From NCBI RefSeq assembly GCF_000011805.1, contig NC_006842.1: a DNA stretch of 32,000 nucleotides; one strand, 5' to 3'. The notes below the pieces were generated by a model. The model was not told the DNA's origin, made no database searches, and saw nothing but the letters and a program-made list of their open reading frames with translations. The position numbers were made by a program, and so were the translations under genes. This DNA is from Aliivibrio fischeri ES114 (GTDB lineage: Bacteria > Pseudomonadota > Gammaproteobacteria > Enterobacterales > Vibrionaceae). Positions 1 through 32,000 of the stretch are shown piece after piece (the first letter of the stretch is position 1; the number at the start of each line of letters is the position of its first letter).

Positions 1-97
1 TAAACCAGTTTGTAATGACGAAAAGTTCTGTGTCACCTTGATATCTCAATATCCTGACGAAGAAACAGAAAACAACACCATCTTCTAAAGGCATAAT

Positions 98-364
98 ATG
101 ACTATCCTCAAAGAAAATGAAATTGTGACCATTATCGATGCTGATTACGATGGCTTTTTTAAAGTCATTTCTCCAAAAAACATCACTCAATCGTTAGTGA
201 AAAGCAAAAAATTCATTTTAGTTGCACTGATTGAACCTATTGATATGGATAAATTCAAAGAGTTCTTGTTCAAACAAACGGGCATTGATGCCCGTGATGA
301 TCAAGAAAATGTCCACATATCCATTGAACCACACCGATTACAACTCGCAGAGTCCTTATCTTAA
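98..364 (+). CDS. hypothetical small protein (88 aa), no family recognised
   Basis: ATG at 98 with AAAGG about 8 nt upstream. The stop TAA (362-364) lies in the loop of a terminator hairpin, so this looks like its own transcription unit. No motif recognised. Confidence 0.45.
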   Translation: MTILKENEIVTIIDADYDGFFKVISPKNITQSLVKSKKFILVALIEPIDMDKFKEFLFKQTGIDARDDQENVHISIEPHRLQLAESLS

Positions 365-377
365 GGGCTCTTTTTTT
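349..377 (+). terminator. rho-independent terminator after the 88-aa ORF
   Basis: Stem AGAGTCC (349-355) pairs with GGGCTCT (365-371), 7 bp with one G:U. The loop is 9 nt and is followed by T6 (372-377). Confidence 0.5.
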
Positions 378-399
378 ACATCCAAAAAAGGACATCATC

Positions 400-753
400 A
401 TGAAACGATGGTTATTAGCTTTAAGTATGGCTATGACTTTACAAGCCAACGCAGAAACAATGGCCGTTAATATAGACACATTACAAATGCCAGTTCGTAC
501 CATTTTCCCTGCCAATATCACCCATGTTGAGCAAGCCGTTACATGGCTTATTGAACCCATTGGCTATCGTATTCTTACCGATTACCCTGCACCTGAAAGT
601 GCAAAATTACTGTTAGATAGACCTATCCCGATGGCCGCAAAAATGCACCGTACCATGCCATTAGTCGATGCTATCCAATTACTTATCGGGGAAGAAAACA
701 CCATCATCCTTGATAACGAACATCAACTTATTACGTTCTCACGAGGTAACTAA
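400..753 (+). CDS. pilL: PilL-like (N-terminal-domain type) periplasmic thin-pilus biogenesis protein
   Basis: Signal peptide MKRWLLALSMAMTLQANA|ET. The remainder fits my memory of the conjugative PilL N-domain pattern (FP..V..V..A...L..P.GY.L ... LL.RP.P ... L.DAI.LL.G ... L..D...LI.F). It is the first gene of the pil operon. RBS AAAGGA. Confidence 0.55.
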   Translation: MKRWLLALSMAMTLQANAETMAVNIDTLQMPVRTIFPANITHVEQAVTWLIEPIGYRILTDYPAPESAKLLLDRPIPMAAKMHRTMPLVDAIQLLIGEENTIILDNEHQLITFSRGN

Positions 754-1484
754 TGCGTAAACAACATCTACTTGCTACGTCATTACTGGTGATATTGTCA
801 GGCTGTGCTTCTGAGCCAGAATATCAGGGAGATGGCGAATATTTTGAATTAACCAATCGCCACGTTATTGAACGTGATCTTTCGGTATTTCGCTCTACAA
901 CCGTCATTAATACCAGTAAAGCGGCTGTCGCTCCAATTACTCAACCAACCAACGATTACTATGAAGCCACCATTAGTCAAGGGGAGGCGTATAACTCAGC
1001 CGTTAAACGTTGGTTAAAGGCAGAAGGATACAGCAATATCGCATGGTCACTCAGCGACAATAATCGAGCGATCCTCTCTTCACCATCCACAAGCGAATTA
1101 ATCTTTTCAGGCAGTTTAAAACAAGCTCTTGTTGAATTATCAGAGCATTTGCACATGCCAATTAACCTTATCGTCGATGAAAAGGCAAAAGTGGCAGGTA
1201 TTTATGATTTTAATGACGATGTGCGCATTACTCATGTTCAAGGCGATTCGTTACGCCAAGTAACCAAACATTTAATTGAAAACTACGGTTTACGTTGGAA
1301 CGACACCGAAGACAGTGCACGCAGTTGGCTTGTTGATACTAACTACCAGTTCAGCGCAGATTATTACATCATCACTCAATACGATGACATCTCCACAGCA
1401 TTAGAAACTGTGCTTGAGGGTTATCCCGTTTACTCCGAAATTCTTGAGTCCACAGGACAAGTATTCATTCAAGAGGAATTATAA
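753..1484 (+). CDS. pilus-associated lipoprotein with TcpQ/PilL-C-like region
   Basis: Lipobox VILSGC|AS. The segment AVKRWLKAEGYSNIAWSL...FSGSLKQALVELSE resembles the TcpQ-type domain found C-terminally in R64-type PilL. TAATG 1-nt overlaps with both neighbouring genes. Confidence 0.5.
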   Translation: MRKQHLLATSLLVILSGCASEPEYQGDGEYFELTNRHVIERDLSVFRSTTVINTSKAAVAPITQPTNDYYEATISQGEAYNSAVKRWLKAEGYSNIAWSLSDNNRAILSSPSTSELIFSGSLKQALVELSEHLHMPINLIVDEKAKVAGIYDFNDDVRITHVQGDSLRQVTKHLIENYGLRWNDTEDSARSWLVDTNYQFSADYYIITQYDDISTALETVLEGYPVYSEILESTGQVFIQEEL

Positions 1485-2923
1485 TGCGTAAGTTCTTATA
1501 CGGCTCACTGGCTCTGCTTATGTTATCTGGCTGTGCCTCTCAAGAGTTTAAAGATAACCTCGCGTTTAACGACGCAATACATCAAAGCATCGGGGAGCAA
1601 TCAAACTCGAAGTTGTATAAAAAAGTCAATTTCATTACAAAACCACCTATGGTTGTTACACCAATAGTGGAAAATGTGGATATGGAATGGCTAAAAAAAC
1701 CAAGTAATGTGAACGCCATTGAATTACCACTCTCAGTGGTTCTTGAGCAATTAATGAGTGATGTCAATATCCCGATTTATTTCTCAAAAGACGTTCAACC
1801 AAGTACACCTATCACATTAAATTTTTCATCTTCTCGTCAAGATGTTTTAAATTCACTGTCTAAAGAATCAGGATATGGCATTGAATATAAAAACAACCGA
1901 TTAGAAATATCAAAGTACATTACTCGCGTATTCACGCTTAACATGCCATCAGGAACCATGTCAGGGCAATTAGGCTCACAAGGACAATCGTCCAGTGAAG
2001 ACAGTGCTCGCATTGAAGGGCAATATTTAAATGTTGAATATAAAGATGTACAAATCGTTGATGAAATTGCAGCAAGCTTAGAAAAAGTGCTTGGCGGTGA
2101 TGACATCGCTAAAAAGTCTATCTCGGTATCTCCTGCCTTATCGAGCGTGACCGTCACCGCAACGATTGACCAAATGCAAGACATCGAGTACGTCATTGAC
2201 CATTACAAAAAAGAGTTATCAAAACAAGTCATTCTTGACATCCAAATGATTGAGTTTCGCTCAAATCTTGGAACAGAGCATAGTATCGATTGGAATATCG
2301 TAAAAGATACAGGCAACGGCTTACTTCAATTTTTTGTTCCTGGTACTACAACCATTTCTCAAGGTGCTGGCTATGGTCTTGCCTTCACAGGTAAAGGAAA
2401 ATGGACAGGCACAGAGTCTTTTATCAGAGTACTTGAGCAACAAGGTAGCGTATCAACACAAACCCCAATAACAGCAATGATTTTGAACAATCAGCCTGCA
2501 AAAATTACTCAACAAAATGTCATTCCTTACATTTATGAAGCATCAAGCGAAAGCAGCGAAGGCGTAATAAGTGCCAGTGTGACACGTAAAACAGAAGTTG
2601 AAGGGGTTGATATGATGGTGAACTCCATCATTCAAGATGAATACGTTTCTTTACGCATTTCAGGACAACTGCAAAAGATTTTTAACCGCTCAACGGAAAA
2701 AGTCGGTGATGTGAATCTTGGCATGTTAAGCACACAAAAATCTGAAATCACGTTCGCAAACAAATTGCGTTACGGCCAAACCTTCGTCATTGCCTCAGTA
2801 AAACAAACCTCAAAAACTGCGGAGCAAACAAAAAGTTTTTGGACGGAATTATTTGGGGGCACAGGAACCCGTAATGATACCGTTGAAACACTTGTGTTAC
2901 TGACTCCACGCAAAGGCTACTAA
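1484..2923 (+). CDS. pilN: PilN-type outer-membrane secretin lipoprotein (type IVb pilus)
   Basis: Lipobox LMLSGC|AS, 479 aa. The C-terminal half looks secretin-like (QVILDIQMIEF...TQTPITAMILNNQPAKI...VLLTPR). Its position before pilO/P/Q matches the R64 order. Confidence 0.8.
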   Translation: MRKFLYGSLALLMLSGCASQEFKDNLAFNDAIHQSIGEQSNSKLYKKVNFITKPPMVVTPIVENVDMEWLKKPSNVNAIELPLSVVLEQLMSDVNIPIYFSKDVQPSTPITLNFSSSRQDVLNSLSKESGYGIEYKNNRLEISKYITRVFTLNMPSGTMSGQLGSQGQSSSEDSARIEGQYLNVEYKDVQIVDEIAASLEKVLGGDDIAKKSISVSPALSSVTVTATIDQMQDIEYVIDHYKKELSKQVILDIQMIEFRSNLGTEHSIDWNIVKDTGNGLLQFFVPGTTTISQGAGYGLAFTGKGKWTGTESFIRVLEQQGSVSTQTPITAMILNNQPAKITQQNVIPYIYEASSESSEGVISASVTRKTEVEGVDMMVNSIIQDEYVSLRISGQLQKIFNRSTEKVGDVNLGMLSTQKSEITFANKLRYGQTFVIASVKQTSKTAEQTKSFWTELFGGTGTRNDTVETLVLLTPRKGY

Positions 2924-2931
2924 GGAATTTT

Positions 2932-4056
2932 ATGTCAACTCTTTCTTTAGCGACGTTCGTCATTCTGCCATCAGAAAAAGAACTCAAACGACATAGGAAA
3001 TTATATCCTAGTCAATTTGAGCGTATTGTTGAAAATGGCGCCATGCTTCGACGTTATTACTCAATGACTCCTGCTGTACTCTATGGGGAATTTATCAAGC
3101 AACACATTCAACCTCAAAACGACTTCGGTCGTTTTGTTTATATTGAACGCTTAGATGATGAATCCTCTTGGTACGGTGCTGCATTTGAAGACGGTCAATT
3201 ACTGCATGAATACGTTGAATCATTTGAACAACTCATGCAAAACCTTGCTTATGATTGCCATCTGGCCACACATATTTTCACCCCGACAATCTTTGATTCT
3301 ATTTACTCACACAAATTGTCTGTTATTGAAAAGCTAACCGCTTCTCAAGAAACGTATCAATTAGAGCGAATCAATGAGCATCACGCCGAAAAAATCATGG
3401 GAGGATTGATTTTAATCGTGTTGGCACTGTTTATTTCTCTGTACTTATTCATGCCAAAACAAGAGCAACCTGTGAGCTCGAATGAGCCAATCATTGATCC
3501 AACCGCTCAATTTATTCAAAGCTACAACGATAAATTGATTGCATCAAACGTATTAACCAACGCCATTCACTTATTAACAGAAACAGCCTTACTTCCAACA
3601 CCAATGAAAAGTGATGCTGTCACGTTAAGTGGCAATACCTTAATCGCAACGTTAGATAAAAGCACCGTCAACGAGCAAACATGGAAACAGTGGCGAAGCA
3701 ATGACACCACTCTTAACGCTTTATATGTTGAAGCAACAAAAGCATTTACCTTTCCCATTACAAGCATGGCGAAATGGCAACCTTTTGATGTAACGCATTA
3801 TCTTCCAGCGTTTCTTGATGCGCTGAAATTGTTGAATATCACCGTAACAAACCAACAATCCATTCCGCATGGTGACATTACCACTCACTCAATGCTGCTC
3901 ACAATGAAGGGGGAAATAAGCAAAGCCCTGATTTTAAGTGAGCTCATTGATAATCCAGCAATCACAACTAACGCACTAACGTTAACTCGTACTTCAACCG
4001 ATGAAGTTTCATTAACTCTGTCTCTTTCTATACACGGGATCACTTATGGAAACTAA
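2932..4056 (+). CDS. pilO: PilO-like bitopic inner-membrane pilus biogenesis protein
   Basis: 374 aa with a single central TM (GGLILIVLALFISLYLFM) and RBS AAGGA. The assignment is mainly positional (between pilN and pilP). Confidence 0.5.
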   Translation: MSTLSLATFVILPSEKELKRHRKLYPSQFERIVENGAMLRRYYSMTPAVLYGEFIKQHIQPQNDFGRFVYIERLDDESSWYGAAFEDGQLLHEYVESFEQLMQNLAYDCHLATHIFTPTIFDSIYSHKLSVIEKLTASQETYQLERINEHHAEKIMGGLILIVLALFISLYLFMPKQEQPVSSNEPIIDPTAQFIQSYNDKLIASNVLTNAIHLLTETALLPTPMKSDAVTLSGNTLIATLDKSTVNEQTWKQWRSNDTTLNALYVEATKAFTFPITSMAKWQPFDVTHYLPAFLDALKLLNITVTNQQSIPHGDITTHSMLLTMKGEISKALILSELIDNPAITTNALTLTRTSTDEVSLTLSLSIHGITYGN

Positions 4057-4684
4057 GAAAAAAATAACTCTAGGTATTGGCGGTGTCGTCATCATATTGA
4101 TGGGTTCATCAATTGTGATGGATATGTTCAGCAAGCCAACCACGCGAACCGCTCCTGTTACCCCAAAAGCCGTAGTAAGTAACACATCTTCATTTGCGCC
4201 TGAGTCCATTGAAGTAAAAACGGTTCAACCGATTATTCTTGAGCTATCAGATAATGCCAACACGTTATTGAATGCGTTAGATTCAACGTACTTAAGCACC
4301 GTTAATACTCAAGCAAGTGAAGCCAAAATCAAAGAGCTCGAAAAACAAAAGCAACTCGACGATCTTGTGTTTGAGCTCACTTATGGTGAACGCGATGACC
4401 CCGAACCTGAGAAAAACTACTACGTGCAACCTGTAAAAACGGCACCGTCCATTATTGACCGTCTACAAGTAAACAGCATCATTAATGATACGGCTTTTAT
4501 TGATGTGTCTGGTCAAGTTATTCCCGTTAAAAAAGGGGATAACGTTGAAGATGCAAAAATCACTCGCATCACCAAAAACACGGTTGTACTGACTCGTAAC
4601 AATCAGTCATTTACAAAATACATTAAAGCTGCACCAATCAAAGTAGCGATTAAAAAGGAAAGCGAGGATGTTAGATCACAATAA
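4046..4684 (+). CDS. pilP: PilP-like pilus biogenesis protein
   Basis: N-terminal TM (LGIGGVVIILMGSSIV). The C-terminal beta-rich segment (VSGQVIPVKKGDNVEDAKITRITKNTVVLTRNNQ) is typical of PilP-family secretin-docking domains. Overlaps pilO by 11 nt and pilQ by 17 nt. Confidence 0.55.
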   Translation: METKKKITLGIGGVVIILMGSSIVMDMFSKPTTRTAPVTPKAVVSNTSSFAPESIEVKTVQPIILELSDNANTLLNALDSTYLSTVNTQASEAKIKELEKQKQLDDLVFELTYGERDDPEPEKNYYVQPVKTAPSIIDRLQVNSIINDTAFIDVSGQVIPVKKGDNVEDAKITRITKNTVVLTRNNQSFTKYIKAAPIKVAIKKESEDVRSQ

Positions 4685-6221
4685 CATCATCCAATCGGAT
4701 GAATTGAAATCCATCTACTTCTTACATCAAGATACGGTAATTACGCACAACGGTGAAATCTTCACCTGTGATTTTGAAAGTCCATCTGTTGATAAAATTG
4801 ATGCATTAATAAAAAAACACCCTGAACTATTGACCGATCCTTTCCGCTCAATAACCGTCAAAAAAATAGAACGTACCGCAATTACTCACATCATTGAAGA
4901 TATGTCGAGCTCAACTCACCATTCTTTAATCGATCATGAGTCCCTCAATGCAGTCGCTGAACGTGCCGTTGAGATATTACAAAATTCAGCAATGCGTGAA
5001 GTGTCCGACATTCACATCGAGTTATACGCGAAACAAACCCGAATTGAAGGCCGAATTGATGGAAGAATGGTGGCATTACAGCCTCCTGTTCCTGAGCACG
5101 AATATGGGAAGTTGTTGTTTGGCTATCTATTTAATGAGCTGGCCGTTGATAAAGACGATGATTTTTATCAAAACAAAATAAACAACGGACGAATTGAAAT
5201 TGATCTCAATACCCCCGATGGATTACGCGAAACGCTTTGGCGAATTGGTTACATTCCAGCCAAAGACAATGGCGGTCAAGCGACACTTAGATGGCTAAAC
5301 AAAAATGAATCAGTTCCCCTACTAGATAACATTGGTTGGGAGACTGGACACGTAAAAATCATGCGTGACTTTTCAAATAGTGCCTCTGGTATTTGTATCC
5401 TTGCTGGACAAACAGGCTCAGGTAAAACTACCACCATTGCCAGTATCATCAATGAGTTAAAAGGAAAAGGCCGATCAATTAACACCTTAGAAGATCCTGT
5501 GGAATTTGACTTGGGAGTTATGCAGTCATCCGTCGTTAGTCAAAACGATGATGAAGATCTGATGTTTAAATACGCGAAAGCCTTACTTCGTCACGATGTA
5601 GACATCGAATCTCACGGTGAAATGCGAGATATGAAAGATGCGATGAACGTTTGTCGTAAAGGGGAAACGGGGCAGATCATGTTTACCACCATGCACACCT
5701 CGTCAGCCATTGGTATTGGACATACATTAAATGAGCAAATGCACGTACCTAGTGCCTTAATTGCTGCACCGAACTTAATGAAGTTATGGATTTACCAAAC
5801 CCTTGTTCGTACTTTATGCCCTCACTGCAACTTATCTCTTGATGACGTTACCCCTCATTTAAATAACGATCAAAAAGAAAAATTAGATAAGTGGCTCACC
5901 GAACGTGACGACCATGTGTTGAAAGCCAATATGCGATTCAAAAATCCATCAGGCTGTGAGCATTGTAACGAAGGTGAAAAAGGCCGAACTACCTTGGTTG
6001 AAATGATCGTTCTGGATGATGAAGACCGTTTATTTATTTCAAATAAAGATTATCTAGGTTGGTCAAAATCCTTATTAAAAAAAGGATTTAAACCAATAAG
6101 TGAACATGCCGCATTGAAAATCAAACGAGGTCAAGTTGATTTATTTACGGCAAATGAGCGAGTCAATGGATTGCTGACGAATAATTCAACCGATGTGTAT
6201 CAACAACTGTGGGATGAATGA
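4668..6221 (+). CDS. pilQ: PilQ, GspE/PilB-family pilus assembly ATPase
   Basis: Walker A GQTGSGKTT, Asp box TLEDPVEF, Walker B region HDVDIESHGEMRD, His box MFTTMHTSSA and a tetracysteine CPHC...CEHC. RBS AAGGAA 7 nt upstream. Confidence 0.9.
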   Translation: MLDHNNIIQSDELKSIYFLHQDTVITHNGEIFTCDFESPSVDKIDALIKKHPELLTDPFRSITVKKIERTAITHIIEDMSSSTHHSLIDHESLNAVAERAVEILQNSAMREVSDIHIELYAKQTRIEGRIDGRMVALQPPVPEHEYGKLLFGYLFNELAVDKDDDFYQNKINNGRIEIDLNTPDGLRETLWRIGYIPAKDNGGQATLRWLNKNESVPLLDNIGWETGHVKIMRDFSNSASGICILAGQTGSGKTTTIASIINELKGKGRSINTLEDPVEFDLGVMQSSVVSQNDDEDLMFKYAKALLRHDVDIESHGEMRDMKDAMNVCRKGETGQIMFTTMHTSSAIGIGHTLNEQMHVPSALIAAPNLMKLWIYQTLVRTLCPHCNLSLDDVTPHLNNDQKEKLDKWLTERDDHVLKANMRFKNPSGCEHCNEGEKGRTTLVEMIVLDDEDRLFISNKDYLGWSKSLLKKGFKPISEHAALKIKRGQVDLFTANERVNGLLTNNSTDVYQQLWDE

Positions 6222-7237
6222 TGGCTAAATCAATACCAAAATTAAAGCAAGTCGCTTTACTGGAGAAAATCGCTCAGCTATCAAAAGCGGGTATCCATCA
6301 ACGTAATATTGCAGTGCAACTCAGTAAATACGGGCATGGTGTTGAAAAAGAAATAGGTCAATCATGCCTTGATGCGATTGGCTCTGGACAATCTTTTTCT
6401 CATGGATTAGAGCACTGGATAAGCATAAACGCTTATCAAAGCTTATCCAGTGGGGAAGCGGTTGGTGAGTTCGTTCGCGGTGTACAAGAGGCGATTGAAG
6501 CACTTAATGTTGATGAAGCCAGTACTGGCGCATTATTCAAAGTACTCATTAAACCCATTGGAGGGTTAGGAGCCATACTCGGTATCAGTGCCCTACTCTC
6601 TAAATACGCTTACCCTTCATTATTAAAACAATTACCTATCCATCGTTGGGGCGGATTATCCCAATTCTCTTACGATTTTGGTTTATTTTGGCTCAACTAC
6701 GGTGTTGTGGTCATTGTTTTAACTATTGGCTTAATAGGGTTTGTTGCTCTTACCATTTCAAAAAACGGTAACTATCGAAAAGCATTCGATAACTTGCCTT
6801 TCTATAAACAATATCGACTGATACAAAGCGCGAACTTGCTTTCGTCTATTGCTCACCAAACCTTGGTTGGCAAGAGTTTGAAAAAATCACTATTGCACTA
6901 CCAAAAATCAAGCTCTGCGTATTTATCGGCTCATATTCAAACCATGCTAAACACGTTAGGAGGAGGTAAATCCAACGTAGGTGATATTTTTAACTCAGGT
7001 CTACTTCTTGATGAAGAGCACAGCACCTTAGTACTCCTTGGTGAAATAGGAAAAACACCAGAAACCTTGTACAAAAGCGCGCTCATTCATCGTGCAAAAT
7101 TACTTACTGACGTTAATCGTCTAAAAACATGGGGCGACAACATCATCAAAATTGGCGTAGGGCTTATTGCTTTCGTTGTTATTGGTGGTCTTCTTAGCCT
7201 TATCTTCAACATTGCCATGAATCAAGGGGCATTTTAA
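6218..7237 (+). CDS. pilR: PilR, GspF/PilC-like inner-membrane platform protein
   Basis: 339 aa with polytopic hydrophobic segments (around residues 105-125, 160-180, 310-330). ATGA overlap with pilQ. Position matches R64 pilR. Confidence 0.75.
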   Translation: MMAKSIPKLKQVALLEKIAQLSKAGIHQRNIAVQLSKYGHGVEKEIGQSCLDAIGSGQSFSHGLEHWISINAYQSLSSGEAVGEFVRGVQEAIEALNVDEASTGALFKVLIKPIGGLGAILGISALLSKYAYPSLLKQLPIHRWGGLSQFSYDFGLFWLNYGVVVIVLTIGLIGFVALTISKNGNYRKAFDNLPFYKQYRLIQSANLLSSIAHQTLVGKSLKKSLLHYQKSSSAYLSAHIQTMLNTLGGGKSNVGDIFNSGLLLDEEHSTLVLLGEIGKTPETLYKSALIHRAKLLTDVNRLKTWGDNIIKIGVGLIAFVVIGGLLSLIFNIAMNQGAF

Positions 7238-7732
7238 ATGACAACTTTTTCAACTGCTAAAAAACGTAATAAAAAACAACTTGGTGCTTTAAGTATCGAT
7301 GGAATGATTTACACCAGTGCCATTATTATCAGCGTACTGTTTGTTATGTCTAAAGGACCAGCACTTTGGTATAAAATTAACACCGCAAGATTTTCAGCTC
7401 AAGCCTCTGAAATTGTTCAAGCAACTCAAGGGCGAGCAAACCTAGCAACCTTAACCATTGCAAAACTGTGTGCTCGTGATGCACTAGATAAAGGCATTTG
7501 TGGTACAGCAAATGACGGTCGTGGTACGAACCCATTTGGTGGCGATTGGATTTTATCGGGTAATGCTAGCTCTTCTGCACTTATTGATTTAACCGCTACG
7601 CTACCAAATGATCAAAACAGAGTATTAGATCTTGCGGACTTAATGGCACCAACAACTCGTTCTGGATGTACCGAAGCAACAGGCTGTTCAACCATTAAAA
7701 CAACCGCAGACTCTGTTGTAATGACTTACTAA
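7238..7732 (+). CDS. pilS: PilS-like type IVb major prepilin
   Basis: Basic leader ending KKQLG|ALSID with an acidic residue at +5, then a hydrophobic helix (MIYTSAIIISVLFVM). Four Cys in the C-terminal half. 164 aa. Confidence 0.7.
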   Translation: MTTFSTAKKRNKKQLGALSIDGMIYTSAIIISVLFVMSKGPALWYKINTARFSAQASEIVQATQGRANLATLTIAKLCARDALDKGICGTANDGRGTNPFGGDWILSGNASSSALIDLTATLPNDQNRVLDLADLMAPTTRSGCTEATGCSTIKTTADSVVMTY

Positions 7733-7734
7733 TC

Positions 7735-8214
7735 ATGCGTCACCAACGCGGATCATTTAGCGTTGGATTACTTCAATACCTTTCAATATCCCTCATTATT
7801 CTGGTGTTCTTCACTAGCTCATTACTTAATGTCTTGTCTGATATGCGCCTTGCAAAAGAGATTCATGTATCAGTTCAAGAAATAAGGCAAAAAAGCGCGT
7901 TGCACTACGCAAACCAAGTATTGCAAAGTCGCTGTTTGCCTCAAACCACATTAACAATGGCGTTAATTGGAATACCAGATAATGACGGGTTGGCTAAGTA
8001 TGATGTTAAGTACATTCAACGAGCGCAACCCAATAGCGCACCCTCTGGAATAGAGATCCGTGCAACCTTACACGATAAAGAAATGGTTGAACGTGTTGCA
8101 CGATTGCTATCCCCAACTCAACAAAACAACGACACCTTTATTTTTCATTTTCCATTAAGAAATCAGTTACATGATTGGCAACAATTAAATGTAAATAACG
8201 GGTGTATCAAATAA
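7735..8214 (+). CDS. prepilin-like protein (putative minor pilin)
   Basis: Leader MRHQRG|S followed by a hydrophobic helix (LSISLIILVFFTSSLL). Cys67 and Cys157 could form a pilin D-region disulfide. No SLT or peptidase motif despite occupying the R64 pilT/pilU position. Confidence 0.45.
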   Translation: MRHQRGSFSVGLLQYLSISLIILVFFTSSLLNVLSDMRLAKEIHVSVQEIRQKSALHYANQVLQSRCLPQTTLTMALIGIPDNDGLAKYDVKYIQRAQPNSAPSGIEIRATLHDKEMVERVARLLSPTQQNNDTFIFHFPLRNQLHDWQQLNVNNGCIK

Positions 8215-8224
8215 GGAAACCAAA

Positions 8225-9181
8225 TTGAAAAAACAACGAGGCTTTGCTTCCATTGTTTCGTTACTTATTGTTACTGCCGCTTTAATCATTGGTATTCAAC
8301 AATGGTCTGCGTACAAAACAAAGCAACGCATCATAGCAACCAGTGAATCTTTTTATAACCGTGTGTTATTTATCAATGAACAATTTCATGCGTTCGCCCA
8401 CGATAAATACTTATCTGGTGTAGGCATTAACACACAACATATTTTCCCATTCAAATTTATCGACTTAGAAGGAGATTATCTACCTACATGCTCAAATGAA
8501 GACAATCAGAAAGGGTACTGTTTTAAATACAATCAAACGCCTTGGGGGGAAATAGCAGAGAAAGATTACGTTGTTGTTCCCGTTCCTAATGCTATTAGTC
8601 CTACCCACTATCGAGCTGAACTTACGCTGACATTGCCTGATAAAAACAATGATGCATTGAAGTTTGATAGAGAGGCCACGATCCAATTATTCGCTCAACT
8701 TCCTAACATCACTTATGACGAGGTAAAAAACCAAATTGTTTTACGTATTGAACGTCCAGATAAAGCACTGGCTTATGATTCATTAGTAAAACGAAGCGGT
8801 GATGATTCAACGTTATTAGGCGATTGGGATACAGGAGGCAACCACGCCATAACCAACGCAAAAGACTACACAATCAGAAATAGCGACGGGAGTCAGCAAT
8901 TAGTCAGTACAGGGTTAGTCAAAATCTTTCAGGTTAAACACGGGGATTTTATAGATAAACCCAAATGTCCTGAGAACCAGCAACCCGATCTAACTTTAAG
9001 TCTTCACACTGTCATTATCTCCAACAAATACACCTTAACAGGCAGTATTAAGCCTTTCAGGTTGTCAGAAACCGCCACCCAATGGCAAGCAGGACTACAA
9101 GTTAGAGTAGTTCTAAATTCAACAGGTAAAGCAGACAAAATAACCACTGGAATTATGACTGCTTTTGTTCAATGTAAATAA
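8225..9181 (+). CDS. pilV: PilV-like prepilin-type tip/adhesin protein
   Basis: TTG start with RBS AAGGAAAC upstream. Leader MKKQRG|FASIV plus hydrophobic helix (SLLIVTAALIIG). 318 aa, last pilin-like gene as in R64. No shufflon repeats are seen at its 3' end. Confidence 0.6.
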   Translation: MKKQRGFASIVSLLIVTAALIIGIQQWSAYKTKQRIIATSESFYNRVLFINEQFHAFAHDKYLSGVGINTQHIFPFKFIDLEGDYLPTCSNEDNQKGYCFKYNQTPWGEIAEKDYVVVPVPNAISPTHYRAELTLTLPDKNNDALKFDREATIQLFAQLPNITYDEVKNQIVLRIERPDKALAYDSLVKRSGDDSTLLGDWDTGGNHAITNAKDYTIRNSDGSQQLVSTGLVKIFQVKHGDFIDKPKCPENQQPDLTLSLHTVIISNKYTLTGSIKPFRLSETATQWQAGLQVRVVLNSTGKADKITTGIMTAFVQCK

Positions 9182-9194
9182 AAAAGGAAAGACC

Positions 9195-9617
9195 ATGAAA
9201 ATGAAGAAAACACTCTTAGCTACCGTATTATTCGGATGCGTATTAAGCGGCTCAGTATTTGCGGAAAAAGTAACGTATGACAAAGCCGTTGCCGATGCAC
9301 AAGCTTACCACGACTCATTACCTCAGTATGAAAACGCTATTGAGGGTTTAGGGCCAGATGAAACGGGTAGCACAACCGCTGGTGCAAACCAGATGGGGAA
9401 ATGGGTAAATCTTGGTGCATCCAGCATAAAAAGCGCGGGAGCTTATACCACTATGCTTGCACCTAGTGCCATTGGTAAATCCTGTATAAAAGGGGACAGA
9501 GGATGGATCTCCAAAACACGCGAAGAATGTATTATTTTTAATGGTGGTAGCACATCATGTAGAAAATACCGAACGGAGCTAGACGCTGAAAACGGTTACA
9601 AAGCGGAATGCCGCTAA
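9195..9617 (+). CDS. secreted 4-Cys protein, last gene of the pil operon
   Basis: I prefer ATG 9195 (RBS AAGGAAAG at 9184-9191) to the ORF-track start at 9165. Signal peptide MKMKKTLLATVLFGCVLSGSVFA|EK (an atypical LFGC lipobox is also possible). Followed at once by a strong terminator. Confidence 0.5.
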   Translation: MKMKKTLLATVLFGCVLSGSVFAEKVTYDKAVADAQAYHDSLPQYENAIEGLGPDETGSTTAGANQMGKWVNLGASSIKSAGAYTTMLAPSAIGKSCIKGDRGWISKTREECIIFNGGSTSCRKYRTELDAENGYKAECR

Positions 9618-9624
9618 TAACTAA

Positions 9625-9648
9625 TAGTTAATTTAAGGAGGAGTTACT
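9625..9648 (+). terminator. rho-independent terminator ending the pil operon
   Basis: Perfect 9-bp stem AAGGAGGAG (9625-9633) / CTCCTCCTT (9637-9645) with loop TTA, then TTT. Confidence 0.75.
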
Positions 9649-9789
9649 CCTCCTTTTTGGTATATAACATTTGATCATAAACACCCTTTTCTTAGACCAA
9701 AAGATCATATTTAATTTAAATAAAAAACAGATACTTAAGTTATTTTTAATAGTATAATCAAACCTATAAATTGAATAGGAATTATAACA

Positions 9790-10821
9790 ATGAAAATCAA
9801 AAATATTGCGTTACTTATGGCTGGGTTATCCTTTAATGCACTGGCTATTGAAAACGGCACATCGGTGAATTGGAATAACTACGATGACATGGTCAAACTG
9901 TATTCTACTGATAACGCCCAAACTTGCTCAGGCACACTGATTGCAGGTAAATACCTTTTGACTGCTGCGCACTGCTTAGTGCAAGACAACCCAACAACAA
10001 AAGTAAAATCAACTTGGGGGCAGCAATACACCGTCATTACTGACAATACGCACCCTGATTATGATGTATTTAATGGTAATTGGCATGACGTGGCAATTTC
10101 TGAATTAAACCAATCAATTGATGCAAAAACTGTTCATTTCTTTGCTGATTTAACCAAAGATACGGTTAAAGAAAATGACGCATTGCGTGTTTTTGGCTTT
10201 GGTGCAACGGGCGAACAACTTAATTACGCATCATTAACTATGATTAATGAAGTTGGTGGGCCGCAAGACCGCTTAGATGGTAAAGTCATTACCAACGGTG
10301 CTGGTGATATTACTGGAGGCAATACCATTGGTGGTGATTCAGGCGGTGCATGGCTAAATAAAAATAATACTATTGTCGCCACTCACAAAGGCGGAGATTG
10401 GTTAAACTCTGTTAGAGAAACCTACTCAACCAACTTGCATTACAGCAAACAATTTATTTTAGATACGGTCAATGGTTGGCATTACCCAACGCTGGCGAAT
10501 ACTTCTAATGGCACCGCAACCATTACCGTTCAATCACTGCACGTAAACCCAACAGTGGATACGGCTTACACCTCTGGTGATGCAACTATTACTGGCGGTA
10601 CTTGTACAACAATGAGCTCGGTATCTGCATTTAAAACGTGTACTTATGAAATCGAAAGCCAAGGCGGTATCGGTGCACTTCACTTAACGGATAATGAAAC
10701 TATCTCAATCAATAAACCAACACCAACGCCTGAAACCTCTGGCGGTGGAGAAGAAGGCGGTAGTCTTGGATTCTTATCCCTAATCGGATTACTTGGCCTT
10801 GGTGTCATCAGAAGAAAATAG
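9790..10821 (+). CDS. VesB-like trypsin-fold serine protease with C-terminal GlyGly-CTERM (rhombosortase) sorting signal
   Basis: Catalytic triad motifs LTAAHC, WHDVAI and GDSGGAW. Signal peptide ...SFNALA|IENG. A beta-rich C-terminal domain follows. C-terminus is SGGGEEGGSLGFLSLIGLLGLGVIRRK (Gly-Gly, TM helix, basic tail). Confidence 0.9.
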   Translation: MKIKNIALLMAGLSFNALAIENGTSVNWNNYDDMVKLYSTDNAQTCSGTLIAGKYLLTAAHCLVQDNPTTKVKSTWGQQYTVITDNTHPDYDVFNGNWHDVAISELNQSIDAKTVHFFADLTKDTVKENDALRVFGFGATGEQLNYASLTMINEVGGPQDRLDGKVITNGAGDITGGNTIGGDSGGAWLNKNNTIVATHKGGDWLNSVRETYSTNLHYSKQFILDTVNGWHYPTLANTSNGTATITVQSLHVNPTVDTAYTSGDATITGGTCTTMSSVSAFKTCTYEIESQGGIGALHLTDNETISINKPTPTPETSGGGEEGGSLGFLSLIGLLGLGVIRRK

Positions 10822-10822
10822 A

Positions 10823-10999
10823 ATGAAACCACAACGAGGTAAAGAAAGACCCTTTATCGCATTGGAAATGACAGCAAAGCATGAGAAATACGGATTTACC
10901 TCATTGGAAACATTATCAACATGGAACTCAAAGATAAGCAAAAACAAAGAGACTCATTTCACTTGTAAAAAAGAATCGACGTTGATTATCCCAAAATAA
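10823..10999 (+). CDS. possible 58-aa basic hydrophilic protein co-transcribed with the protease
   Basis: ATG 1 nt after the protease stop. The only terminator of the unit lies after this ORF (11021-11048). No signal peptide and no recognised motif. Could be spurious. Confidence 0.3.
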   Translation: MKPQRGKERPFIALEMTAKHEKYGFTSLETLSTWNSKISKNKETHFTCKKESTLIIPK

Positions 11000-11020
11000 A
11001 CAACACCGCTACCCAATAAA

Positions 11021-11048
11021 AAGCAGACCTAATCGGTTTGCTTTTTTT
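11021..11048 (+). terminator. rho-independent terminator of the protease unit
   Basis: Stem AAGCAGACC (11021-11029) / GGTTTGCTT (11035-11043) with one G:U, loop TAATC, then a T-run to 11048. Confidence 0.6.
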
Positions 11049-11080
11049 ATTCCTGTTATTTACTCAATTGGATCACACTT

Positions 11081-11713
11081 ATGCTACTTCTTTTTTTAGA
11101 GCTGATATCTATTCCTATCATGTTGATAGCAATGTTCTTTTCCATTTATATTATTCAAACCACACCATCAACCATTCATAATTTAAATCATCGATACCAA
11201 AAAACAGGAGGCATTGGTATTGCAATAATATGCACAACTCTACTTGGTTTACCTGAGCCCAATTATTTATTGTATGGCCTTATTATCGGATTTTTGATTT
11301 TCCATTTTTTCTATGGGTTTAGTGTTACCTCCACGCGCACACAATCACTGGTTATCGTTCCATCGTTACTGAATAAACATCAAGTACAAGTTCATTTAGC
11401 TACCCTGTCACAACCATTTACTCGTAACGTGTATAACGATTTATTCTTAGTCATAGAAGAACTGAAAGCCACGAATGTTCGCACCGTGATATTAGTATCA
11501 CCGATGTTTTCTAAAAAGACAGAATTACGAAATACCTTATTCTTTGAATCCATATTGAAAAAACGAAACATTGCCTTAGAAAGTCATCCTGTTGCGTTCT
11601 ACACAAAACCTTGGTCATGCTTCCTATTAGGCATTCAAAAATACCTATTACAAATACCTAGTATCCAATCCTTGCCATTAACACGCTGGCATAAATACAC
11701 ACTGCACATTTAA
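11081..11713 (+). CDS. hypothetical membrane protein (3 N-terminal TM segments plus ~120-aa soluble domain)
   Basis: Long ORF with hydrophobic N-terminus (LISIPIMLIAMFFSIYII, IGIAIICTTLLGL, LLYGLIIGFLIFHFFYGF). No obvious RBS and no family recognised. Confidence 0.4.
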   Translation: MLLLFLELISIPIMLIAMFFSIYIIQTTPSTIHNLNHRYQKTGGIGIAIICTTLLGLPEPNYLLYGLIIGFLIFHFFYGFSVTSTRTQSLVIVPSLLNKHQVQVHLATLSQPFTRNVYNDLFLVIEELKATNVRTVILVSPMFSKKTELRNTLFFESILKKRNIALESHPVAFYTKPWSCFLLGIQKYLLQIPSIQSLPLTRWHKYTLHI

Positions 11714-11823
11714 ACCTAACACGCCAAATCACGATTATCAGAATGATAATTGGGAATTGGGGTGCAACAAAGCGAAGCGACGTTAGTTCTCTTCAACCAT
11801 CTTAAAGTAAAGGAAATATTTTT

Positions 11824-12132
11824 ATGAACACGACAGTTTCATACACTTCATCACGGCCATTATTTATCATTTTATGTTTAGTAGTGTTGGTTTTTGCTCT
11901 TTTCCCTGAGTTAGCTCATGCTTCTGGTGGATTAAACAAAGTTAATGATTTTATGGAAGACTTAGCGAAAATTTTACGTGGTGCGTCCATCGTGACTGTA
12001 ACCGTAGCCCTTATGTGGATAGGTTATAAATATCAATTCACTGATTGGGATATTCGAGAGTTTGGAAGAATACTCATGGGTGCGCTGTTAATCGGTGGTG
12101 CTGCTGAGATTGCTCGTTACTTTGTATCATAA
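11824..12132 (+). CDS. virB2: VirB2/TrbC-family T4SS pilin
   Basis: 102 aa. Long signal-like leader ending ELAHA|SGG and two hydrophobic helices (ASIVTVTVALMWIGY; ILMGALLIGGAAEIA). First gene of the T4SS operon. Confidence 0.8.
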   Translation: MNTTVSYTSSRPLFIILCLVVLVFALFPELAHASGGLNKVNDFMEDLAKILRGASIVTVTVALMWIGYKYQFTDWDIREFGRILMGALLIGGAAEIARYFVS

Positions 12133-12143
12133 GGAGAGTAACC

Positions 12144-12446
12144 ATGTCTGAGCCGATATTTAAAGCCTGTACTCGCCCCTCAATGCTGTTTTCAGTCCCA
12201 TTAGTACCGTTAATGCTCTCTAATGCCATTATCTTTTTAGTTGGCATGTGGGCGAACTACTTTGGTCTTGGACTGTGGCTCTTTATTCTTACTATTCCGA
12301 ACTACTTAACTTTACGGTTTATCACCAAATTGGATGATGCCAATCTCAGTCTGTTAGGACTGAGATTTAAATGTCGTCGAATGAATCGTAATCGTTCTTT
12401 TTATGGGGCGACGGTATATAGCCCTTTACCATTTAAAAAGAGATAA
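12144..12446 (+). CDS. virB3: VirB3-family T4SS inner-membrane protein
   Basis: 100 aa. Opens with the typical sequence ...FKACTRPSMLFSVP followed by two TM segments. Lies directly upstream of virB4. Confidence 0.75.
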   Translation: MSEPIFKACTRPSMLFSVPLVPLMLSNAIIFLVGMWANYFGLGLWLFILTIPNYLTLRFITKLDDANLSLLGLRFKCRRMNRNRSFYGATVYSPLPFKKR

Positions 12447-12449
12447 ACC

Positions 12450-14903
12450 ATGAAACCCACAAAATACGCAACGGCCATCAATCAAGAAGTATCACTTGCA
12501 CACTACATCCCATACTCAAGTCATTTAACTGATTCGATATTGATCACCACCGATGGTGATTTGCTGCAAATGTTCCGACTCAGTGGTGTTGCTTTTGAAA
12601 CAAAAGACAATGAAGAATTATCATTGTTACACCAACGCCTCAACACGCTATATAAAGGCTTATCAGAATCCGATGTCAGTTTATGGACTCACGTCATCCG
12701 TCGTAAAGTAAAACACACCATTAACGGTGAGTTTAACCAACACTTTGCAGCGCATTTTGATGCGGTATATAACGCGCAGTTTGGCGAAGAAATCATGACC
12801 AATGAGTTTTACGTCACGGTCATACAGCGTTCAACCGATAGACTCAAAAAGCTCAATCGTAATATTGACGCGATTAAAGCACGTTTAGTTGAGCGTATTG
12901 ATGCTTTTACTGAAGTGACCGATTTAATAAAAAATAACTTAGAAAGTTATCATCCAACATCACTGACCTGTAAAACCAATCAGCAAGGTACTGTTCTCTC
13001 TGAGCCATTAACCGTATTAAATTACTTATTGACCCACGAATGGGTCAACGTTCATAAACCAACGGGCGAAATTAAACACGCCATTGGTAATGCTTGGATA
13101 AAAATTGGCTCAGATACCATTGAGCTAAACTCAGTATCTAGTACGCATTATGCACAAGGGATCGATATTAAAGAGTACGCTTCTCGCTCTTATAACGGAT
13201 TGCTCAACGGATTACTTTATAGTGAGTTTGAATTTGTGCTCACTCAATCCTTTAGCTTATATCCACGAAAGATAGCTGCAAAGTTCATTAAGACTCAAAA
13301 AAGAAGAGGCAAAAGCTCAGGGGATGGAGCGATTACTCAGATACAAGATTTAGATCAAGCATCAAATGATTTACTCGATGGTCACTTTGCAATGGGGGAA
13401 TATCATTTCTCATTACTTGTGTTTGGTGATTCCATTGATAACGTTCGTCAATATCGTAGTGAAGCTCAAAAAAGTTTATCTCACTCAGAGTTACTTTGTG
13501 TTCCAATCAAAATCGCTACCGATGCGGCGTTCTTTGCTCAACTCCCTGCCAATTGGGGGTATCGTCCTCGCGTGGTTGGTCTAACGAGCCGAAACTTCGC
13601 CAGTTTCTCACCTTTCCACAATTTTTTAATTGGGAAAAAAGAAGGGAATCCTTGGGGCGATGCGGTCACTCGTTTAAAAACCCTATCGGGACACCCTTTC
13701 TATTTTAATTTTCATTACACCCTCACAGGTGATGATAATTTTAATGAAAAAGTGGCTGGTAACACCCGAATGATAGGCATGACAGGAACGGGAAAAACCG
13801 TTGCTCTTGGCCTACTCTATTGCCAAGCTCAAAAATACGCACAACACAGCCCGTTTAGTACGGTATTTTTTGATAAAGATCGTGGTGCAGAAGTCATGAT
13901 ACGAGCACTTGGTGGTAACTACCTACGAGTGCAAAATGGCAAACAAACAGGGTTTAACCCTCTTCAGATGAACCCAACCCCACAGAATATTTCGTTTCTA
14001 AAACGTTGGGTTCGCCAGTTAGTAGAGTCAAAACAACATCCTCTAACAACGTTAGATGAACGCAGTATCAGCCAAGCGGTAGACACCGTAATGAGAATGG
14101 AAAAACCATTACGTCGATTAACCTTAATTAATCAAAACATTGCGGTTGGAACCAGCAAAGAAGAGAGAGAAAACAGCATAAAAGCGCGGTTAGATAAATG
14201 GTGTCAAGGCGGTGAATTTGCATGGGTGTTCGATAATGATGTAGATCTACTCGATTTCAATTCAGCAACCAACATCGGCATCGATGGCACTGAGTTTCTT
14301 GATAATCACGATATTCGTACTCCCATTTGTTTATACCTACTGCATAGAATGGATGAAGTCATTGATGGCCGTCGATTCTTTTATGTCATGGATGAAGCGT
14401 GGAAATGGGTTAACGATGACGCTTTTTCTGACTTTGTCGGAAACAAACAACTGACGATACGAAAACAAAATGGGTTTGGTGTCTTTGCGACACAATTACC
14501 CTCTTCTCTGCTTGGCTCACCTCAAGGTGCAGCGTTAATCGAATCATGCTCAACTGAGATTTATTTACCGAATCCAAAAGCAAAGCATGACGAATACGTA
14601 ACTGACCTTGGATTATCTGAAAAAGAGTTTTCTATCCTAAAAGAGTTTGGAGAAAAAAGCCGTTTATGCCTGATAAAACAAGGCAATCAATCAGCTATCT
14701 GCTCACTCACAATGCCTGGTATGAGTAATGAATTAACTCTCCTTTCTGCAAGCTCTGACGAGCTGCCTCTCTTTGATGAATCAATCAAAGAAGTGGGAGA
14801 AAATCCTATCGATTGGATCCCAATTTTTCTGCAAAAAGTTCGAGAAGAAAAAGAACGTAAACAAGGAGTTCGTAATGAACAACATCACCCTATTGTGTCT
14901 TAG
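12450..14903 (+). CDS. virB4: VirB4-family T4SS ATPase
   Basis: 817 aa. Walker A GMTGTGKT and Walker B FFYVMDEAW. Position after virB2/virB3. Confidence 0.95.
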   Translation: MKPTKYATAINQEVSLAHYIPYSSHLTDSILITTDGDLLQMFRLSGVAFETKDNEELSLLHQRLNTLYKGLSESDVSLWTHVIRRKVKHTINGEFNQHFAAHFDAVYNAQFGEEIMTNEFYVTVIQRSTDRLKKLNRNIDAIKARLVERIDAFTEVTDLIKNNLESYHPTSLTCKTNQQGTVLSEPLTVLNYLLTHEWVNVHKPTGEIKHAIGNAWIKIGSDTIELNSVSSTHYAQGIDIKEYASRSYNGLLNGLLYSEFEFVLTQSFSLYPRKIAAKFIKTQKRRGKSSGDGAITQIQDLDQASNDLLDGHFAMGEYHFSLLVFGDSIDNVRQYRSEAQKSLSHSELLCVPIKIATDAAFFAQLPANWGYRPRVVGLTSRNFASFSPFHNFLIGKKEGNPWGDAVTRLKTLSGHPFYFNFHYTLTGDDNFNEKVAGNTRMIGMTGTGKTVALGLLYCQAQKYAQHSPFSTVFFDKDRGAEVMIRALGGNYLRVQNGKQTGFNPLQMNPTPQNISFLKRWVRQLVESKQHPLTTLDERSISQAVDTVMRMEKPLRRLTLINQNIAVGTSKEERENSIKARLDKWCQGGEFAWVFDNDVDLLDFNSATNIGIDGTEFLDNHDIRTPICLYLLHRMDEVIDGRRFFYVMDEAWKWVNDDAFSDFVGNKQLTIRKQNGFGVFATQLPSSLLGSPQGAALIESCSTEIYLPNPKAKHDEYVTDLGLSEKEFSILKEFGEKSRLCLIKQGNQSAICSLTMPGMSNELTLLSASSDELPLFDESIKEVGENPIDWIPIFLQKVREEKERKQGVRNEQHHPIVS

Positions 14904-14997
14904 CCTTTTATTATTAAGCGGCTGCTCTAGCGTCTCACCACACGCTCAACCATCCTATCAACAAGCTCCGATTGAGGTGATTAATGATGCTCAATAA
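14875..14997 (+). CDS. small VirB7-like lipoprotein (40 aa)
   Basis: ATG 14875 with RBS AAGGAG at 14863-14868. Lipobox LLLLSGC|SS. It overlaps the virB4 3' end (29 nt) and the virB8 start (14 nt). The ORF-track start at 14773 is rejected. Confidence 0.55.
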   Translation: MNNITLLCLSLLLLSGCSSVSPHAQPSYQQAPIEVINDAQ

Positions 14998-15667
14998 AAA
15001 AGAACAAGCCGCTTTATTTGAAGGCTCTGAGGCTCTGGATTTTGAAGCATCAAAAATGTTAATGGTCGCTAAATCAGAGAATCGAGCGTGGAACATAGCA
15101 AAAGGCGCATGTGCTCTCACGTTTTTATCATGGTTAGCTTTGATCTTTCTTATGCCACTAAAAACGGTTGTGCCTTACGTCGCAATGGTGAATGAAACCA
15201 CAGGTCATACACAATTACTGACAACCATCACCGAAGAGACCATTAGCAAACAAGATGCCCTTGATGCTTATTGGGTGGCCTACTACGTGCGTAATCATGA
15301 AACTTATGATTGGTACACCATTCAAGACAGTTATGACAACACACTGTTACTTTCTAGTGACGAGGTTGGCCGTGATTATGCTGGACTCTTTGAAGGCAAT
15401 AATGCCCTTGATTCGGTATGGGGTAAACGAGTGAAAGCTCAGGTTCGTTTACTCAGTAAACCTATCATCAAGAATAACATTGCTACGGTACGATTTGAAA
15501 AAACCATTAAATCCGTCGATGACACAGGAAAAGGACAACCGACGGTATGGATAGCAACACTTGCTTATCAATACAAATCAGACCCACTAACAGAAGAAGA
15601 ACGCCTTAAAAATCCATTAGGATTTCAGGTGGTCAGTTATCGATTAGATCCCGAACTTATGGAATAG
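14984..15667 (+). CDS. virB8: VirB8-family T4SS protein
   Basis: 227 aa with an N-terminal TM (ACALTFLSWLALIFLM). The C-terminal hallmark NPLGFQVVSYRLDPE is present. RBS GAGGTG. Confidence 0.85.
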   Translation: MMLNKKEQAALFEGSEALDFEASKMLMVAKSENRAWNIAKGACALTFLSWLALIFLMPLKTVVPYVAMVNETTGHTQLLTTITEETISKQDALDAYWVAYYVRNHETYDWYTIQDSYDNTLLLSSDEVGRDYAGLFEGNNALDSVWGKRVKAQVRLLSKPIIKNNIATVRFEKTIKSVDDTGKGQPTVWIATLAYQYKSDPLTEEERLKNPLGFQVVSYRLDPELME

Positions 15668-15673
15668 AATAAT

Positions 15674-16582
15674 ATGAAAGCCTCGATTTGGTTATTAAGC
15701 TGTTTTGTTTTTACCCCTTGTTTTGCTCTAAACATCCCCGTTCAATCTCCCCTAGACTCCAACATTCAATACTCAACTTATCAAGCTAATAACGTGGTCG
15801 AAGTTACCGCTTACATCGGTATGGCTTCACATATTGTGTTTGATAAATCAGAAAAAATTGAATTGGTTCAATCTGGTTTTTCAGAAGGATGGGAATTTAT
15901 TAAAAATGGAAATCATCTTTTTATCAAAGCGCGTTCAGTGCCAAGCACTGAAACGATCACCGATCATTTAGGTAACGTGACCACAAAAGAGATCTTCATT
16001 ACTCCGTCGAAAGAATGGGAGACCAACTTAATTGTGGTTACAAGTAAACGCAATTACACCTTCCTTCTTACGTTAGGAAAAGGGGATAAAGGACGCAGAC
16101 AAAACACCTACCGTTTGTCGTTTCAGTATCCAGAAGAGAAAGCCGTTCAAGATAAGATTGTCGCGGATATTGCCGTTGAAAAAACAAAACTGGCTAAAGC
16201 CAAAATCGATACTCACTCTGAGCCTGAGATCAGAAACTGGAAATACGTACAACAGGTCGGCAAAAATTCCAGAAACATAGCCCCGTATCGAGCATGGGAT
16301 AATGGTCGCTTTACCTATTTATCATTCAAAAAGAATAGCGAGATACCGGCTATTTTTATGGTATCTGAAACGGGACAAGAAACCCTTGTCAATATCAACA
16401 TTGATATTAACGATCCTGATACGGTCATCATCCAACGTATTGCAAAACAATTTGTATTACGCCTTGATGATTCCGTTGTCGGTATCACCAACAAAGGATT
16501 CAATACGTTAAACGTCAACAATGATACGGGTAGCACCATTAAGAACGTGGTCAGAGAAGTAAAAGGAGTGGATACACCATGA
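15674..16582 (+). CDS. virB9: VirB9/TrbG-family T4SS outer-membrane core protein
   Basis: Signal peptide MKASIWLLSCFVFTPCFA|L, 302 aa. The motif RNWKYVQQVG fits the VirB9 N..Y...G pattern. ATGA overlap with virB10. Confidence 0.8.
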   Translation: MKASIWLLSCFVFTPCFALNIPVQSPLDSNIQYSTYQANNVVEVTAYIGMASHIVFDKSEKIELVQSGFSEGWEFIKNGNHLFIKARSVPSTETITDHLGNVTTKEIFITPSKEWETNLIVVTSKRNYTFLLTLGKGDKGRRQNTYRLSFQYPEEKAVQDKIVADIAVEKTKLAKAKIDTHSEPEIRNWKYVQQVGKNSRNIAPYRAWDNGRFTYLSFKKNSEIPAIFMVSETGQETLVNINIDINDPDTVIIQRIAKQFVLRLDDSVVGITNKGFNTLNVNNDTGSTIKNVVREVKGVDTP

Positions 16583-17769
16583 CAATTGAGCATTTAGAAG
16601 GTGAAGCACTTTCTATCCCAAGTACAAACTCAAATCAAAGAGATAAGAAACACGTTCTTCTCTTTTTGATTATTTGTGGTTTTATCTTAAGTTGTTTGAT
16701 TTGGTTTATCTTTTTCAATTCTAGTGACAAAGAAAGCGTATCAGCACCAACGCAACCAAGTATCAATACATCCACTCATAAAGCGTCAACACCTCAATCA
16801 AATAAAACATTTGAGTGGAAACCATCTGAGCCATCACAACCTGAGCAAAAGGACGTTGAAGATACGAGCACAGAAACAAAGGAAAAGATTGTTGATACAC
16901 CGCCCGTAGCTCCTGTATCGCAACCTTTACCACCAAACGGCCAACTAAATAGTTATACGCCAAAACGAACCGTTGCACAGATAGACAAAAGCAAATCATC
17001 AATGTCTTCTGGCTCTCAAGGCTCAGAAAACGGATTGCAATTAACACCACCATACCCAACGTATCCAAGCGTTCCGACCACTGGCACACCATCGTCATTT
17101 TTCAATACTCAAGAAAATGACAATGAAAGCAACAACAGTCAAAGGATCACTTCGTTATTAAACACCAGTAAAACTGAAAATTCCGTTGCCGCCGTTTTAT
17201 ACAACCGTGATTACTTACTGGCAAAAGGGGCGTACATAGATTGCGTTCTTAATACCAGTATGAACTCTACCGTTGCAGGGATGACAAAATGCACCTTGAC
17301 TCGTGATATTTACAGCGATAACGGTAACACCTTATTGATCGAGCGTGGCTCAGAAGTCACAGGGGAATATCGAGCTAACCTATCACAAGGACAAGCAAGG
17401 CTGTTTGTTCTATGGGATAGAGTAAAAACCCCTCACGGTGTCATTGTTGATTTGGCATCACCAGCAACCGACAGTTTAGGTGCAGGAGGCGTGAACGGTT
17501 ACGTTGATACGCATTTCTGGGAGCGATTCGGTGGCGCCATGATGTTATCTCTTGTTGACGATCTGGCTGGATACATGGCAACGAATGGCGGAAAAAGCAT
17601 TAACAACTTTGAAAACTCCTCCAATGCTGCGCAAGATATGGCAGCAGAGGCATTAAAAAACACCATCAATATTCCACCGACGTTCTACAAAAACCAAGGT
17701 GAGCGTATCGGCATTTTCATTGCTCGTGATATTGATTTCTCCAAGGTCTACCGCTTAAAGGTTCAATGA
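16579..17769 (+). CDS. virB10: VirB10/TrbI-family T4SS core protein
   Basis: N-terminal TM (VLLFLIICGFILSCLIWFIFF), a Pro/Ser/Thr-rich linker, and a TrbI-like C-terminal domain (LAKGAYIDCVLNT...ERGSEVTGEY...GERIGIFIARDIDF). Confidence 0.85.
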   Translation: MTIEHLEGEALSIPSTNSNQRDKKHVLLFLIICGFILSCLIWFIFFNSSDKESVSAPTQPSINTSTHKASTPQSNKTFEWKPSEPSQPEQKDVEDTSTETKEKIVDTPPVAPVSQPLPPNGQLNSYTPKRTVAQIDKSKSSMSSGSQGSENGLQLTPPYPTYPSVPTTGTPSSFFNTQENDNESNNSQRITSLLNTSKTENSVAAVLYNRDYLLAKGAYIDCVLNTSMNSTVAGMTKCTLTRDIYSDNGNTLLIERGSEVTGEYRANLSQGQARLFVLWDRVKTPHGVIVDLASPATDSLGAGGVNGYVDTHFWERFGGAMMLSLVDDLAGYMATNGGKSINNFENSSNAAQDMAAEALKNTINIPPTFYKNQGERIGIFIARDIDFSKVYRLKVQ

Positions 17770-18779
17770 ATATGACAATAGGCAAAGATACCACCATCAA
17801 TCACTTATTTAAGCCTCTTAATGAATGGCTTGAAGATGAAGACATTACTGAAATTGCCATCAATCAACCAAATGAAGTGTGGATTGAAAAGCACGACCAA
17901 TGGACATCTTATTCTTGTAACGCGCTTTCATTTGACCATCTCAATTCAATGGCGACAGCGGTCGCCTCTTTTTGTGATAACAATATTTCAGTCAGTCAGC
18001 CAATTTTATCAGCAACGTTACCCAAAGGAGAACGTATCCAATTTGTTATACCTCCAGCGTGTAGCCCGAACACGGTAAGCATCACCATACGAAAACCTAA
18101 CATTGCTCAACGCACCTTAAAAGATTATGTACGAGACGGCTTTTTCAATCATGTGATCCCTACTCAACAAACAATGTCCCCTATCGACAAACAATTATTG
18201 GATCTCAAAGACACAGATCTATCTACGTTTTTGAAATTAGCCATTAATGCTCAAAAAACCATTGTGATTGCAGGAGGGACAGGCTCAGGTAAAACCACAT
18301 TTATGAAGATGTTAGTTGACTTAATTCCCAAAGCTCAACGCATTATTACCATTGAAGATGTGTCTGAATTGTTTCTACCAAATACACCCAATAAGGTGCA
18401 TTTGTTTTACCCAAGTGAAGCAACACAAAGCGATCCTGTCACTTCAGCAAAACTACTTAAAAGCTGTTTACGCATGAAACCCGATCGCATTTTATTAGCA
18501 GAACTTCGAGGCGCAGAAACCTTTGATTTTGTGAATATCGCAGCATCAGGTCATGGCGGAAGCATCACCAGTTGCCACGCAGGAAGCGTGGCACTGACCT
18601 TTGAGCGATTAGCCGCCATGATGATGAAAAACCCCGAAGCCATCTCCTTGCCTTATGAAGCCATCGTAAAATTACTTCATCAAGTCATTGATATTGTCAT
18701 CCATATAGAAAATGACGTTCATTCGGATAATCCAATAGGTCGTCATATAACAGAAGTGTGGTTTAAACCAAATGAATAA
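17766..18779 (+). CDS. virB11: VirB11-family T4SS ATPase
   Basis: Walker A GGTGSGKTT, ITIEDVSEL, RMKPDRILLAELRGAE, and His box GHGGSITSCHAGS. Confidence 0.9.
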   Translation: MNMTIGKDTTINHLFKPLNEWLEDEDITEIAINQPNEVWIEKHDQWTSYSCNALSFDHLNSMATAVASFCDNNISVSQPILSATLPKGERIQFVIPPACSPNTVSITIRKPNIAQRTLKDYVRDGFFNHVIPTQQTMSPIDKQLLDLKDTDLSTFLKLAINAQKTIVIAGGTGSGKTTFMKMLVDLIPKAQRIITIEDVSELFLPNTPNKVHLFYPSEATQSDPVTSAKLLKSCLRMKPDRILLAELRGAETFDFVNIAASGHGGSITSCHAGSVALTFERLAAMMMKNPEAISLPYEAIVKLLHQVIDIVIHIENDVHSDNPIGRHITEVWFKPNE

Positions 18780-20682
18780 AAAAATTGTATTTTTATTATG
18801 TATTCCACCGATATGCATAGGAATTGCACTTTATCTTTCAGGGATCATCTATTTCATGATCCATAGTGCAAATACAGAAATCGTCACGCCCTATACCATC
18901 ATAGAGCAATGGATATATTACTCTGAGGACATGCGCTATCAAAAATCGCTTGTCACCGCATTACTGATTGGTTTTGGTATTGCCGTTATCGCTCCTACCC
19001 TCCTTTTCCTTTTTAATACCAAAGAAAAAGAAGAACTTCACGGCTCGGCTCGTTTTGCAACGCAAGACGAGATCAAAAAAGAAGGCTTAACAAACAATAA
19101 CGGTAAAGGGATCTTAATCGGTCAATTTAATGGGTTCCTTGGTTTTTTTAAAACCTATCTTTATTTTAATAGTGACAGTTTCATACTATTAATCGCTCCC
19201 ACACGAAGCGGTAAAGGGGTTGGCGTCGTTATTCCTAATTTACTGGTTTATAACCAATCAATGGTTATATTGGACTTAAAACAAGAAAACTTTTCTATCA
19301 CCTCAAAATATCGCGCTAAGTATGGCCAACAAGTCTTTTTGTTTAATCCATTTACAGAAAATGGACAAACACACAGATACAACCCGTTGAGTTACGTTCG
19401 TGAAGGTGATTGCAAAATTGGTGATATTCTCACTATCACTGCTTCTTTTTATCCAATCGATGATCTAAAAAATAGCTTTTGGAATAATCAAGCCAGTAAC
19501 TTATTTTTAGGGTTAGCCTTAATGATCTCTGAAACCCCGTCATTACCATTCACCATCGGTGAACTACTAAGGCAATCGTCTGGAAAAGGAAAACCATTAA
19601 AAGAATATTTACAAGGCATAATGGATGACAGGGAGAAATCTTCATCCCCTCTTTCTGAATCTTGTATCGATGCACTAAACCGCTTCATCGCGTTAACCGA
19701 CAACAGTTTATCTAACGTACTGGCCTCATTTAATGCCCCATTAACACTGTGGGCGAATCCATTATTTGATGCTGCGACCAGTGCCAATGATTTTGATTTA
19801 CGCGAGCTAAGAAAGAAAAAGATGACGGTTTATATTGGTATTACACCTGATTACTTAGAACAAGCTGAGCGCATATTAAATCTGTTCTTTAGCCAATTAA
19901 TTAATATCAATACCAAAGAGCTGCCAGAGCACAACCCTGAGCTGAAATATCAATGCTTATTGGTTATGGATGAATTTACCGCAATGGGAAGGATAGGCAT
20001 TCTTGCAAAATCCGTATCTTACATGGCTGGTTATGGCCTTCGTTTATTAACCATTATTCAAGCACCGTCTCAACTAGACAGTGTATATGGCAAAGAAGAA
20101 GCCAGAACCTATAAAACAAACCATGCAGGACAAATCCTATTTGCACCCCGTGAAAATGAAGATGCTGAGGAGTATTCAAAAGCCATCGGTTACAAAACCG
20201 TAAAGGCAAAAAGTAACTCTAAGACCAGGGGAGAACTGAAACAAACGGATTCGACATCAGATCAACGTAGAGCCGTTATGTTACCCCAAGAAATCAAAGA
20301 GATAGGGATGTGGAAAGAAATCATTTGTATTGAAAATCTTAAGCCAATTTTTTGTAAAAAAGTTCAGTATTTTAATGATCCCGTCTTTATCGATAGGTTA
20401 AAAGAAGTCTCTTCATCCCTCAAATCGATAGAAGGAATACCCACACGAGATCAGTTAAAAAACGCGATCACAAATAAAGAGCTTCAAATTGAAATACCAA
20501 CACTAGAGCGGATTGACTCTAAGCCAACTCCGACATTATTTGACTCACCATTAAATCAACCACTGCCGTTATCAGATCATGATATTGCCACTGTTCAAGA
20601 AGAAGTCGAAACAGAAGAACAATATGATGAATCTCTTTTAGCGACAACATACGATGATTCTGACCTCCCTGATTTTCTCTAA
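18772..20682 (+). CDS. virD4: VirD4/TraG-family type IV coupling protein
   Basis: Two N-terminal TMs, Walker A APTRSGKGVG and Walker B LLVMDEF. Acidic C-terminal tail (EEVETEEQYDE...DDSDLPDFL). Confidence 0.9.
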   Translation: MNKKIVFLLCIPPICIGIALYLSGIIYFMIHSANTEIVTPYTIIEQWIYYSEDMRYQKSLVTALLIGFGIAVIAPTLLFLFNTKEKEELHGSARFATQDEIKKEGLTNNNGKGILIGQFNGFLGFFKTYLYFNSDSFILLIAPTRSGKGVGVVIPNLLVYNQSMVILDLKQENFSITSKYRAKYGQQVFLFNPFTENGQTHRYNPLSYVREGDCKIGDILTITASFYPIDDLKNSFWNNQASNLFLGLALMISETPSLPFTIGELLRQSSGKGKPLKEYLQGIMDDREKSSSPLSESCIDALNRFIALTDNSLSNVLASFNAPLTLWANPLFDAATSANDFDLRELRKKKMTVYIGITPDYLEQAERILNLFFSQLININTKELPEHNPELKYQCLLVMDEFTAMGRIGILAKSVSYMAGYGLRLLTIIQAPSQLDSVYGKEEARTYKTNHAGQILFAPRENEDAEEYSKAIGYKTVKAKSNSKTRGELKQTDSTSDQRRAVMLPQEIKEIGMWKEIICIENLKPIFCKKVQYFNDPVFIDRLKEVSSSLKSIEGIPTRDQLKNAITNKELQIEIPTLERIDSKPTPTLFDSPLNQPLPLSDHDIATVQEEVETEEQYDESLLATTYDDSDLPDFL

Positions 20683-20697
20683 TTTAAAAGGAAGAAT

Positions 20698-21048
20698 ATG
20701 ATGCTTTCAAAAGGTGTAAATAAAGTCATCTTACTTGGTCATCTTCGGCAAGATCCTGAAATAAGCTATAACCGATTTGGAAAAATCATTGCTCATTTCA
20801 CCTTAGCGACAGAAGAATCTTGGCAAGATAAAGCAACAGGCCAACAGCGTGAAAATACGGAATACCATAGAGTGGTTGTTTTAGGGAGATTAGCCAAAGT
20901 GATTAAAAGTAAAACGAAAAAAGGCACTCAAGTTTATCTGGAGGGCAAGAACAAAACCATTAAACGGCAAGACGATAATGGTAAAGACTATTACTTAACT
21001 GAGGTAATGGTTGGAGAACATAACGGCGTTATCCAAATAGCAAAATAA
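20698..21048 (+). CDS. ssb: single-stranded DNA-binding protein, OB-fold only (no linker or acidic tip)
   Basis: Aligns without gaps to my memory of the E. coli SSB core (GVNKVIL.G.L.QDPE ... TLAT.ESW.DKATG......E.HRVV..G.LA.V ... G.QVY.EG). Ends at residue 116. Confidence 0.8.
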   Translation: MMLSKGVNKVILLGHLRQDPEISYNRFGKIIAHFTLATEESWQDKATGQQRENTEYHRVVVLGRLAKVIKSKTKKGTQVYLEGKNKTIKRQDDNGKDYYLTEVMVGEHNGVIQIAK

Positions 21049-21059
21049 AATCAATTTCT

Positions 21060-21087
21060 AAGCCCTAAACAATAGGGCTTTATTTTT
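21060..21087 (+). terminator. rho-independent terminator after ssb
   Basis: Stem AAGCCCTA (21060-21067) / TAGGGCTT (21073-21080), loop AACAA, then TATTTTT. Confidence 0.6.
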
Positions 21088-21103
21088 ACATCAAGGAAAT
21101 ATC

Positions 21104-23098
21104 ATGCGTCTATTTATCGCAGAAAAACCATCACTAGGTCGTGCAATCGCGGCATCTCTAGGTGTTATCAAAAATGAAAAAGGCTACATCACCTGTAAAA
21201 ACGGTGACGTTGTCACATGGTGTATCGGTCATTTGCTTGAACTTGCAGAGCCAGAAGCCTATGACAAAAAATACAAATCATGGTCATTGGATACGTTGCC
21301 AATCTTCCCTAAAGAATGGATATTAATCCCTACCGATTCATCAAAAGAACAACTTGATGTAGTTCTTGAGCAGATCAAAAAAGCCACCGTTCTTGTCAAT
21401 GCAGGCGACCCCGATAGAGAAGGTGATTTACTCATAAATGAAGTCATCGAATACGCTAACGTATCAAATGACATTAAAGAGAATGCACTACGTGTTCTTA
21501 TCAACGATTTAAACTCTAAAGCCATTGAAACCGCATTGAATAACTTAGAGCCAAACAGCAAACGCATTCCTATCTCAAATGCAGCTCTATGCCGCTCGCG
21601 CGCTGACTGGTTACTAGGTATGAACATCACACGCGCCTGTTCAGTTCTGGCAAAACGTAAAGGCCATGACAATGTACTTCACGTTGGGCGAGTCCAAACC
21701 CCAACCATTCAATTAGTGGTTAAGCGTGATATTGAAATCGCTAACTTTAAGCCTGTAGACTTCTTTGAAGTTGAGGCTCAATTTACTCATGCTGACATAC
21801 CATTTAAAGCCAAGTTACAAAATAAGAAGCGCATAGATAAAAAAGACCTTGCCGAAAGCATGATCACCAATATTACAGGGCAATCAGCAACCGTCACATT
21901 ATGCGAAACCAAACGAGCGAAATCTCAACCGCCGTTGCCCTTCTCATTACGAACCTTGCAAGAAGCGATGTCGTCTAAATATGGTTATGGTGCAAAAGAA
22001 ACGTTAGACATTGCACAGTCATTATATGAAACGCATAAGATCACCTCTTACCCAAGAACGGATAAAAACTATTTATCCACGATTAAAGAAGATGAGATCC
22101 AATTAATCATTGAAAACCTTGAAGGACTTAATGATACGCCTCTAGCGCAATGGGCGAGTGATGCTGATATGAGCCTACGTAGCCCATGTTGGAATGATAA
22201 AAAACTTGAAGGCTCAGCGCATACGGCCATTATTCCAACCACTCGCGCACCTGACTTAGACGCATTAAGCGAAGCTGAGCATAATGTCTATACCGCCATT
22301 GCCAGCCGCTACCTTGCTCAATTCTACCCAACAGCCGAAGATGACAACACCACCATTAAAATTCAATCTGGTGAGCATGAGTTTAAAACAACAGGCAAGA
22401 TTGAGATTAAAAAAGGATGGCGCACGGTTCTAGGTAAAGAGAAAAATGATACGGAAGAACAATCGCTACCCTCTCTAACTAAAGACCAATCGATTGATTG
22501 CACGAATGCCGAAGTGATCAGCAAAAAAACCTCTGCACCTAAACCTTACACCGAAGGTACGTTACTTTCGGCAATGTGTAACATTGGTAAAGAGGTAACA
22601 GATCCAGCTCTTAAAGCGAAGTTGAAAGAAACCGCAGGATTAGGAACCGAAGCAACACGAGCTGGCATTATTGAAAAAGCCAAAGAGCGTGAATACCTCA
22701 CACTCAAAGGCAAAAACATTGTTAGTACGCCTCTAGCTAAAATGCTTGTTATGGCTCTACCAAATAAAGTTCGAGATCCAGCCATTACCGCTATTTGGGA
22801 ACAACAACTTGATGTGGTTGAACGTGGCGAATGCAGCGTTGAAACCTTCATTAACGCAATCGAAAAAACCGTACAAAGTTTAGTCGATGATCTGAAATCA
22901 GGAAAAGAGCCGTTTACGTTATCAAAGTCAAATGCGCCAGCTTGTCCACAATCAGGCTGTACAGGTTTTGCTTTACCCTTTGAAGGTAAAAAAAGCAAAG
23001 CACATCAATGTCATGTATGTGGAACAAAATTCAAAGATGACAATGGCAAAGTCGGTAAAGCCATTAAAAAAATCAAAAAACTCGACGTGAAAAAGTAA
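21104..23098 (+). CDS. topB: DNA topoisomerase III (type IA)
   Basis: MRLFIAEKPS (TOPRIM Glu), GDPDREGD, and the active-site tyrosine motif ITSYPRTD. C-terminal Cys4 ribbon (CPQSGC...CHVC) and a Lys-rich tail. Confidence 0.9.
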   Translation: MRLFIAEKPSLGRAIAASLGVIKNEKGYITCKNGDVVTWCIGHLLELAEPEAYDKKYKSWSLDTLPIFPKEWILIPTDSSKEQLDVVLEQIKKATVLVNAGDPDREGDLLINEVIEYANVSNDIKENALRVLINDLNSKAIETALNNLEPNSKRIPISNAALCRSRADWLLGMNITRACSVLAKRKGHDNVLHVGRVQTPTIQLVVKRDIEIANFKPVDFFEVEAQFTHADIPFKAKLQNKKRIDKKDLAESMITNITGQSATVTLCETKRAKSQPPLPFSLRTLQEAMSSKYGYGAKETLDIAQSLYETHKITSYPRTDKNYLSTIKEDEIQLIIENLEGLNDTPLAQWASDADMSLRSPCWNDKKLEGSAHTAIIPTTRAPDLDALSEAEHNVYTAIASRYLAQFYPTAEDDNTTIKIQSGEHEFKTTGKIEIKKGWRTVLGKEKNDTEEQSLPSLTKDQSIDCTNAEVISKKTSAPKPYTEGTLLSAMCNIGKEVTDPALKAKLKETAGLGTEATRAGIIEKAKEREYLTLKGKNIVSTPLAKMLVMALPNKVRDPAITAIWEQQLDVVERGECSVETFINAIEKTVQSLVDDLKSGKEPFTLSKSNAPACPQSGCTGFALPFEGKKSKAHQCHVCGTKFKDDNGKVGKAIKKIKKLDVKK

Positions 23099-23143
23099 CC
23101 GGCTTTTTCTTCCCTCCTATTTTTACAAAACAAGGATTTACTC

Positions 23144-23692
23144 ATGAAATACAGCAAATTTCTTTTTGTTGGGACTCTGGCCGTCTTAGTATCAGCATGT
23201 TCTAACACACCACCTGATATTCACGGCAGAGAAGCGCAGATAAATGATATTCAGCAAGAAACCATTAATGCGCAATCCAAACAAATTGCAGCACTCAATT
23301 ACAAAGTTCAGCAATTAGTTGAAAACAACTTTCCTTCACCAATGATCAGCGTTACCCCACGTCTCTATCAGGTTTATTACCCTTACAACGTATCGAAACT
23401 CACGGTAACACCTGAGCTGAGATACAGCATTTTAAAAGATGCAAAACAAGCAACACGCATCAACCTACTCGGCCGAACCGATGGTGTAAGACCAACAGAC
23501 AGCGATAAAAAAGTCGCTATGGCTCGTGCCATGTTCTTACGTGATTACTTTGTTCATAACGGCATTGACCCAACACTGATTTATGTCAATTACGCCTCTG
23601 CAACGGATTATGCAGATAACAATTGGTCACGCATTGGCCGTAAAAACAATCGTCGTGTTGAGATTGAAATTTACCCACGCGAAGAGGATTAA
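23144..23692 (+). CDS. OmpA-C-like peptidoglycan-binding lipoprotein
   Basis: Lipobox LVSAC|SN. C-terminal OmpA-like domain (LLGRTDGV...KVAMARAMFLRDYFV..G...NRRVEIEI). Confidence 0.8.
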   Translation: MKYSKFLFVGTLAVLVSACSNTPPDIHGREAQINDIQQETINAQSKQIAALNYKVQQLVENNFPSPMISVTPRLYQVYYPYNVSKLTVTPELRYSILKDAKQATRINLLGRTDGVRPTDSDKKVAMARAMFLRDYFVHNGIDPTLIYVNYASATDYADNNWSRIGRKNNRRVEIEIYPREED

Positions 23693-23694
23693 TA

Positions 23695-24192
23695 ATGGTA
23701 TCACGACGAATAAAAGGCGTGATAATGGGTGTGATGGTTGTCACATCCTATCCGACATTTGCTGTCAGTGAAGATGAATGCAGCATTTGGATGTGCGCCC
23801 CAACAGGCTTTAGTGATTCATCATGTAAAGGTGCAAAAGACGCTTTTAAAAAACGAGTCAGAAGACATAAACCACCGCTTCCCGATTTTGCTAGTTGTAT
23901 GGTTCATAAAGATCAAATTCCCGAAGGCACACCGATTAGTCAAATGACTTATATCAACGGTGTTTCTGCTGTCATAAGAGAAACCAAAGAGTGTGTTAGT
24001 TGGGATGGAACAAACAGCAATAATCGTCATTGTTCATCATGGAAAACCATTCCTGAGCATTTAATCAAAGGGGTTGCTTGCACCAAAAACAGGCATGGTG
24101 GCGAAACTCCAAAAAATTGCATCAGCACAGTTAAGTGGGTCGAAACCTACATGGACGGTCAATTGCTTGGGGATATTTTTTATTACCAATAA
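23695..24192 (+). CDS. secreted Cys-rich protein, possibly TrbM-like
   Basis: Signal peptide ...SYPTFA|VSEDE, RBS GAGGAT. The motif ECSIWMCAPTGFSDSSC recalls TrbM-type periplasmic transfer proteins, from memory only. Starts 3 nt after the ompA-like stop. Confidence 0.35.
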   Translation: MVSRRIKGVIMGVMVVTSYPTFAVSEDECSIWMCAPTGFSDSSCKGAKDAFKKRVRRHKPPLPDFASCMVHKDQIPEGTPISQMTYINGVSAVIRETKECVSWDGTNSNNRHCSSWKTIPEHLIKGVACTKNRHGGETPKNCISTVKWVETYMDGQLLGDIFYYQ

Positions 24193-24198
24193 TAAACC

Positions 24199-24224
24199 AA
24201 AGGGCATTTTTGCCCTTTTCTTTT
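24199..24224 (+). terminator. rho-independent terminator (or attenuator) immediately upstream of mobC
   Basis: Stem AAAGGGCA (24199-24206) / TGCCCTTT (24211-24218), loop TTTT, then TCTTTT. Confidence 0.6.
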
Positions 24225-24236
24225 AAAGAGCTTCTT

Positions 24237-24578
24237 ATGAGTAAATCCACAACTTATGTCGGCTTTCGATTACCAAATGATGAGCATGAAAAATTCACGG
24301 CCAAAGCGAATAAAGCCAACATGGAGCTGACCGAATTTTTACGCGAAGCCATCTTAAAAAATAAAACCATTATCGTTAAAAAAGAAGAACGATCCGTTGA
24401 TAAACAAAAGCTGATTTTCCTTTACAAGAAAACCTCAAATAACTTGAACCAACTCGCTAAACAGATCCACACAAGTAATAGAGCTGGCACTCTCTCCAGA
24501 GAAAAAATGAACCATGCAATAGCATCTATTGAGAACATCATGAAATTACTAGAACAAGGAATAAACGATGTTAATTAG
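24237..24578 (+). CDS. mobC: MobC-family relaxosome accessory protein
   Basis: I prefer ATG 24237 (MSKSTTYVGFRLP...) because the ORF-track start at 24135 would run through the terminator. RHH-like N-terminus and the MobC signature SNNLNQLAKQIH. Overlaps the relaxase start by 11 nt. Confidence 0.75.
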   Translation: MSKSTTYVGFRLPNDEHEKFTAKANKANMELTEFLREAILKNKTIIVKKEERSVDKQKLIFLYKKTSNNLNQLAKQIHTSNRAGTLSREKMNHAIASIENIMKLLEQGINDVN

Positions 24579-27500
24579 AGTTGGAGGCGGCAACGCTGGA
24601 ATTGGTGATTATCTAAAACACGGGATCAAAAATGGACGTGAGCATACACGAGACGAACTCGACCACAGAGTGATATTAGAAGGCAATTTAGAAGCAACTG
24701 AACTCATTATTAATGGGATGAACACGAATGCAGAACGCTACTTACACATCACTCTCTCGTTCAAAGAAGATCATATTGATAATGAAACATTAAGTAACAT
24801 CACTTCTGAATTTAAAAGCTTTGCAATGAAAGCGTACAACGAAGATGAATATGATTTTTATGCCGAAGCCCATATTCCTAAAATCAAAAGTGTTGTTGAT
24901 AAAAAAACAAAAGATCTTATCGAACGTAAACCACATATCCATGTTGTTATTCCCGAATACAATTTAGTTACCCATAAACGTTTAGAACCTTTTGGTCGAG
25001 TCGAGCTCAACACAAAATACGTTGATGCCTTTCAAGAAGTAATCAATGAAAAATACGGCCTTGCCAGTCCCAAAATGAACATAAGAAGCGATTTCACCAA
25101 TGAAAGCACGGTGATTGAGCGAAGCAAAGGAGATACGTTCAAAGGTGCAAATAAAGCCATTAAGGAAAAGATATTAACGCAAGTGATGGCAATGCCATCA
25201 TCGAGCCTGAACGAATTATCTGACTACTTAATAGGACAAGGTTATGAGGTTAAAGAACGAAATAAAGGTAAGGAAAACAATTACCTCAACATCAAAGAGA
25301 AAGGAAAATCAAAAGGCATAAACTTAAATGATGCCGTATTTAGTGAGCGTTTTTTATCGTTATCCATAGATCAAAAACAACACAATCTCAGCCATTCATC
25401 AACCGATGATTACATTGCTCCAGAGCAGGGTAAATACCAAGCAACCAAAAAACATCATACTGATTTAGAGCACTGGAATGAACATCGCTCTCATGAAGTT
25501 AGGCACATCACGCGACGCAATAGAGCCACTTATAAGGCCATGACTAAAGCTGAAAAAGTGGCATTCATCCAACAGAAAAAAAAGGCATTCTTAAATGACG
25601 AGCACATTATCCCAAGAAGAACACAACGAGATTGTGTTGAAGACATTAACCGAAATCTCAGCGCAGCAAAACGACATTTGTCTCATGCTCAACGAAATTG
25701 TGGAAACATTGAATCAGGAGCAAGAAATATCGCTTATCGACGAGATCTCCTTGCTCTTAATGCCGCTATTCAGCGATGTACAGGACATCAAAAACCATCT
25801 GAACCTATCCCCGATAGGATCACAGGACACAGCAGAGTAACCCAACAAATCCAATCAGACATTATAGAAACCGAAATAGCCAAGCGCATAAGCTCAGATA
25901 TAGCCACAATCAAAAAATCCATTAATGCCTCTGATTTACTTCGTGATTTATCTCAATCTCACGGTGTCATTCCCAAAAAATACGTCATTACTCAAGCTAA
26001 AGATGGCAGTGATCGAATTGTATGTGGAACAAGACAACTGAACGTTGCTGACTTTCTCACAAAAGAAATCGGTATGTCATGGAAGGAAGCGAAACAGCAA
26101 CTAGAGCAGTCCTTTGCAAGACAGCAAGGCCATAACTTACAGCCGAGTACTGAGCACGACAGAGAAGACTTTACGCTTAGATGGCAACCAAGCCATAAAA
26201 AAGAACGAAAGCAAGCGTGGAAAGCACAATACAACAATGAAAAGGCGTATCGCTTTGCTATCAAGAAGACCTTTAATCTTGAAAAAAACGCCATCTATGC
26301 CGATCAAACCCTTTCCAAAAAAGAACGCAATATCGCTCTTTCCATCGCAAGAATGAACAAAATCATTAGTGATATGGAATACCTAGAGCAACAAGCATGG
26401 GAGAGAAATCAACTTAATACGCACTACCCCGATTTAGTTACCGCTCAATACCAACGCTTTGAGCATCGTCATATTCCAATTGAGAGTAAAATTATGAATA
26501 ACCATATTAACGGAACCATTGAAGCACACGGCTCTGACCATTACGAATTTAACAAAGAAAACAAGAAAAGCTACTACGTCAAATTGAAGCTACCGAACAA
26601 TCAAATAAAAACAGTATGGGGCGTTGGATTAGAAACCGCGATAAAAGAAAGTAATGTGAGTATCGGCCAAGCCATCTCATTAAAAAATATCGGTAAGAAA
26701 AATGTAACAGTGCCATCTGATATTAAAGATGAAAACGGAAAAGTACTTAAAACGGTTGACGTTGATACACACCGTAATTATTGGGAAATCACTCCTGAAC
26801 GAACCGTTCAAGATGATATTAATCAAGCTATTTCCTTATCCGATGAATCCATTGAACTAAACAATCAAGGATTAGAAGATCAAGCTGACGATAAAGAGCA
26901 CGACGCATTAATGCTCATGTATTCGATAACTAAAGAGTCAAAAGAAAATCCATTTAATGAGCATACTCACCCACTCCTTCATCGAATGTTTATTAAAGTA
27001 AATAGTGAAAAAATAATCGAGCCTGAAAAAGAAATCAGCCCGACTTCAAAAGATAATACGAAACCAAAACCAATCAGTATAACGCTATTAGATAAACGTG
27101 TTTTATTGGATAGAAATTTAGAAGCAAGCCGTTTATTAATTATGTATCCAAAACTAAAAGAACTGGGTATCAGTGCTGAGCATATTTCTAAAACTGACAA
27201 AGGTGATCGAATTTATTTCAACGATAAATCATTAACTATAAGCAAATTAATGAAAGAAACCATGCAATATAAAACAAAACAAATCGTTGCTGAATTAACC
27301 CCTATTTACGAAACACAAGAAAAAGATAAACAACGTGTTATTGAATATCAGAAACGTTATTTAAATGATCCATCAAATAAAATCGATCTTGGAAAAGAAA
27401 AAACGATTGAATTAAATATTCGCTCAGGCCAAAAAGAGCCAGAAGTCATTAATGAGACTGACAAAGAGCGAACACAACAAGCATCGTTAGCACCACAAAA

Positions 27501-27903
27501 TTATGACGATATTACTCACCAAACCAATGAAAAAGGACACGTAACCTACTCCATGAACAAAGAGCCTATTGTGATTGATCGCGGTGATAATGTTCATATT
27601 GCTCATGATTCAGATAAAGCAATAGAGATCGGATTGCGACTATCAATTGAAAAATTTGGTAAGACACTCGACATTCGAGGCACTGACGAATACAAAGCCA
27701 AGGTGGTTGAAGTTGCCGTTAAAAACAATCTGAAGGTTCAATTCTCAGATCCAACATTGAACGAAATGATGAAAGAAAAAATGCAACAATTCAGAGATGG
27801 TGAAAACGTCATTCAAAAAGCAGAACGTCAATACAAGAAAGACAACGAGCCTCAAAAATCACATGATCTTGATAAAGAAAAATCTCACGATCACAATCGA
27901 TAA
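24568..27903 (+). CDS. conjugative relaxase (MobA/VirD2-type HUH domain) with long C-terminal extension ending in an LPD7-like domain
   Basis: Candidate catalytic Tyr in GIGDYLKHG, motif YLHITLSF, and histidine motif KPHIHVVIPEYN. The C-terminus DSDKAIEIGLRLSIEKFGKTLDIRGTDEYKAKVVEVAVKNNLKVQFSDP resembles LPD7 domains. 1111 aa. Confidence 0.85.
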   Translation: MLIRVGGGNAGIGDYLKHGIKNGREHTRDELDHRVILEGNLEATELIINGMNTNAERYLHITLSFKEDHIDNETLSNITSEFKSFAMKAYNEDEYDFYAEAHIPKIKSVVDKKTKDLIERKPHIHVVIPEYNLVTHKRLEPFGRVELNTKYVDAFQEVINEKYGLASPKMNIRSDFTNESTVIERSKGDTFKGANKAIKEKILTQVMAMPSSSLNELSDYLIGQGYEVKERNKGKENNYLNIKEKGKSKGINLNDAVFSERFLSLSIDQKQHNLSHSSTDDYIAPEQGKYQATKKHHTDLEHWNEHRSHEVRHITRRNRATYKAMTKAEKVAFIQQKKKAFLNDEHIIPRRTQRDCVEDINRNLSAAKRHLSHAQRNCGNIESGARNIAYRRDLLALNAAIQRCTGHQKPSEPIPDRITGHSRVTQQIQSDIIETEIAKRISSDIATIKKSINASDLLRDLSQSHGVIPKKYVITQAKDGSDRIVCGTRQLNVADFLTKEIGMSWKEAKQQLEQSFARQQGHNLQPSTEHDREDFTLRWQPSHKKERKQAWKAQYNNEKAYRFAIKKTFNLEKNAIYADQTLSKKERNIALSIARMNKIISDMEYLEQQAWERNQLNTHYPDLVTAQYQRFEHRHIPIESKIMNNHINGTIEAHGSDHYEFNKENKKSYYVKLKLPNNQIKTVWGVGLETAIKESNVSIGQAISLKNIGKKNVTVPSDIKDENGKVLKTVDVDTHRNYWEITPERTVQDDINQAISLSDESIELNNQGLEDQADDKEHDALMLMYSITKESKENPFNEHTHPLLHRMFIKVNSEKIIEPEKEISPTSKDNTKPKPISITLLDKRVLLDRNLEASRLLIMYPKLKELGISAEHISKTDKGDRIYFNDKSLTISKLMKETMQYKTKQIVAELTPIYETQEKDKQRVIEYQKRYLNDPSNKIDLGKEKTIELNIRSGQKEPEVINETDKERTQQASLAPQNYDDITHQTNEKGHVTYSMNKEPIVIDRGDNVHIAHDSDKAIEIGLRLSIEKFGKTLDIRGTDEYKAKVVEVAVKNNLKVQFSDPTLNEMMKEKMQQFRDGENVIQKAERQYKKDNEPQKSHDLDKEKSHDHNR

Positions 27904-27938
27904 TGAGTTGAAAATGCTACGTCAGTAGTGAAGGGTTT

Positions 27939-27956
27939 CAAAGGGTTTACCCTTTG
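27939..27956. promoter_or_regulatory. 8-bp perfect inverted repeat CAAAGGGT-tt-ACCCTTTG flanked by TACGT(C)AGTAG direct repeats
   Basis: IR arms are 27939-27946 and 27949-27956. An AAGGGTTT half-site is repeated at 27931-27938. Direct repeats TACGTCAGTAG (27918-27928) and TACGTAGTAG (27980-27989). Function is not established. Confidence 0.4.
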
Positions 27957-28027
27957 GCACAAGGGATGTTTTTGCCCAATACGTAGTAGGGGGTGAAAAC
28001 GTCCCCGTCGTGCCTATCTTTGATCTA

Positions 28028-28133
28028 GGAAGCATCGAGAAACCAAATAAAGACCATCAGATACCACAAAGGAAGCGTAAAGAAGCAAAAAAGACCAGAA
28101 AGAAACCATGAAAAAACCAAAAAAGAAGCCTTA
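28028..28133 (+). repeat. phased array of ten 10-11-bp units (RGAAGC and A-N-ACCA motifs), two sets of five, directly upstream of the stb-like operon
   Basis: Motif starts: GGAAGC 28028, AAACCA 28040, AGACCA 28051, ATACCA 28061, GGAAGC 28071, AGAAGC 28081, AGACCA 28092, AAACCA 28103, AAACCA 28114, AGAAGC 28124. The top strand is almost T-free. Confidence 0.65.
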
Positions 28134-28135
28134 TT

Positions 28136-28651
28136 ATGAATAATTCCATAGAACGCTTACGTGAAGGGATCCAAGAGTTAATTAATACCCACAGCAACGC
28201 ATCTAAGATCTACATAATAAGATCTTTATTTGATCTGCTTGATGACGCAATTAAGAACAGAGTATCTATAGATATTCTTGTTAATTACCTCAATGAAAAC
28301 CATGTAAACATCAGTAAGCATTATCTTAAAAATGCACTATTACGGATACGTAGAGAAAAAGGCATCACCAAAAAAAAACCATCTCAAGTATCGCTATCGC
28401 AAAACCACCAAGTCACAAGCGATAAATCGCTTGTGACCACAACAACGAAAAAAAGTAACGAACCCGATTATCAAGCTGAGTTCGACGACATCAATCAGCG
28501 TTATAAAAACGCAGAAACCACAGAAGAAAAATTCATCATTCTTGGTGGAGACCCCAAAAAACTTGATGGACATTCTTTGAGAAAACAACGCGAAATGTGC
28601 ATCGAATTAAAAACCCAATTTAATCGTAAATACCGTCCATTTATTAAATAG
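28136..28651 (+). CDS. hypothetical protein, positional analogue of a StbA-type DNA-binding adaptor
   Basis: 171 aa with a helical N-terminal ~80 aa, a Lys-rich hinge encoded partly by an A9 run, and a polar C-terminus. First gene upstream of the StbB-like ATPase. No motif recognised. Confidence 0.4.
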   Translation: MNNSIERLREGIQELINTHSNASKIYIIRSLFDLLDDAIKNRVSIDILVNYLNENHVNISKHYLKNALLRIRREKGITKKKPSQVSLSQNHQVTSDKSLVTTTTKKSNEPDYQAEFDDINQRYKNAETTEEKFIILGGDPKKLDGHSLRKQREMCIELKTQFNRKYRPFIK

Positions 28652-28662
28652 AGAATTAAAAT

Positions 28663-29361
28663 ATGAAAATTGCAGTAATTAACTTTTCAGGTAACGTTGG
28701 TAAATCTGTTATTTCACAGCACTTATTACAACCTCGTATGAATGATGCAAAAATCATTGCCGTTGAATCCATTAATTCAGATGGCACAAATAATGAAACC
28801 ATTAAAGGCAAAGAATTTGCCGATATTATGGAAAGCATCAGTGAAATGGATGATGTTATTGTTGATATTGGTGCATCTAACGTCGAAGACTTTATGAAAA
28901 AAATGAAATTATTCAGTGGAAGCCAAGACGATTTTGATTATTTTATTGTTCCAACAATAAATAAACCAAAACAATTAACTGATACACAATCCACTATTAA
29001 TGAATTACACGAACTAGATATTGACCCTGAATGCATTAAAGTTGTTTTTAATATGGTTGATATTGACGACAATATGAAACGTGTTTTTGCCGATCTAATT
29101 GATGATTGTGACCACATGGCAACCATTAATACAAAAGCCATTATTTATGAAAACGAGTTATTCACTCGTTTAAAAAGCGAATCAAAAAGTATTGCTGAAT
29201 TAATTAATGACGACACCGATTATAAAACTCAAATTCAAGCAACCGATAACCGTATTACACGTCGTGAATTATCCCATAAGCTAGGAACGAAACGATTAGC
29301 AATAGGCGTTTCAAAACAGCTCGATAATACATTTAAAGTTCTCTTTGGTAAGAAGGCATAA
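28663..29361 (+). CDS. StbB/ParA-like P-loop ATPase
   Basis: The N-terminus MKIAVINFSGNVGKSVISQHLLQPRM matches my memory of the StbB-type deviant Walker A (NFSGNVGK[ST]). Walker B-like DDVIVDIGASN. 232 aa. Confidence 0.7.
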   Translation: MKIAVINFSGNVGKSVISQHLLQPRMNDAKIIAVESINSDGTNNETIKGKEFADIMESISEMDDVIVDIGASNVEDFMKKMKLFSGSQDDFDYFIVPTINKPKQLTDTQSTINELHELDIDPECIKVVFNMVDIDDNMKRVFADLIDDCDHMATINTKAIIYENELFTRLKSESKSIAELINDDTDYKTQIQATDNRITRRELSHKLGTKRLAIGVSKQLDNTFKVLFGKKA

Positions 29362-29364
29362 TAT

Positions 29365-29925
29365 ATGAGCTCAGAAGAACTAGTTTTACCATCCAAACCA
29401 ATGACGTCATATCAAGAAGCGTATTTACGCGAAATATTCAGTGAAATCATTTTACTTCAAAAGAAACTCACTGAAATTGGCAACGAATCAACCATGCGCA
29501 TTGGTATCACTCAAAATATTATTGATGAGCATTTAGAGCGTGGCTCTAAAGCTCTTGATAATTATACTCAAGCGGCCAACGCGCATTTCTCTGCGACAAA
29601 GCAAGAACTCAAAGACATTGCCGATAATGAAGTCAAAACCAGTATTACAAAATCACTCATTGATGCACACCATCAATTACTGCTCGCTAATCCGCCTAGA
29701 ATCGCCCTACGCTCCGTTTTAATGATGACCCTAGTCGCTTCTATCGTTGCAAGCACTATCGGCTTAGGAGGCGGTTATATTGCGTATAACACCCTAAACA
29801 AGAATCGATTGAGTGCCGATGAAATTCAATACATCGATAAAGGCCGATTGCTAAAGCAATCGTGGCCGATATTGTCCCCACAAACCAAAAAAGAATTAGA
29901 GCAAGCCGCGCTCGGTATTCGTTAA
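29365..29925 (+). CDS. hypothetical coiled-coil protein with C-terminal TM segment (StbC position)
   Basis: 186 aa. Starts 3 nt after the ATPase stop. TM is VLMMTLVASIVASTIGLGGGYIAY. No family recognised. Confidence 0.45.
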   Translation: MSSEELVLPSKPMTSYQEAYLREIFSEIILLQKKLTEIGNESTMRIGITQNIIDEHLERGSKALDNYTQAANAHFSATKQELKDIADNEVKTSITKSLIDAHHQLLLANPPRIALRSVLMMTLVASIVASTIGLGGGYIAYNTLNKNRLSADEIQYIDKGRLLKQSWPILSPQTKKELEQAALGIR

Positions 29926-30004
29926 GTCTTGTTTCTGTTTACCCACAATCGGCTCACGAGAGTGGGTTTAAGTCTCTTACCGCCTCATGTGGATAAACAG
30001 AAAA
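29926..30004. repeat. structured repeat unit 1 (~79 bp, long imperfect hairpin)
   Basis: 71/79 identical to 30092-30170 by hand alignment. Outer stem 29932-29947/29988-30003 (16 bp with one C:A mismatch). Inner helices 29951-53/29982-84 and 29958-62/29974-78. Confidence 0.8.
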
Positions 30005-30009
30005 TAAAC

Positions 30010-30034
30010 CTCATCGCTTTGATGGGATTTTTTT
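30010..30034 (+). terminator. probable rho-independent terminator between the two structured repeats
   Basis: Stem CTCATC (30010-30015) / GATGGG (30021-30026), 6 bp with one U:G, loop GCTTT, then A + T7 (30028-30034). The stem is weak. Confidence 0.45.
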
Positions 30035-30091
30035 ATTCCTCCCCTTAAATCATTAAATCCGAAAAAATAAGAGCACCTCGCTGTGAGTGTT

Positions 30092-30170
30092 GTCTCGTTC
30101 CTATTTACCCACAATCGGCTCACGAGAGTGGGTTTAGGTCTCTTGCCGCCTCATGTGGATAAATAGGAAT
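30092..30170. repeat. structured repeat unit 2 (~79 bp, long imperfect hairpin)
   Basis: Same fold as unit 1: outer stem 30098-30113/30154-30169 with the same C:A mismatch (30108/30159). Ends about 30 nt before the virB5 RBS. Confidence 0.8.
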
Positions 30171-30210
30171 TGGATCATGATTGTTGGGGATACTTTTTAA
30201 GGCTATCACC

Positions 30211-30951
30211 ATGCAAATAAAAACAACCATCAAGGCCATCGCCTTGGGGCTTTCGCTCACCATCCCTTCTGTACACGCTGGATTTCCTGTTTCTGTATTA
30301 GTTGATGTTCCTGGTCAATTAGCACAATTTCAAAATATGGCTCAAATGCTTAAGGAATACGCCACGATGCTAGACCAGCTCAACAAGATGCAAGAGCAAT
30401 TACAGCAAATGGAACGGGAATATAATTCCGTGACAGGGACACGGGGACTTGGGAACATTTTAAACAATCCTGATTTTTCAAAACACTTACCTGATAACTG
30501 GCAAACCATCTTAAGAAATATTCGTTATAACGGGTATGAGGGATTAGATGGTGCAGCAAAAGCATTGCGTGACGCGAGTAAAGTCATTGATTCTTGTGAG
30601 TACATTGAAGATCGAGTGGAACGTCAAAACTGCGCCGCCCTTGCACTGAAACCAGTGCAAGACCAAGCATTTGCAACAAATGCTTATCAAAAATCGTATG
30701 ATCGCACCGCTCAAATTGAATCATTAATGAATGAAATCAACAGAACGCGAGATCCAAAAGCCATCGCTGAATTAAGCGCACGTATTCAAGCTGAGCAAGC
30801 ACTTATCCAAAACGAACAAACCAAACTTTCCATGTATCAGGCAACCAGTGAATCAGAGCAACGTTTGTTGCTTCAACAACAAAAAGAAATTAACTCAAGA
30901 ACATGGCGAAGCAAAAACTATGGTGCAGATGTACCACCAATGGAGTTTTAA
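30211..30951 (+). CDS. virB5: VirB5/TrbJ-family T4SS minor pilus protein
   Basis: I prefer ATG 30211 (RBS AAGG at 30199-30202) to the TTG at 30181. Signal peptide ...TIPSVHA|GFPV. Typical FPV..LVDVPGQLAQ...QL.QMQEQLQQM coiled-coil start. Confidence 0.75.
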   Translation: MQIKTTIKAIALGLSLTIPSVHAGFPVSVLVDVPGQLAQFQNMAQMLKEYATMLDQLNKMQEQLQQMEREYNSVTGTRGLGNILNNPDFSKHLPDNWQTILRNIRYNGYEGLDGAAKALRDASKVIDSCEYIEDRVERQNCAALALKPVQDQAFATNAYQKSYDRTAQIESLMNEINRTRDPKAIAELSARIQAEQALIQNEQTKLSMYQATSESEQRLLLQQQKEINSRTWRSKNYGADVPPMEF

Positions 30952-30953
30952 TA

Positions 30954-31988
30954 ATGAAAATTACCGTATTCAATTTTATTGGAACAACAATCGACGATCT
31001 AACAAACAACTTTATTGCATCAGGTATTGGGGGGTTAATTGATATATTACAACCCTTTATCATTGCAGGAGTCACCTTGTACATTATGATCAGAGCTTAC
31101 GGCCAGATATTTGGTAAAGGTGAAGATCTCGCTATTGATTTAGTGATTCATGGCCTAACCGTGATTGCCGTTACAACCTTGGTCTTAAATATTCACAATT
31201 ACACTTATTATGTCGTCGAAGGACTCAATGCATTTGCAAGTGGTGTATCAGGAGCCATCAATAAAACCGATGGAAATATCTATAATACCTTAGATGAACT
31301 TCTTGAAAGTGGCATTGCTCAAGCCTCTTATTGTTTTGATAAAGTCGGATTGCTTAATGATTGGGGATGGGGATTTGCAGGAATAGTGATTGCAGGAGCT
31401 ATCGTTACCATTACTTTGCTATCAGCTGTCCTAATTATTGGTACTAAATTTCTTCTTACTATGTTATTCGTTATCGGACCCCTTTTTATTGTCTTTGCGA
31501 TTTACCCTGTCACCCGTCGATATTTTGAGGGATGGGTAACTAAGTTAATGGAAAACGCCTTGGTTCAAATCTTTGGGGTAATGATCATTGGTCTATCACT
31601 CAGTATTATTAGTCATTTTATCTATTACAAAGATGCCAGTAGTACAGGAGTAAATCCACTTGGCGTATCAATTCAAATTTTAATTGTGAGTGGCATTTTA
31701 AGTTGGATCATAGCTCAAATTCCTAATTTAGCTGGCTCACTGGCTGGTGGATTCTCATCAAGCTCTTTATCGTTAGCTGCTGCCGTTGCTCCTATGCTTG
31801 CGGCAACTGCAATAGGAGCAAAATTTTTAAACGGTAAAAATATACCAACTGGCGGCATATCTTCTGAAACATGGGGAGAGCAACAATCGAACCAACTACG
31901 ACAAGGTGATTCAACGTCAACACCACAAGCCACCAAAATGGCTCAATCCGTTCACGATAAAATTGCAGAGCACAACCGAAACAATTAG
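30954..31988 (+). CDS. virB6: VirB6/TrbL-family polytopic T4SS inner-membrane protein
   Basis: I prefer ATG 30954 (MKITVFNF...), 2 nt after the virB5 stop, to the ORF-track start at 30903. At least 5 TM segments and a hydrophilic C-terminal tail. Follows virB5 as is usual. Confidence 0.7.
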   Translation: MKITVFNFIGTTIDDLTNNFIASGIGGLIDILQPFIIAGVTLYIMIRAYGQIFGKGEDLAIDLVIHGLTVIAVTTLVLNIHNYTYYVVEGLNAFASGVSGAINKTDGNIYNTLDELLESGIAQASYCFDKVGLLNDWGWGFAGIVIAGAIVTITLLSAVLIIGTKFLLTMLFVIGPLFIVFAIYPVTRRYFEGWVTKLMENALVQIFGVMIIGLSLSIISHFIYYKDASSTGVNPLGVSIQILIVSGILSWIIAQIPNLAGSLAGGFSSSSLSLAAAVAPMLAATAIGAKFLNGKNIPTGGISSETWGEQQSNQLRQGDSTSTPQATKMAQSVHDKIAEHNRNN

Positions 31989-32000
31989 GTAATAGCGAGT

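What the first reader, a model, noticed from the sequence alone, without database searches (positions are those of the whole stretch)
9790..10821. Mobile-element-borne VesB-like protease with GlyGly-CTERM signal, apparently without a propeptide and with a non-trypsin S1 residue
An intact His/Asp/Ser protease ends in GGSLGFLSLIGLLGLGVIRRK, which fits the GlyGly-CTERM signal. In Vibrio and Shewanella this signal is processed by a chromosomal rhombosortase after T2SS export. No rhombosortase is in the window, so a transferable cargo gene depends on recipient machinery. The predicted signal-peptidase cut (ALA|IENG) would directly expose the Ile N-terminus equivalent to trypsin IVGG, suggesting activation without a propeptide. 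Counting back from the catalytic Ser (NTIGGDS) puts Asn, not Asp, at the position-189 equivalent, and the Cys191 equivalent is missing. The gene sits in its own terminator-bounded unit between the mating-pilus and T4SS operons.
Basis: partly seen in the sequence, partly recalled or inferred. Interest (0 to 1): 0.7.

Follow-up and report, generated by a model that had tools for sequence, protein, structure and literature searches.

The report
Serine protease tied to conjugative pili
The gene is a real, intact trypsin-fold protease with a GlyGly-CTERM membrane-sorting tail on the Aliivibrio fischeri plasmid pES100, and it is not loose cargo but a fixed last gene of a type IV pilus gene set that travels with conjugation machinery in well over a hundred marine and aquatic plasmids.

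Summary
ORF 9790-10821 encodes a 343-aa protein, 100% identical to pES100 VF_B0035. It has a Sec signal peptide, an S1A protease domain with an intact His61/Asp100/Ser184 triad, an Ig-like domain, a linker and a GlyGly-CTERM tail that scores above the curated cut-off.

- The signal-peptidase site directly abuts the Ile that aligns with trypsin Ile16, so there is no propeptide. This is true across the family.
- Position 189 is Asn, not Asp. It varies in the family, and His is commonest.
- Hairpin terminators flank the unit.

VesB and VesC are the best structural matches, but at only 18% identity.

The "cargo gene" reading is wrong. In 22 of 25 genome loci, and in plasmids of Vibrio, Aliivibrio, Photobacterium, Shewanella, Aeromonas and Dongshaea (including the shrimp-disease plasmid pVA1), the protease follows a colinear pilL-to-pilV type IVb pilus cluster. 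This holds on at least three conjugation backbones. In one Aeromonas plasmid the pilus-plus-protease block sits between virB9 and virB10.

I conclude it is a VesB-architecture protease recruited as an accessory of conjugative type IVb pili and dependent on host sorting machinery. Its substrate is unknown. Homologues are already annotated, so novelty is moderate.

The parts
400..9181 (+). Type IVb (R64/PAPI-1-like) conjugative pilus cluster. Genes: pilL-like 400-753, lipoprotein with weak TcpQ similarity 753-1484, PilN-like secretin 1484-2923, 2932-4056, PilP/TraP-like 4046-4684, PilQ-like ATPase 4668-6221, PilR/platform 6218-7237, prepilin 7238-7732, minor prepilin 7735-8214, PilV-like prepilin 8225-9181.
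   Evidence: Pfam Secretin and T2SSE hits. Sub-threshold NCBIfam hits to conj_PilL, PilN type IVB and PilP/TraP. Prepilin-type N-termini read directly. The cluster is colinear in 22 of 25 related loci.
9165..9617 (+). Small (150 aa) signal-peptide protein, VF_B0034 by gene order. It is the most highly expressed gene of the cluster and was exchanged together with the protease.
   Evidence: ORF. Conserved in about 10 loci. No family hit. Lies inside the mosaic tract 8818-10541. logFC 4.42 and logCPM 9.3.
9635..9655 (+). Terminator-like hairpin (9 pairs plus a T-run) between the pil genes and the protease.
   Evidence: Induction drops from about 21-fold (VF_B0034) to about 2.5-fold (VF_B0035) across it.
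9753..9758 (+). Perfect TATAAT -10 hexamer with a poor -35. Candidate promoter of the protease's own.
   Evidence: Read directly. The two-hexamer scan did not report it. High baseline expression (logCPM 8.06) is consistent. This is an inference.
9790..10821 (+). Protease gene VF_B0035, 343 aa.
9790..9846 (+). Sec signal peptide (residues 1-19), with the cut predicted at NALA|IENG.
   Evidence: The -3/-1 Ala rule read directly. Ala at -1 in 110 of 114 homologues, and Ala/Ser/Val at -3 in 109 of 114.
9847..10470 (+). S1A (chymotrypsin-fold) catalytic domain, residues 20-227. Key residues: I20 (=Ile16), C46-C62, H61 (9970-9972), D100 (10087-10089), N178 (=189; 10321-10323), D183 (=194), S184 (10339-10341).
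   Evidence: Pfam. HMMER alignments to trypsins. AF2 pLDDT 88.6 overall and above 90 in this domain. Foldseek matches to trypsins at rmsd about 3.3 A.
10471..10725 (+). Ig-like beta-sandwich C-terminal domain (residues 228-312), with near-invariant WHYPT, QSLH and the C272-C284 pair.
   Evidence: AF2 pLDDT 95. Best PDB match is the VesB Ig domain, TMq 0.63. A profile search finds it in 127 representative clusters; most listed hits are about 300-370 aa with the domain in the same C-terminal position, and all eight longer hits read in full had the protease-plus-tail architecture.
10726..10755 (+). Low-confidence Pro/Thr/Gly/Glu linker (residues 313-322).
   Evidence: pLDDT below 50 at residues 318-325.
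10756..10818 (+). GlyGly-CTERM sorting signal GGSLGFLSLIGLLGLGVIRRK.
   Evidence: TIGR03501 22.4 bits against a cut-off of 15.5. A tail of this type is present in 118 of 120 homologues.
10823..10999 (+). Small conserved ORF. It is 58 aa from the ATG 1 nt after the protease stop, or 43 aa from the ATG at 10868. It lies inside the same terminator-bounded unit.
   Evidence: tblastn gives 42-61% identity at the same position in Aliivibrio loci L006, L007, L009 and L011.
11018..11046 (+). Terminator-like hairpin (12 pairs plus a T-run) closing the unit.
11081..11713 (+). Conserved membrane protein of about 210 aa (VF_B0036 by gene order) that follows the protease in about 15 related loci. Function unknown and start codon uncertain.
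   Evidence: No family hit.

Best explanation
VF_B0035 is a secreted two-domain serine protease: an S1A catalytic domain plus an Ig-like domain, the same architecture as Vibrio cholerae VesB. It belongs to a small, distinct family that has become a fixed accessory gene of a type IVb conjugative pilus module. That module is carried by plasmids and integrated elements of Vibrionaceae, Shewanella and Aeromonas.

Proposed pathway:
1. Sec export and signal-peptidase cleavage at Ala19|Ile20 create the Ile N-terminus. In S1A enzymes this N-terminus pairs with Asp194 (here D183). The enzyme is therefore competent as soon as it folds, with no zymogen step. The residues and the alignment are shown; the activity is inferred.
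2. The GlyGly-CTERM helix holds the protein in the inner membrane. The host's chromosomal rhombosortase then cuts at the Gly-Gly and attaches a glycerophosphoethanolamine-type anchor. This step is inferred from VesB.
3. The protein is then either moved to the cell surface, by the host T2SS or by the plasmid's own T2SS-like pilus machine, or it stays on the periplasmic face. This is not resolved.
4. It acts together with the pilus. The most likely setting is the donor cell surface, with the PilV-like tip protein and the small secreted protein VF_B0034, during mating-pair formation or release. This is inferred from synteny and from co-exchange of these three parts.

Its S1 pocket is not trypsin-like, and the substrate is unknown.
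For: Identity and architecture.

Family-wide conservation of the triad, the propeptide-less N-terminus and the GlyGly-CTERM.

Linkage to the pilus module:
- Colinear pilL-to-pilV genes lie immediately 5' of the protease in 22 of 25 genome loci.
- The same holds in the Shewanella baltica OS195 plasmid and a chromosomal copy, in V. parahaemolyticus plasmids and in pVA1, where it is ORF5.
- It holds in A. fischeri pKB1A97-67 on an MPF_G/MOBH backbone, in Aeromonas pS121-1a and in V. gangliei at the edge of detectable homology.
- In Aeromonas pAcaBE3 the block sits between virB9 and virB10.

Plasmid counts by genus match between secretin and protease: 143 plasmids with the secretin against 115 plus the Aeromonas-type set.

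A 1.7-kb mosaic tract was exchanged between two different A. fischeri plasmid backbones. It holds the PilV C-terminal 120 aa, VF_B0034 and protease residues 1-250.

The gene is transcribed in ES114, at logCPM 8.06.

Host machinery: the genera where the family is found, except Dongshaea (status not established), are listed with GlyGly-CTERM proteins, and V. fischeri MJ11 has five plus a rhombosortase. The VesB pathway comes from PMC6219818 and PMC13393428.
Against: There is no experimental datum on this family: no activity, localisation or conjugation phenotype.

The gene has its own hairpin boundaries. It is induced only about 2.5-fold when the adjacent pil genes rise about 21-fold, so it is not simply co-regulated with the pilus.

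Three chromosomal homologues lack pilus neighbours (L021, L026, L028).

The R64, PAPI-1 and SPI-7 type IVb conjugative pili work without such a protease (established knowledge), so it cannot be a core biogenesis factor.

Rhombosortase in ES114 itself was not checked directly. The 189 position varies, so the substrate class may differ between members.
Confidence: 0.6

Rival explanations
1. It is ordinary accessory cargo: a VesB-like surface or secreted protease used by the host for nutrition, biofilm remodelling or virulence. On this view it sits next to the pilus genes by historical accident and has no role in pilus function or conjugation.
For: It has its own hairpin-bounded unit and a candidate promoter. 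Its expression is decoupled from the neighbouring pil genes. The architecture is VesB-like. It is present on virulence plasmids such as pVA1. Stand-alone chromosomal copies exist.
Against: Cargo is normally variable. Here position and order are kept from about 80% down to about 20% identity of the pilus genes, on three or more backbones and in six genera. In pAcaBE3 the gene lies inside the virB operon. It was co-exchanged with the PilV tip domain.
Confidence: 0.2
2. The pil cluster is, at least in part, a T2SS-like export machine, and the protease (with VF_B0034) is its cargo. The parallels are TcpF and CofJ, exported by type IVb pili, and the proteases whose secretion depends on type IV fimbrial biogenesis in Dichelobacter. 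The plasmid would then bring its own outer-membrane translocator and need only the host rhombosortase.
For: The protease and the small secreted protein are encoded at the 3' end of the pilus operon, as tcpF and cofJ are (established knowledge). GlyGly-CTERM plus rhombosortase gives only membrane association, and a second signal and machine are needed to cross the outer membrane (PMC13393428). Synteny is conserved. The pVA1 literature already annotates the cluster as type II secretion.
Against: The protein shows no homology to TcpF or CofJ. VesB uses the chromosomal T2SS, which these hosts have. Three pilus-less chromosomal copies keep the sorting tail. There is no direct evidence.
Confidence: 0.12
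3. It is an inner-membrane-tethered periplasmic processing protease. Lacking a zymogen step, it is active in the periplasm and trims a component of the pilus or of the T4SS, such as PilV, the PilN lipoprotein or VF_B0034, before or instead of being exported.
For: There is no propeptide family-wide, whereas VesB is kept inactive until after outer-membrane translocation. GlyGly-CTERM alone gives membrane retention. In pAcaBE3 it is embedded in the virB operon.
Against: A free active S1A protease in the periplasm is risky, and no inhibitor gene was identified. The conserved Ig-like domain, linker and sorting tail mirror the surface-displayed VesB. Related type IVb pili need no such step.
Confidence: 0.08

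Closest known systems
VesB (and VesA/VesC) of Vibrio cholerae: GlyGly-CTERM trypsin-like serine proteases
   Same: Both have a signal peptide, an S1A domain, an Ig-like domain, an unstructured linker and a GlyGly-CTERM. VesB (4lk4) and VesC (6bqm) are the top Foldseek hits for the whole protein, and VesB is top for the isolated C-domain. The expected sorting route is the same: rhombosortase and then an outer-membrane translocator.
   Different: Identity is only 18%, and the sequence match is partial (E 1e-3, residues 18-143). There is no propeptide, whereas VesB is activated at Arg32-Ile33 after export. There is no Asp189 and no Cys191-Cys220. The C-domain family is not detectably shared with VesB at sequence level. 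The gene is plasmid-borne and fixed to a type IVb pilus cluster, whereas vesB is a chromosomal stand-alone gene.
Type IVb conjugative (thin) pilus clusters: R64 pilI-V, PAPI-1 pilL2-pilV2, Salmonella SPI-7
   Same: Gene order is PilL, lipoprotein, PilN secretin, PilO, PilP, PilQ ATPase, PilR, PilS prepilin, PilV-like prepilin. There are sub-threshold NCBIfam hits to conj_PilL, PilN type IVB and PilP/TraP. The cluster is associated with T4SS transfer genes.
   Different: Those systems have no S1 protease (established knowledge). Here no PilU prepilin peptidase, shufflon or rci was found in the window ORFs examined. All family scores fall below curated cut-offs, so this is a divergent sub-type. 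It carries three extra conserved 3' genes: the small secreted protein, the protease and a 210-aa membrane protein.
TcpF / CofJ: soluble proteins encoded in and exported by type IVb pilus operons
   Same: The gene lies at the 3' end of a type IVb pilus operon, next to the tip or minor-pilin gene. Co-exchange of the PilV C-terminal domain with VF_B0034 and the protease recalls CofJ binding the CofB C-terminal domain.
   Different: There is no sequence or fold similarity. The protease has its own C-terminal membrane-sorting signal. The function here is tied to conjugation, not to gut colonisation.
Plasmid-borne surface proteases of conjugative or virulence plasmids (F OmpP, Yersinia Pla omptins)
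   Same: Both are outer-surface proteases carried by transmissible plasmids.
   Different: The fold is unrelated (omptin beta-barrel against S1A) and so is the anchoring. Omptins are not linked to pilus genes.

Membership tests
GlyGly-CTERM sorting-signal proteins (TIGR03501) | HMM score above the curated cut-off | tested here: met
   22.4 bits against a cut-off of 15.5, residues 323-343.
GlyGly-CTERM sorting-signal proteins (TIGR03501) | [quoted passage not shown] | tested here: met
   The tail is GGS-LGFLSLIGLLGLGVI-RRK, and AF2 models residues 326-342 as a helix. The signal peptide is residues 1-19. A tail of this type is present in 118 of 120 homologues.
GlyGly-CTERM sorting-signal proteins (TIGR03501) | A rhombosortase (TIGR03902) encoded in the same genome | not tested
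   None is in the window. The ES114 chromosome could not be searched here. In the literature, conspecific V. fischeri MJ11 has five GlyGly-CTERM proteins and is not among the four genomes lacking rhombosortase (PMC3237569).
GlyGly-CTERM sorting-signal proteins (TIGR03501) | Cleavage by rhombosortase and C-terminal lipid-type modification | not testable with these tools
   Shown only for VesB (PMC6219818).
Peptidase family S1, subfamily S1A (chymotrypsin fold) | Pfam PF00089 above the gathering score, and a double beta-barrel fold | tested here: met
   58.8 bits against 20.6. Foldseek matches to trypsins, thrombin and kallikreins at E about 1e-11 and rmsd about 3.3 A.
Peptidase family S1, subfamily S1A (chymotrypsin fold) | Catalytic triad in the order His-Asp-Ser, with the GDSGG oxyanion motif | tested here: met
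   H61, D100 and S184 are present in every aligned family member that has a residue there (117-120 of 120).
Peptidase family S1, subfamily S1A (chymotrypsin fold) | Activation by a new Ile/Val N-terminus pairing with Asp194 | tested here: inconclusive
   I20 aligns with residue 1 of mature trypsin and D183 aligns with Asp194.
Peptidase family S1, subfamily S1A (chymotrypsin fold) | Synthesis as a zymogen with a propeptide | tested here: not met
   The signal-peptide A-x-A site directly abuts I/V-x-N/D-G: Ala at -1 in 110, Val/Ile at +1 in 103 and Gly at +4 in all 114 homologues with an N-terminus.
VesA/VesB/VesC group (trypsin-specificity GlyGly-CTERM proteases of Vibrio) | Significant full-length sequence similarity | tested here: not met
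   phmmer E 1e-3 over residues 18-143 only, and 18% identity in the structural alignment.
VesA/VesB/VesC group (trypsin-specificity GlyGly-CTERM proteases of Vibrio) | S1A + Ig-like domain + GlyGly-CTERM architecture | tested here: met
VesA/VesB/VesC group (trypsin-specificity GlyGly-CTERM proteases of Vibrio) | Asp189 (Arg/Lys specificity) and an Arg-Ile activation site | tested here: not met
   N178 sits at position 189, and the family shows H/N/S/Q/E/K/Y/D there. There is no propeptide.
Type IVb conjugative pilus cluster (R64 PilL-PilV type), context of the gene | Curated family models for PilL, PilN and PilP | tested here: inconclusive
   conj_PilL 34.6 bits against 64.15. PilN type IVB 91 against 287.65. 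PilP 17.1 against 34.65. All are below cut-off but are the best or only hits.
Type IVb conjugative pilus cluster (R64 PilL-PilV type), context of the gene | Secretin, PilB-type ATPase, platform protein, prepilins with long leaders, and location within a conjugative transfer region | tested here: met
   VirB2-D4, relaxase-associated genes and TrbL are in the window.

The most novel reading that the evidence does not exclude
The protease, the small secreted protein VF_B0034 and the C-terminal domain of the PilV-like tip pilin may form one exchangeable specificity cassette of conjugative type IVb pili. On this reading a propeptide-less, lipid-tethered S1 protease on the donor surface cleaves a pilus or recipient-surface component, and so controls the formation or release of mating pairs. 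That would be a proteolytic step in conjugation with no counterpart in the R64, F or RP4 paradigms. It would also make these plasmids, including the AHPND plasmid pVA1, dependent on host rhombosortase for efficient spread.
Probability: 0.3. Interest if true: 0.7.

Novelty: new variant of a known kind. Interest (0 to 1): 0.45.

Why it matters
If the protease really works with the pilus, it adds a proteolytic component to conjugative mating-pair formation. It would also tie the host range of a large plasmid group to a chromosomal sorting enzyme, rhombosortase. That group includes the pVA1-type plasmids behind acute hepatopancreatic necrosis disease in shrimp and the large Aeromonas plasmids recovered from clinical and aquaculture isolates.

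The idea is easy to test. pES100 and pVA1 are genetically tractable, and VesB assays and rssP mutants already exist.

The family is also a natural example of an S1A protease that uses signal-peptide removal as its activation event. If instead it proves to be plain cargo, the result is only a better annotation of a protein now labelled 'trypsin-like serine protease'.

Tried and rejected
- Rfam scan of the whole window found no RNA family.
- Lenient Pfam and NCBIfam scans gave nothing usable for the 150-aa protein, the 210-aa protein or the isolated C-domain.
- I considered that the 210-aa downstream protein might be a rhombosortase or an A24 prepilin peptidase. I rejected this because it has no Rhomboid or Peptidase_A24 hit and no conserved Asp or Ser-His motifs in its membrane segments.
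- I considered that the C-domain might occur in pilus or other proteins. I rejected this because the profile search of 1.84 billion representatives found 127 clusters, most of protease length with the domain in the same position, and all eight longer hits read in full had the same protease architecture.
- I considered Glu-specificity, on the grounds of T179 at position 190, a conserved His in the IVAxHKG strand resembling the V8 'GIHxGG' motif, and the JGI label 'V8-like Glu-specific endopeptidase'. I could not settle it because model coordinates cannot be inspected, so it stays a lead only.
- Literature searches found no functional study. These covered pES100, pYJ016/p23023, pVA1 with trypsin, and conjugative plasmid with type IV pilus and trypsin-like protease.
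- A direct search for rhombosortase in ES114 was not possible, for lack of a query sequence and of whole-genome access.
Full report
**What the window is.** The 343-aa product of ORF 9790-10821 is 100% identical to the 'possible trypsin protease precursor (plasmid)' of Aliivibrio fischeri ES114. The longest contig carrying it is 45,849 bp, which is pES100. A published RNA-seq table gives the locus tag as VF_B0035. The nearest plasmids in PLSDB are A. fischeri pES657-44 and pKB1A97-67. pES657-44 is 94% identical in DNA, and there the gene is split by frameshifts.

**Checking the observation.** The ORF is real and complete.
- Pfam Trypsin matches residues 22-202 to profile positions 3-198, at 58.8 bits and E 9e-16.
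- The GlyGly-CTERM model TIGR03501 matches residues 323-343 at 22.4 bits, above its curated cut-off of 15.5.
- HMMER alignments to Streptomyces trypsins and Der p 3 put I20 opposite residue 1 of the mature enzymes. They put N178, T179 and I180 opposite Asp189, Ser/Thr190 and Cys191, followed by GDSGG.
- The protein has four cysteines only. These are the 42-58 equivalent pair (C46, C62) and a pair in the C-terminal domain.
- Terminator-like hairpins lie at 9635-9655 and 11018-11046.
- None of the 30 plus-strand window ORFs of at least 90 aa that were scanned (753-31985) has a Rhomboid domain.

**Structure.** An AlphaFold2 model built on 52 family members is confident, with mean pLDDT 88.6 and pTM 0.83. 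Confidence is low only in the signal peptide and in the linker before the tail. Foldseek against the PDB ranks V. cholerae VesB (4lk4, E 1e-14) and VesC (6bqm) first. Both alignments span all 342 columns at 15-18% identity. Bacterial and animal trypsins follow and cover only the catalytic domain. The C-terminal 85 residues, modelled alone (pLDDT 95), form an Ig-like sandwich. Its best, though weak, PDB match is again VesB, at TMq 0.63. 'VesB-like' is therefore right for architecture and fold. By sequence, however, the relation to VesB is marginal (E 1e-3, residues 18-143 only).

**The family.** The big protein database holds 220 homologues with E <= 1e-5. All named ones come from Aliivibrio, Vibrio or Shewanella. 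Across the best 120:
- His, Asp and Ser are present in every aligned member that has a residue at those positions (117-120 of 120).
- Ala is at -1 in 110 of 114, Val or Ile at +1 in 103 of 114, and Gly at +4 in 114 of 114.
- A GlyGly-CTERM-type tail is present in 118 of 120.

The absence of a propeptide is thus a family trait. VesB, by contrast, is a zymogen cut at Arg32-Ile33 after outer-membrane translocation (PMC6219818).

The 189-equivalent position is variable (His 54, Asn 23, Ser 11, Gln 8, Glu 6, Lys 4, Tyr 3, Asp 2). The S1 pocket is therefore not trypsin-like, and Asn is not diagnostic.

The C-terminal domain is the most conserved part. WHYPT, QSLH and a Cys pair are nearly invariant in the Vibrio, Aliivibrio and Shewanella members. 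The Aeromonas members read have variant forms of the two motifs (WAYPA/WSYPA, QNLN/QSFH). A profile of this domain, run against 1.84 billion representative proteins, finds 127 clusters. Most listed hits are about 300-370 aa with the domain in the same C-terminal position, and all eight longer hits read in full had the protease-plus-tail architecture.

**Context is the main correction.** Upstream of the gene lies a type IVb pilus cluster. It holds a PilL-like gene, a lipoprotein, a PilN-like secretin, two unassigned genes, a PilQ-like ATPase, a platform protein and three prepilin-like genes. Downstream lie VirB2-B11 and VirD4.

The same colinear pilus cluster sits immediately 5' of the protease in 22 of 25 loci recovered from species-representative genomes. 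It also does so in these elements:
- the Shewanella baltica OS195 plasmid and an integrated copy;
- V. parahaemolyticus plasmids;
- pVA1, the AHPND plasmid, where the gene is listed simply as 'ORF5 trypsin protease';
- pKB1A97-67, on a quite different MPF_G/MOBH backbone;
- Aeromonas pS121-1a;
- V. gangliei, at the limit of detectable similarity.

In Aeromonas caviae pAcaBE3 the pilus-plus-protease block is inserted between virB9 and virB10.

In PLSDB the secretin occurs in 143 plasmids: Vibrio 109, Aeromonas 18, Shewanella 11, Aliivibrio 2, Photobacterium 2, Dongshaea 1. The protease, searched with two queries, occurs in essentially the same taxa and numbers. The pES100 query finds 115 plasmids. 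The Aeromonas query adds Aeromonas 19, Photobacterium 2 and Dongshaea 1. No enterobacterial plasmid has it.

The three exceptions are chromosomal stand-alone copies, and two of them, in Psychromonas, have lost the catalytic His.

A gene kept in one position while its neighbours diverge from about 80% to about 20% identity, on three or more conjugation backbones, is a module component and not cargo.

**A hint about partners.** pES100 and pKB1A97-67 have very different pilus genes (26-38% amino-acid identity for the secretin, ATPase and platform protein). Yet they share a 1.7-kb tract of 73.6% DNA identity, at window 8818-10541. The tract comprises the C-terminal ~120 residues of the PilV-like protein, the whole small secreted protein VF_B0034, and protease residues 1-250. 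These three parts have moved together between backbones within one host species. This fits a model in which they work together. It recalls the R64 PilV C-terminal specificity segments and the CofB-CofJ pairing of type IVb pili. Both comparisons rest on established knowledge and are analogies only.

**Transcription.** In a published ES114 data set (rscS* ΔsypG against wild type), VF_B0033 and VF_B0034 rise about 21-fold. The protease rises 2.5-fold from a high baseline (logCPM 8.06), and VF_B0036 barely changes from a low level. This agrees with the hairpin at 9635-9655 and with a promoter of the protease's own. A perfect TATAAT lies at 9753-9758, but it has a poor -35 and the scan did not call it. 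The unit also contains a small conserved ORF (10823 or 10868 to 10999). It is followed by a conserved 210-aa membrane protein that accompanies the protease in about 15 loci.

**Dependence on the host.** The window has neither a rhombosortase nor an A24 prepilin peptidase. The family was found only in Vibrio, Aliivibrio, Photobacterium, Shewanella, Aeromonas, Psychromonas and Dongshaea. All of these except Dongshaea are listed with GlyGly-CTERM proteins by Haft and Varghese. Their Table S1 already includes the Shewanella baltica OS195 homologue YP_001557123. V. fischeri MJ11 has five GlyGly-CTERM proteins and is not among the four genomes that lack a rhombosortase. I could not search the ES114 chromosome itself.

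Two points of the published model matter here. First, rhombosortase acts before, not after, T2SS engagement. Second, GlyGly-CTERM plus rhombosortase gives only membrane association, and a separate signal is needed to cross the outer membrane. The final location of this protease is therefore open. It could be the surface via the host T2SS, the surface via the plasmid's own T2SS-like pilus machine, or the periplasmic face of the inner membrane.

**Verdict.** The best explanation is a VesB-architecture, propeptide-less S1A protease that has been recruited as a conserved accessory of a conjugative type IVb pilus module and that relies on host sorting enzymes. Its identity, architecture and linkage are shown. 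Its activation, sorting and role with the pilus are inferred, and its substrate is unknown. Members are already annotated, and one was catalogued in 2011. I found no paper noting the linkage to conjugative pili or testing any member. Novelty is moderate (a new variant of a known kind) and interest is about 0.45.

Noticed in passing
window 10823-10999 (alternative start 10868): A small basic ORF (58 or 43 aa...HEKYGFTSLETLSTWNSKISKNKETHFTCKK...) starts 1 nt after the protease stop and ends just before the terminator. It is conserved at 42-61% amino-acid identity at the same position in Aliivibrio loci L006, L007, L009 and L011, and is duplicated in L007 and L011. It has no signal peptide, and its function is unknown.
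   Followed up: partly
window 11081-11713: A membrane protein of about 210 aa (VF_B0036 by order) follows the protease in about 15 related loci and is often followed by a lytic transglycosylase. Its C-terminal motif is conserved (VIPS..HVHL..Y.EL..L...TLTSPLF.K..LR). It has no Pfam or NCBIfam hit. A promoter-like site at 11123-11152 lies inside the listed ORF, so the true start may be further downstream.
   Followed up: partly
window 8818-10541 versus L002 7213-8953: A mosaic tract of 73.6% DNA identity links pES100 and pKB1A97-67. It covers the PilV C-terminal third, the small secreted protein and protease residues 1-250. The flanking pilus genes and the protease Ig-like domain are only 15-38% identical at protein level.
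   Followed up: yes
window 7238-9181: Three prepilin-like proteins have Gly-ended leaders (KKQLG|A, MRHQRG|S, MKKQRG|F). No A24 prepilin peptidase was found in the scanned window ORFs, so the pilus probably depends on the host PilD, as PAPI-1 does.
   Followed up: partly
L026 9977-11008 and L028 9953-10963 (Psychromonas chromosomes): These are stand-alone chromosomal homologues without pilus neighbours. TAAHC is replaced by TAEQC, so the catalytic His is lost, yet a GlyGly-CTERM-like tail is kept. They may be pseudo-proteases.
   Followed up: no
L031 (Aeromonas caviae pAcaBE3) 9051-22105: The whole pilus-plus-protease block is inserted between a long virB9-family gene and virB10, so type IVb pilus genes and T4SS genes appear to form one operon.
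   Followed up: partly
window 9165-9617: VF_B0034, a 150-aa Cys-containing signal-peptide protein with no family hit, is the most abundant transcript of the cluster (logCPM 9.3) and is induced about 21-fold in the rscS* ΔsypG background. It is a candidate pilus-associated secreted protein.
   Followed up: partly
L001 (pES657-44) 12788-13818: In the closest plasmid record the protease is annotated as two CDS, 'trypsin-like serine protease' and 'GlyGly-CTERM sorting domain-containing protein'. Many neighbouring genes are also fragmented, which suggests frameshift errors in that record rather than real decay.
   Followed up: no

Follow-up and report, generated by a model that had tools for sequence, protein, structure and literature searches.

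Plasmid segregation by the protein StbA and its site stbS proceeds without an NTPase of its own and couples vegetative inheritance to conjugation. To our knowledge, this system has been studied experimentally in R388 only. The site stbS of R388 is composed of two sets of five 9-bp direct repeats (stbDR) placed 2 bp apart, which gives an 11-bp cycle, and is located upstream of stbA where it adjoins oriT (10.1101/2022.04.29.490116, PMC3098194). Stability depends on this site whereas conjugation does not, and the N-domain of StbA binds it cooperatively with one dimer per two repeats (10.1101/2022.04.29.490116). StbA represses its own promoter and four others, and StbA and StbB act on conjugation in opposite ways (10.1101/2022.04.29.490116, PMC3098194). 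The StbA proteins contain 135-175 amino acids; their N-terminal helix-turn-helix (HTH) is conserved, their middle part is disordered and their C-terminus lacks conservation (10.1101/2022.04.29.490116). TraK of RP4 is a homologue of StbA and binds between nic and traK (PMC3098194). The sites of the partition systems ParR/parC (R1, pB171, pSK41) and TubR/tubC are also helically phased direct repeats located upstream of the partition operon, cooperatively coated and autoregulatory (10.1101/2022.04.29.490116).

The window (the whole stretch of 32 kb analysed here) comes from an Aliivibrio fischeri conjugative plasmid of the pES100 type, with the types MOBP and MPF-T. Its positions 27600-29400 are 99.7% identical to the A. 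fischeri plasmid pES657-44 (NC_016853.1, 48,951 bp), which is typed by MOB-suite as conjugative, MOBP and MPF_T. All the long open reading frames (ORFs) of the window are on the + strand. A MOBP-type relaxase of 1111 aa with an LPD7 domain (Pfam, 1.7e-18) is encoded at 24568-27903 (+); its matches with the NCBIfam families MobP1 and TraI_MobP are partial, weak and far under the family cut-offs. The intergenic gap of 232 bp between this gene and an ORF of 171 aa includes a conserved oriT-like region (27932-28020, +) and an array of ten direct repeat units (28027-28133, +), which occupies the space left between the oriT-like region and a three-gene operon. The relaxase gene, directly upstream of the array and co-oriented with it, precedes the array at all the syntenic loci described below. 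By analogy with R388, this array is most probably the cognate stbS-like centromere and operator of the StbA-type protein encoded immediately downstream, and is predicted to be its binding site. The system itself is known; what is new here is a divergent StbA/StbB/stbS locus in a plasmid family where it was previously unannotated.

The first gene of the operon (28136-28651, +) encodes the StbA-like protein of 171 aa, recognised by profile, hhalign and Foldseek comparisons. The second gene (28663-29361, +) encodes an ATPase of 232 aa with a deviant Walker A motif, and the third (29365-29925, +) is an ORF of 186 aa in the position of StbC/TraM, followed downstream by VirB5 and VirB6. The preliminary description of this DNA had proposed that the operon contains an StbB-like ATPase, and the NCBIfam profile NF041292 (StbB) bears this out, since it covers residues 1-227 of the 232 aa with 8.4e-82 and 274.1 bits for a cutoff of 200. 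Annotated stbB genes in 1952 plasmid records show 30-42% identity to this ATPase (tblastn). To judge from these comparisons, the second gene encodes a genuine member of the StbB family. The third gene product has no significant match in Pfam or NCBIfam, and a counterpart is found at the syntenic position in relatives. The gene order oriT, direct-repeat array, stbA, stbB and third gene is shared with R388. In the window, however, the MOBP relaxase gene is transcribed towards the array, whereas in R388 this place is taken by the divergent MOBF trw operon. The transfer region of RP4 (traK-traL-traM) is also comparable: it has a MOBP/MPF-T backbone, and a gene for a small DNA-binding protein comes first after oriT and is followed by one for a StbB/TraL-type ATPase. 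TraK is here likened to the 171-aa protein by its published description, and we know of no discrete phased repeat array described for it.

The 171-aa protein has no match in Pfam or NCBIfam, and a single-sequence phmmer search against the PDB likewise returned nothing. A family profile was obtained from an alignment of 18 members of its family. With this profile the R388 StbA DNA-binding domain, 7pc1, is the sole significant match in the PDB (E=1.1e-5, residues 12-69), and the hhalign comparison with StbA of the IncW plasmid pIE321 gives 95.9% and E=5.7e-9 over residues 7-85. Pairwise BLASTP alone against IncW StbA is weak (E=0.002). The AlphaFold2 model (mean pLDDT 75) is all-helical, without an N-terminal strand. 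It contains the N-terminal helices 3-18, 24-40, 45-54 and 61-75, which lie within an HTH domain of about residues 1-78, then a disordered linker with pLDDT below 50 at residues 79-108, and finally a helical C-domain of about residues 112-169. The top match of Foldseek in the PDB is again 7pc1, with a probability of 0.90 and a target TM of 0.65, but with E=1.3 (short domain). The protein fits the published build of StbA by its size range, its two domains and its disordered linker. Its HTH domain appears homologous to that of R388 StbA, whereas its C-terminal domain is unrelated to it in sequence; on these comparisons the protein is StbA-type by its N-terminal domain. An exhaustive profile search recovered 301 clusters (50% identity) at E <=1e-3, with about 30 full-length matches; the remaining clusters are proteins of 130-160 aa matched by the N-domain only, many of them 30-51% identical to IncW StbA. 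The "hypothetical protein" found upstream of stbB in these plasmids may be annotated as StbA-like, and the intergenic array as its probable site.

These neighbours also distinguish the locus from the other systems with phased repeats. The type II and III centromeres resemble it by their direct repeats, about one helical turn apart and upstream of an operon. Type II systems associate a ribbon-helix-helix ParR with the actin-like ParM, whereas the array lies next to genes for a StbA-type HTH protein, all-helical in its model, and for a StbB Walker-type ATPase, so that type II partition (ParM/ParR/parC) was ruled out. Type III systems associate TubR with the tubulin-like TubZ; the neighbouring NTPase here is of the StbB Walker type, which in R388 is dispensable for stability.

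The ten hexamers listed in the preliminary description, which start at 28028, 28040, 28051, 28061, 28071, 28081, 28092, 28103, 28114 and 28124 with spacings of 12, 11, 10, 10, 10, 11, 11, 11 and 10, were all recovered from the sequence by a regular-expression chain. They read, in order, GGAAGC, AAACCA, AGACCA, ATACCA, GGAAGC, AGAAGC, AGACCA, AAACCA, AAACCA and AGAAGC. When the units are anchored on the invariant C of the core, they start at 28027, 28038, 28049, 28059, 28070, 28080, 28090, 28101, 28112 and 28123, and their spacings become 11, 11, 10, 11, 10, 10, 11, 11 and 11 (mean 10.67 bp). Because all units share the consensus A-R-R-A-M-S-C-A, the two motifs distinguished earlier differ essentially at one core position, AGC (type S) or ACC (type C). 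The order of the types matches the one given earlier, S-CCC-S and then S-CCC-S again. From this order two super-repeats of about 53 bp had been proposed. The pattern of unit types is indeed present, but it is weak as evidence, since a perfect five-unit repeat of types is expected by chance in about 10 of 210 arrangements of four S and six C (about 5%) and the two halves are only loosely alike in sequence.

Tandem Repeats Finder and a generic repeat finder returned fragments of the array only. The units being too short and too degenerate for such programs, a motif-chain test was adopted; a PWM scan over the window at a low threshold lacked specificity, and the phased-chain criterion was used in its place. 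On the + strand of the window 177 sites match the hexamer definition, but a phased chain of more than two units occurs there at the array only, and the array is also the sole chain of this kind on both strands of the complete pES657-44. In 5000 dinucleotide-preserving shuffles of positions 28017-28138 (122 nt), the longest chain had 3 units and the highest number of motifs was 6. The array contains GAAGC four times (0.15 expected) and ACCA six times (0.77 expected). Its lag-11 autocorrelation has z=4.1, and its periodogram peak, at 10.5 bp, was equalled by 2 of 200 shuffles. The scarcity of T was counted correctly in the preliminary description: the 5 T of positions 28038-28130 are the lowest number for a 93-nt window anywhere in the 32 kb (median 25, first percentile 14). 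The array is real and far beyond chance.

The likeness to R388 had been put in the preliminary description as two sets of five phased 9-bp repeats next to stbA and oriT, and this layout is correct for R388 (10.1101/2022.04.29.490116, PMC3098194). It is also seen in the IncW plasmid pIE321, which we used as the source of StbA and of the repeats for comparison: on the coding strand of stbA, ATGATGCA-like repeats recur every 11 bp in two sets of five, with about 40 bp between the sets. The window shares with R388 the ten units and the period of about 11 bp. The IncW repeat ATGATGCA and the window repeats AAGAAGCA or AGAAACCA point the same way with respect to the gene and resemble each other in the core, and the window consensus ARRAMSCA matches ATGATGCA at 6 of 8 positions. 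The stbDR consensus 5'-T/CTGCATCAT is not found in the window units, and the repeat would thus be a specificity variant of stbDR and not the same site. The arrangement also differs. The window units are contiguous up to the start codon, whereas the R388 type has two separated sets of five with a spacer of about 40 bp; units of two types, with AGC or ACC cores, are intermingled, unlike in R388; and the spacing is a mix of 10 and 11 bp (10.67) where R388 has a strict 11. Finally, unlike in R388, no extra repeat sets were found at other promoters in the 32-kb window or in the 48.9-kb pES657-44. Because there are no further repeat clusters on pES657-44, nothing points to a wider StbA regulon.

The array ends 2-6 nt upstream of the ATG at 28136, and its last unit sits at the Shine-Dalgarno position. 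No ORF of at least 40 aa crosses the array on the + strand, and an in-frame stop at 28109 bars an upstream extension of the 171-aa ORF. An 11-codon mini-ORF at 28108-28143 was rejected, since relatives do not conserve it. The array contains no Rfam family at E <=1. A scan for sigma-70 promoters in or next to the array gave nothing credible for the operon; the best candidate by eye, GTGAAA-16-TATCTT at 27993-28020, matches 8 of 12 positions and is weak and imperfectly conserved. A promoter match at 28108-28137 was rejected because transcription would start within the gene. Intrinsic bending, which had been suggested from the phasing, finds modest support: in AA/TT helical phasing, a parameter-free proxy of curvature, the array ranks first in the window, but narrowly (14.5 vs 14.3). 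Bending of the array is possible.

Upstream of the array, the oriT-like region (27932-28020), recognised by its similarity to other plasmids and by its single-stranded hairpin, contains an inverted repeat (27939-27956) as well as a long hairpin (about 27963-28005), and its 3' end is the conserved GTCGTGCCTATCT. As single-stranded DNA it folds at -18.8 kcal/mol (z=-3.9). The 3' arm of the hairpin stops about 8 nt before GTCGTGCCTATCT, which is kept in all relatives. The region shares 90% identity with part of the mobilizable plasmid pES213 and 83% with Photobacterium damselae plasmids, also matches plasmids of Vibrio cyclitrophicus, and is 98% identical in another A. fischeri plasmid (L012) that has a different array. 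The oriT of the pES100 family resembles that of pES213, from which widely used Vibrio vectors are derived. To judge from the sequence, the hairpin region and GTCGTGCCTATCT are organised like an oriT, with an inverted repeat and then a putative nic region. The stb operon adjoins this region and, from the usual order of hairpin then nic, would be on the leading (first-transferred) side.

As the array starts about 10 nt past GTCGTGCCTATCT, it could also be a site of relaxosome architecture of the RP4 TraK type, where a StbA/TraK-like protein would coat or wrap the flank of nic and so assist the relaxase in opening and nicking oriT, with no role in vegetative segregation. The plasmid is MOBP/MPF_T like RP4, whose TraK is called a StbA homologue binding between nic and traK (PMC3098194); pES657-44 has no other operator-like clusters, and the AA/TT helical phasing, highest in the window by its narrow lead, is consistent with a bent region. 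The equivalent site of R388, however, is the one needed for stability and not for conjugation (10.1101/2022.04.29.490116), and we regard a purely TraK-type function as rather unlikely. This role and the segregation role of a stbS-like site share the same binder and are not mutually exclusive.

Twelve syntenic loci were examined in Aliivibrio, Vibrio, Photobacterium, Dongshaea and Plesiomonas. They comprise plasmid loci of P. damselae, Vibrio sp. B1ASS3, V. parahaemolyticus (two types), Dongshaea marina and Plesiomonas shigelloides, and loci of Aliivibrio genomes and of metagenomes that encode proteins 46-71% identical to the 171-aa protein. In 11 of the 12 loci, 10-15 direct units (10, 11, 13 or 15) occupy the slot between the end of oriT and the first stb gene, spaced exclusively by 10 or 11 bp with means of 10.60-10.92. 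A loss of the phasing in homologues had been named in the preliminary description as evidence against a binding site; the 10-11-bp phasing is retained in these 11 loci with different motifs. The P. damselae locus (L003) has no clean array, and the "18 units" parsed there are not meaningful because the DP parse imposes chains of 10-11 bp on any sequence. The motifs are GGAAGCA/GAAACCA in Plesiomonas (15 units, 64-bp super-repeat), GTAGCA/AGACCA in L015 and L010, AAGCA with interspersed TCACCA in L012 and L013, ATCACCA/ATAACCA in L017, L006, L004 and L005, GTCAC/GTCAAC in L007, and RRAAC/AGAC in L009. The array of L004 consists of TCACCA with a single GAAGCA. The organisation in two sets of five is not conserved, the relatives having 10-15 contiguous units with super-patterns of 3, 5 or 6 units.

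The periodogram of the array peaks at 10.5-11.0 bp, both for the window and for each of the 11 syntenic loci that were run (L009 left out). In four arrays (L017, L007, L004; marginally L013, L015) the peak is not individually above shuffles at about 5%, and the argument from periodicity is carried by the consistency of the peak position across loci. Five loci (L004, L005, L007, L012 and L013) have the identical spacing, six times 11, once 10 and five times 11, with three different motif sets and about the same distance from oriT to the ATG. The helical register has been conserved while the sequence of the motifs turned over.

These relatives bear on the explanation that the array contains no sequence-specific site and is an A-rich, T-poor leader or spacer, the periodicity of which would come from intrinsic curvature, from replication slippage or from selection that keeps the leading end of the transferred strand unstructured. 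The top strand of the array is 56% A and 7.5% T. As single-stranded DNA the array is near-unstructured (-0.8 kcal/mol), yet no less structured than its own dinucleotide shuffles. Should nic be located within GTCGTGCCTATCT on the top strand, the array would enter the recipient ahead of all other DNA. The recurrence of the core, however, is far above what the local composition permits in the shuffles. A structural or compositional element is further disfavoured because the relatives keep the phasing with motifs that are not A-rich (TCACCA, GTCAAC), and the identical register in five loci argues for a constraint on the positions of the units and not for slippage. Such an element can scarcely account for the array.

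The comparison with the A. fischeri plasmid L012 locates the divergence more precisely. The nucleotide identity with the window is 88% at the 3' end of the relaxase gene, 98% in oriT, 68% in the array, 62% in the StbA N-domain, 73% in the StbA linker and C-domain, 82% in stbB and 92% in the third gene, and the trough is therefore centred on the array and the DNA-binding domain. Over the 66 locus pairs of 12 related loci, with kinship ignored, the 5-mer similarity of the arrays correlates with the identity of the recognition helix (rho 0.51) and with that of the N-domain (rho 0.38), and shows no correlation with that of the C-domain (rho -0.02). Compared with the window protein, P0005 has 88% identity in the N-domain and 28% in the C-domain, whereas P0008 has 40% and 74%, respectively. 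The N- and C-domains reassort among relatives, and the arrays go with the N-domain. The sequence YLKN at the start of helix 3 accompanies arrays of AGCA and RACCA in the window protein, P0001, P0002, P0005, P0006 and the Plesiomonas protein, and LRN proteins accompany TCACCA arrays. The Plesiomonas locus has the YLKN helix motif and GAAGCA/GAAACCA in common with the window, though the proteins are 27% identical overall. As kinship was ignored, these correlations between array and helix are suggestive.

The same data concern the explanation that another protein binds the array (a relaxosome accessory protein, a replication initiator on iterons or a host factor) and that the StbA-like protein binds elsewhere. 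Genes of small mobilization proteins are present upstream of the relaxase gene in relatives and could supply such a binder. But array and StbA N-domain diverge together where oriT (98%) and the C-terminus of the relaxase (88%) remain close to L012, and the similarity of the arrays follows the recognition helix of StbA. For replication iterons in particular, there is no adjacent rep gene, the units are of 10-11 bp, vs 17-22 bp typical for iterons, and the flanks are the relaxase gene and the stb operon; iterons were ruled out. A binder other than the StbA-like protein is thus very improbable.

For the array as a stbS-like site, we infer from R388 the binding, stoichiometry, repression, segregation and transfer roles as follows. 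One N-terminal HTH domain would recognise each unit of 10-11 bp, with cooperative binding between adjacent monomers; with one dimer per two units as in R388, about five dimers would be accommodated here. As the units recur every 10.67 bp, the proteins are proposed to be all on one face of the helix, where they could assemble into an unbroken nucleoprotein filament that reaches from the oriT border to the start codon. This complex may repress the operon of stbA, stbB and the third gene, as the array overlies its 5' leader and the site of its Shine-Dalgarno sequence. The complex would also anchor and position the plasmid copies for stable inheritance and, together with the StbB ATPase, could control whether the neighbouring oriT is accessible to the conjugation machinery.

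A further reading, which we hold as possible rather than probable, is that the array and the StbA N-domain make up a fast-evolving specificity cassette, set between a near-invariant oriT and the conserved StbB and third gene. Protein and site would then switch specificity while the helical register is kept, and mixed arrays would be intermediates, such as those of the window (4 AGC-type and 6 ACC-type units), L012 (AAGCA and TCACCA) and L004 (TCACCA and a single GAAGCA). One position of the recognition helix (K in YLKN, R in LRN) may help to set the core that is read, and the diversification could be driven by the avoidance of incompatibility or of cross-control of transfer. If this is true, the co-resident plasmids of Vibrionaceae would constitute a natural series of orthogonal StbA/stbS pairs.

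The existence of the locus is unsurprising to a specialist, and its value is that of the comparative series formed by the relatives, with a shared register, different motifs and reassorting N- and C-domains. This series could reveal how a monomeric HTH reads direct repeats cooperatively and what sets the specificity of StbA, and could show whether the arrays determine incompatibility. With the locus and its relatives, the range of StbA/stbS would come to include MOBP/MPF-T plasmids found in marine Vibrionaceae, among them the pES100 family carried by the squid symbiont A. fischeri. The host source of the sister plasmid pES657-44 is likewise a squid, Euprymna scolopes.

The spacing 11x6, 10, 11x5 is identical in five of the arrays located upstream of stbA-like genes in other plasmids and contigs (L004, L005, L007, L012 and L013). 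The distance between oriT and the ATG is also nearly constant, with 153 nt in L004, L005, L012 and L013 and 149 nt in L007. These same-register arrays nevertheless carry three different motif sets: the register has been kept and the sequence that is read has been replaced. Some of the arrays are mixed; L004 and L005, for example, each display one GAAGCA amid TCACCA units.

The proteins were compared with the 171-aa StbA-like protein of the window (28136-28651) in the 18-member family alignment A1. The relative P0005 displays 88% identity in the N-domain and 28% in the C-domain, and the relative P0008 displays 40% and 74%, respectively. Between plasmids, the N-domain and the C-domain of the StbA-like protein reassort. 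The C-domain contains an invariant L-G-G motif, corresponding to residues 136-138 of the window protein in the same alignment.

The only syntenic locus without a clean array is that of Photobacterium damselae pFPPDNB1-1 (L003:5083-5293). Its spacer is T-rich, comprises 200 bp and contains just 3-4 copies of AGGAGTT / TACTAGGGAGTTT; the periodogram nonetheless peaks at 10.6 bp (4/200 shuffles). The start of helix 3 differs in the StbA-like protein of this locus, where it reads GYLIE.

Upstream of the array, the oriT-like region of the window (27932-28020) displays a 90% match to the small mobilizable plasmid pES213 and is also common to P. damselae and V. cyclitrophicus plasmids. An inverted repeat, perfect over 8 bp, is present in this region at 27939-27956. 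A long hairpin at ~27963-28005 (ssDNA folding -18.8 kcal/mol, z=-3.9) precedes the conserved GTCGTGCCTATCT, which is likely the nic region. Stand-alone StbA N-domain proteins of 79 aa (L002:1121-1360, pES213) and 83 aa (L009:1245-1496, an A. salmonicida contig) were detected, both with an hhalign value of 98% to the family, and their genes are localized just 3' of a window-type oriT. In the A. salmonicida locus, the short N-domain gene is followed by a full-length 173-aa copy, and a phased array of ~13 units with RRAAC/AGAC motifs is found upstream of it.

The family patterns also recovered betaproteobacterial StbA-like proteins of 143 aa in a Burkholderia MAG (L022:1300-1410) and of 138 aa in a Gallionella MAG (L023). 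Direct repeats ACACAAC are found upstream of the Burkholderia gene, and the Gallionella locus contains an oriT-like GGGGAGAATCCCC...GTAGTGCCTAT, similar to the Vibrionaceae oriT.

Most differences between the window and the public record of the sister plasmid pES657-44 (L024 / L001, NC_016853.1) are small indels; an A-run of the array, for example, is shorter by one A in the pES657-44 record. In NC_016853.1, the annotation breaks the relaxase, stbA-like and stbB genes into fragments, apparently as a result of homopolymer sequencing error in this record.

Within the array lies a mini-ORF of 11 codons (MKKPKKKPYYE, 28108-28143), which is out of frame with the 171-aa gene and overlaps its ATG. 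The mini-ORF shows no conservation among relatives, and the A-rich repeats probably generated it as a by-product. Further downstream, the longest ORF for VirB6/TrbL starts at 30903 and shares 49 nt (30903-30951) with the end of the VirB5 ORF (30181-30951); because of this overlap, the true start of VirB6 is probably located downstream of 30903. Every long ORF of the 32-kb window is encoded on the + strand.

Follow-up and report, generated by a model that had tools for sequence, protein, structure and literature searches.

To our knowledge, the priming of an incoming conjugative single strand in the recipient is so far understood only in part. In F-type plasmids it relies on single-stranded DNA (ssDNA) promoters that depend on RNA polymerase, and IncP and IncI plasmids have their own primases. 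Plasmid RSF1010 carries ssiA and ssiB, paired and sequence-related priming hairpins on opposite strands, which are recognized at oriV by the plasmid's own RepB' primase. The consensus DnaA box, TTATCCACA, is of the type found in R1 and R4 of E. coli oriC. Conversion of ssDNA has been described as reliant on host factors and actively timed (bioRxiv 10.64898/2026.01.09.698686), and several unrelated hairpin classes act as ssDNA signals in leading regions (PMC12672017; bioRxiv 10.64898/2026.01.09.698686). Among these, the Frpo/ssi elements of the F, ColIb-P9, and pESBL leading regions are first-entering hairpins that function only in single-stranded form, rebuild sigma-70 boxes, recruit RNA polymerase, and can provide primers.

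The A-site (Masai, Nomura & Arai 1990; Masai & Arai 1995; Carr & Kaguni 2002) is a ssDNA hairpin with an R1-type box, TTATCCACA. In the accounts of that work given in PMC6127211 and PMC3105425, which cite Masai 1990, Masai 1995, and Carr & Kaguni 2002, a ssDNA hairpin with DnaA box R1 suffices in vitro for DnaA-dependent DnaB loading and priming. Hairpins are also found at the origins of transfer (oriT) of MOBP plasmids such as RP4 and R64, where a hairpin-forming repeat on a conjugative plasmid goes together with a MOBP-type relaxase. In MOBP origins, the repeat lies on the 5' side of the nick region, and the interval between stbA and mobC/relaxase is the classical oriT position (PMC3772185).

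We analyzed a window of 32,000 nt from Aliivibrio fischeri ES114 (NC_006842.1), by which we mean the whole stretch of DNA studied, in which twin hairpins lie 5' of virB5. Their stems contain DnaA boxes, and the hairpins belong to a family that is conserved across related plasmids. Elements of this kind have been known from in vitro studies since 1990; their occurrence as a conserved family next to a conjugative oriT seems not to have been described before. We found no annotation or paper describing these hairpins in the sources covered, to which the pES100/pES213 transfer-function literature did not belong.

The twin hairpins and their plasmid

The window region is 99.6% identical to A. fischeri plasmid pES657-44 (NC_016853.1), a pES100-type conjugative plasmid that types as MOBP/MPF_T, and the window is a pES100-like A. 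fischeri conjugative plasmid. With a 296-bp region as the query, a BLAST search of PLSDB gave pES657-44 as the sole match. The plasmid encodes an SSB and a topoisomerase III; no primase gene is annotated on it, and none was found among the plasmid ORFs scanned. The genes and features around the hairpins are as follows.

24135-24578, NikA/MobC-like gene
24568-27903, relaxase gene (1111 aa, LPD7 domain)
28136-28651, gene in the stbA position (stbA-like)
28663-29361, StbB/ParA-like ATPase gene
29365-29925, + strand, gene in the stbC position for a 186-aa protein with a membrane anchor; no further gene precedes copy 1
29926-30004, hairpin copy 1 (c1), directly 3' of the stop codon of the 186-aa gene; covariance model R1 score of 91.3 bits on the + strand and 24.9 on the - strand
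30010-30034, + strand, terminator-like hairpin CTCATCGCTTTGATGGG plus a T7 run, between c1 and c2
30092-30170, hairpin copy 2 (c2), ending 40 nt 5' of the virB5 ATG; covariance model R1 score of 91.6 bits
30211-30951, + strand, virB5 (PF07996, E = 2.7e-49), the first gene after c2
30903-31988, virB6/TrbL gene

A preliminary description of this DNA had drawn the units as two direct copies offset by 166 bp, and our recount gave the same 71 identical positions out of 79. The eight differences (at 29930, 29934, 29937, 29971, 29979, 29998, 30001, and 30004) were confirmed and include two real compensatory changes in the stem between c1 and c2, from T:A to C:G and from G:C to A:T. A repeat finder returned a direct repeat of two copies of 93 nt with 85% identity and 166-bp spacing (29911-30003 and 30077-30169), along with inverted arms of 16 nt that are 94% complementary (29932-29947/29988-30003 and 30098-30113/30154-30169). 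The fold also stood as drawn: a 16-bp stem that includes a C:A mismatch, then a 3x3 internal loop, then GGC/GCC and GAGAG/CTCTT, and at the top an 11-nt loop. Folded as RNA, the two copies had z-scores of -4.0 and -4.1 (+ strand) and of -5.8 and -6.6 (- strand), with none of 200 shuffles equally stable in either case. As ssDNA, c1 and c2 gave z-scores of -4.8 to -5.7, and the copies of the family taken together, on both strands, folded at -15 to -30 kcal/mol (z = -2.4 to -11.6). A 33-nt core has two sites in the whole window, one per hairpin. The alternative pairing of ACCCAC with GTGGGT, which would have given a competing fold, was not upheld, being unconserved in orthologues.

The terminator placed earlier between the copies corresponds to the hairpin with a T7 run at 30010-30034. 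Its stem is retained in most Aliivibrio orthologues and lost in lineage L026. No promoter-like sites were reported between 29400 and 30400 on either strand. A sigma-70 promoter, whether for virB5 or for an antisense RNA, was considered and not detected, and small ORFs on the - strand across the spacer were set aside, their reading frame being unconserved between orthologues.

Relatives of the hairpins in other plasmids

A covariance-model search, which had been suggested as a check for further copies, did find them. Plasmid pES657-44 contains exactly three, namely, the twin and an inverted third copy (c3) at 1528-1615 of that record, about 500 bp past the end of the window, between brxR-like and ArdC-like genes. 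The twin occupies the same site in 10 further Aliivibrio plasmid lineages or assemblies, whose VirB5 proteins are 76 to 100% identical and whose stbC-position proteins go down to 69% identity. In Vibrio relatives, the gap between the stbC-like gene and virB5 is only about 12 nt, and one related hairpin is found between stbB and the stbC-like gene. A second, inverted hairpin beside a DUF3560 gene is present in three of four Vibrio plasmids (pLH24-3, pVNTG4, and the Vibrio sp. B1ASS3 plasmid); in pFORC14, a search of 28 kb gave the first copy only. Of the two copies on a Plesiomonas plasmid, one is inverted relative to the other, and their branched top is larger. No hairpin was detected in a decayed Photobacterium plasmid, in the 5 kb of an Enterovibrio locus, or in R721, of whose 75.6 kb the first 50 kb were searched, yet the relaxases of R721 and Enterovibrio are related to that of the window. 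The preliminary description mentions neither c3, nor the relatives found in other genera, nor the DnaA boxes described below.

A multicopy imperfect palindrome, inserted in Aliivibrio where the Vibrio relatives have a gap of about 12 nt, could be the relic of a small mobile element of the MITE, REP, or attC-like kind. We find this scarcely credible. Three copies per plasmid at syntenic sites are not a dispersed repeat, the sites are syntenic even in diverged plasmids and are under strong purifying selection, and no target duplications were seen. The attC core sites (RYYYAAC/GTTRRRY) are absent from the sequence. In searches for exact matches only, scans of 185,579 species genomes with a first core pattern, and of JGI metagenomes and IMG/VR with a second and shorter one, gave no match; the first pattern was too strict, since it also missed lineages L019 and L020, which carry the hairpin. 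A permissive Rfam scan of 28000-32000 returned three chance-level matches only, none of them in the hairpin region. The units are thus neither REP, MITE, nor attC elements and match no Rfam family, in keeping with the earlier remark that they belong to none of the standard repeat classes.

Conservation and covariation of the stem

We aligned the stems of 20 copies from 10 plasmids. In this alignment, 93.2% of the stem cells pair, compared to 80.2% in shuffles and 37 to 52% when the partner strand was slid. Changes on both sides occur in 11 of the 19 stem pairs. Ten outer stem pairs covary (UA/CG 10:9, AU/GC 14:5, and UA/AU 12:8), and the eight pairs nearest the internal loop, which are the DnaA box, are invariant or nearly so. 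The apical stem has been swapped outright between lineages. It exists in at least five unrelated sequences, all of which pair: GAGAG/CTCTT, GGGA/TCCC, CTGGAAA/TTTCCAG, CTGGAGA/TCTCCAG, and GGGGAGAC/GTCTCCCC. Even the Plesiomonas copies keep the internal-loop bases CACAATCGG and CCTCATGTGG. Sequence identity between Aliivibrio lineages is 88 to 96% in the hairpins, 72% in the spacer, and 56 to 80% in the flanking genes.

The proposal that selection acts on the structure is borne out by this degree of pairing, by the two-sided changes, and by apical stems that still pair after replacement. The hairpin is asymmetric, with covariance model R1 scoring 91 bits on one strand and 25 on the other, and both orientations are present in each plasmid.

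DnaA boxes in the stem

Inspection of the conserved part of the stem gave four boxes in the twin.

29939-29947, + strand, one-mismatch DnaA box TTACCCACA, left arm of c1
29988-29996, - strand, perfect DnaA box TTATCCACA, right arm of c1
30105-30113, + strand, one-mismatch DnaA box TTACCCACA, left arm of c2
30154-30162, - strand, perfect DnaA box TTATCCACA, right arm of c2

The two perfect boxes are the only ones in the 32 kb, where 0.39 would be expected, and both are hairpin right arms. Because the left arm reads TTACCCACA, the C:A mismatch that had been noted as conserved (C at 29942) is position 4 of the box; on the - strand, the same mismatch is G:T. Plasmid pES657-44 has four perfect boxes, two in the twin and a third inside the third hairpin. 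Across the family, the DnaA box consensus TTATNCACA lies inside the duplex stem with at most one mismatch in 22 of 22 copies and is perfect in 9. Position 4 is a C:A or G:T mismatch in most copies, and some copies, such as c2 of L026, have perfect boxes on both arms. The Vibrio copies keep the motif with the degenerate position changed (TTATGCACA plus ATATCCACA), the Plesiomonas copies keep it as ATATCCACA, and some distant copies have added a second tandem box. In several orthologues, the right-arm box is split by a 1-nt insertion (TTATCCA-N-CA), the inserted base being T, A, or C. This insertion breaks a linear box, yet in the hairpin it is a mere bulge, which favors the folded form.

The same DnaA-box evidence applies to a second reading, in which the four boxes within 245 bp are duplex DnaA-binding sites and the hairpin potential is secondary. 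Through such sites, DnaA could control or obstruct transcription into virB5-virB6, or the sites could serve to titrate DnaA or to help in vegetative replication. That c2 lies immediately 5' of virB5, where no sigma-70-like promoter was detected, is consistent with them, as are the copies with perfect boxes on both arms. However, duplex sites do not need covarying outer and apical stems, and many orthologues tolerate the insertion that disrupts the linear box. A likelier place for the vegetative origin than the hairpins is found near 14.9 kb of pES657-44, where an AT-rich stretch contains a DnaA box; a Pfam search with the putative rep ORF of this plasmid gave no match. We consider the duplex reading rather unlikely.

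We also weighed a role in polycistronic mRNAs, where c1 would form the 3' end of the stb message and c2 would lie in the virB5 5' leader, each as a stabilizing or RNase-processing hairpin with an incidental likeness to a DnaA box. The RNA folds are significant, c1 stands directly after a stop codon and before a terminator, and a possible long-range helix (30037-30052/30178-30190) encloses c2 just before the ribosome-binding site. All clear copies show the same form on the sense strand of their neighbors, although this orientation argument comes down to only two independent placements. Against an RNA element, the sense strand has C:A at box position 4 and at two other stem columns, where the antisense strand has G:U, and the antisense form (the CATGAGG strand, with G:T and not C:A) was the more stable in 9 of 10 comparisons. 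Moreover, what is invariant in the stem coincides exactly with a DNA-binding consensus, and Rfam offers no matching family. The regulatory or stabilizing RNA role put forward in the preliminary description is weakened by the sense-strand mismatches and by an invariant stem that is a DNA-protein motif; its folds stand, and we regard the role itself as unlikely.

Position of the probable oriT

The leading idea of the preliminary description was that the relaxase recognizes the hairpins, which would make them a secondary or duplicated oriT. Relaxases do typically target hairpins. Another part of the window has oriT-like features.

27933-28018, + strand, oriT-like block with GGGTTTCAAAGGGTTTACCCTTT, GGCAC...GTGCC inverted repeats, and an invariant CGTCGTGCCTATC
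28042-28119, + strand, six ACCA-containing direct repeats in two triplets with 10- to 11-bp spacing, 5' of the stbA-like gene

The oriT-like block lies between the relaxase gene and the stbA-like gene. Its inverted repeat is AAAGGGTTTACCCTTT, 5' of the GGCAC...GTGCC arms, and its end (CGTCGTGCCTATC) is similar to the RP4 nick region CACCTATCCTG|C, the repeat again lying 5' of it. The block is 93 to 96% conserved among Aliivibrio lineages and is recognizable in Vibrio and Enterovibrio. In R721, the same block is found between stbA and mobC/relaxase, followed by ACATAGCA iterons; the ACCA repeats of the window resemble a StbA-type iteron array. The MOBP oriT description thus fits 27933-28018. 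In the hairpins, we found no YATCCTG|Y-like nick region within about 8 nt of the inverted repeat, nor a YATCCTGY-like motif elsewhere within or beside them, and in this they differ from the RP4 and R64 origins. The canonical nick motif YATCCTGY, searched as a candidate in its own right, occurs only inside genes and without inverted repeats.

Two further observations could speak for relaxase recognition. Some public assemblies contain a chimeric single copy lacking exactly 166 bp, as recombination between two oriT copies would yield, and the inverted repeat of the R721 oriT has the 8-mer ACAATCGG in common with the hairpin. The deletion is equally well explained by recombination or slippage in the 33-nt core. 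In addition, the hairpin shifts position between genera and was undetected in the first 50 kb of R721 and in the Enterovibrio locus despite a homologous relaxase, whereas the separate MOBP-like block is better conserved and common to R721. Judged by sequence comparison, the hairpins are probably not the oriT, the block at 27933-28018 is the better candidate, and a duplicated oriT at the twin is very improbable. This corrects the likely site of the oriT on pES100-type plasmids.

From the layout of the block, we infer that the + strand would be transferred, with the stb genes, the hairpins, and virB5/virB6 entering first and the relaxase gene last. The brxR-like, ArdC-like, radC, and hok genes would enter after virB5/virB6, still early; most of them lie on the - strand, which is what a leading region would be expected to show. 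The predicted direction of transfer depends on the weak resemblance to a MOBP nick region.

A possible role in priming of strand synthesis

The distance from the probable nick site is 1.9 to 2.2 kb for the twin, which lies on the predicted first-entering side, and about 4.5 kb for the third, inverted unit. Given this position, the likely job of the units would be to start complementary-strand synthesis on transferred or otherwise exposed ssDNA. Since a hairpin with a DnaA box suffices for recruitment of DnaB-DnaC and no primase gene was found, we read the units, as the best of the explanations weighed though one that still falls short of probable, as A-site-like ssDNA hairpins of the leading region that would recruit DnaA to prime strand synthesis after transfer.

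In this model, the 16-bp basal stem would rebuild a duplex DnaA box (TTA[T/C]CCACA / TGTGG[A/G]TAA) when the plasmid is single stranded; beneath this box is a variable clamp stem, and on top of it a variable apical stem-loop. Once bound to the hairpin, host DnaA would load DnaB-DnaC onto the neighboring ssDNA coated with SSB, and DnaG primase would then synthesize primers for DNA polymerase III. DnaA binding and helicase loading, like the active strand or copy and the direction of transfer, are what we infer from the arrangement.

Like the A-site, the units form a stable hairpin from one strand and have a consensus DnaA box in the stem, and the proposed role is the same, that is, conversion of ssDNA to duplex through host DnaA, DnaB, DnaC, and DnaG. 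In contrast to the A-site as the available accounts describe it, a comparison made by description only, the units have a mismatch at position 4, conserved internal loops, and an extra apical stem-loop, and they form a family of two to three copies in both orientations beside an oriT. They also recall ssiA and ssiB in being paired and on opposite strands, but the motif here is the box of the host DnaA, and no plasmid primase was found.

Several findings do not sit easily with the A-site-like reading. The presumed transferred (+) strand carries the less stable form of the twin, with C:A, and the G:T form on that strand is c3. The conservation of the AATCGG and CCTCATG internal loops is unexplained by a DnaA box alone. 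The mismatch at position 4 could lower the affinity for DnaA. Because the hairpin was undetected in the part of R721 searched and in the 5-kb Enterovibrio locus, the element may not be essential to this transfer system.

Their place in the presumed leading region would also suit another kind of ssDNA signal, either a small ssDNA promoter or a structural roadblock that times complementary-strand synthesis, comparable to the Frpo/ssp elements known from F and IncI plasmids. The hairpins would likewise be first to enter and act single stranded, and the inverted copy (c3, or B) lies 5' of genes that would be templated by the presumed transferred strand. However, the known ssDNA promoters are several-fold larger and were selected at a threshold of < -75 kcal/mol (PMC12672017), compared to -15 to -20 kcal/mol for these hairpins of only 72 to 80 nt. 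Known promoters rebuild -35 and -10 boxes, and no such hexamers were found in the stems, which hold a DnaA box; c1 and c2 are also wrongly oriented to drive any gene from the presumed transferred strand. Such a signal therefore seems quite unlikely.

Returning to DnaA-recruiting hairpins, a simple model in which all copies act on the transferred strand fails, since copies exist in both orientations. A speculative alternative is that the two orientations serve the two strands: in the recipient, the inverted copy would act on the transferred strand, and in the donor, the twin would act on the strand that is retained. This one-per-strand model fits the layout in five plasmid lineages. That conserved hairpins of this kind, one per strand at the start of the leading region, are how primase-less conjugative plasmids of Vibrionaceae and Plesiomonas start DNA synthesis for transfer is an idea we hold as doubtful. 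If it were true, the ABC primosome known from in vitro work would gain a natural role in conjugation. A DnaA-box hairpin beside an oriT would be a third solution to priming, one that borrows the host initiator. The system is tractable: A. fischeri and pES100-type plasmids are open to genetics, the element is only 80 nt long, and natural variants separate pairing from the box.

Origin of the twin and a deletion variant

The similarity between the copies extends beyond the hairpins.

30052-30097, + strand, decayed second copy of the upstream gene's 3' end (compare 29886-29931); the repeat extends 15 nt 5' of the hairpin

Since 29886-29931 aligns with 30052-30097, the twin is a tandem duplication of about 166 bp that comprised the 3' end of the gene, the hairpin, and a T-rich tail. 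The coding relic of the second unit has since degenerated, unlike its hairpin. The similarity of the left flank reported earlier is real; it is not a special flank, being the edge of this larger duplication, which includes the 3' end of the upstream gene. The outer-stem pairs that distinguish c1 from c2 are constant in nearly all lineages (the exception is one pair in c2 of L026), which implies that the duplication is old. Within each plasmid, the apical parts of c1 and c2 are alike, which suggests gene conversion. The hairpins were also considered as recombination junctions and rejected, as the mosaic breakpoints of lineage L014 (about 28010 and about 29420) lie away from them.

Contigs from SRR25249433-44 contain a single chimeric copy that joins the c1 left arm to the c2 right arm and lacks exactly 166 bp. 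The junction falls inside the 33-nt identical core, and a contig from another run ends in that core. The assembler k-mer was presumably 31, so the core is only 2 nt longer. A collapsed repeat should break the contig, and the deletion variant is therefore probably real. If it is, the second copy and the terminator are dispensable for maintenance of the plasmid.

Concerted evolution of the twin hairpins

Within the window plasmid and in each of its orthologues, the apical 20 nt of the twin hairpins (copy 1, 29926-30004; copy 2, 30092-30170) were near-identical to each other, and they differed from plasmid to plasmid. The outer stems remained copy specific. Judged from these alignments, the two copies and their orthologues are undergoing concerted evolution.

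A third copy, which carries tandem boxes (TTATCCACATATACACA), is inverted relative to the twin and is flanked by brxR-like and ArdC-like genes, was identified in four related Aliivibrio plasmid sequences.

Inverted third hairpin copies
L001 (pES657-44), 1528-1615: about 500 bp past the window end
L005, 6115-6210
L019, 4790-4885
L026, 5220-5316

The apical stem of the pES657-44 third copy (CTGGAAA/TTTCCAG) does not match that of the twin but does match that of the inverted copy on the Vibrio plasmid pVNTG4. In L026, the apical part of copy 2 matches that of the third copy.

Five sequences (L006, L007, and L016 to L018), all Logan contigs from SRR25249433-44, carried one chimeric hairpin with the left arm of copy 1 and the right arm of copy 2. 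They lacked exactly 166 bp, and the terminator lies within the missing stretch. Either a natural deletion by recombination or slippage produced this arrangement, or it arose as an artefact when the 33-nt identical core was assembled.

A possible helix around copy 2

We found that TCCTCCCCTTAAATCA at 30037-30052 could pair with TGATTGTTGGGGA at 30178-30190, enclosing copy 2 directly 5' of the virB5 ribosome-binding site. RNAalifold retained this helix across eight orthologues (CCCUAAA/UUUAGGG), with almost no covariation. The CTCCTCCCC run in this region, which looks like an anti-Shine-Dalgarno sequence, was invariant.

The oriT-like block and stbA-side repeats

Upstream of the stbA-like gene, two features were located in the window.

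27933-28018: oriT-like block, inverted repeats followed by an invariant CGTCGTGCCTATC
28042-28119: ACCA repeats, two triplets with helical spacing

The block is kept in Aliivibrio, Vibrio, and Enterovibrio and in the IncI2 plasmid R721, and the order of block, repeats, and stbA-like gene matches the R388-like oriT-iteron-stbA layout. The relaxase gene lies upstream of the block on the same strand in the window, whereas it is divergent in R721. In R721 (29030-29060), ACAATCGG occurs inside the oriT inverted repeat. The hairpins have the identical 8-mer after their DnaA box, a coincidence that is probably due to chance.

Compared over window positions 28010-29420, the A. fischeri plasmid L014 proved to be mosaic, combining an L019/L022-type stbA-stbB-(5' stbC) module with window-type flanks on both sides. 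One breakpoint falls where the oriT-like block ends.

Other features of the window and pES657-44

pES657-44 contains a probable vegetative origin and rep gene.

14750-15100: AT-rich stretch that includes a perfect DnaA box at 14949-14957
15110-15760, minus strand: adjoining unannotated ORF, apparently frameshifted, with no match in Pfam

Several genes (virB4, virB9, and the relaxase gene) are split in the pES657-44 record and intact in the window, which suggests that the record contains sequencing frameshifts. A set of type IV pilus genes, like those for the thin pili of R64/R721, occupies window positions 1-9617 and 9790-10821, which also encode a trypsin-like protease. The protease is one intact ORF in the window and is annotated in pES657-44 as two genes (protease and GlyGly-CTERM protein).
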